A DNA stretch of 64,000 nt, taken from positions 57,970,001 to 58,034,000 of the forward strand of contig NC_042997.1 in the NCBI RefSeq assembly GCF_006345805.1, written 5' to 3'. Origin of the DNA: Octopus sinensis. Its lineage: Eukaryota. Shown one piece after another: positions 1-64,000 of this stretch (within the stretch, counting starts at the first letter, position 1; every line of letters begins with the position of its first letter). The translations under genes and the position numbers were made by a program. The notes beneath the pieces are model-generated. The model was not told the DNA's origin. It did not search any database and worked only from the letters and a program-made list of their open reading frames with translations.

Positions 1-1444
1 ATTTATTTCCTTACAAGAACATTTTAATAATTTTCTTTTGATTTTTCTGCAAAATATTTTCAGTATTCCATGACTTCTTTATTGAGATGTAACAAATGTC
101 ACAATTCGTTTTTTCCTTTTTTTTCCTTCTCTCAAAAACAAAGCTTGGGTATCAGGATTACATGTCTGTAATTCGCTTCTATACTTAGTTGCATTGGTTT
201 GAATTTCTGCTTTATATGTTCAATCTAACTGCATTTGGGCTTGGCCTCAAAATAGTTTGTTACTATATCTAGCGTCCTCTATTTATAAGGTTTGTCTGCT
301 ATTTACATTGCAACGCTAAATGCGTTTCTGTCTTTATTTATTTATTCCTGTGCATTGTCAAATCCAAAGATTTTATGACTGTCAAGAAGTCCTAGTGGTG
401 ACATCAAAGGCTTTTTTTATATACATAAATGATTTATTTTATATACATACATGCAAACACTCACGCACACACCTATTTATTATTCATGGAATGGACATTA
501 TCTGATGATATTAAATGTTGCAAAATTGGATTGCTTTACCTCTAAAATAGCTCTGAAGCTTATGGCTTATTTTCTCAAATAAGTATGGTCTGCACTGTGT
601 AATTTAAACATTTTGGAAATATTTTCGAATAATAGTTTCCTCTACTTTAATACAGTGGTTATCAAACTGACAAGTCCTAGTTTCTCTCACCACCCACCCA
701 CACACACAAAAAAGTGAAAATTTTTGCCCTTCCCATCTGTACTATAATGTATTTATTAATGGGAAGACGAGTTAAAATTGCATTCCATACAATTCTTTCG
801 CCGTGTTGTTGGACAAGTTTAAAGTTTTAAAGTATTTTGGTGTTTGATAAAATACGGCCATTTGTCTACTTTTCAATCCTCGCAGGTCTCACCCTATGAA
901 AAACGATGCTTTTATAGACCTTAACTATCATTCAGTTGCTCGCATGAAGCACAATCTTCAACTCTTTCGAACATACCATTATGGCTATTCTTTGGGTGAA
1001 GTTATTTCGTCACGCCGAAATATCAATGAAAATTCCAATAAGTTGCGGAAATCAGCCGTAATAATGCATTTCAGAATGAAATCAAAGTGTTTTATACTAT
1101 AATGTTATTGGTATTGAATGGTTGATATAACTCTATTACTGCAATATAGAAAAGATAGGATACCAAAGATAACAACAATATATTAATTATGATAGCCCTT
1201 TAATTCCCTAACTACCATAAGAAATAAAGACTTCTTTCGGCCTTTTGGTATTAACTTGTAGATAAAGCTCATTATTTCAAAGGTAGGTGAAGTACAAGTT
1301 TGAATTAGACAGCAAAGTATACTGAGAAATATCACACGTTTCAATTGCAACGTTAATAAAAGAAAGGTTTGTATAAATGCCTTGTAAAAATTCTTATGCA
1401 TATTGTAGGAATAACTCCTTTCTACTATAGGCACAAGGCTTGAA

Positions 1445-1665
1445 ATTTTATTGGAAGGGGCAAGTCAATTATATCAACCCCAGTACTCAACTGGTACTTA
1501 ATTTATCGACCCCGAAAAGATGAAAGGCAAAGTCCGCCGATGTCGACTTTGCCTTTCATCCTTTCGGGGTCGATAAATTAAGTACCAGTTGCGTACTGGT
1601 TCGACCTAATCGACTATCCCCCTCTCCCAAAATTTCGGGCCTTGTACCTAGAGTAGAAAAGAATA
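1445..1665. mobile_element. Two 5'-truncated tRNA-SINE copies (family B, GGCGGCGAGCTGGCAG-headed octopus-type SINE) head-to-head
   Basis: Minus copy ~1445-1533 and plus copy ~1535-1665 share the GACTTTGCCTTTCATCCTTTCGGGGTCGATAAATTAAGTACCAGTTG body seen in other copies in the window. Confidence 0.8.
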
Positions 1666-2831
1666 TTGTAAAAATAACGTGCATGAAGTTTCCTTTTAGT
1701 GTCATATGTAGTGAGAGTGCATTATGTTGCTAAGATAAACAGCAAAATAAAAGGCAACAAAACAGCACGTGGTACAGACAGCAGGTAGTAAATTAGATAC
1801 AACAAATTGATTTCCCGTTCAGCCTAAATGTGACGTGTTATTTTTAAGTGAAGACTAACTTAAATGAGAATTCTGTACAAAAAAAAAGTTAGGTTGATTT
1901 GTATGGTACTAAAGCTTTCCAAGGAAAAAGACGATGTAACAACTTAAGTTCTATTTATGCAATCAAAAATAATTGAAAAATACTTGTTCCTTCTGTGTCC
2001 AGAAAAAAAAAAAAACATTGACCAAAATTTGACCTTGTTGCACGTGGGTCACTTATATAGGTCTGTAGCAAAACAATTGTGTCACGGCTAATTTGTTTCG
2101 TTTGGCGAGTGGCTGCATGATTGTGATCAATACAACTACATCGTGATTGTCGAGCGATTTGTTTATAGTGAGCAGCGATAGAAATTGAGTTTTAGGAACT
2201 AGGGAATCGCTAGTATTTGAGGTTGAGGTTGGGAAATAGTGTAAGCTGAAAGGAGGAGAATACCGTTCCTTTATGTACGCCTTCCATTTCCCTGATGAGT
2301 GTTAGATAATAGTGAGGCCATCAATTTTTAAAGGACAGTTTTAGCCGATACCATCAACTTTAGTACTTGACTGATTCTATCGACCCCGGAGGGTTGAAAG
2401 GCAAAGATGACCTCGGTGAGATTTGAACTCAGAACTTAAATAATAATAAAAAAAAAAAGTGGAATAAATTTCATGTCACGAGGAAGTAAAAATTAACATT
2501 TCCAGAAGAACCCTTCCTCAGAGAAAGATAGAATGTGATAAGAGAAAGAAAGGGTAGAAATAACGATTGATGGTGGAAGGGAAGAAACGTTTAGAGTGAG
2601 AGAAAAAAACCCCAAAAAAACTAAACGATGTAAAGGCGGTAGTGACAGGAATCATTATGCATATTTTCGCTTTATTTACATAGGTGTTGTATATGTGCCT
2701 GTGTGAGCTCCCTAAGTTACACTTCTCCCTCACAGCATGTTATTGACGGAAGCAAATGTTATCAAAGGTGTGGTTTGCATTTTAGTCTAACTCATTTACT
2801 TTCATACAGATTACACAAGTATCAATAATCT

Positions 2832-3256
2832 TGGCGATCTTTCGTCTCTAGTAGACCTTTCCGTCGATTTCCGTAAAATTTTTTTTTTTTTTTACATATG
2901 GGCTTGCAGTAACTTTTGAAGTAATATACATACATATACACATACACCGAGTAAAAAATTTCAGTTATCTCTTTCTTTCACACATTACTCTGTCTCTTCA
3001 CACACACTAACAGAAGCACTTCACTTACACAACATACTGTCTGTCTTCCACACCCCATCAAACACACACACACACACATGTCCATCAATGCTCCCATGCA
3101 CGGTAACTTCAAAAGAACTTCCCTCGTCATACAATCGCTTTCTCTTAGTCTCTTTCGCTCTCATTACTTCAAAAGTTCCCGCAAGCCCATATGTAAAAAA
3201 AAAAAAAAATTTTACGGAAATCGACGGAAAGGTCTACTAGAGACGAAAGATTGCCA
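2832..3256. mobile_element. MITE-like element with ~95-bp terminal inverted repeats
   Basis: 2832-2925 (TGGCGATCTTTCGTCTCTAGTAGACC...TTTTGAAGTAAT) is the near-perfect reverse complement of ~3164-3256; non-coding, CA/CT-rich interior; no clear TSD. Confidence 0.7.
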
Positions 3257-3585
3257 TAATCTTAATTCCAGTCAGTCATCCTAAAACTTGCAATTTATAA
3301 ATACGTGACATCTGCACTGCACCACACAACTCCACCAGAAAATTTCGCGCGCGCGCGCGCACATTTCTGGAATTTTCAATTATATACCATACATATACTG
3401 CACAAACACACCTGTATACAGTGCTAGTTTAATCACATGCTGGTTGTTTCAGTCAGAATTATATCACCTAGACACGTGCAGCTGCAACATATTCCGTTGA
3501 ATGTTGTCAGTGTATTGAGAGTGTGGGTCGGCGTAGGAATATTTAGGATATTTTGGTTCGGATGACTCACCTGTAGTCTTTCATA

Positions 3586-4128
3586 TACTGAAAAATAAGA
3601 ACCACTTGGGCTTTTTATTGTTTAGCTGCAACCGTCCGTCACTTTACGAGGAACAATTTACATATCACTGCAGAAAAAGGCAACATGTTAATATGCACTT
3701 TTAAATACTATTGTTCGCTTCCTTGAAGTCTTGCATTTCGAATCAATAAGAGAGCTTCTAAGTTGTCGCGCAACGTGCTAGAAATAACAGCAACCAAAAC
3801 ATCTTCAAGTTACACTCTACCGTCTTAAATAGGGAGAGGTTAGTTGGGTATTTATAGCCTTAGATTTCACTAAAAGATGTGATAGTCGTAACTGAAAAGC
3901 CTTTGATTATTAGTTTGCTCGATCAGTTTAGTGCTAAATAACAGCTTCCCGTATCTCAATCATATATGAAACTTTTTTGTAGACGTTGCTAGAAATAGTA
4001 ACCAAATTTCCCCCACTATTGTAGAAAAGAAGTCCGTTTGATGTGGTTATGAGTAAACTAGTCATCGTAAAGTGACAGATGATCACAGCTAAACAATAAA
4101 AAGTCTAAGTGGTTCTTATTTTTCAGTA
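3586..4128. mobile_element. TA-flanked MITE (Tc1/mariner-type ends)
   Basis: TA|TACTGAAAAATAAGAACCACTT...CACTTTACGA at the left matches the reverse complement of TCGTAAAGTG...AAGTGGTTCTTATTTTTCAGTA|TA at the right (~65-bp imperfect TIR); TA dinucleotide on both sides. Confidence 0.65.
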
Positions 4129-4233
4129 TAGCAAACGAAACAAGTATAATATGTATACCCTGTCCAGAAGTCACAACATGGTTGTAGCAAGCTTTGAATT
4201 TGTGAAGTCCTTTTAATGTTACAGTCACTTATA

Positions 4234-4506
4234 GGCGCAGGAGTGGCTGTGTGGTAAGTAGCTTGCTAACCAACCACATGGTTCCGGGTTCAGTCCCACT
4301 GCGTGGCATCTTGGGCAAGTGTCTTCTGCTATAGCCCCGGGCCGACTAATGCCTTGTGAGTGGATTTGGTAGACGGAAACTGAAAGAAGCCTGTCGTATA
4401 TATGTATATATATATATATAAGTATGTGTGTCTGTGTTTGTCCCCCTAAAAGGCGGTGCTCCAGCATGGCCGCAGTCAAATGACTTAAACAAGTAAAAGA
4501 GTAAAG
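4234..4506 (+). mobile_element. tRNA-derived SINE, family A (GGCGCAGGAGTGGCTGTGTGGTAAG head), internally deleted
   Basis: A/B-box-like head (GGTTCAGTCCC); near-identical to 46341-46736 but lacks ~125 bp between CCCCTA and AAAGGCGGTG (CTA microhomology). Confidence 0.85.
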
Positions 4507-4961
4507 AGTATATAGGAAACTCCACGGAAATGGATGCGTGGTTGAGAAGTTCGCTTCGCAATTTCATAGTTCCTTTGGGCAAATGCCTTCCTCTAATTTT
4601 TGTGTGAAATTTGATTGACAGAAACTGAAAAATCCCTTACATACGTACATACGTACGCACATATATATGCGTATATGTGTGTACATGTGTATGTGTCAGC
4701 GAGAAAACCCAAACACTCGTTCACTTTGAAGGAAGAGTTCTTAATACATTTGTTCTGTACCTTGTCATTTTCGTCGTCAGAAGTATGATGTATCAGTTAT
4801 GGGTCCATCGGGAACTTGTAATCAGTAATGGCTATTGTTCACTTGTGATATAATATAAAATAAGTAGCTTGACCTCAATGTAGGTGATATTCATTGGATA
4901 TAGATGAATGTAGTACATTCTTCACCATTGCTTGTACACAAGAATACACACACGTACAGCT

Positions 4962-6475
4962 CTTAAGGGATACTTCATAAGTAATATATGGTCCATAACC
5001 TATTTTAAAAATTGAGGTCAGAAATCTAGATATTGTTGGCTAATATTAACTTGTGATCCGAAGTTTCTCAGGTGGTTACCGTCTGAGAAATTTCGTTCAC
5101 AAGCTCTTGTGAAGCCCGATGTGGCATATAAACTATGTAGTCTTATTGAAGTTATGTTAAAAATAAAATTGTTCTAGCTGTGCTGTTGTTAATATATTGA
5201 TAATATTTGCTGCCTAAATTTTCTGTTTCAAATGTTGCCACTTAGGTAGTTCAGTGATCTTTTTTCATTATTTTTTCATAAATTTATTACAGAAAACAAA
5301 GTACAAATAAGTAATTCTTTAACCTTATTACTGTGCCTTCTAGCACACTTGGTCCGTCGTAGCACAGGTTTTTTTATGCATGTCCTACTAACAAAACTGT
5401 AGTTCAAAACTGAGCGATCACTGCCTTCACATTGTCTATACCAAATTAATGACATCTTCGGATGTCTTTGAGTGAACCGAAGATGCAAGGTCAGGACTAT
5501 ATGGAAGACGCTCCATTATTTCGTGATTTCATTTTCTAGAGAATTTCAACAGAGTGAGCAGCAATAAATCTGTAGTAATAATCTGTGGTATGTTTCGAAT
5601 GGCCTGCGGGTAGCTTGTCACAGAGGATGTTTATACGGTTTATTATCCAATTCCGTTTTAGTCTGCCAGCGTCACTTTTCCTGCTGTTGGTTGAATTATG
5701 AACTCTTTTTTTCCCGAGGGACGATTATAGATGTTTCACCTATTCCATACTCTTATATACTGGTGATTATCATAGTGTTTTCCATTGCCTGTTATGATTT
5801 TCCCGCCAGTAAGGTGTCGCTTTCGTTACCATAGTAATTTAAATCATTGGTCGATTCCAATATACTTGTGCAATCCTATGAGTTGTTTTGGGACGCATCT
5901 TAAACAAACTTTACTAAAACCAAGTCTATTGTCGATGGTTTCAGAGGTAGAACTATGGTTAATTTCTGTATAATTTTTCATTTCATCAAGTCACCCGTCT
6001 GTTAACAAAATCGCGTCAAGTTCAATGTTGTCTTGACGTGTTTCAAGTTTCTGTAACACTTGTGTGAACATTTTGAATTCTTCAATCTATTCATGGACAA
6101 TTCTTATCAGCAGAAGTAGTTTCCTTGCTGAAAGCCTTCAATGAATTTCCTTTCATCTCACAGAAAATAGACCACTGAACACTATTATTTGTTGAAGCAA
6201 ACAGAAAGCAAGGCAACCATGGTTAACGTAATAACCTAATTGATGTTACAAGTTCAAACTAAACTATAATGTCTCGTCAAACTACATGTATCCATGCGTG
6301 CACAACTAATTTTCTCATTTTCCCACCAGTAGGGGAAAAAAATTAGAAATGCATTACATATGATTAGTGACTTACGCTGTGTGTGTAAAAATATATAATC
6401 TATAATCGTTAGTCCGTCAAAAAACATATTTTGTTTCGCGTATGGCTCATCGGAAACTATTTTCATTCACCCTCA
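4962..6475 (-). mobile_element. Degenerate mariner transposon remnant
   Basis: Minus-strand translation gives EIMERLPYSPDLASS (~5470-5525; mariner YSPDLAP motif) and IQPTAGKVTLA (~5665-5700), matching VQPSAGKVTLT of the young copy; ends approximate. Confidence 0.65.
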
Positions 6476-6685
6476 GACTTATCTTTGAGTACTTTTATTC
6501 TAAGTGGCCAAGAATAGCTTCTTTTCATCCTGCCATTTTTGTAGTCGTGTGAGTGTGTCTGTGTGTGTGAGTGTGTTATGTGTGGTGTGTGTGGTCCGTC
6601 CCATGCTATACCATACACTTATTAGTCCGTTCTTTCCATGTCTGCCTTGTATTATCCTGATTTAACACTTATATAATAACATTCA

Positions 6686-7580
6686 TCTACTACATATGCA
6701 GGAAATTCTGTCTGGGTGTATTTGTGGAGTTGTTAGCTAATTCCTACATCGTTTTATCGATTTTGATGAAACTTGACACGTGAGTAGAACTAGAAACCTC
6801 ATGGCATACTCAGATTGTTGAAAAAAAAATCGATGATAGGGCCCCTGGAAGAGATTCTTATATATATTTAATATATATTATTTTAAAAGCCAAGGGAAAT
6901 AACCAATTCGCCCCTGGAAGGGATCCTTGTATATATCCAAAGGAAATAACCCATTCATTTTCCTAAATTATTTTGTAAAAATGAAATTCAGTATGCTTAT
7001 TTCTTAGTATTTGAACTGTTAGTTATTTTCACAATTTATCCAGTACAACCCTTAAACAAATAAATAGTATTTTCCTAAACAATAGATCCACTTATTTCGG
7101 TTAGTGACTTATTCACGTATATACCAACAATAGCACCCCTGAGGGTAATATTCTCTGGGAACGCACAAAATCCCTTTTCAGATTTACTTTGAATTGTTAT
7201 CTCATATCTGATTAGCCTGTTATTACGTAACATGCTTCACAATTTTAGTATACATACCTTATTAGTATTTCCTCCTATGTTCTATATACTCTGGGAACGC
7301 ATTAAAGCCCTTTTCGGGGCTACTTTATATGAATTCTTATTTTCGGGTAACTAATTTCATGTTATTACATAACTGACTTCACAATTTGGGTATTCATAAG
7401 TTATTAGGAATTCCTAAAAACAAGATCCTGTGTAAGACAGTTCGGTATTCTCTGTAAATGCACAAAAACCGTTTTAAGGGCGACATGCTTTGTATTGTTA
7501 TTGGATTAACGAAACAATTATGAGAACAGAACCAAGGGATAAGCCCCGCTTTCCCGGGAATTACCGGATACGTCAGCTAG
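6686..7580 (+). mobile_element. Non-autonomous Helitron-like (DINE-type) element
   Basis: Starts A|TC at 6686 and ends CCCGGGAATTACCGGATACGTCAGCTAG|T at 7580 (GC-rich subterminal motif plus CTAG, inserted between A and T); no ORF. The 5' end is less certain. Confidence 0.5.
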
Positions 7581-8606
7581 TTAAATCATAATACAAAACA
7601 TCGCTACCTTAAACTTTATTATATCTATATTTTTCTGCCAACGATATATTTACTTAATTCACCTTGTTACGCACCCAGAATAATTAGTAGTTTGTTCTTT
7701 GCTCACGTTCCTAGGTGACTTGATATTCCCCTCCATTTTGCTTCATGTACACAGTAAAGTTTATTTACTTCTGTCACAACAATTCTAAAATCTTTCTTGA
7801 TTCACATTTTATTTCACAACGTTAATGGTGGCAGCAGAAGGAAGTAATGGGTAGATGGGTATTCTTCATTTTCTGCATATATATATGTGTTTATGTACGT
7901 ATGATGTGTGTGTACGAGCGCATCAGGTCGCTTTGAGTGTCTCTGGGAATATGTAACCTAATACAACCTTTAACGACTTTGGTCGTCGCTGACTAAATTG
8001 GCCTGACGAGGAGGATTGCTAGTAAGCCAGATAAAAATCAAGACTCGTTAATTTGTCACAGGGTCAACATTTTCTAACAACAGAAATCGAGGACAGTTTC
8101 TCGAGATAGGGAATGAATGTGTTAAAAGCACTTGAGCGGTTAGTTATTGCGAAATGTGAAACCAGGATCGTTTAGTTTCAGGTCATCCCATCCTAGAGGA
8201 AAAGCAAATGTAGTCATGTGTATGTTTCATTCGCTATAGTCAACTTCATGCATAGGAACTAAGAAACATTAAACTGATAATGTATCCTTCAGAAGTGGTC
8301 ATTGTCACTCCGGTAGTGGGGTATCACATGTACTTCTGTCTTACCTCGCTCGTGAGGACACATAGTTGTTGGAGCCTAGGTAGGAGCAGTCGTGATCTGC
8401 CAGTCACCAGCAAGGTAACGCCCTTAGGTGTTACTGCTCTAAGAAATACAATGTCAAAGTGGTCGTATTGATTTGTAAGTTGACTTCCACGATCGCGTGC
8501 GCCCGTATATGTCACCATGTCTGTCTGTCTGTATTTTACGTTTTTTTTACGTTCATGTCCCAGTTTGTATTTTTTTACATAAATATATATATATGTGTGT
8601 GTGTAG

Positions 8607-9865
8607 AGGGCCGTACCGCGAAATTTTTTTCCCACGATAGTATCTGACCCCAATAATGAACTCATTTGCATACAGCCAATCAGAGCAGAACCACCTTTAT
8701 CCTTTCTTCTTTTCTAGTCAGTACCGTGCATTTCTTATTCCCCCCTTCTCTACTGGGAGACAGCGACTCTCCATCCTCTAACTACCTGTCGGGCAAAAGA
8801 ATAAATATATGTAAATAATATTTCTTCCTTCTTGGTGTTGCTCCTTCAATGTTCACTGGTTACTCCGACGTTGCCACAATAATACACTTGCCCAAATTGA
8901 ATTGCTGGAGTTATTTAATTTTTTCTAGAAATATGCTTTAAAAAAAACTTATATTTTCACCCAGTCAGGAAATAGGATTTGGAAGGTGTCATTTTGTGCG
9001 TGACTGCACATTTTGTCGTCAACATCCTGAAAATGCTTACATTTCTTATATTTTCCGTGAAATTTTCACGGATCCAGCTAGTTATAATAAATAGATCTAT
9101 AATTTACTACTAATAATATAATAATACTCAGCGAAATTTTTTAGTACTCACATTTTCGTGACTATTTTTTTAAAAATCTTTTCTGCTTGGTTGCCAGCGT
9201 CAATTTTCTGTTCAAATTGATTTCATATTCAGTGTAATAATACACTTTCAAATTAATGAAGTGAAAGTAATTTTTTCGCTATAAATCAATAAAGAGTTAG
9301 TAGTAATTAAAGTTTGAAAATGTTGGTAATTTCAGTAAATCGTAAGCCACAGACACACATTCATGTTTTTTCTCTTTTAAATTAACATAAACATTTATTT
9401 ATATGAAAGAAAATTACTGGAGACATAACGTGTTGTTTACAAATATTGACAACATGTGCTATTTTGTCACGTACAAAATGACAGCTTCAAAATCATGTTT
9501 CTTGACTGGATGAAAATGATCAAACTTTAAACCTCAATAACTTTTTTAAAACATTTTTCTAGAAAAAAAATGAAATAACTCCAGTAATTGAGTTTGGGCA
9601 AGTGTATTGTGCCAACGTCGGAGTAACCAGTGAACATCGAAGGATCAACACCGAGAAGGAAGAAATATTATTTACATATATTTATTCGTTTTCCCGACAG
9701 GTAGTTAGAGGAAGTTGTTGTCTGCCAGTAGAGAGGGAAAGAGTAAGGAATGCACGGTACTGACTAGAAAGGATAAAGGTGGTCTGCTTTGATTGGCTAT
9801 ATGCAAATGAGTTCATTACTGGGGTCCGAAACACTCGTGGGATAAAAAATTTCGCAGTCGGCCCC
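8607..9865. mobile_element. Foldback/long-TIR non-autonomous DNA transposon (~400-bp imperfect arms)
   Basis: ~8607-9020 is the diverged reverse complement of ~9450-9865; AT-rich spacer; a partial copy of the inner arm occurs at ~11790-11945. No TSD found. Confidence 0.75.
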
Positions 9866-12800
9866 AGGGTTGCTGTCGTCCCAAACAAGCTGAACTGTAC
9901 AAGCTTTCGGTCGTGGAAATTTCCTTGTCTTTGTCACGCCCTCCTTGGTTCCCCTTACCACATGGCGACCCAAGTTCCCCGGTTTTTTCCAGTGTATCAC
10001 TGAAATAATACTAAAAGATGTTAGCTTCACACACGCACACCTTATTGAGCAGTTTTTCACTTTTTTCATTCTTATAGCTGGAATTTCATTTCATATTTTC
10101 CCTCTTAACTGTCACTACTTCATTGCTTTAACGTCACACCTTTATTGTTATCTCTATGTGTAGCATGTGTCAGACATAGTAGTTGGCACTAAACCTAGTG
10201 GTAAAAAGTACACTTGCATTACATACAAAAAAAATGTGTTTATACCATTTGCAATATTCTGTTAACATGGATATCATTTATTATCTATCAAGGTAACTCA
10301 CAAATATGGCCTCTTTGAAGAAGAAAAATAGTGACCAAGCTGGCATTTATTTATTGCATCTAGTTTTTTAATGTTTCTATTAATTTTTTAAAAGTAATAT
10401 TACGCTTCCTTAGAGAAATTCTAATTGTGAAATATTTTTGTCCATGACCCTGGTTTTATTGTCAAGGTCGTGCCAACGGACATTAAATATTGCTGTAGCT
10501 GTTTCAGTCACATTGTTCTGTTTTATGAAATCTAATATAGCCATCGACTGTAGTAATGCTGTGAGTGTGTTGGCTTGCTTCAGTAGATTCCGTTAAACCT
10601 TGTGGTGTGATAAAAAAAAATCCCCTCAAATGCTTCCATACAGTTTTGATAGAAAAATTTAGAAGAATTAGACGAAAGTTCGGTAATTTTCTTTCATGTA
10701 AATGTTTATGTTAATTTAAACATTTGTCAGCAAAATCTTATAAAATCACAGTGATCTAAGAGATGTACATGTTTACATGTTATATATATGAAAATAAAAA
10801 TTTTATCAAGCCAGTTATTTTAATACAATAAATACATAATCTTACAAGTTTGCTAATGTGTTTGTGTGTCTGTGTGCGCGAATTACGTAACTTAATATTT
10901 CGTTATGAACAAAATTACTGTTACCGTATTCTTTCGGAACAGACTGTTGAATATTTATCAATGAATAGTTAATATTGTTTTGAGCTTTTAGCCTATAAAA
11001 ATATTTAGCTTTCCTCCACAACTGTTTTGGGAAAACAAACACTTATTCTATTGTGCCTAAGGTATTGCAATATTGTCGTAGTTTTCATAATATAATTTTG
11101 TTCACACGTTGATACTTTATACGAATGTAAATCGGCACCAGTATTTGAATGGCCTTTGTATTTTATTGAACTTAGTAGGATGAAAGGCAAAGTTAAACTT
11201 GGCGCGATTTGAACTAAGAACGTAAGGGACCATAGCAAAGCATTTTGTTCAACGGTCTGACGATTCCGCGAAGGTCGATTTTGCCTTATCTTCTATAACT
11301 GATAAAATAAGTAGTGATTAAATATCTCCTTCGAAATGTTTAGCATCACGACGTTAAAAATCATTGGATTAGCAGTGTCGTCAGTATCAGACAAAACAAA
11401 GCCCTTGCGGTAATTATTCCGACACCTTACAGTCTAAGTTCAGACCTTCCTTTCAGTATCAGTCGAGTATTGCGGTCGAAGTAACCGACTTTCTCCTCTC
11501 AAAATTGCAGCCTTGAACCAAAATCTGAAATCGTCATCATCATCATGATTATTAATTTTATTATTGTTACCATGCCAGACAAAATGCTTCGCAGTATTTC
11601 TTCTGGTTCGAAGTTCAAATGCTGCCGAGGTTAACTTAGTCTTTTATCCTTTCGGGCTCGATAAACTAGAATAAAATACCCCCCACCCCAAGTTTCAGGA
11701 CTTGTGCTTATAGTAGAAAAAATGGATCTAGTTGGTTTGGCTGACAGCATTTTAAAAATTAAAGTTTATCGAATTTTTTTTTTAATTTGGCACATTAATA
11801 TACTTTTCCAAACTGAAATGCTGGAGTTATTTTACTTTTACCAGAAAAAATGTTTTTATAAAGTTATAGAGGTTTAAAGTTTTGATCATTTTCACCCAGT
11901 GAAGAAACAAGATTTGGAAGCTGTCATTTTGTGTGTAACTGCTGAAAATAGCGCGTTTTTAACTGTAAACAAATCAAATTCTGCTTAATGTACGACATAT
12001 AGCCCCTCATGACTTTTTTAAATTTGAAATTTTCAGAAAAATTTTGCAAATTTGTACTCTACACATGGGAATCCATACGATTATGCGAAGAACATTTTAA
12101 TGGGCGGGGGATTTAAGGCCTATTTAGCTGTTATTTGTAGCACATCTCACGACCATGATACAAGCAACAGAACACAGTTTCAACGCACATAACATCGTAT
12201 AGAATATATTTGACATGTACTTTCTAACTGACAAAAGAGTTCTAATGTCTGGTTTGTTACTATGGAAACAGGCATGAATGTGTCTGTGGCTTATGATTGG
12301 CTAAAATTACCCAACATTTTCAAACTTTAATTGCTAATAACTCTTTATTTTCATGTCATTCATTAGCCTATAAAAGTGTATCATTACATTGAATATGAAA
12401 TCAATTAGAACAGAAATTAATGCTGGCAGCCAGACAAACTAGATCTGAAAGAATAATTATCATTAATATTGTCTCAACTCTTGTCTTTCAATTGTCAAAT
12501 CTAGACATGTGATTGGATCCTTGACCTTGCAGATCCTTGGACACAATACTGATACAATCATACACCAAATACTAACAGATTTGATAGACTTAAAATAAAA
12601 TGTGTACTCAGGGTCAATTCGGTCAACTATATTCTTTACATGAAAACATTTCTAACCTGTATGATGTAAGAAATAAATGGCACCAAACTAAATATTTTGT
12701 GATATTTAATTAACGTCTGTTTACATTGCTTATTCAAGTCTTGCTAGAGTCAACGCCTTTCATTACTTTTGAGGTTGATTAAGTGCCAGTGTCAATTAAG

Positions 12801-13084
12801 TTGTCATGCTTTCAACGCAAAAGTGTAAGGCATTGTGCCAATGATAGAAATCATAATTATTTATACTGTTATTTATTGGCTTTGTGCCTAAGAAAAACAT
12901 AATTAAACTTGGCTATTACGAATAATTATGAAACATTTGTCTTCTTTTTCATGATGACATTATTCTTAATGAATATTTTAAGTTGGTATGTGTCTTATAA
13001 ATTGATTTAATGTATGATTCTGAACTTCAAAAAAAATATTCTTCTTTGAAAGAATGCCATATTGTCTAGTTCCTTTAACTTTAG

Positions 13085-13493
13085 ATTTCATTGTCTTTGG
13101 CTATTTCCCCATAATGTCTGCTACAGACCTAGAAAAACAAATAGAAAAGCAGATGTACAACAGGTGATTAACAAACGGCTTCCAATTTCTTTGACAATTA
13201 TAAAACATGCATGTATATGTATGAGAATGTATATGTATCTTTATGTATACATGTGTAATATAATCTAATATAATGGTGGCAAGCTGGCAGATAGTTACCA
13301 TGCTGGACAAAATGCTTAGCACTATTCTTCTGACTTTACTTTCTAAGTTCAAATGCTGCCAGGGTTGATTTTGCTTTTCGTCCTTTCGGGATTGATAAAA
13401 TAAGTAACAGTTGAGTACTGTAGTTGATGTAATTGACTTATTCTCTCCCCTGAAATTGCTGAACTCGTGCCAAATTTGAAACCAATATTATCT

Positions 13494-13525
<32 letters not shown>

Positions 13526-14448
13526 TATAAAATACAGTTCTCTATCAGTTCTTTTTGGGTAGTGTTTTTGGATGAGTGTCCTATGTAACTCATGAGCATT
13601 TTATTCTTCTGAAAGATGAGAGTTCTAAAAATTGTTGTTAATGAAATCTCTTTATAGTTTTCACAGTATGACCCAAGTCAAACTACCCACACAGCCAGGG
13701 ATAATTGGTGCAACACAGTCATTAATGAGTGTTACATATTTAGCCAACCATGCAACCACTCTCATATAGTTTCCATTGCAGAAGTTTAGTATATAAACAA
13801 ATTTTCTGAGGCTGCATTTGACTTGTTTCTCAGATTAGTCTTCTAATTAATTCAGTATTTATTTATTTATTTGTTGCTCATAAAGTTATCATCTTTCCCT
13901 CATGAAAATACAGCTATTCATTCACCACCAGCTTCATGGAGGGGTAGAAAAACAAGGAATTATTGTTAACTAAAAAACTGAAAGATATGGCTGTATGTAT
14001 AGAAAGTACACTTTTCAACCAGGTGGATTTGGGTTCAGTCCCACTGTGAGGCACCTTGGGCCAGTGTCTTCTACTAAAGCCCTGGGCTATAGTGAAAGTC
14101 CGTTTTGTGTGTGTGCATATATATATATAAATGTGTGTAGTTGAAATTTATAGAAAAACAAAAAACGAAGACAGGTGTATGAACAACAAGCAAGTGTATT
14201 AGTTTGATGCTCAGAAAAATGAAAATGTCTTTTATGTTTTGAGTCTACACTCTTTAGCAAAAAATAAACAGAGAGAATGAAAAAAACTTGTAGATTTCAG
14301 TGATAGGTACTGTTTGTGTGTTCAGCTGATAACCAGTATTGGTTTTATTTATGACCCCGTAGATCAGTGGTTCAGCAAAAGAGACTGATAGAATGAATAC
14401 TATACTTCAAAGTAATATATATATAAAAATGTGTTATGTATGTTTATA

Positions 14449-14480
<32 letters not shown>

Positions 14481-17400
14481 GTTGTATTTCGGGATGGTCA
14501 TTTTTTGTTTTTTTTTTGTTTTTCCAAAATAAACATGCACTATATACCATATATACTTGGCTATAAGTCACACTTTATTACCCTGAAATTTTCTTTTAAA
14601 GTTGGGGTGCAACTTATAAATGCATCCTATAAAAAAATTTTCAGATATTTTCTTGGTACAAGCCATGTCTGAAGTTCCGACACTTGGAATAACTGAAAAA
14701 ACCTGAATCACTAATTCTGAAACCAAGAAGTATTTGGAAGACGATCTTTAGATATTTCTTTACTTATTTTAGTATGAAATAGGCAATTAATTTTAAAAAG
14801 TGAGTTTAATACTTGTTTGTTTTTGTACTGTACTTGTCTTTCTGTAATTTGACACCATGTTATTTGTTAACATGAAGAGAAAGAGGAATTTGTATGATAT
14901 CACTTTCAAACTGAAAGTTGTTGAATATGTAAAGTCGCATTTGAATCAAGGTGCAGAAAGAGAACTTGGGGTCCCAGAAAAAATGGTCAGGGATTGGCGT
15001 TTGAAAGAGGAGAAAATAAAATCTATAGACATCAAATTGTTAAAGAAAATTAGTATAGGAATGAGTCCCAATGAAGAGATGGAAGCTATTTTGAGAGACT
15101 GAACTACGCACAAATGGACTTGTCATCACAAGAAACATCATTAGATTGTGGGATCTCCAAGTAACTAAAGCACATGATATATCTGACTCTAAAGCATCTC
15201 CTGGCTGGTGTACAAGGTTTATGAAATGCCACAATCTTATGCTGAGATTGCACAGAAATTACTTGCCAACATAGAGAGAGCAAAGTTGATTCCTTCCATC
15301 GGTGTGTAATAGATCTACGAAAGAGCCACAAGTTTGCCTTGGAAGCAATCGATAATATGGATTAGACATCCCTTTTTTCAATATAGTTGAAACTCGGACA
15401 GTTGACATTAAAGGAAAAAACACAATTTCGGTAAAAACTATGGGGAGCAACAAGGCTCACTTCACTGCAATTTTGGCTTGTATAGCTGACAATATGAAAC
15501 TTACCCCAGCTGTTGTTTTCAAAAGAAAGACTTTCCCAAAGGGAAGTTTCCAAAGGGTATGGTGGTGTATGTTCTGGAGAAAGTGGGGGTGGAGGAAACC
15601 GTATTGACGAACTGGTTAAACAGTGTGTGGTTCAAGTGCCCAGGGGTTATGCTTAAGTCAAAGTCACTTCTTGTATGGGATATACTCAGGCTCATCTGAT
15701 CGACAGCATAAATTATAGATTAAAGGAGCATTGTACATACCAAGCTGTGATTCCAGGTGGGTGTACATCTGTGCTTCAGCCACTCAACATGTCAGTGAGC
15801 AAGCCTTTTATGGTGAACATGCATGCCAAATGGAATGAATGGCCAATTAATGGTGACAAAGAAATGACAAAGGCTGGGAACTTAAAATGCCCTGACCTTT
15901 AGACTGTTTGCTAGTGGGTAATAGAGTCATGGACTGAAATATCGAGTGAACTTGTGATGAAATCATTTTTGAAGCGTGGGATCTCAAATTCCATGGATGG
16001 TACTAGAAATGTTATCCTCAGTGCTTCATCAGTTAATGAAGACCATGATCAGGATGTATATGACGAGACCATCACAACCGAGGAGTTTTACCAGTTTGGT
16101 GAAAGTGATGATTAATATAACTTGATTCTTCCTTCATTTATTCTTCAGATTTTTGTCACCATGTTTCATACACTTCCTTACAATTTAACCCTTTCATTAC
16201 CAACCTGGCTAAAACCAGCTCTGGCTCTGAGTACAAATGTCCATGTTTTCATAAGTTTTGAATTAAAATCTTCCACCAAACCTTAGTCACAATTTATGTT
16301 CCTAACACTAACTGAATGATAACCAAGTTATTTTACTAAATTCTTTGTTATATTTAAAGTAATTGAAAGAAACACAGAGCATCTCAAAATAAATGCAGTA
16401 ACGAAAGGGTTAAAACAGTTTATTGTATTTTTTTTTCCAATCATAGTGCATATGACTGCATGGTTTTGTGTGCCAGTTGCTGCAAAATTATTCTAATAAT
16501 GAAAGGCATAAATCAAAAAGTAAAGGGAAAGGATTAAGGCAATTAAGTCTCAATATGATAAGCAAGTCAACTAGCATTATCAAGGATAAAATTTTACATC
16601 ATAAACAACAGTTTCTAAAATGCATGGACTTAATGGGATAACAGTTGTTGTAAGTCATCTTCAGCTTACTGAAAGCTTGATTACTGAACAACTATGTCTG
16701 CATGATTCCTAATTCAACTTTGCTCTCCAACATAAAAAAAGTCACTGTGATTTATAGTCAGGTCAATGATAAAATTCCCGATTTGAACCTTGTAAGTTGG
16801 GTGGGGGTGTCTTATTGTGAGGATGTTTTATAGTCAAGTATATACAATATTCGTTCCTCACTTGTTTATTACTGTTTTTTTTCCTAACTCATGTTCATTT
16901 TCCTGAAATCTTTTGTCACACATCTGTGATCTTCTCAGTGACACTTTCCGTCTTCGTGTGTGCTCTTGCTCTACTTATTCCATTTTCAATGGACATGAGT
17001 GAGTTAGAATAAGAACAGTAATAAATGAGTGAAGAACAAATATATATTGCGCATGTTTATTTGGCAAAAAACAAAAATGACCATCCTGAAATACAATAAT
17101 ATCTGTTTCAACGTACAACTTCACACCAGGAATCTTGCAACGCAAATTCATAAACTCAAAAGGCATGCATTAATGCATGCCTTTTGAGACATGCATTAAT
17201 GCAAAATGGCATTAGTAATTGAAGCAGTTCAATAGTGGATTTAATTTTAAAAACGTTTTTGAATAAATAACAATTATGGTGATTAAGTGTCTATTTCAGT
17301 TAGTTATACATCCTTATTTTTCTTGGAGCAGATTAAAAACTAACAATAATTCCACTTCAACCTACATATAGTTAATACATTGGAACCGTAAACTTAATTG

Positions 17401-19325
17401 CTCATATTCTGTTCACTACATTTCTTAGATTTATTGCAAATTTCCTGAGTTTTTAAATATGGCAATAAGTGCTAATATTAAACATTAAAAAATCAAGACA
17501 GTAGCATTAATATCAAGCATTGAAGAGGCTATTTAAAACTTATAGTCAAACTGGTTTTACTGTATGCAAATAATGTAATTTATTTATGGAGAAAATAAGC
17601 TTCTTGTTATTTTATTTCCTTTTAAATGTCAGTATATTGATAGACTTAATAGCAAGGAAATATATATTAGATTTAACTCTTTGCAGCTTACTAAGAGCTG
17701 TTTATTTCTCGTTCTATTACAGAAGGTAAGCTATTTCCTATTGCCATCATCATCCTTGTTGTTGTCATCGCCACCACCGTTGCGATGATGATGATGATAA
17801 TTAAGGCAGCAAGCTGGCTGAATCAATAGCATGCCGGGCAAAATGGTTAGTGGCATTCTGTCCGTCTTTATGTTCTGAGTTCAAATTCTGTCGAGGTTGG
17901 CTTTACCTTTCATCCTTTCAGAGTCAATAAATTAAGTACCAGTTGAGTACCGGAGTCAATGTAACTGACTTGTTCCCTCCCCACAAAAAATAGCTACCCT
18001 TGTGATAAAATTTGAAATCATTATTATTATTAAGGTGGTAAGCTGGCAGATTTGTTAGCATGCTGGATGAAATGCTTAGTGATATTCTGCTTGTTGCCAT
18101 GTTCTGAGTTTCAATTCTGCTGAAGTTAACTTTGCCTTTCATCCTTTCAGGGTCAATAAAATAAGTACCAGATGAACACTGGGATTGATGTAATCAATTT
18201 ATCCTCTCCCTCAAAATTGCTGCCCTTGTGGCAGAATTAAAGGATTATAATTAATTGAAAGGATTATTATTATTATTATTATTATTATTGAAGGTGGCAA
18301 GATTGCAGAATCGTTAGCATGCTGGCTTAGCAGCATTTTGTCCAATTTTGCATTACTTCTCCTTCACTGAATTACTATTTTCTCTCCTCTCCCTTCACTT
18401 ATATTACTCTTTTTCCTACTGCCTCCTGTGTGATTTTGGACAAATATATAAAAACACTGTACTCAATATTATATTAGAAGATTCCATTTTCATCACACCA
18501 TCACCACATATAGTCATCAAGTGTGGTACCGTGTACTAACAGTACTCCTGTTATCTTCAAACTGTATGCCCAGAAACTACCTCATGAATTCTTCAATTTT
18601 TCTCTTCCTATAGTTTTTCAATCTTAATCTATGGAAACATATGATGGTGGAACTCATTTCCAAAAAGGGCAACCTATTTGACATTGCAACTGTTTCAGCA
18701 ATTCATACATAAAAATATTTGTAAACAGCCAACTCCTCTATCATCTGGAATCACTCTCCTTTCTCCTTTCCCAGGAACTACTAACAGAGTTTGTTTAGAG
18801 CTGGATCTACCAGACACTTGCAGTCTTGTGTCACACACTTATGGTTGCTTGCCCTTATGAACTTCAGTCAAACATCTTTGATGAGCTTGATCTAACTCTC
18901 AATTCTTGGATCAGAAGTTTGCTCTCAGACTATCTATTGCAGGGAGCACTGATGACTCTTACTGACCCAAATTCTACCAATACAAGTGTACCCCACCCTC
19001 TTTTTGTACTTTGATATTCCTTTTGTTGTTACTCTTAACTATACACACATTCTTTCACTGGTGATAATGGTCACCTTAAAAAGCTACACATTTTTCTGAG
19101 CAAGAAAGCTGCTTCTCAACTTTCTAGCTAAGATGAAACTAGTTAACAATTTGAAGAACTATAATCATGATACATACAAGGTTTCCAATCCAAGAAAACA
19201 TACACAAATATTTCCTGTAAAAACTTTCTCATACTTTCTGTTTAAAGTAAAGTATATATAAACACTTGCATGTGCTTGTGCACACACACACCCAAACACA
19301 AACATATGTATGCATGTTTGTATAT

Positions 19326-19368
<43 letters not shown>

Positions 19369-22300
19369 CTGTGTGTGTGTATGTGTTACTATAAACATGA
19401 AGTGTCAGGTGCAATTTTTCACCATAAATATTTGTGCATCTGTCTATATACATTTTCTTTGGCCACAATGAGCATTTATCTCTCTTTTTGTCAATCTGTC
19501 TCAACATTCACCATCACCACTTCCAACCATTGATACTCACACAGCCAACATCAACACGAAACATAATACAACTACATCCTTAATGCACAACAAGAGCAAC
19601 ACTAGCATAAGATAAGAAACTGCATCTAAAATAATCACTTGAGATAATGTGGTACTCTAGTGTATTTTAAATGTTGAATGAAATGTCTTTGATCTTAGGC
19701 CAATGAGGATTGATTTGGGACTAAACAGCAATACCAATAAAATTAAAAGAACATTATGACCACTACAATCACCTACAATATTCCCACCATTATCATTACC
19801 TCCAGCACTAACATCAAAACCAATGCAACTAACACCTCTACAAGTGCCACTACCAACCTACCAACTTTTGAATAGCCAACTAGCAACAACAATAATAATA
19901 TCAGAATGTCTGTAGCTATGTGGGTTGTATGTCAACGTAACTATTTGTGTATGTACATGTATGTGTGTGAGTTGATGGTGCATTTTTATGGTGCAATTTA
20001 GAGGTACATTGGTGAAGTGCCCATGAACCTGTAATCATAAAGTATTTTCTTCTACCTCGTTCCTTTTCATTTTCTCATTTCCATTCTTACATCTATAGGA
20101 ATAAGACAACAATCTTTTGCTATTACAAAATAGTTCTTTCCTAGTGCTATTTTTCACTGCATATTTGATGTGGATAGTTATTGATTGCTCCTGCTGTTGG
20201 ATTTATCTTCAATTCAACTTATCTAGAAAGAAATCATCAAGTGGAACTGAATGTAGTAGGGCAAAAAGGAATTGTTTTAGGATTACACTGGATATTAAAC
20301 TCGATGTTTTAAAAGGGCTTGAAGTAGAAGAAGAAAATCAACCTCATTGGCAAAGCATTGATACTTGCAACATCTACAGTGAGATCATTACATGACAATC
20401 GGGAGAAAATTAAATCAAGTGCTGAAGAATTTACTCAATTACCTGCTTGGATATTTTTTCAAAAAGAGAATGCCAGACATAATATTTCCAAATGCATTGC
20501 TTCTTTTAGACAGTGCACCAAACCAGCCAGTAAACTTAAATGAGCTTTCTGGTAATGTGAGAGTAGAATTTGTCCTTAACACTACAACTTCTTCATTCTA
20601 TCCAATGAATCAAGGTGTGATATCTAACTTCAAGGCATATATTATCTGTTAAGAACTTTCAAACAATTTATGGAAGTAGTTAGAGATTTATGAAAAAGGT
20701 TCAACGTAATGGATACTGATTCATGGGATGACAAAACCTTCAACTTTGAATGGTACTTGGTAAAAATATAAGGCCAGACAACATCCATAACTACAGTGTT
20801 ATCACAAATAGAATATCTACATCAAAATTGGAAAGATATGACACTTGCAAATGGAGTCATATAGGATGCTGTATTTGAATGATTAGTTGACGCTTTGTAG
20901 AAGTCATATAGGATGATGTAGTTGAATGATTTCTCTATAGAGAAAATTTATCTAATTAGGTGTTGATGCTGTTAGAACAAAAGTAAACTGAGAATACAAA
21001 TGAAAATACAGAAATTTCACCAACTCCACTTAAATGGACTGCAAAGAATATTGCTAAAAGGTTGGTACTTATAGAGTTTTTGCTGATCACCCTGATCATG
21101 AATGTGGCATAAAATTTACAAGAGGGGTTAACAATGTGCTCAGTTTCTACACTGAACTGTATAAAAAGATTTTTTGCTCCTCAATTAGATGAAATGTAAG
21201 ATAGAAAATAGTGTCCCTTGTCCTTCCAGTAACTCTTATTCCACCATCACCACAATCCCTCACACAGTAGTCAACATCTTTCGTGGTACTAATGTTCCCT
21301 ATTACATTATCATTATCATTATTACTATTATTATTTCTCTTCAAATATTTTCATGTATACATATTGCACTGTGTATAAAAATAGTTTTTTTTCTTTTTTT
21401 CTTGGGTTTCAAAAATGTCACTTATGATATGAGCATCAAGTGCACTGACATATATATTCATGTGTCAATAGTTTCAAATCTCTAAAGACCAATATTCTAC
21501 CAGTTTGTAATTTGGAATATCTTGTGACTTTTAAGAGCAATTATAACTGATTACAATGTTATAATAGTTGTACTCATGATAATTGTCTGTATTTATGAAT
21601 TTCCTCTGAGAAATGTAAAAGGAAGAGTCAGTCAATGTGATATAACAGCACAAATCATTTTCACTTTATAATCTTTTTTCAGGGGATATTAATTCTAGTC
21701 TCACATATTGTGATATTTGAATGCCAGCCTTAGGTGGTAATTCATCTATAGAATATTTCGTAATGCTTTCATTCCATTCTTGTAGTGTAAGAACATTTTA
21801 AGTTGATAATGACTTAGAATATTAAATTTGGAACCATTTTAAATTAAACATTGAAAATTGAATACATTTGAAAGTAAGGCATCCGTGGAAACTTAACAGA
21901 ATTGTTCCCAGAGCTATGTATAGTGATAAATTATATACAATTCTTCCTTTTATTTTCTGTATTTCAACTATATATTGAGAAAATAGAATGCTTTGTTTCT
22001 TATTGGTAGAATAATGCAATTAAAATTACACACTATGTGATTGTGAATACAGGTATGCAATGTAACATTATTTAGATGCAGTAAATATAGTAGTTCTTAA
22101 ATTATCACAATAATCAAGGTATATTTTATTGTCTTTAGGTCAAAATGTTTATGAGCAGATTGCTAAAGAAGTAAATGTTCGTTTTTTAAACTGTTAGAAG
22201 TTATGCTGTAGAGGCTAAGCCAAGATAGAATTTAATTACTAATGAAGAGAGAGAGAGAGAGAGAGAGAGATCTTACCTAAGGCTGCCTATGACAACTACA

Positions 22301-22416
22301 AGAGTTGGGATAGACAGTAGTTTTACTTCTGTTTCAGCAACCAAAAATTAGCTCACAGACTACCAGTTTCTGATTGGCTTTATGACAATGGCGAAACTAA
22401 AATATTGTCTGCATAA
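13085..22416 (+). CDS. Candidate unidentified multi-exon gene, 3' part (exons 13085-13163, 13667-13783, 17633-17725, 22139-22170, 22338-22416)
   Basis: All exons have pyrimidine-tract AG acceptors and all introns begin GT; phases 2-0, 0-0, 0-0, 0-2, 2-stop join into one open frame of ~132 aa ending ...HRLPVSDWLYDNGETKILSA*. No family recognised; the donor at 13784 (GTTTAG) is weak; alternative frames exist. Confidence 0.4.
13275..13488 (+). mobile_element. tRNA-SINE family B, near full length
   Basis: GGTGGCAAGCTGGCAGATAG head, AAGTTCAAAT B-box-like motif, AAATTTGAAACCAATATT tail. Confidence 0.8.
14547..16847 (+). mobile_element. Degenerate pogo-family (CENP-B/DDE_1) DNA transposon
   Basis: TA-flanked imperfect TIRs CCATATATACTTGGCTATAAG / rc TTGTATATACTTGACTATAAA (16/21); HTH-like ORF 14857-15102 (YDITFKLKVVEY...VPEKMVRDW) and DDE fragment VIPGGCTSVLQPLNMSVSKPF in 15675-15902; many stops and frameshifts. 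Confidence 0.8.
16189..16409. mobile_element. piggyBac-derived MITE nested in the pogo element
   Basis: TTAA TSDs at 16185-16188 and 16410-16413; TIRs CCCTTTCATTAC / GTAACGAAAGGG (11/12); 221 bp. Confidence 0.85.
17805..18350 (+). mobile_element. Tandem stack of three family-B SINEs
   Basis: Heads at ~17805, ~18034 and ~18293, each directly after an (ATT)n or (ATG)n tract; the third copy is truncated. Confidence 0.8.
20240..21180 (+). mobile_element. Tigger/pogo-like transposase remnant
   Basis: RAKRNCFRITLDIKLDVLKGLE (psq-type HTH-like) and ALLLLDSAPNQP...TSSFYPMNQGVISNFKAY (DDE_1 QPxDQGVI-like) in broken ORFs 20117-20652. Confidence 0.6.
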
Positions 22417-25400
22417 TGTTGCTATACATCTCTCGAATGCTGATTCTTATATTGACCATTAGATTTCATGATTTTCAAAGCTATTGTTTTTATTTTGTTT
22501 ATATTTTGATAGTTATTGATCAATAATTGTATAAATGCATTTATAACCTGTATCAGTTGCTGTCATCTTGAAATTGAAGGGCTGATAAACAGCACATTAG
22601 AATATATATGATGCTTTGTAACTGGAGTTCAAGTGAAATTAGAGATGAAAAAATATTCTCATGATTTCAAATAATTTAAAATGCAAGAGAAGGGATAAAT
22701 CTTTTTGCTTTTTATGGGTAAAAAACTAGGTCAACAGTTAAAAGCATTTTCAATTCAAAGATAGATCTATTCAAAAGATAATTTAGTAACATTGATGATG
22801 TACCTATTATTATCATTATTAATTGTTTGGGTAGTGTCTGGGAGATAAGGTAGTACATTTGTTGAAATGCTTTACAATATTGTGATATGTGCCTTTACAT
22901 TGTGAGTAGAAACCCCATCAGGCTTAACTTAGTCCTTTATCTCTTTCTAACCTTTTCACATGCTCTGCATTCAGTGGTCATGTTTTGCTATTATTAGTGT
23001 ACCTGATCCTTACTTGGAGAGAGAATCCCTTCACTTACAGCAGAGATTGCTTGCTGAACTTTTCCCACTCCATCCTTTCTCTGGTTTTTATACTTCCAGA
23101 ACACCTTCCTCCAGTACTGCTTAGGTCACCTAGGTAAACAAACTCATTAACTACAAAGAAACCTAAGCCTTTCTAAGAATTTAATTCATGGCTGCTCTTA
23201 CTCCTTTTTCCTATACATTCTGATACTTTTGCATCTTTTGTCCACATTGAGTGAACAAGAGTATTGAATTATTTTCTGTTCCTTTTTCCAAGGTAAGCAT
23301 AGCCACTTCATAGATTGCAGTACAGTTCTGTCTTCTTTCTAGTTAACTAAAACTTCTAACATTTTCTAGAACTTACTTCCACATTTATAATGTTTTCTCT
23401 AACTCTTTAACAGATTCAGCTAAGAGAAATAGGTCATAAGCATACAAAGGTTTTCACAGGCAGTCTGTATTAAATTTCTCTGGAGTTGTTATTTAATGAT
23501 AAGTTAGCTCTGATTCAACAGATGTATGGTTAATGGCATTCCATCTGTGACAATTCCATTAGTTTTGTATATCTTGGACTACATAAATACATCTAGCTCT
23601 CCTTCTAGCTACCTAGTGTTGCTCTTTGTACTTCACTTTTCCATTCCTTCCAGGCTTGTCTTTGAGTTTTTATGATACTATCTACCATATCATTCCATGG
23701 CTATATCCCCTTCTGCTTGGGTAGAACCTAGCTCTGTCCACCAGATATAGGCTGTGACTTAGAGTAGGTTGTCTTATAGAAACTCCCTGTTGTCTCTATG
23801 TTATAGGTTTCTATCTCCACCTGTTTCTCAATATGTACATCATCTAGTACTTCTTTGAAACTATATCTATCCAAGGAATCTTTCAACTTTCTACATTCTT
23901 TCTGAAGTCTGACTTGTTTGTGTGTGTTCACTTGAGTGATAGGTGATAAAGTGGGTGCTTAGCTGTTTCCTTTAAGTTAATGTTGCAAATAAGGTAATTT
24001 GGCTCACAGAACTTTAAGAGACTTAATTTATCTTCATTTGTTATACCATAACCATAGCTTCCATGACTGTCAGATTAGCCACTGTGGTGTTGCTAAGCAT
24101 GTCCATTAAAGTTGTCATCAGTTAGGAAGATAGTCTACAAGAAGGCTCTATACAAATAACCTTTCACTCATCTGTCAGTCCTGATTGTAGTACACCTGCA
24201 AAGATTATTGTTGCTGTCATGTTGCTTTTGACTTGCCTAAACTTACCATGTTTAATTACACACTTTACCCTACCAAAATCAATATTAAAACTAGTGGGCA
24301 TATAGTATAAGGCTGCCACCTATTTTTCTCAATGCATTTTTATTATGAAATAAAGTAAAACTTTTTCGTTTTTCAAATAATTATATTATTATACCTTCAC
24401 ATATTTTATTTAAAATAATGTATTGAAAAATTAGTACATTGGACTATAATAGATTATCTAATCCTATAACAGTTGTGCAACACTGCATGTTATATGTAGA
24501 ATTATATGTTTTTAAGATAAGTTAAGTACACCAACTGAGATGTATATTATACAGGGACTTGTATGGTAAATATTGTATCACATTCTGACTATTTGAGTTT
24601 CTTTATTCATATCTCTGTCTACATTTCTCTCTCTAAATTACTTGGAAGAATTTGCACCTATGTTATTTGCCCATGAGGAGTCTGACTGAACTCCCCTCCA
24701 GCTTATCTCTTGTACTCAGCAGTTATCTACTTGCCTCCACTTTAACATCTCTGTATCCTCTTCAGACTTACTTTTCATTGTGTCAAAGCTGAAGGTGGCA
24801 ACCTTGAAGTTTTGCACCTGACAGGGAGAAGAGAATTTTTGGTGGTGTTAGGATTGTTTAATGCCAATTTTCTGCATCTGAAAAGAAGAGTTGAGTTGAT
24901 GTAAATGGCCAAAGGGTTCATGCACATGGCCAGATGTTCCCATTTGGTCACCACACTGCTATGCACAACACTAGAATGGGAGGCTTTTTATACAGAATTA
25001 GGTTTGTTCATTGATTTGACTGTCATGTTTTTGGCATGTTATTTTTGTTTGTTTGACAACTAGATACCCTTCCTATCACAAATGTTTTTATAACATGAAC
25101 TTGATATATTTTATTCTACCGCTACCATTAGAGAGATTGTTTGGCAGCATTGATGGATCTCATCTTATTGCATCAATTTTTAATCAGAATTGCTGTTGCT
25201 GTGTCTTGCAGAGTCCACATCTCACACTTGCAGAAGTTTATTCACAATTACTGCTTTCCCAGTTTAGTTACTGTACAGCCCAGCCTCCTAGTCAGATGTG
25301 GAGTCAAGCCTCTCCTTAATGCTTCTTGCTCACAGTATAATATACTGTTAAGGGGGCTCACAGTGTGGTAGCTGAAGGTTTGGGAATTATAGTGAACTGG

Positions 25401-27679
25401 TAAGTTTGTTTGGGGTACCTGAATTTCTAGACTAGTCATGCTTCAAGAATAACATGGTAGCACATCTCTCCCTGACATAGGTAGGGTTAGGGTTAGGTAT
25501 TTGATTACCAAGTAGATGGGAATTGCCTGAGATTGTTGCATTTTGCCCTTAGTGACTATGGCAGACAGCTGGGAATTAGGCTATCTTCATAGTATTAGAC
25601 AGGGAACCTCCATGGTCAAGTGGAGTGGAAGGAAAAGTTGGCAAGTTGAGAAGCAATATAAGGATAGTTTGAGTAATGGCTGCTCAAATTTGTCAAGCTA
25701 GGGATGGGAGAATGGAGGGCCACCAATTATGTTTGCATGGAGACAAATAGAGAGAGAGAGAGAGATTATGTACACTTCCTAGAAGTTAAAGAAGACTCTT
25801 AATAGTAATAGTAATAAAAGTAACAGAAATATTTTCTTAGCTTAAAATTAGCACAGTTGCTCATATCAGCTTTGGGAAATGGTGAACAATACGTCACCTT
25901 CACAAGCTGTCGGTATTTGCAGATGTCTGATTACCCACCTGCACAAATCTTTGATGAAGCTGTTGGAAAAGGCAGGAAGAAAGAGAGAAAACACCATATT
26001 TGCACAACAGCCATTATATGTATATAATTTTCTGCATTGAAGGGTCACACTCTCTCTCACATAAATTGCATGATGGTATTTATAATTTATTGTCATAAGA
26101 GAATATAATCTCGCTTACGCTCTCTCTCTATGTTAGGAGACATAGAGCAACATACATAATAAATTAGTTGTGACTTACTCTTTTGATTTTTAATTTATTC
26201 TAATGAATAGCTAGCATATTTCATTTGAAAAATTAATTTTAGTTGTTGATTTGCTGTGTTAAGAGATTTTGTATAGTCTACTTTCTCCCTGCTTGATTGT
26301 GTTCAAATTCCTTAGCTTAGCCCCTCCTCCCTTATGAATAATTCATAGCGTACTGTCACACTATTACGACTCAAGATATTTTATCGTATTTTCACCTGAA
26401 ATATTGGCTTTATTTTATTAGATACAAAGCTATATGTAGAGACTAAACAAAAGTAAGACACATTGAAGGAGTTCAAGGACAACTAAATTTTAGTTATACC
26501 TGCCCAGCTGTGACTGAAATTTTAGCTATCTCTTCAAATTGAACTGGCTTGTTCTATTTTAACATTATAATTTATTAGACCAAATTTAAAGTTTTGAAAG
26601 GGAATAGGAGAGTACTTGATTCAACTGATAATTTATTATACGACTGATAATTTATTTTATCAATCTTCAGTTGTATGGAGAGTAAAATAGATAAATCTGT
26701 AGTGAGTCATGTTAACACTATTTTGTTCTGATGACATAACACATTTGTGCTATGCCCATTTTATCCATTTACTCGTGGTTGCATAAGAATACACATGGCA
26801 ACTTCCACCCAGCAGTGAAGCACATGTTTTTCAAAGGCAAAAAACCAGTTGCCATTGGATGACCAAGATTAAAACATCTAGTTGCTGTTGGACTTTCAAG
26901 TTAACAAGATATTGTCTCTGATTTTTCGGCAAGATTCTAACTTGCTTTGCATGCCACTTATTGGATTTGTTGTATATTCTTGAAATCTTCAAGTTACAAA
27001 ATAAACTAACTTGTACGTTATTAGAAATTAACTTATGTCTCACTACACGCTATTTAACATGAACCTTTAATTACCTAGGGATATGCTTTTCTACTACTAC
27101 ATGTGTGATCTAGCATCAAGGAATAAAAGTGTTATGTTTATTAATGAAAAGCATTGCCTTCTGATATTTCTTACATACATACTAACCTAGCCAATGTGGT
27201 ATTATTCTATTTTGTCAAACTGGTAACATAACTTTTATCTCTTATACATCACATTACTGTTCTAACTTAACTTGATTATCTTTTATTACTTGTAAAAAAA
27301 CCTCAATAGGATTTGAACTCACACAGTGAGATGTCAAAATATATTGCCAAGTAGCTTATTCTCTACTCTCTGTTCCAACTTCTTAAAGAAAACTTTGTTA
27401 TATTAAAATCAAATTTCTTTCAACTTTGATACATATTAGTGTAGTATTGTAGAGGCTGTTTAGGATGGGATGGATTAAAAGAGCTAACATAGATCATGTG
27501 GAGAATGTGTTTCTGTATTTTTATAAGGGCATGAGAAATCTGATAAAGAAATCTAATTTCTGGATAAGAATTACTCAAAATAGAGAATTAAACTAAGAGG
27601 TTAATAACTTTAAAATGAGGTCTAATAATTTACAAAGATTGTGCAGAGTAATGAAACTAAAAACTTATGTGTCAACTTT

Positions 27680-28054
27680 TTAGAGGTTGGATATATGAGG
27701 AGTACAACCACTTCTAAGCATGAAAGTAACAATTTTTAAACATACACAATACAGTATGTATACATGAAAAAAATGTTTACAGAGAAATGCATAAGGAAAT
27801 AAATAAGAATGCAATAATATCTTAGTAGAATTAATAACTCGCCACACAAGATGATGACTACTGTGTGATGAGAAATGGGCAGTAGGAGTTACATCAAGTT
27901 TAACATCCAACAAAATCTCATTTTTAGAACTTATTTTGACACTATTACTTTCACTTCTACGTGATGACCCTTTCCCAGTCATCTGTGCACATTCGTATTT
28001 AAAATCTATTGCTAGGAAAGATAGATGGGAAAGTGGCACCAAACAGCACAGCAA
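27680..28054 (-). mobile_element. Short Tigger-derived remnant
   Basis: Translation KISSKNEILLDVKLDV resembles the N-terminus of the 20240 remnant. Confidence 0.35.
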
Positions 28055-28647
28055 TAAAATCTAAGAAAAATAGTAACGAGCTGCATCTGCCCAAAGTGGT
28101 CTTATTACTGGACACAAAATGAAAATGATAGAATGAAAGGGTTAGAGGAGTGAGTTTGAAAGGTGTGAGCTGTATGGAGGATAGGGAGTAATATTATGAT
28201 TAAAGTTAGTAAAAAAACCAGGGCAAAACTGTTGAGAGCATTGAGAAATGAGGTTAACTGAATTGATACACAGACACATACACGTATGCGCATGCACACA
28301 CACATATACACACATGCAAATAAGGTGTGGTAGAGGAGTGAATGGCTAGTTGTTAGCAAGAATGTTGAAAGCAATTAAAAACAAAGTGGGGGAGTAGAGA
28401 AGGCTTTAAGTAGCTGTTGGCAATAATGTTAGAGCAATGTAAAAAAAAAAAAAACTAGAAAACATTTGTAGAAGAAAAGCTTGTAAGCAACAAAAATATA
28501 TAGAGAATACAGACAGAAAAATGGTGAGGAAAGCAGCTGGATGTATAAAATATTACCTCATATATATTATTTCTCAGAAAAATTTATTTTTTGTACACAC
28601 ATGTATGAATTATGATTTTAGGTTTTTAAATCGTTAATATATACAGG

Positions 28648-28810
28648 CATAGGCATGGCTCTGTGGTAAGAAGCTCTCTTCCCAGCCACATGGTTCTGGG
28701 TTCAGTCCCACTACATGGCACCTTGGGTAAGTGTCCTCTATTATAGCCTTGGGCTGACCAAAGCCTTGTGAGTAGATTTGGTGGACAGAAACTGGAAGAA
28801 GCCCATCTTT
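28648..28810 (+). mobile_element. tRNA-SINE family A, 3'-truncated
   Basis: GGCATAGGCATGGCTCTGTGGTAAGAAG head, GGTTCAGTCCCACT, ...GGACAGAAACTGGAAGAAGCCC. Confidence 0.75.
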
Positions 28811-28863
28811 TTCCTAGGTATACTGTATTCAGAACTACATTAACTCATTTGTTCTTATTCAGG

Positions 28864-28945
28864 ATGGTAGGATTGGGTTTGAGGGATGTTTTTCTTCTAT
28901 TTCTAATAGACCATGTAGAAGCTCTCATTAGCTTAAAAGGATTTT
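28864..28945 (+). CDS. Universal stress protein gene, candidate coding exon 1
   Basis: Acceptor TTGTTCTTATTCAG|G, then ATG at 28864; MVGLGLRDVFLLFLIDHVEALISLKGF+T ends in phase 1 at GTAAAT and joins exon 2 (T+GG=W), giving a 149-aa USP-length protein; the beta1-Asp motif is divergent. Confidence 0.45.
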
Positions 28946-29107
28946 GTAAATTGCAAGTGATATTTTTCATAATTCAGTTGTGTCTTTACTTGTTTCCAAT
29001 GAAAAATATTTGTCGTTGAAATATTCCTGCTCTACATCCTATTAAGATCTGCTTTTCACCCATATTCACTTCTAGTGTATCCAGTTGATGATGATTTTAA
29101 TTAGCTT

Positions 29108-30457
29108 GGAGTTATAGGAGTTTCAATGAATTTGGGAAGTTGTGATCTTCATGCATTCCAGTAGCACAGTGAAAGTAAATGCAAGAAATAGGCACAGGTG
29201 TGACTGTGTGTCAAGAAGCTTGCTTCCCAACCACATGGTTCTGGGTTCAGTCCCACTGCGTGGCCAAGTTTTTTCTACTATAGGGCTTTACTTGGGCTGA
29301 CCAAAGCTTTGTGAGTGGATTTGGGAGATGAAAATGGAAAGAAGCTCACCATATATATATATATGTGAGTGTGTTTGTTCATATATAACATATAAACATG
29401 TACATTTTTTAGAACATTGTCATTTTATAAGATTTTGCTGGCAAATTTTAAAATTAACATAAACATTTATTTACATGATAGAAAATTACCAGAGAACTTG
29501 CCAATCACCCTCATGGGCATCACTTGATGGCTTAGTAAGGCGAGCTGCCAACCTTGACAAGAACTTCGTGGTCAGTGGCCCAGTCCCTCCGAATGTCTCA
29601 AACACCACAGGTTGGAAGAACTAGTTCACTGTCATATCTCAATACTTCAGGGTTTTCTCCATTCAGCTGTGAAAGCAGTAACCCTCCCATTAACTACAGC
29701 ATCCAGGATGTGGGAGGGAGCAAAGGACTCACAGATTGTGGTGTCCCAAATGAAGCACCTACCTTTAACCCACTTGATGGAAAGAGACCAAGTGGGTTAA
29801 AGGTAGGTGCTTCATTTGGGACACCACAATCTGTGAGTCCTTTGCTCCCTCCCACATCCTGGATGCTGTAGTTAATGGGAGGGTTACTGCTTTCACAGCT
29901 GAATGGAGAAAACCCTGAAGTATTGAGATATGACAGTGAACTAGTTCTTCCAACCTGTGGTGTTTGAGACATTCGGAGGGACTGGGCCACTGACCACGAA
30001 GTTCTTGTCAAGGTTGGCAGCTCGCCTTACTAAGCCATCAAGTGATGCCCATGAGGGTGATTGGCAAGTTCTCTGGTAATTTTCTATCATGTAAATAAAT
30101 GTTTATGTTAATTTTAAAATTTGCCAGCAAAATCTTATAAAATGACAATGTTCTAAAAAATGTACATGTTTATATGTTATATATGAACACACACACTCAC
30201 ATATATATATATATGGTGAGCTTCTTTCCATTTCCATCTCCCAAATCCACTCACAAAGCTTTGGTCAGCCCAAGTAAAGCCCTATAGTAGAAAAAACTTG
30301 GCCACGCAGTGGGACTGAACCCAGAACCATGTGGTTGGGAAGCAAGCTTCTTGACACACAGTCACACCTGTGCCTATTTCTTGCATTTACTTTCACTGTG
30401 CTACTGGAATGCATGAAGATCACAACTTCCCAAATTCATTGAAACTCCTATAACTCC
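29108..30457. repeat. Near-perfect long palindrome: 669-bp arms, 12-bp spacer
   Basis: 29108-29776 is the reverse complement of 29789-30457; spacer ATGGAAAGAGAC; only two mismatches found by eye (29331/30234 and 29375/30190). Each arm carries a SINE copy and CRE 3' sequence. Confidence 0.97.
29490..29776 (-). mobile_element. CRE-clade non-LTR retrotransposon, restriction-like endonuclease 3' part (mirrored on + at ~29774-30075)
   Basis: DGKRP...WVKGRCFIWDTTICESFAPSH...AEWRK..KY...FQPVVFETFGGTG (PD-(D/E)xK-type RLE motifs) with stops and frameshifts. Confidence 0.75.
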
Positions 30458-31500
30458 TTGATGGCTCCAGAACTGAGAGGATATTAATCCGAGCCAGGGC
30501 CCATTAGGTTTAGCTTGGTGTGACAAGTGAAGCGACCAGCATTTAGGTGGCAAGACAGACCTTAAAGACCTGTTGGGTGGAAGGGCCTACCACAGCGGCA
30601 TCTTAGTCCCCTACGGATGTCAGCTCTCACTCTGAGTGTGATGGAGATGTGGAATTCATATAGACTGAGTAGACCTCCAATGTTAGCCACAGGCAGGGCA
30701 TCAATCCAGTCCCCTGAGAATTTTGCACTAGCTGAAAGTAGGCGACACCTCAAAAATCGATCAGATTGATGAAGGATAAAGTTGAAAGTGACACTTGAAC
30801 GCAGATTGTCCCATTCTCTGTTTCCGGCTATCCTCCACTGTAACCAGAACTGACAAACCCAGCTCTCTCCACTGTGATAGAGCTTCATCCTTCTCCCTGT
30901 TGGAAATAGTCTATGTTGGAGAGGAGAGGATGTTCCCTATCAAAGAGGAGCAAGTGTGGATGGAGGAAAGAAAACAGGGAAGTTTGGTCAAAGTATCTTG
31001 GTCGCAGGAGCCTGGGGAGAGACATTGACCAATCATTTTGGTTTTCTGAAGATTAGGTCATCAAATTATTGGAGGGATGACAGGAATCTGTAAGAAGGAC
31101 TGACTCTCAGAAAATACAATAGCTTAGGAATCGACAAGTAATTCCTAAGTATAAAAAAACCTTAGTGGGGCTCAATTACTTCAAGGTTTTTTAAAAGTTG
31201 TTCGAGGTTAGCCATGTTGGATCTAAAGATAGACTTGAAAGCTAGGTCAGTAATTGGGGCTCCAAGGGAGCACCATGCTAATGAAGGAGAAATCACGATT
31301 GAGTGAAGAGAATCAACAAATAAACATTTCAGCTGGGTGATTGAGGAACCAGAGCTGGCATTTGGAGCTGTTAACGTTAACACCTCTATGACCAAGTTCC
31401 TCAATAATCGTCTTCACAGTTGCAAGCACTTTGTCAGGAGGGTCTCCCAAACAAGCATCATCAAGGTACCAGACACATTTTTCAGTTGGTGTTTGTTGTT
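30458..31500 (-). mobile_element. CRE-clade non-LTR retrotransposon remnant (RT and CCHC region)
   Basis: WYLDD RT motif at 31457-31471; RLLSASAKFSGDWIDALP...LRCRCG...GLSC...AGRF..H zinc-knuckle region; ...INILSVLEPS immediately before the palindrome junction. Confidence 0.8.
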
Positions 31501-31582
31501 TAGGTTTGTACATGAATGGTATCAAGTTTGAAAAAAAAACCATTTTAGCTTTTAATCTACTTATTAGTTCTTGTTTGTGTAT

Positions 31583-32433
31583 CATCATCATCATCATCCT
31601 CATTTAACGTCCGCTTTCCATGCTAGCATGGGTTGGACGGTTTAACTGGAGTCTGGGGAGCCCAAAGGCTGCACCAGGCCAGTCAGATCTGGCAGTGTTT
31701 CTACAGCTGGATGCCCTTCCTAACGCCAACCACTCCGAGAGTGTAGTGGGTGATTTTATGTGCCACCGACACAGGTGCCAGACGAGGCTGGCGAACGGCC
31801 ACGCTCGGATGGTGTTTTTTATGTGCCACCGACACAGGTGCCAGACGAGGCTGGCAGACGGCCACACTCGGATGGTGTTTTTATGTGCCACCGACACAAG
31901 TGCCAGATGAGGCTGGCGAACGGCCACGATCGGATGGTGCTTGTTACGTGCCCACAGCACGGAGGCCAGTCGATGCGGTACTGGCTACGGCCACGTTCAG
32001 ATGGTTTTCTTGTGTGCCACCGGCACTGGTACCACAAAGATACAAATTCCATTGATGTTCATCTATTTTGATTTGGTTTGATTTTCACTTGCCTCAACAG
32101 GTCTTCACAACTGTCACACACTTGCCTCAACAGGTCTTCACAAGTGTCACATACTTGCCTCAACAGGTCTTCACAAGTGTCATAAGAAGGAAGGTATGCA
32201 CAGGTGGACTGACTACGTCCCAGGTAGGGGCCACGGGTTATGGCCTGACTAGTCTTGCCGGGTCTTTGGATGGTGTTTTTATGTGCCACCAACACAGGTG
32301 CCAGATGAGGCTGGCGAACGGCCACGATCGGATGGTGTTTGTTACGTGCCCACAGCACGGAGGCCAGTCGATGTGGTACTGGCTACCGCCACGTTCGGAT
32401 GGTTTTCTTGTGTGCCAGAAAACCATCCGAACG
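31583..32433 (-). mobile_element. RTE-tail retroposon with internal tandem repeats
   Basis: (ATC)n tail plus TTTAACGTCCGCTTTCCATGCTAGCATGGGTTGGACGG (3' end shared with other RTE tails here); three 62-63-bp units (31758-31945), three 33-bp units (32086-32182), block ~31870-32010 repeated at ~32268-32416. Confidence 0.75.
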
Positions 32434-33395
32434 CACAATTGTAATAGTAGGAGAGTAATGCTTTAGAAAAATTGCCACCAAGCTCCCGAAACGTGTTTGA
32501 ATGTTCTTATTTCATGACTATTTGGTGTAAGTTTGGGGACATATTTTGCTTGGGAAACTTTTTACTGTTTACAGTAGTGACAAGATTCTGTAGTTATGTA
32601 ATGTCTTGAGTTTCATAAGTGCTTGAAGTAGATTTTATTTCCTCCTTGAATGACATAATTTATCATTTTGATAATGTTGAAATGATATTAATATCCACTT
32701 CAAAAACTACCCTGAATTGGGATTTAGGAATGTCTTTGTGAAAACATCCCATTCTTGACATAAAATCATTGGTCACCCCAACTTTTATATTAATGTAACC
32801 TGCTTTGTTTATCATACTTAAAAACCATAAACAAGTTCTATCAAATTGAAACTGAATCCTGGCAAGTTTCTTCATGTAATTTCTGGCAATTTTCATACAT
32901 CAAGACATTTTTCCTGATAATCAAACAAATGTTTACTTAAATGAACAATAAAATAAAACATGCAATATTGATTTTATTAAGTGGTGGCCAGAGATCACTG
33001 CTGCTTAATCTTATCCAAGATATATTTTATAAAGTTAGAGTGTTTGAGAATCAACAATAAAGCATTTAATCTTTCTTTCTTAAGATGGATGTGTATGTGT
33101 GTGTCATGTGTGTATTTTCTGCATATTTGTGTTTTTCCTTGATTGCATGTTTGTGTCCTGCCATTTTGAGCTCTGCATTTGAAAAAGTTTTACATTCTTG
33201 TAGCTCATGAGTTGTGCTGAATATGAAGGTGTAAACATGATGTTTTCATGAAGTGACAAGTAGCAATTACAAAGAACTATGAGATAATACTGGTCAGGCT
33301 GCTCATTAACATCTATGTTGATGATAATATTGATTTATCCCTTAATTGACTTTTTTTTTTTAATAATTCAGTGCATTTTTTCTCTTCTATTACAG

Positions 33396-33473
33396 GGACT
33401 ATTGAAAATATATTAAAAGAAAATGATTATTTGATCTGTGCTCACTGTCCTGAGCCCATGCCTCTAACTACAG
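33396..33473 (+). CDS. Universal stress protein gene, exon 2
   Basis: TTCTATTACAG|GG ... ACAG|GTGAGT; (W)TIENILKENDYLICAHCPEPMPLTT(G); phase 1-1. Confidence 0.85.
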
Positions 33474-35039
33474 GTGAGTAGTGATTTCTTTCCTTTTTTC
33501 TCTTTTACTCTTTTCAGCCATATGGCTGTGATCTCACTTTGTAATTAATAGTTATGTTCAACAATTTTGGTAACTTGTTGGGGAACCAAAAGTAAAATAA
33601 CTCTTATCTAAGGCATGAGTATTACAGTTGCCTGCTTTGTCTTTCTTGATAAACCATATACAATTCATATGAAATAAAATACTCCTATAGCACAACACTC
33701 TTCCTACTCATTAAATAACATACAGCTGAAAAAAACCCCAGAAGAATCAGACCTCTAGAAATATGACTTTTCATGGCCATTACATAGGTATGACAGTGCT
33801 ATCATTGTTTACCAAAGGTTGGTTGTTCCATCTTTAAGACAAGAAAAATATATCACTCTGAACAGTTTGCAGACTCACTACAAAGTAGAAATATGTCCAC
33901 ATTAGGTACTGTTAGCATATCTATATAGTAAAGCTATCATATATGCAAACAGTCAAGACTGTTCTAACAAAAACATCAAGCCAAAGGCAAAAGCTCTTTT
34001 TCGTTAATTTGTTATAACCTGTTGCTCAGCAGTGTGTTGTGGTCTAAGTCTGTTAGATCTCTGTCCCTCCTCTGATCTACTCAACATACCTAGTAAATGC
34101 AACTCTCCTTTATCATCTATACTGTGCTTCTCCTCCCTTGGCTCCTATGAAGTACTTGTTCCAATAGTTTCTCCAGCTTTTTGAATTCTTCTTCACCCAT
34201 ATTTCACACCACCATCATCTAGCAAAATAATCTGTAGTTGTTCAAACTTGAACATTGACTGGATAAACTGCAATAGTCTGGGATTGGTTGCAAGTATTTT
34301 GTGTGTACTGTATCTCAGCTTCAGACTAAATTTTGTGTGTTTGTGTATATTCGGCTTATTATTGTGTGTTAACTATTCAAAGATGTATTTGAAGTGGTCT
34401 GTATATGTCTTGTTGAGTCAATTAATACTTTCTTTTTAAGGTAACTTGCTTTAAATTGGCAGTTTCCTCCATGCATTTTAAAATAAAATAGAAAAGCTCT
34501 TCAAAAATTGCTTTTTTACATGTATATTCCAAACATCAAAATTAATTAGCCTAATTGTTAAACATATAGTTTTCTTTCCAAATTAATGGAGAACTGGATG
34601 TAGCTGTGTAATTATACATATCAGGGTTTCTCTACTGGGGATACCATTCTTCTTGACAGTATGGGAACCAAAGGGTGGCAGAATGAGACATAGTCTATAG
34701 TATTACTAATTTCTCATGGTTACCCACATGTGACATAAAACCAAGTTATTAACATCTTTTGAAGCCATAGTGGCTCTGAATAGAACTGATTATGATGATT
34801 TTTATAGTTTGGCAACATATGTCTTAGGACATATAGAGCAATCCTTTAGGGATTTGAATTATAAAACGTCAAGTACCTATGATCTAAATAATCTGCATTT
34901 AATTGTAATATATAGTCTTGGTATCTTGAGCATTTCATTTATCCTTTCCTTCTAAAATCTGTTTAAAATGAAATTATTTTTTATATATGTGGGAGAGGTA
35001 GACCCAGAAAGATGTGGGATGGAGTGGTGAGAAAGGATC

Positions 35040-35335
35040 TACAAACATTGGGATCCTCAGAGGGTTGACAGGGAACTGAGACACCTCGCAGTTTGCTGTG
35101 CTTGAAAAGATACATCAAGCTAAGTAGTATGGTTGCCCTTGCATACAGGTTTGTCCCCTACAACCTTGCCAGTGCTGCACGAAAGCACCCAGTACACTCT
35201 GTAAAGTGGTCGGCATTAGGAAGGGCATCCAGCCACAGAAACCATGCCAAAACAGACATAGAGCCTGAACATATCTTCAGCAGGTCAGCTCCTGTCAAAC
35301 CATCCGACCCATGCCAGCATAGAAAACAGACATCT
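35040..35335 (+). mobile_element. RTE LINE 3' end fragment
   Basis: GTGGTCGGCATTAGGAAGGGCATCCAGCC...ACCCATGCCAGCAT tail; similar fragments at ~37190-37420 (+) and ~59560-59900 (-). Confidence 0.7.
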
Positions 35336-35912
35336 TAGGAGAAAGTATTGATTATGCATCACCTTTTATTTATTAATTACAGTAAATTTGTCTTAGAATA
35401 CTGAATAATATTATGGATAAAATATGATGGCCATTGTAATATTCATACATACATAGTTCACACAGATGACATTAATAATGAAATAGTAATTATTACAATT
35501 CATTGAGTAATTATTACAACTCATTGATTTATAAAACCTTGTTTGTTTTCATATGTATAAGTGCAAGATTTTCATGTAAACAATTATAGTCAGGGATTTT
35601 TGTTTTTTAAGGCTCAGTCAGGGGTAGAAGAGGACTGTCATTTTCTTTTTTTCAGGGCCTTTGACACTGGTCAAAGGAAATTAATCTCAAACTGGAGACC
35701 TAGTTCAAATGCATACAACAGATTGGATTCTGCCGAAAGCCCTCAAGATGCAAAGTAGTATAAATTAGATATCAGGTGAAGTCTGCCACCCAACTCAATT
35801 GAATTCTGTTTTTTAAATTGTTCTTGTTTTACATTGTTTTTCTATAATTGTTTAGATTTCTAATTCCTTCTCCTAAAATATATATGTATATTTTTTTTCT
35901 GTTTTGAAACAG

Positions 35913-36007
35913 GTGACCCTGTTACAATTAGTAACCAATTTAAAGTAATTGAAGATGGTGTGCAACACCTCATTGCCAAATTTGCTGAAATTCTGAAGAA
36001 AAAGTCT
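35913..36007 (+). CDS. Universal stress protein gene, exon 3
   Basis: TTTTGAAACAG|GT ... TCT|GTAAGT; DPVTISNQFKVIEDGVQHLIAKFAEILKKKS; phase 1-0. Confidence 0.85.
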
Positions 36008-38310
36008 GTAAGTTCTCAACTAAATACTTTTAGGAAGAATAAGTAATATTGATGGAGAGGGATAGTTAAGTAGTATTAATTACTGGTGTCACACTTAACT
36101 GGTTGTATGATTGCTGCTGTTTGCTGGTTGTGATCATTTTACATTAAAAAATGAAGACTCAAGAACATTCTTATCAAAGTATAAAGAGTAAAGACTCCCT
36201 TCAGTCATGAATGACCATGGGATTGCACCTAGAAAGTTCCCCTCCAAGGCACAAGTCCAGGCAAGGTTCTTAATGGAAAACCAGCAGTTGCCTGTGCATA
36301 CCAGCCCCTCCCTCTCCATGCCATTGATGTTATCCAAGGGAATTGCAAAGACTGATAAAGCTTGGCACTAGTGATGTTGCAGCTCATTTCTACAGCTGAG
36401 TGAACTGGAGCAATGTAAAATAACGTGTTATGCTCAAGAAGACAACACACAACCTGGTTTGGGATTCAAACTCATTACTTCTTGATTGTGGACCTGATGC
36501 CCTCTCCACTGACCCATGCACCTTCACTCTCTCTATACCAAAGTATAATTTTTGATACAAACAGTATTGACACTTAGTGCGTGTTCTGTACTATCAGTTC
36601 ATGTTAGGACTAACTTAATCTTTCTTCTCTTTAGCTACTGCACAAAGTATTTCAGAGATACTATTATATATAATATTATACCATACTACACTGATCCATT
36701 TCACACCACATACTGTACTACACCTTATTCTACTGTATTACGATACCCTAACATGCCATGCTATTATACACCATACCTTATTATATACAAAACAATGAAG
36801 GGATATCTACATAGTTGGCCTGCTATTTCTAGGTAGAACACATTGGAAAGTCTAACACCAGTTGAATAATAGACCTGATGTTCTGGGCTGGAATACCTTT
36901 GATAATAAGTCTGCTCAATCAATACCAACCTGGGGCTAAATAACATAATATACTAAGCCACAGCCTACAAGTGGACAAGCAAAACACATACATTGAATAT
37001 GTGTGATCAATAATGTTTACAACACTAGCACTGCTTCTAATACATATGCATCATTGTGGCATACTAGCAAATGGTTTTTACACTATTTGTATAGTCATAG
37101 ACTGGCAATTCCTTGTATAAATCATATTACATCAACACCTGCCTGCCACAACAGAATTGAGATCCTAAAACCAAGGTACTATGTAAAAAGCTTTGGTGTG
37201 AGTACTGGTGCCATGTTAAAAGCACTGGTGATGGTGACACATAAAATGCACTCAGTATACTTTGTGGAGTGGTTGGCATTAAGAAGGGCATTGAGCCATA
37301 GAAACCAAGTCAAAACAGACTAGGAAACCTGATGTGGCCCCTGGCCTTGCAAGTTCCTGTCAAGCCATCCAACCCATGCCAGCATGGAAAATGGACATTA
37401 AAGGTTGATGATAATGATGGTGATTCTCAACTACACCACAAGGCAACAAGGGAGTTTCTTTTAAAGTAAGTGCAGTAAGTCAGGAAATTTCAATGACTAT
37501 GCACTTGTGTATTGTTTGATTTTTGACTATAGAAGGGAGAAGCCAAACATAACATGAGGGGCTGTTGAAATAGTAAAAGTTTTGTGTTGGTCCTGTAGAC
37601 TCACAGGTCAATGACTTGAGCCTAGACACATATACACCTATTATTAATTTACAATTAATGTCAGAATTGAAACATAAGGGAGTGCTGACCTTGGTGATAG
37701 TCATTTGCAATGCATATCATATAGTAGTGCTGTATATCTTTCATGAACTCCTATTACCTCCTCCTATTGACAATAAACTACCATTTGAGAAAATGAGCAT
37801 TGAAAAGAAATGATTACTTGGTATGCTGTAATTTATTCAAAATACTTCATAAAACAGTCATTACAAATATAAACCTTAAAAACAAAAAACACTGTTATCA
37901 CTAGAACTACTAAATAGTATTCTATAAGTCTATACCCAATTTCAGAGATTTCCAAAATTGTGTGCCATCACACTTTGGTATGTCACTGATAATATCCAAG
38001 TGTGTTATGAAATTATGTCAAATCTGGTTAATTCTTATGAATGTTTTTGACTGAAGTAAGTGACTGATGTCACATGAAATGATATTTGTTTATTTATTAA
38101 TTTCCTTAGTTTCATAATGCCAACAACGTTTAATTAATGTACTGCAAAATATCTTATTTTTAAAAAGTATATCACTAACAGGAAAAGTTTTGAAGCTCTG
38201 CTCTGTTTTGTGAACATTTTTTTCATGCCTTTCCATCTTTTTGAATAACTAGATTTCTCTTTAAGTATTAACATCTCAGTTATATTTCTCTTTATCTCAT
38301 TATGTTCCAG

Positions 38311-38505
38311 ATTAAGGGCAAAGTTTTAAGACTCACTGGCAAACCCAAGGAAGCAATTATTGCTGCTTCAAAAGAAGAGAAAGCAAACATGATTGTAACT
38401 GGTACCCGAGGGCTTGGAATTGTAGGCCGTACTATACTGGGCAGTGTTAGTGATTATGTGGCCCATAATGCTCAAATTCCAGTTGTTATTGTCCGCAAAG
38501 AGTAA
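38311..38505 (+). CDS. Universal stress protein gene, last exon
   Basis: TTCCAG|ATT; IKGKVLRLTGKPKEAII...MIVTGTRGLGIVGRTILGSVSDYVAHNAQIPVVIVRKE*; contains the USP ATP-binding G-2X-G-9X-GS motif. Confidence 0.93.
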   Translation: MKGKVLRLTGKPKEAIIAASKEEKANMIVTGTRGLGIVGRTILGSVSDYVAHNAQIPVVIVRKE

Positions 38506-38819
38506 TCAGTTTTTAAATCAGTGACATTCCTCTTTTCTATTTTCTTTTACTTTTTTAATCTTTTATAGTACTAACTAAACTCTCTTTATACAACAATGCT
38601 TGTTACTTAAACCAGAAGAAATTCTTGTAGTGTTTTCTGCCTGCTGCTTCTTAATTTCTTTAAAATCTTATTTTACTTAGTATTCACAGAATAGTTTTGA
38701 TAATTAGCTTATGCAGCCATGGATTTCATAAATATTTTACTCATTTTTTAAAAACTTTAAAAATTATTCAGGTTTATCTGTTACTATTTGTTAAAGTAAA
38801 AATAGTTTTTTAAGGGAGT

Positions 38820-38820
<1 letters not shown>

Positions 38821-38885
<65 letters not shown>
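38821..38885. repeat. (TA)n microsatellite
   Basis: Long interrupted TA run; similar tracts at ~19320-19360, ~45100-45125, ~51233-51270; (CA)n at ~45280-45332; (GA)n at ~47210-47257. Confidence 0.95.
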
Positions 38886-38891
<6 letters not shown>

Positions 38892-40153
38892 TCTTTGGAG
38901 CAAGTTGTCTCGCCTGTCAATAACTTTTAGGTGTGTTAACACCTGGCACTTCAAGGGAGTCATCCCCACCACACTAAACCGCAGCCTACTGGCAAATGAG
39001 AAAAACATGCATTTAATATGTGTGGTCGATAATGTTTACAACATTAGCGCTACTTCTATTTCATATTTGAATTCATTCTTTCATCATCATCATGGCATAC
39101 CAGCAAATGGTTTTTACACTATTTGTCTATAGTCATAGACTGGCAATTCCATTTGCCTCTGATTTGGTTCAGGTATGTGATGTTGATAAGCCACAAAAGT
39201 GGTGAAATTTCAATTTCCATTGCTCCTGAATGGAATTTGGGGTGTATTGTTTTGCCTGTCTATGACTTTCAGGTGTTTTAACACCTGGCACTTTGAGGTT
39301 TGTCATCCCTAGTGGTAAACATCCAAAGCACATACACTGAGTGTGTGTGATCGATAATGTTTACAATATTAGCACTACTTCTAATTCATATTTGAATATA
39401 TATATATATATATATATATTCAACTGCAGTCTTTTATATCATTATAACAATCATTTTCTTAACATTTTCCCTAACTTTCTTTTGGTTTTCTACATATCTA
39501 ATTATACTCTCATATGTTTATTAACAGAAAATCTTAATATCTCTTTGTGAGCAAGCATTTTTATGAAAGTTTCCAATAACTATTACCAAAATGGAGAGAT
39601 GATTTCAAGAGTTATCATCCTGTTGAACAGATATCAAAACCTTCATTTGAATTCTATGAATCCATTGTTAGAAATATAGTTTGCTCAATAGTTTTTTTTA
39701 AATTTTATTTTTTATTGTTCAATAAAAGATAATAAAAATTTTAATAAATTCTATGTTTTGTTTTCTTTTTACTTGTAGAAGATTTGTTTTTAATTTCACT
39801 GAAATGAAGATAGGATATCAAACTTGAAATATTTATTAATACCATTACAATTTACCAAACTCTCAACTAACTTTTTCATTGATGAATATTTCTTTTCTTG
39901 TTAATTTTCTTTCTCTCTTCTGTAAATACTTCATTGACAAAACCCTCAGGCTATGACAACTCTTTTGGGTTTTTGTCAATTATTTTATATGTGTATCTGT
40001 GGAGCAAACTGTGAAATTTGGAGACATCAAAGATGTTTATGATTAGCAGAACAGAGCCATAAAATTTAGATAAGAGAATAATGATTTATTTCTTCAGCAC
40101 TATTCACCAAAATTTTAAATAACTTTTATTGTTGACAAATATTTCTTCTTATT

Positions 40154-40608
40154 TACATTATTTACAATTGATGGATATTTGTCCTCCTCTTGTTTGTTGT
40201 TGACACAATGTTTCGGCTGATATACCTTCCAGCCTTCATCAGGTGTCTTGGGGAAATTTTGAACCTGGGTTTTCATTCCTAACGTATTTTTGGATGTTGT
40301 TATTATTATTATTCTTATTATTCAGGTCACTACTTGGAATCGAACTCGGAATCTTGGGGTTAGTAGCCCGCGCTCTTAACCCCTAAGCCACATGCCCACG
40401 GGCATATGGTGTACTAACCCCAAGATTCTAAGTTCGATTCCAGGCAGTGACCTGAACAACAACAATGACGAAAAATACCATAGGAATGAGAACCCAGGTT
40501 TTAAATTTCCCCAAGACACTTAATGAAGGTTGGAAGGTATATCATCCAAAATGTTGTGTCAACAACAAACAAGATGAGGACAAGTATCTGTCAATTGTAA
40601 ATAATGTA
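40154..40608. mobile_element. Head-to-head pair of Penelope-like terminal repeats (tRNA-like head, (AAT)n, hammerhead motif)
   Basis: Imperfect inverted repeat centred at ~40398; the same unit flanks a GIY-YIG fragment at 55982-57135. Confidence 0.75.
40202..40247 (-). ncRNA. Minimal type I hammerhead ribozyme-like motif (PLE type)
   Basis: Minus-strand RNA GACAC-CUGAUGA-A-GGCUG-GAAGGUAUAU-CAGCC-GAAA-CAUU-GUGUC: stem I GACAC/GUGUC, intact CUGAUGA and GAAA cores, stem II GGCUG/CAGCC; stem III reduced and mismatched (ACAU, probably from ACGU). Confidence 0.65.
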
Positions 40609-40759
40609 AGTAATGCACATAATTCCTCATCTCTTAAATATAGAACTGTACTGTGGCCTTTGTTGTCCAGCTCAATAGTGGTTGACCTAGAACTAAGCAC
40701 CTACGACTTATAAAGCTCTCCTCACTTCTGTGAGTACCTCTAGGAACATTATGGAGAAA

Positions 40760-42500
40760 CATGGCTCCTCAGCTGTAGTGAAGGCAATCTGACTAGAGAA
40801 CAGTAACTGAAATGTTGCTGGCTGGAGATGGACTCCTTAAACTGCAATGAAAGAAACTCATTTAGAAAGCAGTAATCTGAATAAACCATGACACAATATA
40901 GTAAGGGCATTTAAGTCCTTTTCTTCCTTTAAGATGCAGGAGATGGGCATCAAACAACTCCCAAACTCCACCACCAAAACTTTTCTTATTCTGTCTGGTT
41001 AAACACTTCGGAACTGTTATTATCAATGTTGATATAATGAAAGTAGAGATTGTAGAGATGCTAAATCAGAGTGAAGTAGATGTGTGCTGTGTATAAGAAA
41101 ATGGAATGGAGTCTTTACATTCTTCACAGATACAGATTCTTTTGAATTAGTAACAGCGTTGGAATGGGTAGTGTAAGCATATTGCACAGAGAAATGGTGA
41201 GATAAAGTAATTCAGATAGTGTATGTAACACTAGTTATAAGCAATGAGAGCTACAGTGATTTCTGCATATGCACTACAATCAGGGTTAGGTGAACAAAAG
41301 AGCCTGTTTGATTGTTTTGTAGGCTATCTCAGTAATGAACAACAGCAATGTTATCATGGCTACTGACTTTTAAAATGTCAGATAACACCATGATGGTTAT
41401 CCGAAGTACATGCATATGGTACAAGGAATGACTATAGATCAAGTCTCTTGGAGTTGTATCATGTAAATGACATAACTATTTGCTGCACTAACTTTATGAA
41501 ACCTGCCATCTACTTGATCAGCTATCAATAAGCTGAAAAGGTAAGCCATATAGACTTTTATTGTGGATGGTGCAAGGTTCCAGCTTAATGGAAAATGATA
41601 TGGTGTAGAATGGTACAGTAAAGGACCATAAATGCTATGGGACAAGCCTGGGAAAGAGATTGGTAGAAAAGAAAAAGCAAAAAATAAAAGGGAAGCTTAA
41701 TATCTCGGAGAGGAACTGAAATATAAAGGTTTGCATGTGTTATGTAATGAGAGAATCAGTGGTGTGAGGTATTCTGCATTGAAAAGCAGTTTGTCAATGT
41801 GAATGTCGACATCATTTGGGAAACTGCAAATCATCTACAAAGATGCTGTCAGCAAGTTGAGAGTTAGCAATGAATTTAGTGACAGTCGGCTTCTTGTTTA
41901 TCATTATCCAGGCCCTAATGCAGGAATTGAAGACCAGCTGACCAAGGAACTGTATGCTTATAACCCTGTTCTCATTGTTGAATCTGTCAGATTTAGAGTA
42001 GAAAATTTCAAACCTAGCAAACTAAAGTTTTAGTTTTTGCAACAATGAAAGCAAAACTCTGCTGCAATCAGAGCACTTATGCTTGATATGCAAAAACCAA
42101 GTTCAGAGACCTATTGCTTCTATTAACAACAAAGGCATTTTCTCTTTGAGTGAAGGGAAGATTGTATGATGCTTGTAGCATAATATTAAATATGGTGAGT
42201 GTGTGAAGAGTGGTAAGAGATGAGGCAAGCACACTTCACTATATCTATAATGTTAGTGTGCGTGATTAATGGAGCACAAATAAGAGAAGTTGACTACACC
42301 AGTAAGGACATGTAAAACATGTTGAAGATAACAGTTGGGTATAGAAGTGCCAAGTGATTCAAGTGGAAGGAACATGCAAAAGTGTAAGTTATAGGAAGAA
42401 GTGGTGAAGACTGAACTCAGGAGTTCAAATTGCATGAAGAATATGACAAGATCACAACAAAGGCAAGACGATGTACTGGAAAAGATCCATCCTATGAAAG
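40760..42500 (+). mobile_element. Degenerate RTE-clade LINE
   Basis: APE N-terminus VEIVEMLNQSEVDVCCV*E (~41043-41100) and RT-region IYKDAVSKLRVSNEFS (ORF 41803-42033); heavily decayed. Confidence 0.65.
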
Positions 42501-44329
42501 CACAGAAAAATGGATGTGTAAGTGAAAAAAATTATAATGGTACATTACACATCATGCTTGTCTAGCAAAATTATATTATGAAAGAAGAAATACTTGTTTT
42601 TAATGCATTCTTAGAAACAACTTAGACTAAAACAATCTTACCCTATTGTAATTATGTTTTAGATAAGTAGATATCATCATGAAAGCTGTTTTTTAAAATG
42701 CAACAGATGTAGACTAATCAACAGTTTTGAGAAATTGAAAGAGAATAGTTAGTATTAACAGTTTGATGGAGCAGACAACAGAGAATTAGTCAATGTACTA
42801 ATGATATTTAATTTTGTTTTTCATTTTCCTGAGTTGAAATTCTCTTAGATTTTTCTTTTTAATTACTGGAAGTATAGTCAAGTATATTCCTATTTGTTCT
42901 GTTTACCTTTCATCCTAGTGGGACTGAGGTATATAACTGTTGCTGACAAGATTTGAAACTGAGATTGTGAGAAATGAAAAGACATACATCACTCTTATCA
43001 GATTTATAATTTTTTAAAAATAAATGCAATATAGCAGAATTATAGCATTGAATATGAAATGTTGGGATGTTCAGGATGTTCCCTATAAATCAACAGTGTA
43101 TATAAAGTAAAAGGGCTTCAATAAGGATGTAAAACTTTCATCATTGACTTGTTAGGAGCATACTGTTTACTTTATGACACTCATTGATAATGGGTTTATA
43201 ACAACCCATCTCAATACTGAATTAAGATTTAGGAAAGCAAATCTGTGATACAGCTAGAAGACAACATTAACATCTAGTTGTACGTACTCAAAATATAACA
43301 TTGAAAATAGTCCAGTCTCTGCTACTTGTCAGGCCAAGAGAAGTAAACTGTCAGGGTATCGGTCACTCTCTGACAGTAGAGACCTCCAGCGTTCTTGGCC
43401 CCCACCCCTGACCTTATCCCTTCTTACTACTATCGGGATGGAGAAGGCCATCTGCAATTGTTAGCCCTGTAGATCGGAGTGACTGTTCCAACACATCTCC
43501 TTCACCATCCTCCAGAGCAACACTTCTTCCATTTTGTCTGCTGGGACCATAAAGTGGTTTGAAATGCAGAAAATTTTATGTTCCACTCTTTAATGTAAAA
43601 TTAGCCAATATTAATAACTTTCAACTGTCATACAAGTACTCAATCATAGATTGATCAGCATTACTTCTCATTTTAATACTAAATGTATCAAGACTAGAAA
43701 ATTTTATCAATGATATAGATTAAAAAAACATTGACTTCTTCCTTAAGTACGAGAACCTATGTACATAATATTTATTTCCTTTGAATAGAAGACATTTAGT
43801 CAATTGTCTCAATCCAAATATTTTTACTGTTGTAAATGACTGTTATGTTATTCAAATGCATGTCAGAATTAATTGAAGAATTGTTTCCCTACATGATGTT
43901 GTGATTAGACCACCTTAGTTGTACATAAGTAATTGGATTTTATCCCTACTGAGTATGTAGGTAGTGAATTGGCAAAGGCTGTAGGGCATTGAATTGAGTG
44001 CTTTGTGGTAGCCGTTCTTGCTTTCTGTATTCTGAGCTTAAATAGCATGAAAGCCAACTTTGTCTTTTGTCATCCTGGGATCAATAAATAAAATACAAGT
44101 CAAATACTAAGTGAAGGGACTCTCCTGTCTGCCTGCCTGTCTCGGTGTCTGTCTGACTCAGAGTAAGTTATATTCTTAGAGTAAGTTACATTCCACTGTA
44201 AGAAAGATTAGGGCGATCACTTGTATCTTTTACTTGTTTTAGTCATTAGACTGAGGCCATGCTGGGGCACCACCATGAAAAGATTTTAGTTGAATGTAGT
44301 GATCTCAATACTTATTTTTTTTTTAAAGC

Positions 44330-44625
44330 CTGATATTATTCTATCTGTCCCTTTTACTGAACTACTAAGTGACAGGGATGTAAACACACCAGCTCTGGTT
44401 ATCAAGCAGTGATAGTGGTGAGGGGACAAACACAGACACAAAGATAGACACATACACATATATATATACATATGACAGGCTTCTTTCAGTTTCCATCTAC
44501 TAAATCCTCTCACAAGACTTTGGTCATCCCAAGACTATACTAGAAGACACTTGCTCAAAGTGCCATACATTGGGATAGAATCTGAACCATGTCGTTAGGA
44601 AGCAAGCTTCTTACCACACAGCCTC
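44330..44625 (-). mobile_element. tRNA-SINE family A
   Basis: Reverse complement of the 46341 copy (AAGCTTCTTACCACACAGCC head end; CTTCTTTCAGTTTCCATCTAC body). Confidence 0.75.
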
Positions 44626-45093
44626 CTTCAGAAAGTAGAACAGTTGAGAAGAAAGTATGCTATTCTCAAAGAAAAACTAAAATGCTAACAGAACCATTCA
44701 AAGATAGACTGAAGCATCATACAGCATTAGGAAATGTATCAATTCTCTTTTGGAATGTTGGATCATGAAATAAATAACCTATAAATAATAATTCATAGCT
44801 TATCTGCTTCATGATCCAATGTTTTAAAAAAGAATTATTTCACATTCTCTCAAAGTTTATAAATTCTTATGACATCAACAAAAGAAGTGTATGGTTGTTT
44901 ATTTTTGTGTATGTATTAACTGTTTGTTGATTACTGTTACCATGTGGATTAGCAATAAGTGTTTGTGTATTTGGGGCCTAACATGAAATGACACAAGATA
45001 GAGATATTTTCTCTGAAGTTGTTGAAGTCATAAAAGGATATCTGTAAAAATAATGTTCATCTAATATCTGCATGAAAAAGACATGTTAAAGCA

Positions 45094-45125
<32 letters not shown>

Positions 45126-45282
45126 TAATATTTAGCAGAAGTAACAGAGTAACTTAAAATCTGAGAGTTTCATGCATTGGCATTTGTACCTTGAGTCACT
45201 CTGTTACTTCTGCTAAATATTAGTAAAAATATACATATACTCATATTCTGAGTTCTATCATTCTGGTTTGCATCAACACACA

Positions 45283-45350
<68 letters not shown>

Positions 45351-46340
45351 GGAGAGGGAAAGAGAAAGAGAGAGACAGACAGACAAACAGATTGCATGAG
45401 TGTGTTTCAAAAACAAAGTTTTAACATATTTTGCATAATTATTTTCTCATAATTATACATCCATATCATAACATTAATTTTAATTCTTTCTTGTAGCCTA
45501 TAACTTCATGGTTGTATAAATTCCATTATGCATCATAATTACATTAATTATTCCTGTCTGAATGATGGAAGGTTTTTAACAAACTGAGACTATAACAGTA
45601 TCAATACCTATTTTTGCCAACAATGGCATTTTGTAAAGGCATGACTACCCAATTTTCCATTCTCCAAGAATTTCATACTTTCATTGAATGAAAAGAACAA
45701 CTTTCTCTCTCTCTCTCTCTCCTACTCCCACACATGAACTGTTTGTTCATTATCATAGCAGTTGTTATCATTAATTCAAATTAGACTACATAGTTATAAA
45801 CCAAATAAAGCATTTTTTTTATGTAGGCATGAGATACTTTTTCAGTAAGCAGGCAAGAGTTCACAATGTATATACTTAACTAGCATTTCACAACAAGACT
45901 ATTAATGATTTTTAAACAAATATATTCCATTACATTTAGTATATCCATGTTTGTTTGTTCTGTGTTTGTTTTTCCATGCTGACATGAACTGGAAAAAAAC
46001 TTACAGCTTGGGGAGAGAAAAAGATGTATGGTGGTGTAATATTCAATGAAATGGTTCCAAGCAGTGAGAAGGATTAGTGCTCTCAAGGAAGAATTGCAGT
46101 TAGAGAGAGACATGCATGCACATACACACACATGCACGTATGCACAAACACACTGACAGACATGCACACACACACAAAAGGAAAAGAGGTGACACAGGAA
46201 AAACAATGGTGATATGTTTTCCCAGTGTCGTCATTTTTATTACTACTGCTCTATACTTGTCTAACACCTTGTTCTAAAATGCATATTGATTTCTGTACCA
46301 GGCTATTAGTCTCACAATGCCTAAGTGATGTACATATATA

Positions 46341-46736
46341 GGTACAGGAGTGGCTGTGTGGTAAGTAGCTTGCTAACCAACCACATGGTTCCGGGTTCAG
46401 TCCCACTGCGTGGCATCTTGGGCAAGTGTCTTCTGCTATAGCCCCAGGCCGACCAATGCCTTGTGAGTGGATTTGGTAGACGGAAACTGAAAGAAGCCTG
46501 TCGTATATATGTGTGTGTATGTGTTTGTGTGTCTGTGTTTGTCCCCCTAGCATTGCTTGACAACCGATGCTGGTGTGTTTACGTCCCCGTCACTTAGTGG
46601 TTCGGTAAAAGAGACCAATAGAATAAGTACTGGGCTGACAATGAATAAGTCCCGGGGTCGATTTGCTTGACTAAAGGCGGTGCTCCAGCATGGCCACAGT
46701 CAAATGACTGAAACAAGTAAAAGAGAATAAAGAGTA
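46341..46736 (+). mobile_element. tRNA-SINE family A, full length and young-looking
   Basis: Head GGTACAGGAGTGGCTGTGTGGTAAG, internal (TG)n, 3' AAACAAGTAAAAGAG tail; many CpGs retained. Confidence 0.9.
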
Positions 46737-47211
46737 TATTAGAAGAAATCAGGTACTCAGAAATCTGGATGGTTTTATATTTACAGCTATTTATTAGTAT
46801 GTTACATGATTTTATAAATCATATATCATATATTAGCGCTTTCATCCACTCTAGTGGAGTTGTCAAATTGAACTTTTGTACGAATTTTGTCTCTTTTTAT
46901 AGTATTATTGAGTGTGTAGGGGTGGGGAGAGATATAAGATAGTACAAGAGGGTGAGGAATGGGGAGAAAGTGAGAGAGAGCGTGTGTGTGTGTGTGTTTG
47001 TATCTGAAAGAAGTGTCAAAGAAAAAGAGAAGGAAAGGAAGAAGGAGAGAAAGAAGAAAAAATTTGTTGATATCTTTGCAGTTGGGCAGTCTTTCAATAG
47101 TAAATGATTCTTGATTTTTAGAAATGGCAAACCCAGCTGGTCACTCCAAGGGGAACAAAATATCACTTTTCAAAAAATTGTTTGGATTTCTTTTTAACAT
47201 TGTCTTGTGAT

Positions 47212-47258
<47 letters not shown>

Positions 47259-47329
47259 TATGTGTGTGTGTGTGTGCATCTATGTGTGCATGTGTGTGTG
47301 GGTGTCTGTGTATCTGAAGGAAGTGTCAA

Positions 47330-47640
47330 ATATATACTTTCACTTTAATAGTTTCAGTATTAAAGTGAAAGTGTCAGCATTACAAAAGAGAGATGTTTTT
47401 GTTTCACTTTTAACACGTAATACTGAAATAGTGGAGAAGATATGATATTGCTGTGGGGTCGCCCTAGGGAAAAAGTTAAGATTTTTTTTGCCGATGACAC
47501 TCCCCGGACCTTAAGTAAGGCATGTGTAAAATTTGAATGAAATTGGTTGTGTAGTTCTTAAGTTTTAGGGAAACACACACAGACAGACAGATAGATAGAT
47601 AGACAGACACACATTCTCAGTTTTATATATATAGAGATAG
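47330..47640 (-). mobile_element. Helitron/DINE-like fragment
   Basis: The minus strand begins TCTATATATATAAAACTGAGAATGTGTGTCTGTCTATC... followed by (GTCT)/(ATCT) microsatellite, typical of DINE-like 5' ends. Confidence 0.4.
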
Positions 47641-48249
47641 AGATATATCATCGGCAGAAGTTAGAGAGTAAGTCAAAAGCTGAGAGTTTCGTGTATTGGC
47701 ACTTATCAAACATGAATTTGGCCATTGTCACTGTAATTTCTGCCTATTATTAATGTGTGTGTGTGTGTATAGATATGTTTCTTTATTAGCCACACAGGGC
47801 TGCACACAGACGGGACAGATTACAAAGTATAGCTTTTCTTTTTGGAGAGAAAAAAAAAGTGGGATAGGTTTTCGATCAAAAGGGATTTGAACTCAGAACC
47901 GGAACAAATACTACAAAGTATACAGCCCAACCTTCTTACACTTCCGTCACACCACCGTCTTAGATTGTTATTTTTATCGACCCTGAAAGTATGATAAGCA
48001 ATATGTGCGTATTCCAGTCAAGTGGGTATCCTGATAACTTGTGATCAGTCAATAGAGTCCGAAGTATGGAAGGATAAATTCTTTGCTCTTCCCACGCTTG
48101 TTATTGTCCATCAGATCGTCGTAGTCCCTTGGTCACAAAGATTAAATTTTGGTTTCTCTGAACGGAAGGGATTGCTAGCTGTGGTACCCACCTTTTACCT
48201 AGATTAAGGATTCTCATTTGAAAGACTGACCAGGCAGAAGTCAGATGAT

Positions 48250-48285
<36 letters not shown>

Positions 48286-48599
48286 GATGGGGAAATCACC
48301 CACCTCCGGCTGCTTGTTTTACATTTTGTTTTATCGATTCTGGAAAGATGAAAGGCGATAACGGTAATAAATAATGCAAGGAATTTGACTGAAGCTCCGA
48401 CAAATTTACTGATAGTCTGTTTTTAAAGATTGTAAAATGCTTGGTGAAATATGAACGGATTCAAATAGCTATGATATAAAATTAGGTAGATATTACTTTT
48501 CGATACAATGACTGAAAGAAAGAGTGGGGTGAGAAATGTTATTTATTCGATACCATCACAAACCTATATCAAATACTTGTTTTGTGTTTGAGCTTGAGA

Positions 48600-48777
48600 T
48601 TAAGTGTGAGACAAACTTACCGCGATAATTTCAAAGTAGTCAGCTGGTGGTAACTATAACAACGACTAACAATATGGCGTCACAACAGTCGGAAACTTCG
48701 TCCAATGAGTTCTTTTTCTAAATTATTTTCTTGTTCATCTCATTCTTCAAACAACAAAGTCAAGATTTATCGCAGCA
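48600..48777 (+). promoter_or_regulatory. Probable promoter/5' UTR region of the ANKRD45-like gene
   Basis: Locally CpG-richer; YY1-like AATATGGCG at 48671-48679; acceptor-like ATCGCAG 2 nt before the ATG at 48778. Confidence 0.4.
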
Positions 48778-49069
48778 ATGATGAAAAAAATAACTGAAGA
48801 TGTAGAAGTGACAGAAGAAGTCAGTACTTCAGAAATCTATGTTAGCCCAGACGAAACTCCTATCACCCATTGTATTCTACATAACAGCGTTAAAATTCTG
48901 GTCGATACGTTAAACGATGAAGAAAATGAAATGTTAGTGCCTCCGTTATTGAACGAACGCAATGCTACGGGTAAATCACCGTTGGAGTTGTGCGCTATTC
49001 TGGGACGAACTGACATCATGAGAGAGTTGTTGTCAAAGGGAGCGGACGTCAACCTAGCCAACTGTGAAG
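48778..49069 (+). CDS. ANKRD45: Ankyrin repeat domain protein 45-like, exon 1
   Basis: LNERNATGKSPLELCAILGRTDIMRELLSKGADVNLANCE(G) ankyrin repeat; donor GAAG|GTATCA, phase 1. Symbol from recalled similarity, not a search. Confidence 0.8.
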
Positions 49070-50066
49070 GTATCAGATTTCTTAGTTCACCTCTGAAGTT
49101 CATGTCCCATACACCACACAGACGTACTTTACCATACTTCATTCTACCTCCACGACAGCTTTATTTGAAACAATTACATTTACAAAATCTTTTTTTTTTT
49201 AAACATTAAAATGAAAGGGTTGGAAAGTCAGCTTATGATTCGTGAATTCAAATTTATTCTTGACGTTTATATTTATTGATTCAGTTTCTGTATTAAGTTA
49301 AGGTAACTGTGGAGAATAGGTGCTCGTTAATTTTTCTGTGAAGCTACTTACTAGCAACCTACCCAGGTAGTAACTAGTTTTTCACCCACTTAACACAAGG
49401 AAGGAATGCAATAGGTCTATCAATCCTACTGACATACGTTTTCTAATGGTCAGCTACTCAACTCAAGAATCTGTGGTTCCAAATCTCATCAGATGTTCAG
49501 TTATTTTTTAAAAAAAGAGTATATATATTAAGGTTCTAGTTACTACTCCAAGTATCATCTCATTAACTTGTAAGATATAGAGTTGAGGCAAACAAGCTGA
49601 ATCAGTGAGCCTATTAAAATTCTCACTTGTACCTATTTTTATTCATTTACATTACAACGATGTAATTGAGAGATGTACTGACTTGTATCCGCCTTCTTTC
49701 CTTCTCCTATGATATGAAGCCTTGAGTCTAGTCAAAAGAAATCAGTGGAAAAGAAAGACTATATCTTAGTAAATTCTCATTGAGTATTTGAAAAGTCATA
49801 AATTAATAAGGGAAATTCAATCATTAACATGTCATAAATTTTTAAAAGGCAGTGGATAGTTGATATGTTACAGTATCTTAAAAGCTTTGTAGTAATTATT
49901 TGCACCCACTTTACATTCTTTATATACAGCCCTTTTACAGTCCTGCTGGGAGTTGAATTCGACTTCTGTTCTCCTAAGATCTATATATGATGAAGTCCTA
50001 ATGTAAGAAATCATTTCTTTATAAATGTCTCTAAAATAGTGCCATATGATATTAATTTTGTCTTTA

Positions 50067-50280
50067 GTGCAGTGAGTTGGCAGAATTGCTAGTACTCTTG
50101 GCAAAATGCTTAGTGGTATTTCATCCACCTGCATGTTCTGAGTTCAAATTCTGCTGAGGTGAACTTTGCCTCTCATCTTTTCAGGGTCGATAAAATAAGT
50201 ACTAGTTGAGCATTGGGGTTGATGTATCCAACAAAGCCCCTACCTTGAAGTTACCGGCCGTGTGCCAAAATTAGAAACCA
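50067..50280 (+). mobile_element. tRNA-SINE family B with 17-bp target-site duplication
   Basis: ATATTAATTTTGTCTTT at 50049-50065 and 50281-50297 flanks the copy. Confidence 0.85.
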
Positions 50281-51229
50281 ATATTAATTTTGTCTTTCAG
50301 GTAAGACACAAAGTATTCTTTTTGAATTATTTAGTAACTGATGTAGACATCATTTTCCTGTAAGCACAACTGTTACAGCAATCTCTTTTCTTGATAACAA
50401 TCTATCAGTTATCATTCATTGATTAAGCTGATACAAATTGCATGTATGGTATTGATAGTTTTTTAGAGTCCCAGGTCAATCTCACAACAATTCCAGCTAT
50501 GACTACTTTGTCTTTTTTAAGGCATAATGTGTTTTTTCCTATTTTTAAAGACACATTGCAGGTCAAGCGAGAGGAACTATATAGTTGCTCCTGCATCAGT
50601 GAGACATCTCAGTGTTGGTAATTCAATCCTGGAGTCTTCAGTTTGATTCTTGTCTTAATTTTATAACCTAACATTGATTTCCAAGCATTCACTCACATAA
50701 GGCCTCACATTTACAAGTAAGGATTAGATCTGATGAATTCGTTCCACTACTTCATTTGCTCACACAACAGTGAGGATGAAAGTCAAAGTCAATGTTAACA
50801 GGACTTAAACATGAAACATAAAGGGACATAACTAAATACGGCATAACATTTCTGCCAATCCAATGCCATAGTTATAGATCAACCATTGAAGAGTGATAAC
50901 CTTGAAATATCACAGTGTGTTTGTATTTGTGTGAAGTATAGTGCAGTGTTATGTAGTAATGTCTGATACAGTGCAAGATACTGGAATGGTTCAATTTTTC
51001 TTTTTTTTCTTTCAAGTAGACGTTTCTTCTGTCACAAGCTTGAAATTATTATATTTCATATGAATATTTATTTCCTATATTGATTGGCACAAAGTTATAA
51101 ATTTATATTTTCTTACAATAACCAGAAAACTCTGAAGCAATGGTAATGCTCAGCTATATAGACAAAAACACATCAAAGAACATATGGCAACTTTGGGTAT
51201 ATATCATAATGGTTGTGATGTTGTAACTG

Positions 51230-51281
<52 letters not shown>

Positions 51282-51808
51282 GCGCGTGCGCACACACACA
51301 CACAAACACACACATCACTCAGCAAGACCTTAGTCAGCTGCTCTCCAGCTATCTATTTAAGGCTGTATATGGTTATGATGTGATCACACTTGTAATTTGC
51401 ATCACCAGTCTGGAACCCCTATCTTGCTCAGAACATCCTGGAAACTGTTCAGAGATGTACGACCAAATGAATACCCTCCACCAGGCATCTACCACACTCT
51501 GAATACCTTGCTTCACTGGGCATCGATACATTGAAGCTCTGATATCTGGGAACTGACTTAGTAAAGAACCACAAAATTATTAACCATTGTGCCAACAACA
51601 ACCTTGAGCACCTTTTTGAATTCCATGTGTCTAACACACATGGGTGTGCCTACAACGTCAGAAAACAGCACAGCTCCTATGACTTTTGGAAACATTTATT
51701 CCCACTCAGAGTTGCTGAAGCATGGAACAAACTACCTGCATCAGTTGTTGGCTGCCGAGGCAATGCATCCTTTAAAACTTCTATGCGTCCTGAAATTTGC
51801 CAACACTA

Positions 51809-53101
51809 CGAGGGGCGTTCAATAAGTAATGCCCCTGACCCACCTCCCATAGCAGTAGAGCAACGAAACTTGGCACAGTTATTAGTCTTTTTCTATATAG
51901 GAACCACCCAGAGTTACGCATTTCTCCCATCGTTTGATGCAGCTCTGGAGACCATTTTTGTAGAAGACCCCAGCTTGGTCCTCCAACCACGACGTGACTT
52001 CAGAAATCAAGGCTGCATCATTTGGGAAACGCTTTCCTTTCAAAAACAACTTCATGGCTGGGAAGAAGTGAAAATCAGAGGGTGCAAGGTCAGGAGAGTA
52101 GGGGGGATGGGGGAGGAGTTCATAGCCGCACACCTGTGCTTCTGATCTGGCGACACGCGAGTTGTGGACCGGAGCGTTGTCTTGCAGGAGGAGGATGCCT
52201 TTGCTGATCTTGCCCCACCTCTTGATTTTGATAGCTTCTCTTAATTTCCTCAAAAGTGAAGCATAACAGGCTCCTGTAATTGTGGTACCCTTTTCCAGGA
52301 AATCTGTCATCACTACTCCGTCCTGGTCCCAGAAGACTGTGAGCGTGACCTTGCCAGCGGAGGGCTGCACCCTTGCCTTCTTTGGAGGAGGTGAGTCGTG
52401 GTGCTTCCACTGCACTGACTCGGCTTTGGTCTCTGGATCATAGTGATGGACCCAGGTTTCATCCTGTGTAATCAGTCTTTCGAAAAATTTTTACTCATCT
52501 TCTTGGCACATCTTCCAATTCATCCTCGAGCACTCAACGCGTTCTTGCTTCTGGAAAGGTGTGAGCAACCTGGGAATCCATCTGGCAGACACCTTTTGCA
52601 TATGCAAATGGTCATGAATGATAGTTTCCACAGAACCGGTACTAATCTTGACCTCATGGGCTATTTGGCGAATAGTTATGCGTCGATCTTCCAAAATGGC
52701 TGCCTCAACTTGACGGACAGATGCCTCATCAATGGCAGAAGGGGGACGACCAGATCTGGGAGCTGTTTTCACAGAGTTCTGACCATGTTTGAATTTACGA
52801 TGCCAGCGTTTTACAAGGTCATATGATGGGGCATCATCACCATAAGTTACTTTCATTTCATCAAAAGTCTTCCGTGGTGTGCATCCTTTCAAATACAAAA
52901 ACCGGATCACTACTCGACACTCAACAGGCTCCATTTCACACTTGACTCAGTTCAAACACCTGTAAATCAGAAACCACAATTAGTTCAGAGCTGTAATTTG
53001 CCACTTAATCTATAAAGATATCAATAATTGCACATGCAACATTTCAGCTAGGTCAAACAACTGCAAGTGGGTCAGAGGCATTACTTATTGAACGTCCCTC
53101 G
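51809..53101 (-). mobile_element. Full-length mariner transposon (1293 bp)
   Basis: TA TSDs at 51807-51808 and 53102-53103; 35-bp TIRs CGAGGG(G/A)CGTTCAATAAGTAATGCC(C/T)CTGACCCAC with 2 mismatches. Confidence 0.97.
51882..52934 (-). pseudogene. Mariner DD34D transposase with a single premature stop
   Basis: 350-codon frame: HTH N-terminus, WIPRLL, QDETW, QDNA-(34 aa)-D in YSPDLAPSD; in-frame TAA at 52491-52493 is the only lesion seen. Confidence 0.93.
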
Positions 53102-53691
53102 TATACCTGATATCCTCCCATCTCCACATTCATGCACACATGTATATCATGACTCATATATTTCACTTTCCTGACATTTGTACATAATTTTATGTGCTAT
53201 ACATGACACTTTGATAAATTGTAGTGCACCTGAGCACTATACACAATAATTTCATTATTATTATTATTATGTAGATTGAAAACCTGTAAGATAATAATAA
53301 CCGTTGCATTTTATCCACTAGGTCATTTTTAGGTCAGTCTGACATTGCAAGTATGTTGTTTTGACTGTGTAATCTACATTAGTCTCCATTTCCTACTACT
53401 CTTAACCGTGCAATGAAGGCATTTCTGAGTACCCACTAAAGTATTCTGTAAATGCTCCAGCACACAAACACTTAATTAAAACTTGTTAAAAAGTGTAGTT
53501 GTATTGTAAGTAATTATTGTGTGTTCTGCAGTTGCTATTTGGAGCTATTTAAAGGTCAATAAACTAATGAAGGACTGATCAACCATTAATACATAGATAT
53601 GATTTTGAATAGTCAAATGCTTGTCTCTGCTTATGTACAAGAGCAAAGGATAAATAAATATTTATCTTTCACCCTTTGTTTCTATTTTTAG

Positions 53692-53859
53692 GGTACACTC
53701 CTGCTCATTATGCATCTGCCTGGGGTCAAGTTGCTGTTCTCAAAATCCTGACAGAGTTTGGTGCTGATCTTACAATAACTAATATCCGTAGTGAAAGCCC
53801 AAAGGATATAGCCCAACGTTATGGAAAAGTTGAATGCATTGACTTCATTGACTGGGCTT
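53692..53859 (+). CDS. ANKRD45: ANKRD45-like, exon 2
   Basis: TTTTTAG|GG ... GCTT|GTAAGA; GYTPAHYASAWGQVAVLKILTEFGAD...CIDFIDWA; phase 1-1. Confidence 0.9.
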
Positions 53860-54374
53860 GTAAGAAATCCTGTAGTTTTTCATATAAATTCTATGGGTTT
53901 TAATATAGGGGCTTCTTCTAGAACTTTAGAATGAATGTTTAAAAGTGTGTTTGTTTTATGTTTATCTATGCATGCATATGTACATGTATGTATGTTTATA
54001 TGTGCATGTCTGTGTATATATGTACAAGTGTACTCTTATCATAGTATGTAAGGTAAAGAGAGTGAATAAATATATGAGGGAGGGGGAAGAGAAAGTGGGA
54101 GAGAGAGAACGATGCTAATTCTAATGAAGCTAGCTGTAATAATTATTTCATTGTTGTTAACTTTTCATTCCTACAGGGATTGTATAGTACTGTATAATTT
54201 CAGATGCTAACATAAATTGTTATACGACGATAAGGTGATATTGATATTAAGTATATCAGTGTTTTTTTCTTTCTTTTTTTTTTTTTTATGAAAGATATCA
54301 GTTAAAATGGTGCAGCTAACGCTTGCTTTCATATTTAACCATTAAACAATTACATGACATATTGGTTTCAAATT

Positions 54375-54565
54375 TTGACATAAGACCTGCAATTTAGGGG
54401 AGGGGGTAAGCTGATTATATTTACCCCAGTGATTGATTGATACTTATTTTATTGACCTTGAAAGGATGAAAGGCAAAGTCAACCATGGCGGAATTTGAAC
54501 TCAGAACGTAAAGACATGAAATGCTGCTAAGCATTTTGCCCCATGTGGTAACCGCTCTGCCAGCT
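54375..54565 (-). mobile_element. tRNA-SINE family B
   Basis: Reverse complement of family B (GATGAAAGGCAAAGTC...GCCAGCTCACTGCC). Confidence 0.8.
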
Positions 54566-55845
54566 CACTGCCTTATAACATGACATACTAATACTCATTA
54601 CCTATACTTGATTTAATATGACAATAATGGTGACTTTCAGGCCATTGAGGGAGCCTCTACACAGTCACTTAGCCTCTTCTAGAAATAGTAAGCAGATATT
54701 TCTTAGATCATGCCCAGTAAATACTGTATCAAATTCTAGGACCCATATAGCTGTATCCAGTTTCCATGGTGCATAAGTGACCAAGATCACAACATTCCCT
54801 ATGAATAGGATACCAGTCCATCATAGGGTTACTCATTTACAGCTGAGTGAACTGGAGTAATAGGAAATGAAGTGTTTTACTCAAGAACACAATGCACCAC
54901 CCAATCTGGGAACCAAAATCTCACACTTTGTGATTGTGTGCAACACCATGAGACAATAGGCCACATACTTTCTTAAATCACAGCCTATTTTAGAAAATAA
55001 ATGCACATTGGATAATGTAATATGGAGTGGACTGGACAAACACAAGGTAGTTATTGCTGGAATGCATTTGATCATAAGTCTGCCCACACAGGATTAACCT
55101 GGGGCTAAACAACAAGATGGAAGCCTCTGTTTGGTTGCTTTAGTTGCTAGTTATAATGGACAGATCTTCTTCAAACCATGCTATAGAAAGACCATCATAA
55201 CCATCATTGTTGCCATTGTAACATGACCTGGAGATTATTGGGACAATACACTGTTCTGACTTAATAGCATTTTTCTGTGCCCTCATTCAAAGGAATTGAT
55301 GGCCACCGTAGTTGTGAATCTACTCCATATCTAATTTGATAGGATAAAAATGGTAAAATTGCTATTTGTATTCATCTTAGTTTGAAAATGTCTAGAGAGC
55401 ATTAATTAATTGAAAGCACCCTCACTGCTTGGCAAAGCTTTGCACACCTCAGCAAATTTATTATTTACTGTTTACACATAAGAATGGCAGTTTTTAGTGG
55501 GCTATGAATGACAGATTCTGTGTCTGCAGCTAACAATGCAAAAACACATATTATTTCATTCAAAGCTCAGCTTGGTGTTTTTACACACATTATTTATATG
55601 GAAATTATCTCTTCTAAGTCAGTCAACAGAGCAAAAGTTTTTCTGTTTTTGAGTGTACACGAACATGTTTAATATAAATGTGCATAGCTTTATTTTAATC
55701 ATATCACTGCTGTATGTATCTTTAATTAAATAGGATTTATGTTTGTATGAGTTAATTTTGTTTCTGAAGTAGGTTTGCTGATTTGTAAGTAAATATATTT
55801 CACTGTTGAAAATAAGTAATTGTAATTTAATGTTCTTGTTTTTAG

Positions 55846-55931
55846 TTGCCAAAGAAAGTCTTTTGGCCAGAATAAAAGCTATACAAGATGTACTTATTGA
55901 ACCAGAGAAAAAACCCTCTAGGGAAGAAAAG
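55846..55931 (+). CDS. ANKRD45: ANKRD45-like, exon 3
   Basis: TTTTTAG|TT ... AAG|GTAAGA; (F)AKESLLARIKAIQDVLIEPEKKPSREEK; phase 1-0. Confidence 0.85.
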
Positions 55932-55981
55932 GTAAGACAGAAGCAAAATATTTAAATATCCTTAGATTAGGTTTGAATGAC

Positions 55982-56946
55982 ACAGTTCTATATCTAAGAG
56001 ATGAGGAATTATGTACATTATTTGCATTTTTTACATTTGACAGATGTTGTTTGTTGTTAACACAATGTTTTGGCTGATATACTCTCTAGCCTTTGGGTTC
56101 TCATTCCTAAGGTATTTTCGATATTATTATTATTATTATTATTATTATTAGTCACTGCCTGGAATCGGATTCAGAATCTTGGGGTTAGTAGTATGCGTTC
56201 TTAACCACTATGCCATATGCCTGTGGGTAATTATGGAGTGAATTTTAGGGCTTATAAATCTAATATTTTTCTATCCTTCCTTAATACCAGTTACCATATG
56301 ATACTCATATCTGCACTCAGTCTGCTTAGGAGGTTGTTGTGTCCTAGCATATGTGCTGCTTCTTTTAGTTTTCATATTTTCCAGCGGTGTTCTCTGTCTA
56401 TTATTTTAACTTCATCCTACAGGGGGAGGTGGTCTCCATTTTTCCATACATGATCAACTATACTCGATTTTATCAATATCTCCTCATGTCACAGCTTTGT
56501 GATGTTCCTCTACTCTTATTTTGAGTGGGGTGGCATGTTTTGCCCTTACCATGGCTGCATGGGATGGAGTACTCACAGTTTTTGGTCATATTCTCTTCTA
56601 ATGGTGGTTTTACCCGAGGGAGATATTTGCAAAGTGTTGTATTACTCTTGAATACTGTCCTGATGTCATATGGGTTACATATCTTGAATCTTTTCAGAGA
56701 GGCCTTTCACATAGGGTAGACAGACTGTAGACAGTTTATTGGTTTCATCCCCTCTTTTCTTCATAATTGGTGTTGATTATTTATGTTCTTCTTCTTATTA
56801 TTATTCAGGTCACTGCTTGGAATCGAACTTGGAATCTTAGGGTGAGTAGCCCACACTCTTAACCACTACGCCATATGCCCATGGGCGTAGTGGTTAAGAG
56901 TGCAGCCTACTAACCCCAAGATTCTGAGTTTTATTCCAGGCAGTGA

Positions 56947-56988
<42 letters not shown>

Positions 56989-57135
56989 CATCGGAAAAAA
57001 AAATACCTTAGGAATGAGAACCCAGGTTCAAAATTTCCCCAAGACACCTGATGGAGGCTTGAGGGTATATCAGCCAAAACATTGTGTTAACAACAAACAA
57101 GATGAGGACAAATATTCGTCAAATGTAAATAATGC
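55982..57135 (-). mobile_element. Penelope-like element remnant with GIY-YIG fragment and direct plus inverted terminal repeats
   Basis: Minus strand: CEYSIPCS...KTCHPLKIRVEEHHKAV..GDIDKSSIVDHVW..GDH...EVKIIDREHRWK..KLKEA (GIY-YIG C-terminal region); terminal repeat units at ~55982-56225 (-), ~56795-56880 (-) and ~56884-57135 (+). Confidence 0.75.
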
Positions 57136-57401
57136 AACTAATGTAGTATAGGATGTTACCCAGGTACTCAACTAACAGTCCACTACATCTTATAACAGAA
57201 ACAGCTGTAAGCTAATGAAGTTCATTACATAACCTTTGTTTTTTTCCAGCATCATCATTTTTTCCTATTACCACTCTATACTCATCTAACATTGTGTTCT
57301 GGACCATATGTATATTGAGGTCTACACTAAGTTATTAGTCCCACTATGCCTAAGTGAAATATTAAGATAATATAATATGATATATATATATATATATATA
57401 T

Positions 57402-57495
57402 ATTTATTTTATAGAAGGAGCTTCTACAGGACTAGAACTGTTTCATTCAAATGAAACAGTTCTAGTCCTGTAGAAGCTCCTTCTATAAAATAAAT
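57402..57495. repeat. Perfect palindrome, 46-bp arms, 2-bp spacer
   Basis: 57402-57447 is the exact reverse complement of 57450-57495. Confidence 0.95.
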
Positions 57496-58419
57496 TAATT
57501 TACTCTGCTATGTATTGAGTACCTTATTTACTGTGGTTAACCCCGACTCAACCCGGGACCTACATATATATATACACTCATATTTACATGCACAATAAAT
57601 TTCAGTGATTCTTACCAAGTTATTCACTTAGAATGCAATAAGTTAGTTTTGGTCATAATTATTACAGCCATATCAACATATTTTCTGCAAAATAAATTTT
57701 AAAAACCAAGCAAGATTGTAAAACCAAAGTTAAAAGAAATACTCAGTGATAGAATTTTTAATGATTCCAATTTAATTTACCAATTGTTGACTCCTTGAAC
57801 AAGGAAACTCTACAGCCTCTTTGTTTATGCAGTCTCATGGTTCTTAGTTTAAATTTTGTTAGACTTAATCTTTTATATTCATTATCAATGAACTGAATAC
57901 CTTAATTTTATTGAAAGTAAAGATTGATATAACTATATGGTGTCACCTCCTATGCTGGGGTATTATTGAATGAAGAACATTTGGTTTGTTTTCAAGTTTT
58001 ATTTGTTTGATATTATTCCTTATATTTTAATCACCTAAACTTACCAGTATTCTGTAAAGTTTTATCTCTATATTTAATACTAAGCATAAACTTTAAACTT
58101 GAAATTAATCTGTATACTTAAAACAGATAGGTTCTAAAACTGAGTATGTGGGATCTAAAATTATTTTTGACTTCATGAAACAATGGTATATAAATGGTGC
58201 ACTATGTATGACTTGTATAGAAGATATATGTTAGTAGCAATGTAGAATAACATGGAAATTGTCTTAGTGATTAGAGGAATATAGAGAAATTAACCTGAAA
58301 ATTAGGTGGTAATATGGAAATTACCTTGCTCATTAAGTGACGGTGTAGGAATTAACCTGTAAAATTGTATTTTACCAATTTTGTGGCTGAAATAAATCCT
58401 GTTTCTCTCTTATCACCAG

Positions 58420-58578
58420 AACCTTATTATAAATTCTTGCAAAGAAAAACTGGCATGGGTTGAAAATACTCCTACAGCAACAACACAAGAATTCATCTCA
58501 CAGCAAGTTGCTTTGGATACTGCATTGTCTGCTGTACTATCTAAAGTTACCAAAAATCTGAATAAATCAACAGTCTGA
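58420..58578 (+). CDS. ANKRD45: ANKRD45-like, last exon
   Basis: TCTCTCTTATCACCAG|AAC; NLIINSCKEKLAWVENTPTATTQEFISQQVALDTALSAV...STV*; total CDS 705 nt = 234 aa. Confidence 0.85.
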   Translation, partial: NLIINSCKEKLAWVENTPTATTQEFISQQVALDTALSAVLSKVTKNLNKSTV

Positions 58579-59265
58579 GGGTGTACTATCCAAAATAGAT
58601 TCCTTTTCAGAGATTCCAGTTCACTCTGTTCTTAATATTATTGATTTGATTTATTATCCAGACATTGATAATGAATACTTGTTCATCAGCCAATTTATAG
58701 GGTTTCCTTTGTATTGGAAATAAATCAATGTTAATTGCTGATAGTTCAAAAAGACAAGAAAATTATTTATCAGAGGTGAGTAATTATATCTTAGACTACC
58801 ATTTGATACTTTTTCCTTTCTAATAAAATGAACATAAAATAACAGAGATATTATTAGTTGTTTAGGAAAACAAATCATCCAAAAAAAATTCATATTGATG
58901 TAACTAAGGTGGGAACAAATGAATAGCAGTTAAAAGGAATGGCAATAGAAAGGTATTTATAGAAAGAAAATATGTATAATGATACTTTTCCTATGTGTGT
59001 TTAAAGATCTAGTTCTCTTTGACTGTCATAGTGTCTTAGGATCATTACACTGAAATGGGGTCCTATTGCTTTCTCTAAGTAGGCATGTAAACTAAAGCTT
59101 ATGTAAGAAATAAGAGTTGTGGCATTTATTTGTTAATGAAAAGTATTAATAATGGAGAAATGAATATTAACAGCTGGAGATTGAAACCAAGCAATGTACA
59201 CACTTGGCTAGGAGTGCCCTTTATATTTAAATTTGTAGAACAAAAGATTTTCAGTGTATGCACAC

Positions 59266-59297
<32 letters not shown>

Positions 59298-59950
59298 ATT
59301 AATTTTAAAAATCAGAGAAAAATGAAAAACAAAAAAACACACAAACTTGAGGACATAGCACAAGCAAAATATTAATATGATGCTTGGAGAAGGAAAAGAG
59401 TAGTTATTTTCATTTTGAGCATAGCTCTTCTTCAGAAATGGTAAAGTCCAAAAGGCAAAGAAGGAAGGAAAAAAAAAATCGCCAATAATCTATGCGTGGT
59501 TATATTTTTGAAGTTATTGGAAGTAGAAGGACAAAGAGAAAGTGCTTTCTGGGACAGGAGAGTGTAAAGAATGCTGGTGCGTGTGCTGAAGGGCTGTTCA
59601 GGCTCCATGTCTGTTTTGGCATGGTTCCTATGACTGGATCCCCTTCCTTACGCTAACCACTTCACAGAATGTACTGGGTGCTTTTTATGTGACACCAGCA
59701 CTTACATGCCCATAAGATTAGGGATGCCCAGCTGGAGAGGGTTACAAGGGATGAGCCTGTATGCAAAGGCAACCATGCTTCATGTGTCTTTTCAAGCACA
59801 GCAAACTGACAGGTGTCTCGGTGCCCCATCATCCCCTCTGTGAGCCCCAACATTTGTAGATCCTTTCTCACCACTTTGTCCCATGTCTTCCTGGATCTAC
59901 CTCTTCCAAATGTTCTCTTTGCAATTAAATAATATATATACACATATAAA

Positions 59951-60114
59951 ATCACAAAATGGAGAAAACCTCAGATTGACTAACACATCAATTAGATTGC
60001 ATTTATAGCTTATTAATATAAAACATGCCATAACAAATATTTGTTGTCATGCTTTGTATTAATAAATAAGCTATAAATGTGTTTGTCAATCTGAGGTTTT
60101 CTCCATTTTCTGAT
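59951..60114. repeat. Imperfect 164-bp hairpin (MITE-like)
   Basis: AAAATGGAGAAAACCTCAGATTGAC pairs with GTCAATCTGAGGTTTTCTCCATTTT; inner ATTTATAGCTTATT/AATAAGCTATAAAT and ACAAAT/ATTTGT pairs; one asymmetric bulge. Confidence 0.8.
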
Positions 60115-61968
60115 TATTTGCATTGGTTCCTGATAAACTCTTGTGTATCCTGTTACTTGCACTCTATGTGCTTGGTGTGCCTGCACATCAAGGCCTGGAA
60201 ATAATACAGGTAATGGATAGCGATAGTATATATGAATATTTTATTCCTTAGTCGGTTGTTATAACTGCTAACTCTGTATATATACAGAAGCCAACAAGAT
60301 AACCTCAATGTGGTTGCCCAGCTTTGCTATATATAGCAGCTAAATCCCTCTCACATCGTATCTTACTGACTTACAAAATATATATTAGATAATGAAGACC
60401 TAATTTTATAAAAAATTTTAGTCAGGATGGAAGGCTGTGGTTATGACTCTTTACAGGGGTTCTGAGACAGTTGGTGTGGAGGGAGAAAGGAATACTGAAA
60501 CTGGAGTCCTGGCCCAAGTGCTTGCAATAGAGTGGATTCTGATGAGGCACTCAAGGTGAGGTGACAGTGATAAACCAGGCAATGGAGTAAGTCTATCACT
60601 TGAACTCAGAATACCAAGTGCTGGTAACACACTGTATGACAGAGAAAAAAAGTGCATCACAGCTGAAATACTTTTATGTCTATTTGGGGCTTCTGAGGCT
60701 AATCAACTGTAATTCATTTGCTGAAGAAAGGCAGACATTGATGTTTTTTTTTATGTCCTCACTGACTGATGCAATTGGTGTGGTTAATATTGTGTGTGAA
60801 ATTCTGTCAATTAATAACTGAAGGAAAAACAGACATGAAGACAGGTACAATAGGACACAGTTCTAAGAGAAAGATTCTGGAGCAAATCATTTAGTGAAAA
60901 GTTCAGGACAAAAAGATAAACGAGAGGGGGAGAGGCAGGTGACTTAAGTGAGCTTGGGTGGTGGTAATATGCATCTTGCTAGCTCAAAGGAATGGTGGCA
61001 GAAGAAACAAAATAGAGGTAGCATTGTATTAGTTGGCTATCAGTTGTGTGTTGGCAGGTCAGTCTTTGCCAATAAACCAAAAAGCATTTTTGTGTGATCT
61101 ACAATGTTTGTGTAATATAGCAGCGATACCATTTGATATTTGTGTGAAGTATTCTTGTATGAGTTACATTTGAGCTTTGTAAAGGATTAGTAACTGATCA
61201 GCACTTAAGTATTTTCTGGTCCTAAAAGTGGATATAGCTTTTTGGGTGTAGGTTTGGCAATATTATAGATGTAAGGTTACCATAGCAAATCATTAGAGAT
61301 TATGAGGATTTATATTTGATATGTGATACAAGTTTGAAAATAGAGGTACGTTCTGAGAAAGTTACAGGAAATTAGAAACATCATCGATATGTAATAAGAA
61401 TAATGTGGGAAGAAATATGTACTAAGATTTTATCAAAGCCAAAAATAGAAAAAAGTAAACTTGAACTTGGGTGTTAGATCAAATTGTAGAAAGTTGGTTC
61501 TTGCAGAGAAAGTGAGAAAGGAAACCTTTACTAATTTGTAATGTAAATTTACCTAAATTTGTAGCATAGCCATTTTGAAAAAAGTTTAGTATTCTGAAAA
61601 TATAGACTACTATGAGATAAAATATGTGTGATTCACCGGGAAAGCATTTAATTGTAATTATCTGCAATATATAAATAACACAGATTAGAGATAAAGCTCT
61701 TGATGAGCAGAGCCCATGATGTATGGTTGATGTCATTTAACCTAATTTATATTGTTAATATCTCTGGGAAGGGCAAACATGTAATCACACCATTTTAGTC
61801 TTTCAAAAGTTAAATCAAAATATTAACTTTAGAGATATGACCATTGTGGTTGTGTAAATAAATTTACTTGGCAACAATATGATTCCAAGTTTGACCCCCA
61901 CTATGTAACATCTTGTGAATCCAATTTGGTTGATGAAAGCTGTGCAGAAGCCTGTTGTATACATGCTG

Positions 61969-62147
61969 AAATGATGATGATGTTTATCAAACTGATAAGT
62001 TACAACACTGGTTTTAAGCAGTGAAAACATAAACTTAGATATGTCATCATCATCACAGATGTTAAATGATGATGATAATGTGTTTATGTTTGCACAGCTT
62101 AAAACCAGTGTTGTAACTTAGCAGTTTGATAAACATCATCATCATTT
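61969..62147. repeat. Inverted repeat, 66-bp arms (3 mismatches), 47-bp spacer
   Basis: 61969-62034 versus 62082-62147; bounded by (ATG)n/(CAT)n tracts. Confidence 0.9.
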
Positions 62148-64000
62148 AACATTCCCTTTTGCATGATGGTACATCAATAAAGTAGCAGACTGAAATAAGG
62201 GTGGTAGGGGCAGAGTGTTGATATGCTCAACTAAAGCTTTAAAAGGTGGTGCTCCAGCAAAGCTAAATTCCAATTTCAAATCAGTAAAAGAATCATCTTA
62301 TACGATGATCTTTCAGGCTTGCAAGATATAGAAGTTGATTTTAGATAGAAGTATAATGAAAAACAGTTCTAAATCTAAGGTTGCCAAATAAGAACCATTA
62401 ATATTCTGACAGAGGAATTACAAATCAACATGTACACATGAGTTTATGAACTGGTGGAGAAAGAAATTAAATTCATAGTCTGTAACAATGAATTTCTGAA
62501 TATAAGATCTCCAAGAAAATTAGTCAATTGATATATCAATTTTATACCCGATGTGATGGACAATGAATAAACTATAAAATTGCGAACTAAAGATAGACCA
62601 ATCTGAGAAAATATCCAAATGCAGTTAAGTAGAAAGGCTGTCATTGGATATATCAAAAGAAACTCTAATTTCCAAAGAACAGAATTATAAGTTCTCTTTC
62701 ATTGATCTATAGTTAATGGACAATTGTATTTAGATCAAGCACATATTTTGAGCATCAATTGATGTAATTCATAAAAAATATGTAATGAAATAAAAAGCAA
62801 TGTTTAATCCCTTAAGTTTTCATAAATATTTCTGTCCAATTTTGATGTTTTACTATTCCACAGCTGTTTTTGTTTCACATTTAGAAGTTATGTGACTTTT
62901 TAACAAATTTTGTATATTGAAACACTGAAATTTTTTTATATCAGAATTTCTGTAATGAAAAAAAAAAAAAAAACGAAACAAAGAGACAAGTTACCTATTT
63001 AAACAAATAATCAAATTTTTTATTGCTCCAGATTTTGGCTGGAAATGTTGGATTCTTCATGATTTATTGAATGTCCTGGATAGAGGAAGGTTTCATTTGT
63101 TCAGGATATATAATTGTTACAAGTATGTTCGAAGTATGAGTGAATACAGATTCAACCTGACTAATTGTAGGTTCTTAACTATACCAGATGTTGTATTGTC
63201 ATAAAGACAGTAAACATTAGTTGATTATAACAACCTATATGCAATGTCTTTACTGGGGGTACCTCATATAGTAAAGGGATAAGTAAATTAATTTTTCCTC
63301 AGCATGCATTTTAAAAAGAAATGAGTAGTTTGTTGCCTTAAATATCCAATAATGGTATGAGGTCATAATGTCAATATAGCCTCATACCATCATGGAAACC
63401 AAGTGATTGAAATTAAACTGACAACTGTTAAAAAGCTGCAAAAAATGTTCTTGGTAGGTGAAAAAACATTTGTGAGGAAGATCAAATTAGAAAATGTTTT
63501 TTGAAATGTTTTTCAATCAATATTTAAGACTGAAATCTATTCAACAAATTGTGAAGTTCTTTCTTATGAAGACAAACCATGAATAAAATACAAAGAATTT
63601 GTTATTTAATCTAAATAAGTGTCAAGCATTACATAGAAAGTTGTCAGTTTAGATTATAGAAAAAGTTTCACCATTTAAAATTGTGACAGTTCTGACAAAG
63701 CTATGACTTAAAACTGACAAGAAATATTTAAATAGTCACCTGCTCCACTGATTCACAGCTGAAGGTTAAGTGAAGTAACAGAAAGGGCAGAGTAAATACT
63801 CCCCCCATCTCCCTCCCAAATTCAAATTAGGTGAAGGTAGGTTTCACCTTTCAACATTGCAAGGCCAATAAAAGAAGTTATCACGAAACAAGACTGATTC
63901 AATTGATTATATTCCATCCCAACAAATTTCTGTCATTGTGCTAATATGAGTGCTATAGTTTCCTCGCTGCTTTTAATGTTATAAAAGTTTTAAAAATTAT

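Follow-up and report, generated by a model that had tools for sequence, protein, structure and literature searches.

The human palindromic AT-rich repeats (PATRRs) and other long near-perfect palindromes extend over several hundred base pairs and are expected to form cruciforms or hairpins and to be unstable, and the octopus palindrome that we describe here is similar to them. It differs in not being AT-rich overall and in carrying recognizable transposon pieces, which make its origin readable. Palindromes in general are unstable (PMC10766186). In template-switch mutations, the four-point events of the FoSTeS/MMBIR type, part of the descendant is a reverse-complement copy of the ancestral sequence next to it, and a perfect inverted repeat results, with two new junctions that have 2 to 4 nt of microhomology (PMC7954356). 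The octopus locus is alike in these respects, but its 681-nt tract is far longer than the usual tens to hundreds of nucleotides of short-range events and far shorter than the kilobase-to-megabase copy-number variants of humans, and its ancestor is an inferred one.

Junctions formed by ODIRA retain a short repeat and a spacer (PMC10766186), and the centre of the octopus palindrome, CTTG-N12-CAAG, is of such a type. Unlike the octopus locus, however, ODIRA gives an inverted triplication that includes a replication origin and has two junctions of this kind, whereas here there are two 669-bp copies; the spacer is 12 nt here and 40 to 80 nt in yeast, and the outer junction here does not lie at an inverted repeat. 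Fold-back inversions at double-strand breaks (PMC3907307, PMC10622511, and PMC7467729) share with our locus a central short inverted repeat, a small spacer, and loss of adjacent sequence. They are usually large, terminal, and chromosome-scale, whereas the octopus event is interstitial and 0.7 kb in size, and the orientation of its spacer, as read from the retrotransposon family, misfits a simple fold-back. Inverted repeats that produce double-stranded RNA (dsRNA), such as inverted Alu pairs and the hairpin-RNA loci of flies, are alike in that the octopus palindrome, if transcribed, would give long dsRNA of the type that ADAR hyper-edits. They are unlike it in that its arms are 99.7% matched, far above typical repeat pairs, and small RNAs are unlikely in molluscs (PMC12479628). 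Across animals, octopus included, the editing load follows the abundance of dsRNA (PMC5625713).

Anatomy and composition of the palindrome

The window, by which we mean the whole 64,000-base stretch of octopus DNA that was analysed, contains no N. A repeat search and a base-by-base check agreed on a 1.35-kb near-perfect palindrome with two 669-nt arms (Table 1), as an earlier note on this DNA had claimed. The arms flank a 12-nt spacer and pair with each other at 667 of 669 positions; the two mismatches are 29331 (A) versus 30234 and 29375 (T) versus 30190. Complementarity ends sharply at both outer edges. The strings that the note had described, GAGCCATCAA, CTTGATGGAAAGAGACCA, and CAAG joined to TGGGTTAAAGG, are present. 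The runner-up inverted repeat in the window is 159 nt at 86%, and given this, the 669-nt palindrome far exceeds chance expectation. The window also contains three other candidates for such inverted duplications, each at one locus only. The G+C content of the 2-kb intervals covering the palindrome is 39 to 45%.

We refer to the arm sequence as D, to the flank on its left as F, and to the retrotransposon remnant beyond the right arm as U. The window holds only two copies of D and thus no inverted triplication. The left arm passes unbroken into the left flank and is for that reason taken as the copy in original orientation; from 29772 downwards, it aligns to positions 921 to 1086 of L001, a relative of the retrotransposon. 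The CTTG and CAAG at the centre probably provided the microhomology for a strand switch or a fold-back. At the outer junction, J1, there is CC/GG only, without an inverted repeat. This CC/GG may represent 2 nt of microhomology, as the relatives have TCA AGG at that point. The string CTTGATGG at 30457-30464 is a repeat of 29773-29780.

Each arm is a mosaic of an R2/CRE-like remnant, an unclassified repeat, a microsatellite, an old SINE-like repeat, and 82 nt of single-copy DNA. The arm as a whole unit has no further copy in the window, and neither the arm edge nor the left flank recurs there as a repeat. The mosaic arms therefore point to a local inverted duplication and not to a transposon's own inverted ends. 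The latter candidate was rejected since the repeats in the arms are unrelated to each other and there is neither a multi-copy unit nor a clean target-site duplication. We also rejected twin priming at a retrotransposon insertion, because the arms hold DNA that flanked the element (the SINE-like repeat and the 82 single-copy nucleotides) and because the element is old whereas the arms are 99.7% alike.

Table 1. Positions in the window of the palindrome, its parts, and neighbouring features
Feature	Position	Strand	Details
Left arm	29108-29776	-	Retrotransposon sense of D reads on the minus strand
Spacer ATGGAAAGAGAC	29777-29788	+	With 4 nt per side: CTT GAT GGA AAG AGA CCA = LDGKRP
Right arm	29789-30457	+	Retrotransposon sense of D reads on the plus strand; the inverted copy, contiguous with the spacer
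Centre, 4-bp inverted repeat CTTG ... CAAG around the spacer	29773-29792		From the sequence and the template-switch model
Outer junction J1	30456-30465		Arm end ...AACTCC meets TTGATGGCTCC (reverse complement of ...GGAGCCATCAA)
Retrotransposon C-terminal coding remnant (KWVKGRCFIWDTTICESFAPSHILDAVV...)	29789-30060	+	Right arm; left-arm mirror 29505-29776
Unclassified repeat	30065-30184		Mirror 29381-29500; 86% copy at 10676-10787
TA/TG microsatellite and SINE-like repeat	30186-30377		Mirror 29188-29379; holds both mismatches (30190, 30234 / 29375, 29331)
Single-copy DNA, 82 nt, outer arm end	30376-30457		Mirror 29108-29189
Upstream remnant U, decayed R2/CRE-type non-LTR retrotransposon	30458-31560	-	YLDD reverse transcriptase region, Cys/His motif, end ...INILSVLEPS(R)
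Internal exon, universal stress protein (USP; UspA-domain) gene	35914-36008	+	cag acceptor, gtaagt donor
Last exon, same USP gene	38311-38505	+	Includes the stop codon; protein 92-94% identical to Octopus bimaculoides A0A0L8HGA8

The interrupted retrotransposon and the orientation of the spacer

The element that the palindrome interrupts is an R2/CRE-type non-LTR retrotransposon with a C-terminal endonuclease region; CRE, the clade name used in the earlier note, is a putative label for it. We found its family by an exhaustive HMMER search, which gave 1,715 relatives at an E value of ≤0.001; a word-indexed homologue search gave one relative only, P0001. The window copy of the reverse transcriptase has a weak RVT_1 match (E value, 0.092) with YLDD, full-length relatives match RVT_1 at 1.3e-19 (P0071) and 6.8e-18 (P0078), and P0071 matches solved R2 proteins at 2.4e-08. 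A C-terminal Cys/His motif followed by the block LEP.GL.R.DGKRPDG..L.PW..G..L.WD.T occurs in P0001 and in P0070-P0104, and it occurs in pieces in the window. The identity of U is 76% to L001 and 65% to L002. None of the 16 exact window ORFs, including those that span the centre and the outer junction as well as controls, was present in a collection of 15 billion proteins.

On the minus strand, the retrotransposon frame ends in ...LEPS(R) at 30458, as the earlier note had read it. Four relatives in public data show the expected sequence between this ...LEPSR and the arm start, WVKGRC...; L001, L002, L003, and L006 have LEPS-(G/R)LSR-x-DGKRP-DGLTLCP-W between the parts that are split in the window. 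The note had also described an LDGKRP spacer and a 681-bp inverted copy, and plus-strand translation of the spacer with its edges does give LDGKRP. In best local alignments to the codons of the relatives, plus-strand CTTGATGGAAAGAGACCA matches L001 at 13 of 15 positions, ungapped, and L002 at 14 of 15. In shuffles, the plus orientation of the spacer was significant against both L001 and L002 (P ≤ 0.0005 for each), whereas the opposite orientation was significant against L001 only (P = 0.003, versus P = 0.6 for L002). The minus-strand reading resembles the DGL..CP codons of L001 (12/14), and we attribute this residual match to two segments of the family being partly complementary to each other.

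The plus-strand LDGKRP match therefore places the spacer with the right arm, in an orientation opposite to that of the remaining element. Family comparison gives the spacer as inverted relative to U, with the ancestor reconstructed and a later flip by arm-to-arm recombination possible. In total, 681 bp (the spacer plus the arm) are inverted relative to the upstream part of the element, and the arm is then repeated in its original orientation. We rejected a reading in which U was joined straight to D and the 8 nt AAAGAGAC were untemplated random filler, because these nucleotides match the relatives' codons at that site at 7 of 8 positions (AAAGATAC in L001 and AAATAGAC in L002; binomial estimate, ~4e-4 per comparison).

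A proposed template switch and its rivals

We lean toward reading the palindrome as a real inverted duplication, probably a young one, that arose through a replication template switch in octopus DNA that is non-coding and rich in repeats. For this model, we infer what the ancestor looked like, the succession of steps, and the enzymes at work. In retrotransposon sense (minus strand), the ancestor would have consisted of U...GAG CCA TCA AGG, ~9 nt, CTT GAT GGA AAG AGA CCA AG, TGG GTT...(D)...AACTCC, and then F. The nascent plus strand would have copied F and D as far as ...CCCACTTG, at which point its 3' CTTG could have paired with the CAAG located 12 nt further along the same-polarity strand (the CTTG-N12-CAAG inverted repeat). 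Backward copying of that same-polarity strand for 681 nt would have produced the spacer and the whole of D. The nascent strand would then have returned to the original template just past its start, at the CC/GG beside ...CCATCAAGG, with ~27 nt skipped. The predicted product is U, inverted spacer plus D, D, and F in that order, which is the arrangement in the window.

When the four-point operation (L to 1, the reverse complement of 2 to 3, and 4 to R) was applied to the inferred ancestor, it regenerated all 64,000 bases of the window except those at 30190 and 30234. The modelled ancestor includes ~9 borrowed bases, which the event deletes. These bases, between AGG and CTTGAT, are taken from a relative, so the deleted length of ~27 nt is a guess. 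The ancestor of the template switch must already have been without the ~19 nt (DGLTLCP) between KRP and W. An ancestral hairpin, CCATCAAG-N10-CTTGATGG, was tried as the cause of fork stalling and was rejected as too weak (only -7.9 kcal/mol; z score, -1.87), its loop being taken from a relative. Against a template switch, the microhomology at the outer junction is 2 nt at most, and the 681 nt between the switches is well above the tens to hundreds of nucleotides that are usual for short-range switches.

The same centre could have been used differently. In fold-back priming at a double-strand break upstream of D, a resected 3' tail ending in ...CTTG-N12-CAAG would fold so that CAAG on CTTG primes ~670 nt of synthesis, followed by end joining to U at CC/GG. 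We regard this route as unlikely. The short interrupted inverted repeat that it needs lies exactly at the centre (29773-29792), one break would be enough to explain the outer junction as well as the small deletion, and fold-back inverted duplications are well documented (PMC3907307, PMC10622511, and PMC7467729). The 12/14 match of the minus-strand spacer reading to L001 would likewise favour simple fold-back priming over a template switch. However, a fold-back leaves the spacer in ancestral orientation beside the original arm, and here the sense of the spacer agrees with that of the right, inverted arm and disagrees with that of the left arm, U, and F. This argument draws on the plus orientation being significant against both relatives and the minus orientation against one only, and it assumes no later flip. 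To rescue fold-back priming, one needs either a later flip of the spacer through recombination between the arms or a chance DGKRP match, which we estimate at ~1 in 100 or less.

Fold-back priming with such a flip gives the same sequence as a template switch. The two-switch inversion-duplication proposed in the earlier note stands insofar as the model with CAAG microhomology rebuilds the window bar two diverged sites, but it is not the only path to this sequence. Only the way the spacer is oriented distinguishes fold-back priming at a break from a strand switch at a replication fork. In an unduplicated allele, a template switch predicts GATGGAAAGAGAC beside D (retrotransposon sense), and a fold-back predicts GTCTCTTTCCAT. 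Fold-back priming is incompatible with an ancestral ...GATGGAAAGAGACCAAG-TGGG beside D (retrotransposon sense) combined with an absence of polymorphism in spacer orientation.

The earlier note had raised the concern of a fold-back read artefact. Fold-back artefacts make up ~0.55 to 0.6% of nanopore genomic reads (PMC12870357), whole-genome amplification produces palindromic chimeras (PMC6218980), and the two arm differences lie in low-complexity sequence and amount to 0.3%, a level also compatible with heterozygous sites that were mis-assigned. In fold-back reads, however, the arms reach the read ends and the fold lies near the midpoint of the read (PMC12870357), and the palindrome does not fit this pattern. 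Its 669-bp arms stop at a second specific junction, and unique DNA continues on both sides, for >30 kb past that junction. An artefact would need two separate chimeric junctions and a small deletion, all winning the consensus. PacBio HiFi data showed virtually no fold-back reads (PMC12870357), which would count against an artefact if the window was read on that platform. This architecture argues against a sequencing or assembly artefact, be it a chimeric molecule or read (fold-back or amplification chimera) or a graph error, and we consider such an origin improbable.

That the duplication is recent, as the earlier note proposed, is likely in view of the old repeats inside near-identical arms: the SINE-like copies elsewhere in the window have only ~75% identity to the copy in the arm, versus 99.7% from arm to arm. 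Gene conversion between the arms could also explain this identity, which taken alone may mean either youth or concerted evolution. Such conversion is known to maintain palindrome arms, as on sex chromosomes (PMC6790999). Even so, we doubt strongly that this is an old palindrome with homogenised arms. Its 12-nt spacer makes long persistence unlikely, and palindromes with very short spacers are reported to be unstable wherever they are introduced and to be rare naturally (PMC10766186). The right arm had been described as the more ancestral one. This is supported at 29331/30234, where three of the four other SINE copies have G, the state of the right arm; at the other mismatch, which sits in a (GT)n tail whose uninterrupted repeat the right arm keeps, it is plausible only.

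RNA folding, gene context, and significance

The palindrome shows no sign of function, and it represents no new mechanism or kind of element but a known type of replication or repair error. If it is real, it is unusually legible. A conserved retrotransposon protein has left a coding remnant within the duplicated DNA, so the sequence before the event can be inferred from relatives, and both breakpoints and the orientation of the 12-nt spacer can be determined at single-base resolution. It would also show that a 1.35-kb palindrome with near-perfect arms and a 12-nt spacer can occur in a germline assembly despite the reported instability of short-spacer palindromes wherever they are introduced. 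The DNA is expected to be fragile and to fold into hairpins or cruciforms; both this fragility and any dsRNA effects are hypothetical.

The predicted RNA fold of a 1,366-nt stretch is one continuous hairpin with two mismatches, a 12-nt loop, and a minimum free energy of -1302.8 kcal/mol. If transcribed, the palindrome would yield ~667 bp of near-perfect dsRNA, which would be a natural ADAR substrate. The same RNA had been suggested as an endo-siRNA substrate, and we consider this unlikely because a survey reports no dedicated siRNA pathway in molluscs, an octopus included (PMC12479628).

The extreme stability of the predicted RNA hairpin could suggest a selected hairpin-RNA gene, acting as a source of small RNAs or as a decoy for the editing enzyme, and the foldback-like repeat families I2 and I5 that occur in the window could suggest a foldback-type transposon. 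We give either origin very little credence. The arms consist of transposon debris and single-copy DNA, and the window contains no further copy of them. The interrupted element does not continue in the left flank, and there is no clean target-site duplication, since the CTTG at 29104-29107 and that at 30457-30460 are 1 nt out of register and involve a C/G base common to the arms. Rfam matches were all below threshold (at most 40.8 bits versus thresholds of 47 to 100), and the lack of a dedicated siRNA pathway in molluscs (PMC12479628) also speaks against a hairpin gene. A known RNA family was rejected because the Rfam matches were sub-threshold look-alikes of microRNAs and other hairpins, centred on the tip of the palindrome. 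ARAGORN found no tRNA in the window.

The earlier note had placed the palindrome, as a probable location, inside intron 1 of the USP gene. The recognizable USP exons (Table 1) lie 5.4 kb downstream of the palindrome, and regular-expression scans and three Pfam scans of the plus strand found no upstream USP exon or Usp N-terminal exon. The Pfam scans covered plus-strand ORF segments of at least 30 amino acids within 31-35561 after segments of low complexity, of tandem repeats, and of the palindrome arms had been taken out, and the intron 1 placement is putative. The sole motif-like match, at 22290-22350 (MTTTRVGIDSSFTSVSATKN), was rejected as a USP exon because it is without a splice donor. A combined reading, in which a real palindrome sits within a USP intron or another transcript and is transcribed, seems quite improbable to us. 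If this were true, the pre-mRNA would carry ~667 bp of 99.7% matched dsRNA and would be a newborn, exceptionally strong target for ADAR hyper-editing, or a sink for the enzyme, in a cephalopod. Such a target could be caught before its decay, and a possible polymorphism would offer a natural comparison, with and without the palindrome, of host gene expression and editing.

Anatomy and contents of the palindrome

A repeat search of the window found the palindrome exactly where the earlier note had placed it, with arms at 29108-29776 and 29789-30457, each 669 nt long and separated by a 12-nt spacer (ATGGAAAGAGAC). A base-by-base check upheld its count of two noncomplementary positions, 29331 with 30234 and 29375 with 30190, and showed that complementarity ends sharply on both outer sides. 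These results confirm the palindrome as a feature of the sequence. The window contains no N and has an A+T-rich, eukaryote-like composition, and the second-best inverted repeat in its 64 kb spans only 159 nt at 86% identity. As RNA, the palindrome region is predicted to fold into a single unbroken hairpin (-1302.8 kcal/mol).

The right arm is a mosaic of five pieces. The unclassified repeat among them recurs at 10676-10787 (86%) and, as a 49-nt partial copy (90%), at 9375-9423, within the spacer of the inverted-repeat cluster at 8621-9851. SINE-like copies elsewhere in the window are ~75% identical to the arm copy, whereas the arms are 99.7% identical to each other. Because mosaic arms are so much more alike than the SINE-like copies, we read the duplicated unit as an ordinary piece of chromosome copied in inverted orientation; the same features rule out a transposon bounded by inverted ends of its own. 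Three of the four other SINE copies share the right-arm base at 29331/30234, and the other mismatch is a break in the (GT)n run of the left arm. The two differences in 669 bp (0.3%, with a wide Poisson range and no calibrated octopus mutation rate) suggest that the inverted duplication is young. An older palindrome could have been held uniform by arm-to-arm gene conversion (PMC6790999), but palindromes with short spacers have been described as unstable and rare (PMC10766186).

A fold-back sequencing read has its fold close to the middle and arms that extend to the read ends (PMC12870357). The palindrome is built differently, which speaks against such a read: its arms end after 669 bp, at a sharply defined second junction that is followed by unique DNA. 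The small deletion that goes with the inverted duplication also counts against such a read. Among nanopore genomic reads, ~0.55 to 0.6% are fold-backs, and HiFi data contain virtually none (PMC12870357). We consider it quite improbable that the palindrome is an artefact.

Features of the window discussed in the text
Feature	Position	Strand	Details
Non-LTR retrotransposon coding remnant	29789 to about 30060	plus-strand reading	right arm; KWVKGRCFIWDTTICESFAPSHILDAVV...
Unclassified A+T-rich repeat	30065-30184 (= 29381-29500)		follows retrotransposon remnant in arms
TA/TG microsatellite			right arm, between unclassified and SINE-like repeats
SINE-like repeat	up to 30377		right arm
82-nt piece			right arm; single occurrence within window
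Decayed upstream part of the arm's retrotransposon (U)	~31560 down to 30458	minus	
Tandem repeats, 63-bp and 33-bp units	31754-31952 and 32086-32182		directly 5' of truncated reverse-transcriptase remnant
USP (universal stress protein) exon	35914-36008	plus	tblastn, 80% to Octopus bimaculoides A0A0L8HGA8
USP last exon	38311-38505	plus	92% to A0A0L8HGA8 in tblastn, 94% in homologue search
Ankyrin-repeat exon, neighbouring gene downstream of USP gene	48778-49070	plus	Pfam Ank_2, 2.6e-07
Ankyrin-repeat exon, same neighbouring gene	about 53690-53880	plus	judged by eye
Single-locus inverted repeat	2832-2925 / 3163-3256		94 nt, 97%, 237-nt spacer
Single-locus inverted repeat	61969-62034 / 62082-62147		66 nt, 95%, 47-nt spacer
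Single-locus inverted-repeat cluster	8621-8952 / 9537-9851		four collinear blocks, 78-94%, ~585-nt spacer
Repeat family, each copy with own inverted repeat	40149-40613; 56009-56214; 56755-57141		
Mariner-type transposase	51885-52946	minus	two long open frames, 151 + 202 aa stop-to-stop; domains assigned by eye
Decayed pogo/Tigger-type transposase remnants	14848-15900 and 20105-20650	plus	DDE_1, HTH_Tnp_Tc5, Brinker-like DNA-binding domains

The interrupted retrotransposon and the orientation of the spacer

The upstream remnant, U, carries a YLDD reverse-transcriptase region and a Cys/His motif and stops at ...INILSVLEPS, in agreement with the LEPS end that the earlier note gave for the minus-strand frame. 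A word-indexed protein search returned one relative only (P0001, from a Logan contig), and an exhaustive HMMER search with P0001 as the query returned 1715. Because full-length relatives have an RVT_1 domain, match solved R2 retrotransposon proteins, and share a conserved block in their C-terminal region (LEP.GL.R.DGKRPDG.TL.PW..G..L.WD.T), we assign the interrupted element to the R2/CRE type. The tandem repeats mark the point at which this copy is cut off, and diverged further copies of them extend to about 32420.

DNA was fetched for four relatives: L001, L002 (from assembly GCA_951406725.2, which we take to be Octopus vulgaris), L003, and L006. The last lies on a short contig from a sample labelled metagenome (ENA scaffold, ERZ23491055), presumably host or environmental animal DNA. 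L001 aligns with the window at 76% from 30903 down to 30456, terminating in TCAAGG, and the alignment resumes on both arms at TGG (29772/29793); the 48 nt of L001 between the two aligned parts encode LSRIDEKILDGLALCP.

On the plus strand, the palindrome centre reads CTT GAT GGA AAG AGA CCA (LDGKRP), and the equivalent codons of the four relatives are ATT GAT GAA AAG ATA CTA, TGT GAT GGA AAT AGA CCT, TGT GAT GGG AAG AGA CTT, and ACT GAA GGT AAA AGA CCA. In a local-alignment shuffle test, the plus orientation of the spacer reached significance with L001 and L002 alike (P ≤ 0.0005), and the minus orientation with L001 only, at 12/14 matches to its LALCP codons (P = 0.003; P = 0.6 with L002). The relatives' DGKRP codons are purine rich and their DGL..CP codons pyrimidine rich, and the two are partly complementary; a degree of matching in the wrong orientation is therefore to be expected. 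By our own estimate from these comparisons, it is very nearly certain that the spacer shares the sense of the right arm, and that U, the left arm, and the left flank (F) run in the opposite orientation. With equal assurance, we would write the structure as U, an inverted copy of the spacer plus the duplicated unit D (681 nt), D, and F. The retrotransposon family thus supports the geometry proposed in the earlier note, a 681-nt inverted copy with LDGKRP as the spacer. Random filler was ruled out for the middle 8 nt because 7 of them match the relatives.

Proposed origin of the palindrome

The palindrome is a well-resolved new case of a known class of event, microhomology-mediated inverted duplication, and its exact mechanism is a proposal. 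In the ancestor, CTTG-N12-CAAG would have bordered D directly on its upstream side. Once a growing plus strand had been synthesized through D as far as ...CTTG, its end would anneal to the CAAG located 12 nt further on in the like-polarity strand. Synthesis would then run backwards over 681 nt before rejoining the original template at CC/GG next to ...CCATCAAGG, with ~27 nt left out. Applied to a reconstructed ancestor, built from the window itself plus nine borrowed bases that the event deletes, this template switch yields the exact window except at the two diverged sites. By our own mapping, the event has the order 3-1-2-4 in the four-point notation of a described template-switch model (PMC7954356). 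ODIRA, a known inverted-triplication mechanism, predicts a triplication, whereas the palindrome occurs without one. One hairpin of the reconstructed ancestor, CCATCAAG-N10-CTTGATGG with a borrowed loop, might have caused stalling but is weak (-7.9 kcal/mol, z = -1.87).

In the main rival, fold-back priming, a resected break end would fold back at the CTTG/CAAG repeat, prime synthesis, and then be end-joined to U. This would account for everything but the spacer, whose orientation it would not invert; subsequent recombination between the 669-bp arms could flip the spacer and so lift the objection. Since fold-back priming misses the spacer orientation unless such a flip occurred, we lean slightly toward a template switch as the origin and regard fold-back priming as rather unlikely.

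Gene context and other repeats

Both USP exons have proper splice sites, and their matches to A0A0L8HGA8 place the source animal among octopuses related to O. bimaculoides. Exon 35914-36008 opens with an acceptor site and should therefore be preceded by another exon. No Usp N-terminal exon emerged from the plus-strand ORF segments at 31-35561, whether scanned by regular expression or against Pfam; the Pfam scans returned only pogo/Tigger transposase remnants. Because of this result, and because the O. bimaculoides USP model is itself N-terminally incomplete, the intronic position of the palindrome is only putative. If transcribed, the palindrome would give ~667 bp of near-perfect double-stranded RNA, a strong ADAR substrate; across animals, octopus included, editing load follows the abundance of double-stranded RNA (PMC5625713). 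The endogenous small interfering RNA (siRNA) output suggested earlier is unlikely: no dedicated siRNA pathway turned up in any of 32 surveyed molluscs, O. bimaculoides among them (PMC12479628).

The three single-locus inverted repeats could represent inverted duplications like the palindrome, older or smaller than it, or else low-copy MITEs; the arms of both pairs and the tested cluster block (8774-8881) had no other copy within the window. The repeat family, with inverted repeats of 159 nt (86%, 147-nt spacer) and 118 nt (79%, 11-nt spacer), looks like a foldback-type transposon. The mariner-type frames comprise a DNA-binding part and a DDE part, and this copy is probably young, since a single frame change between them is apparently its sole interruption.
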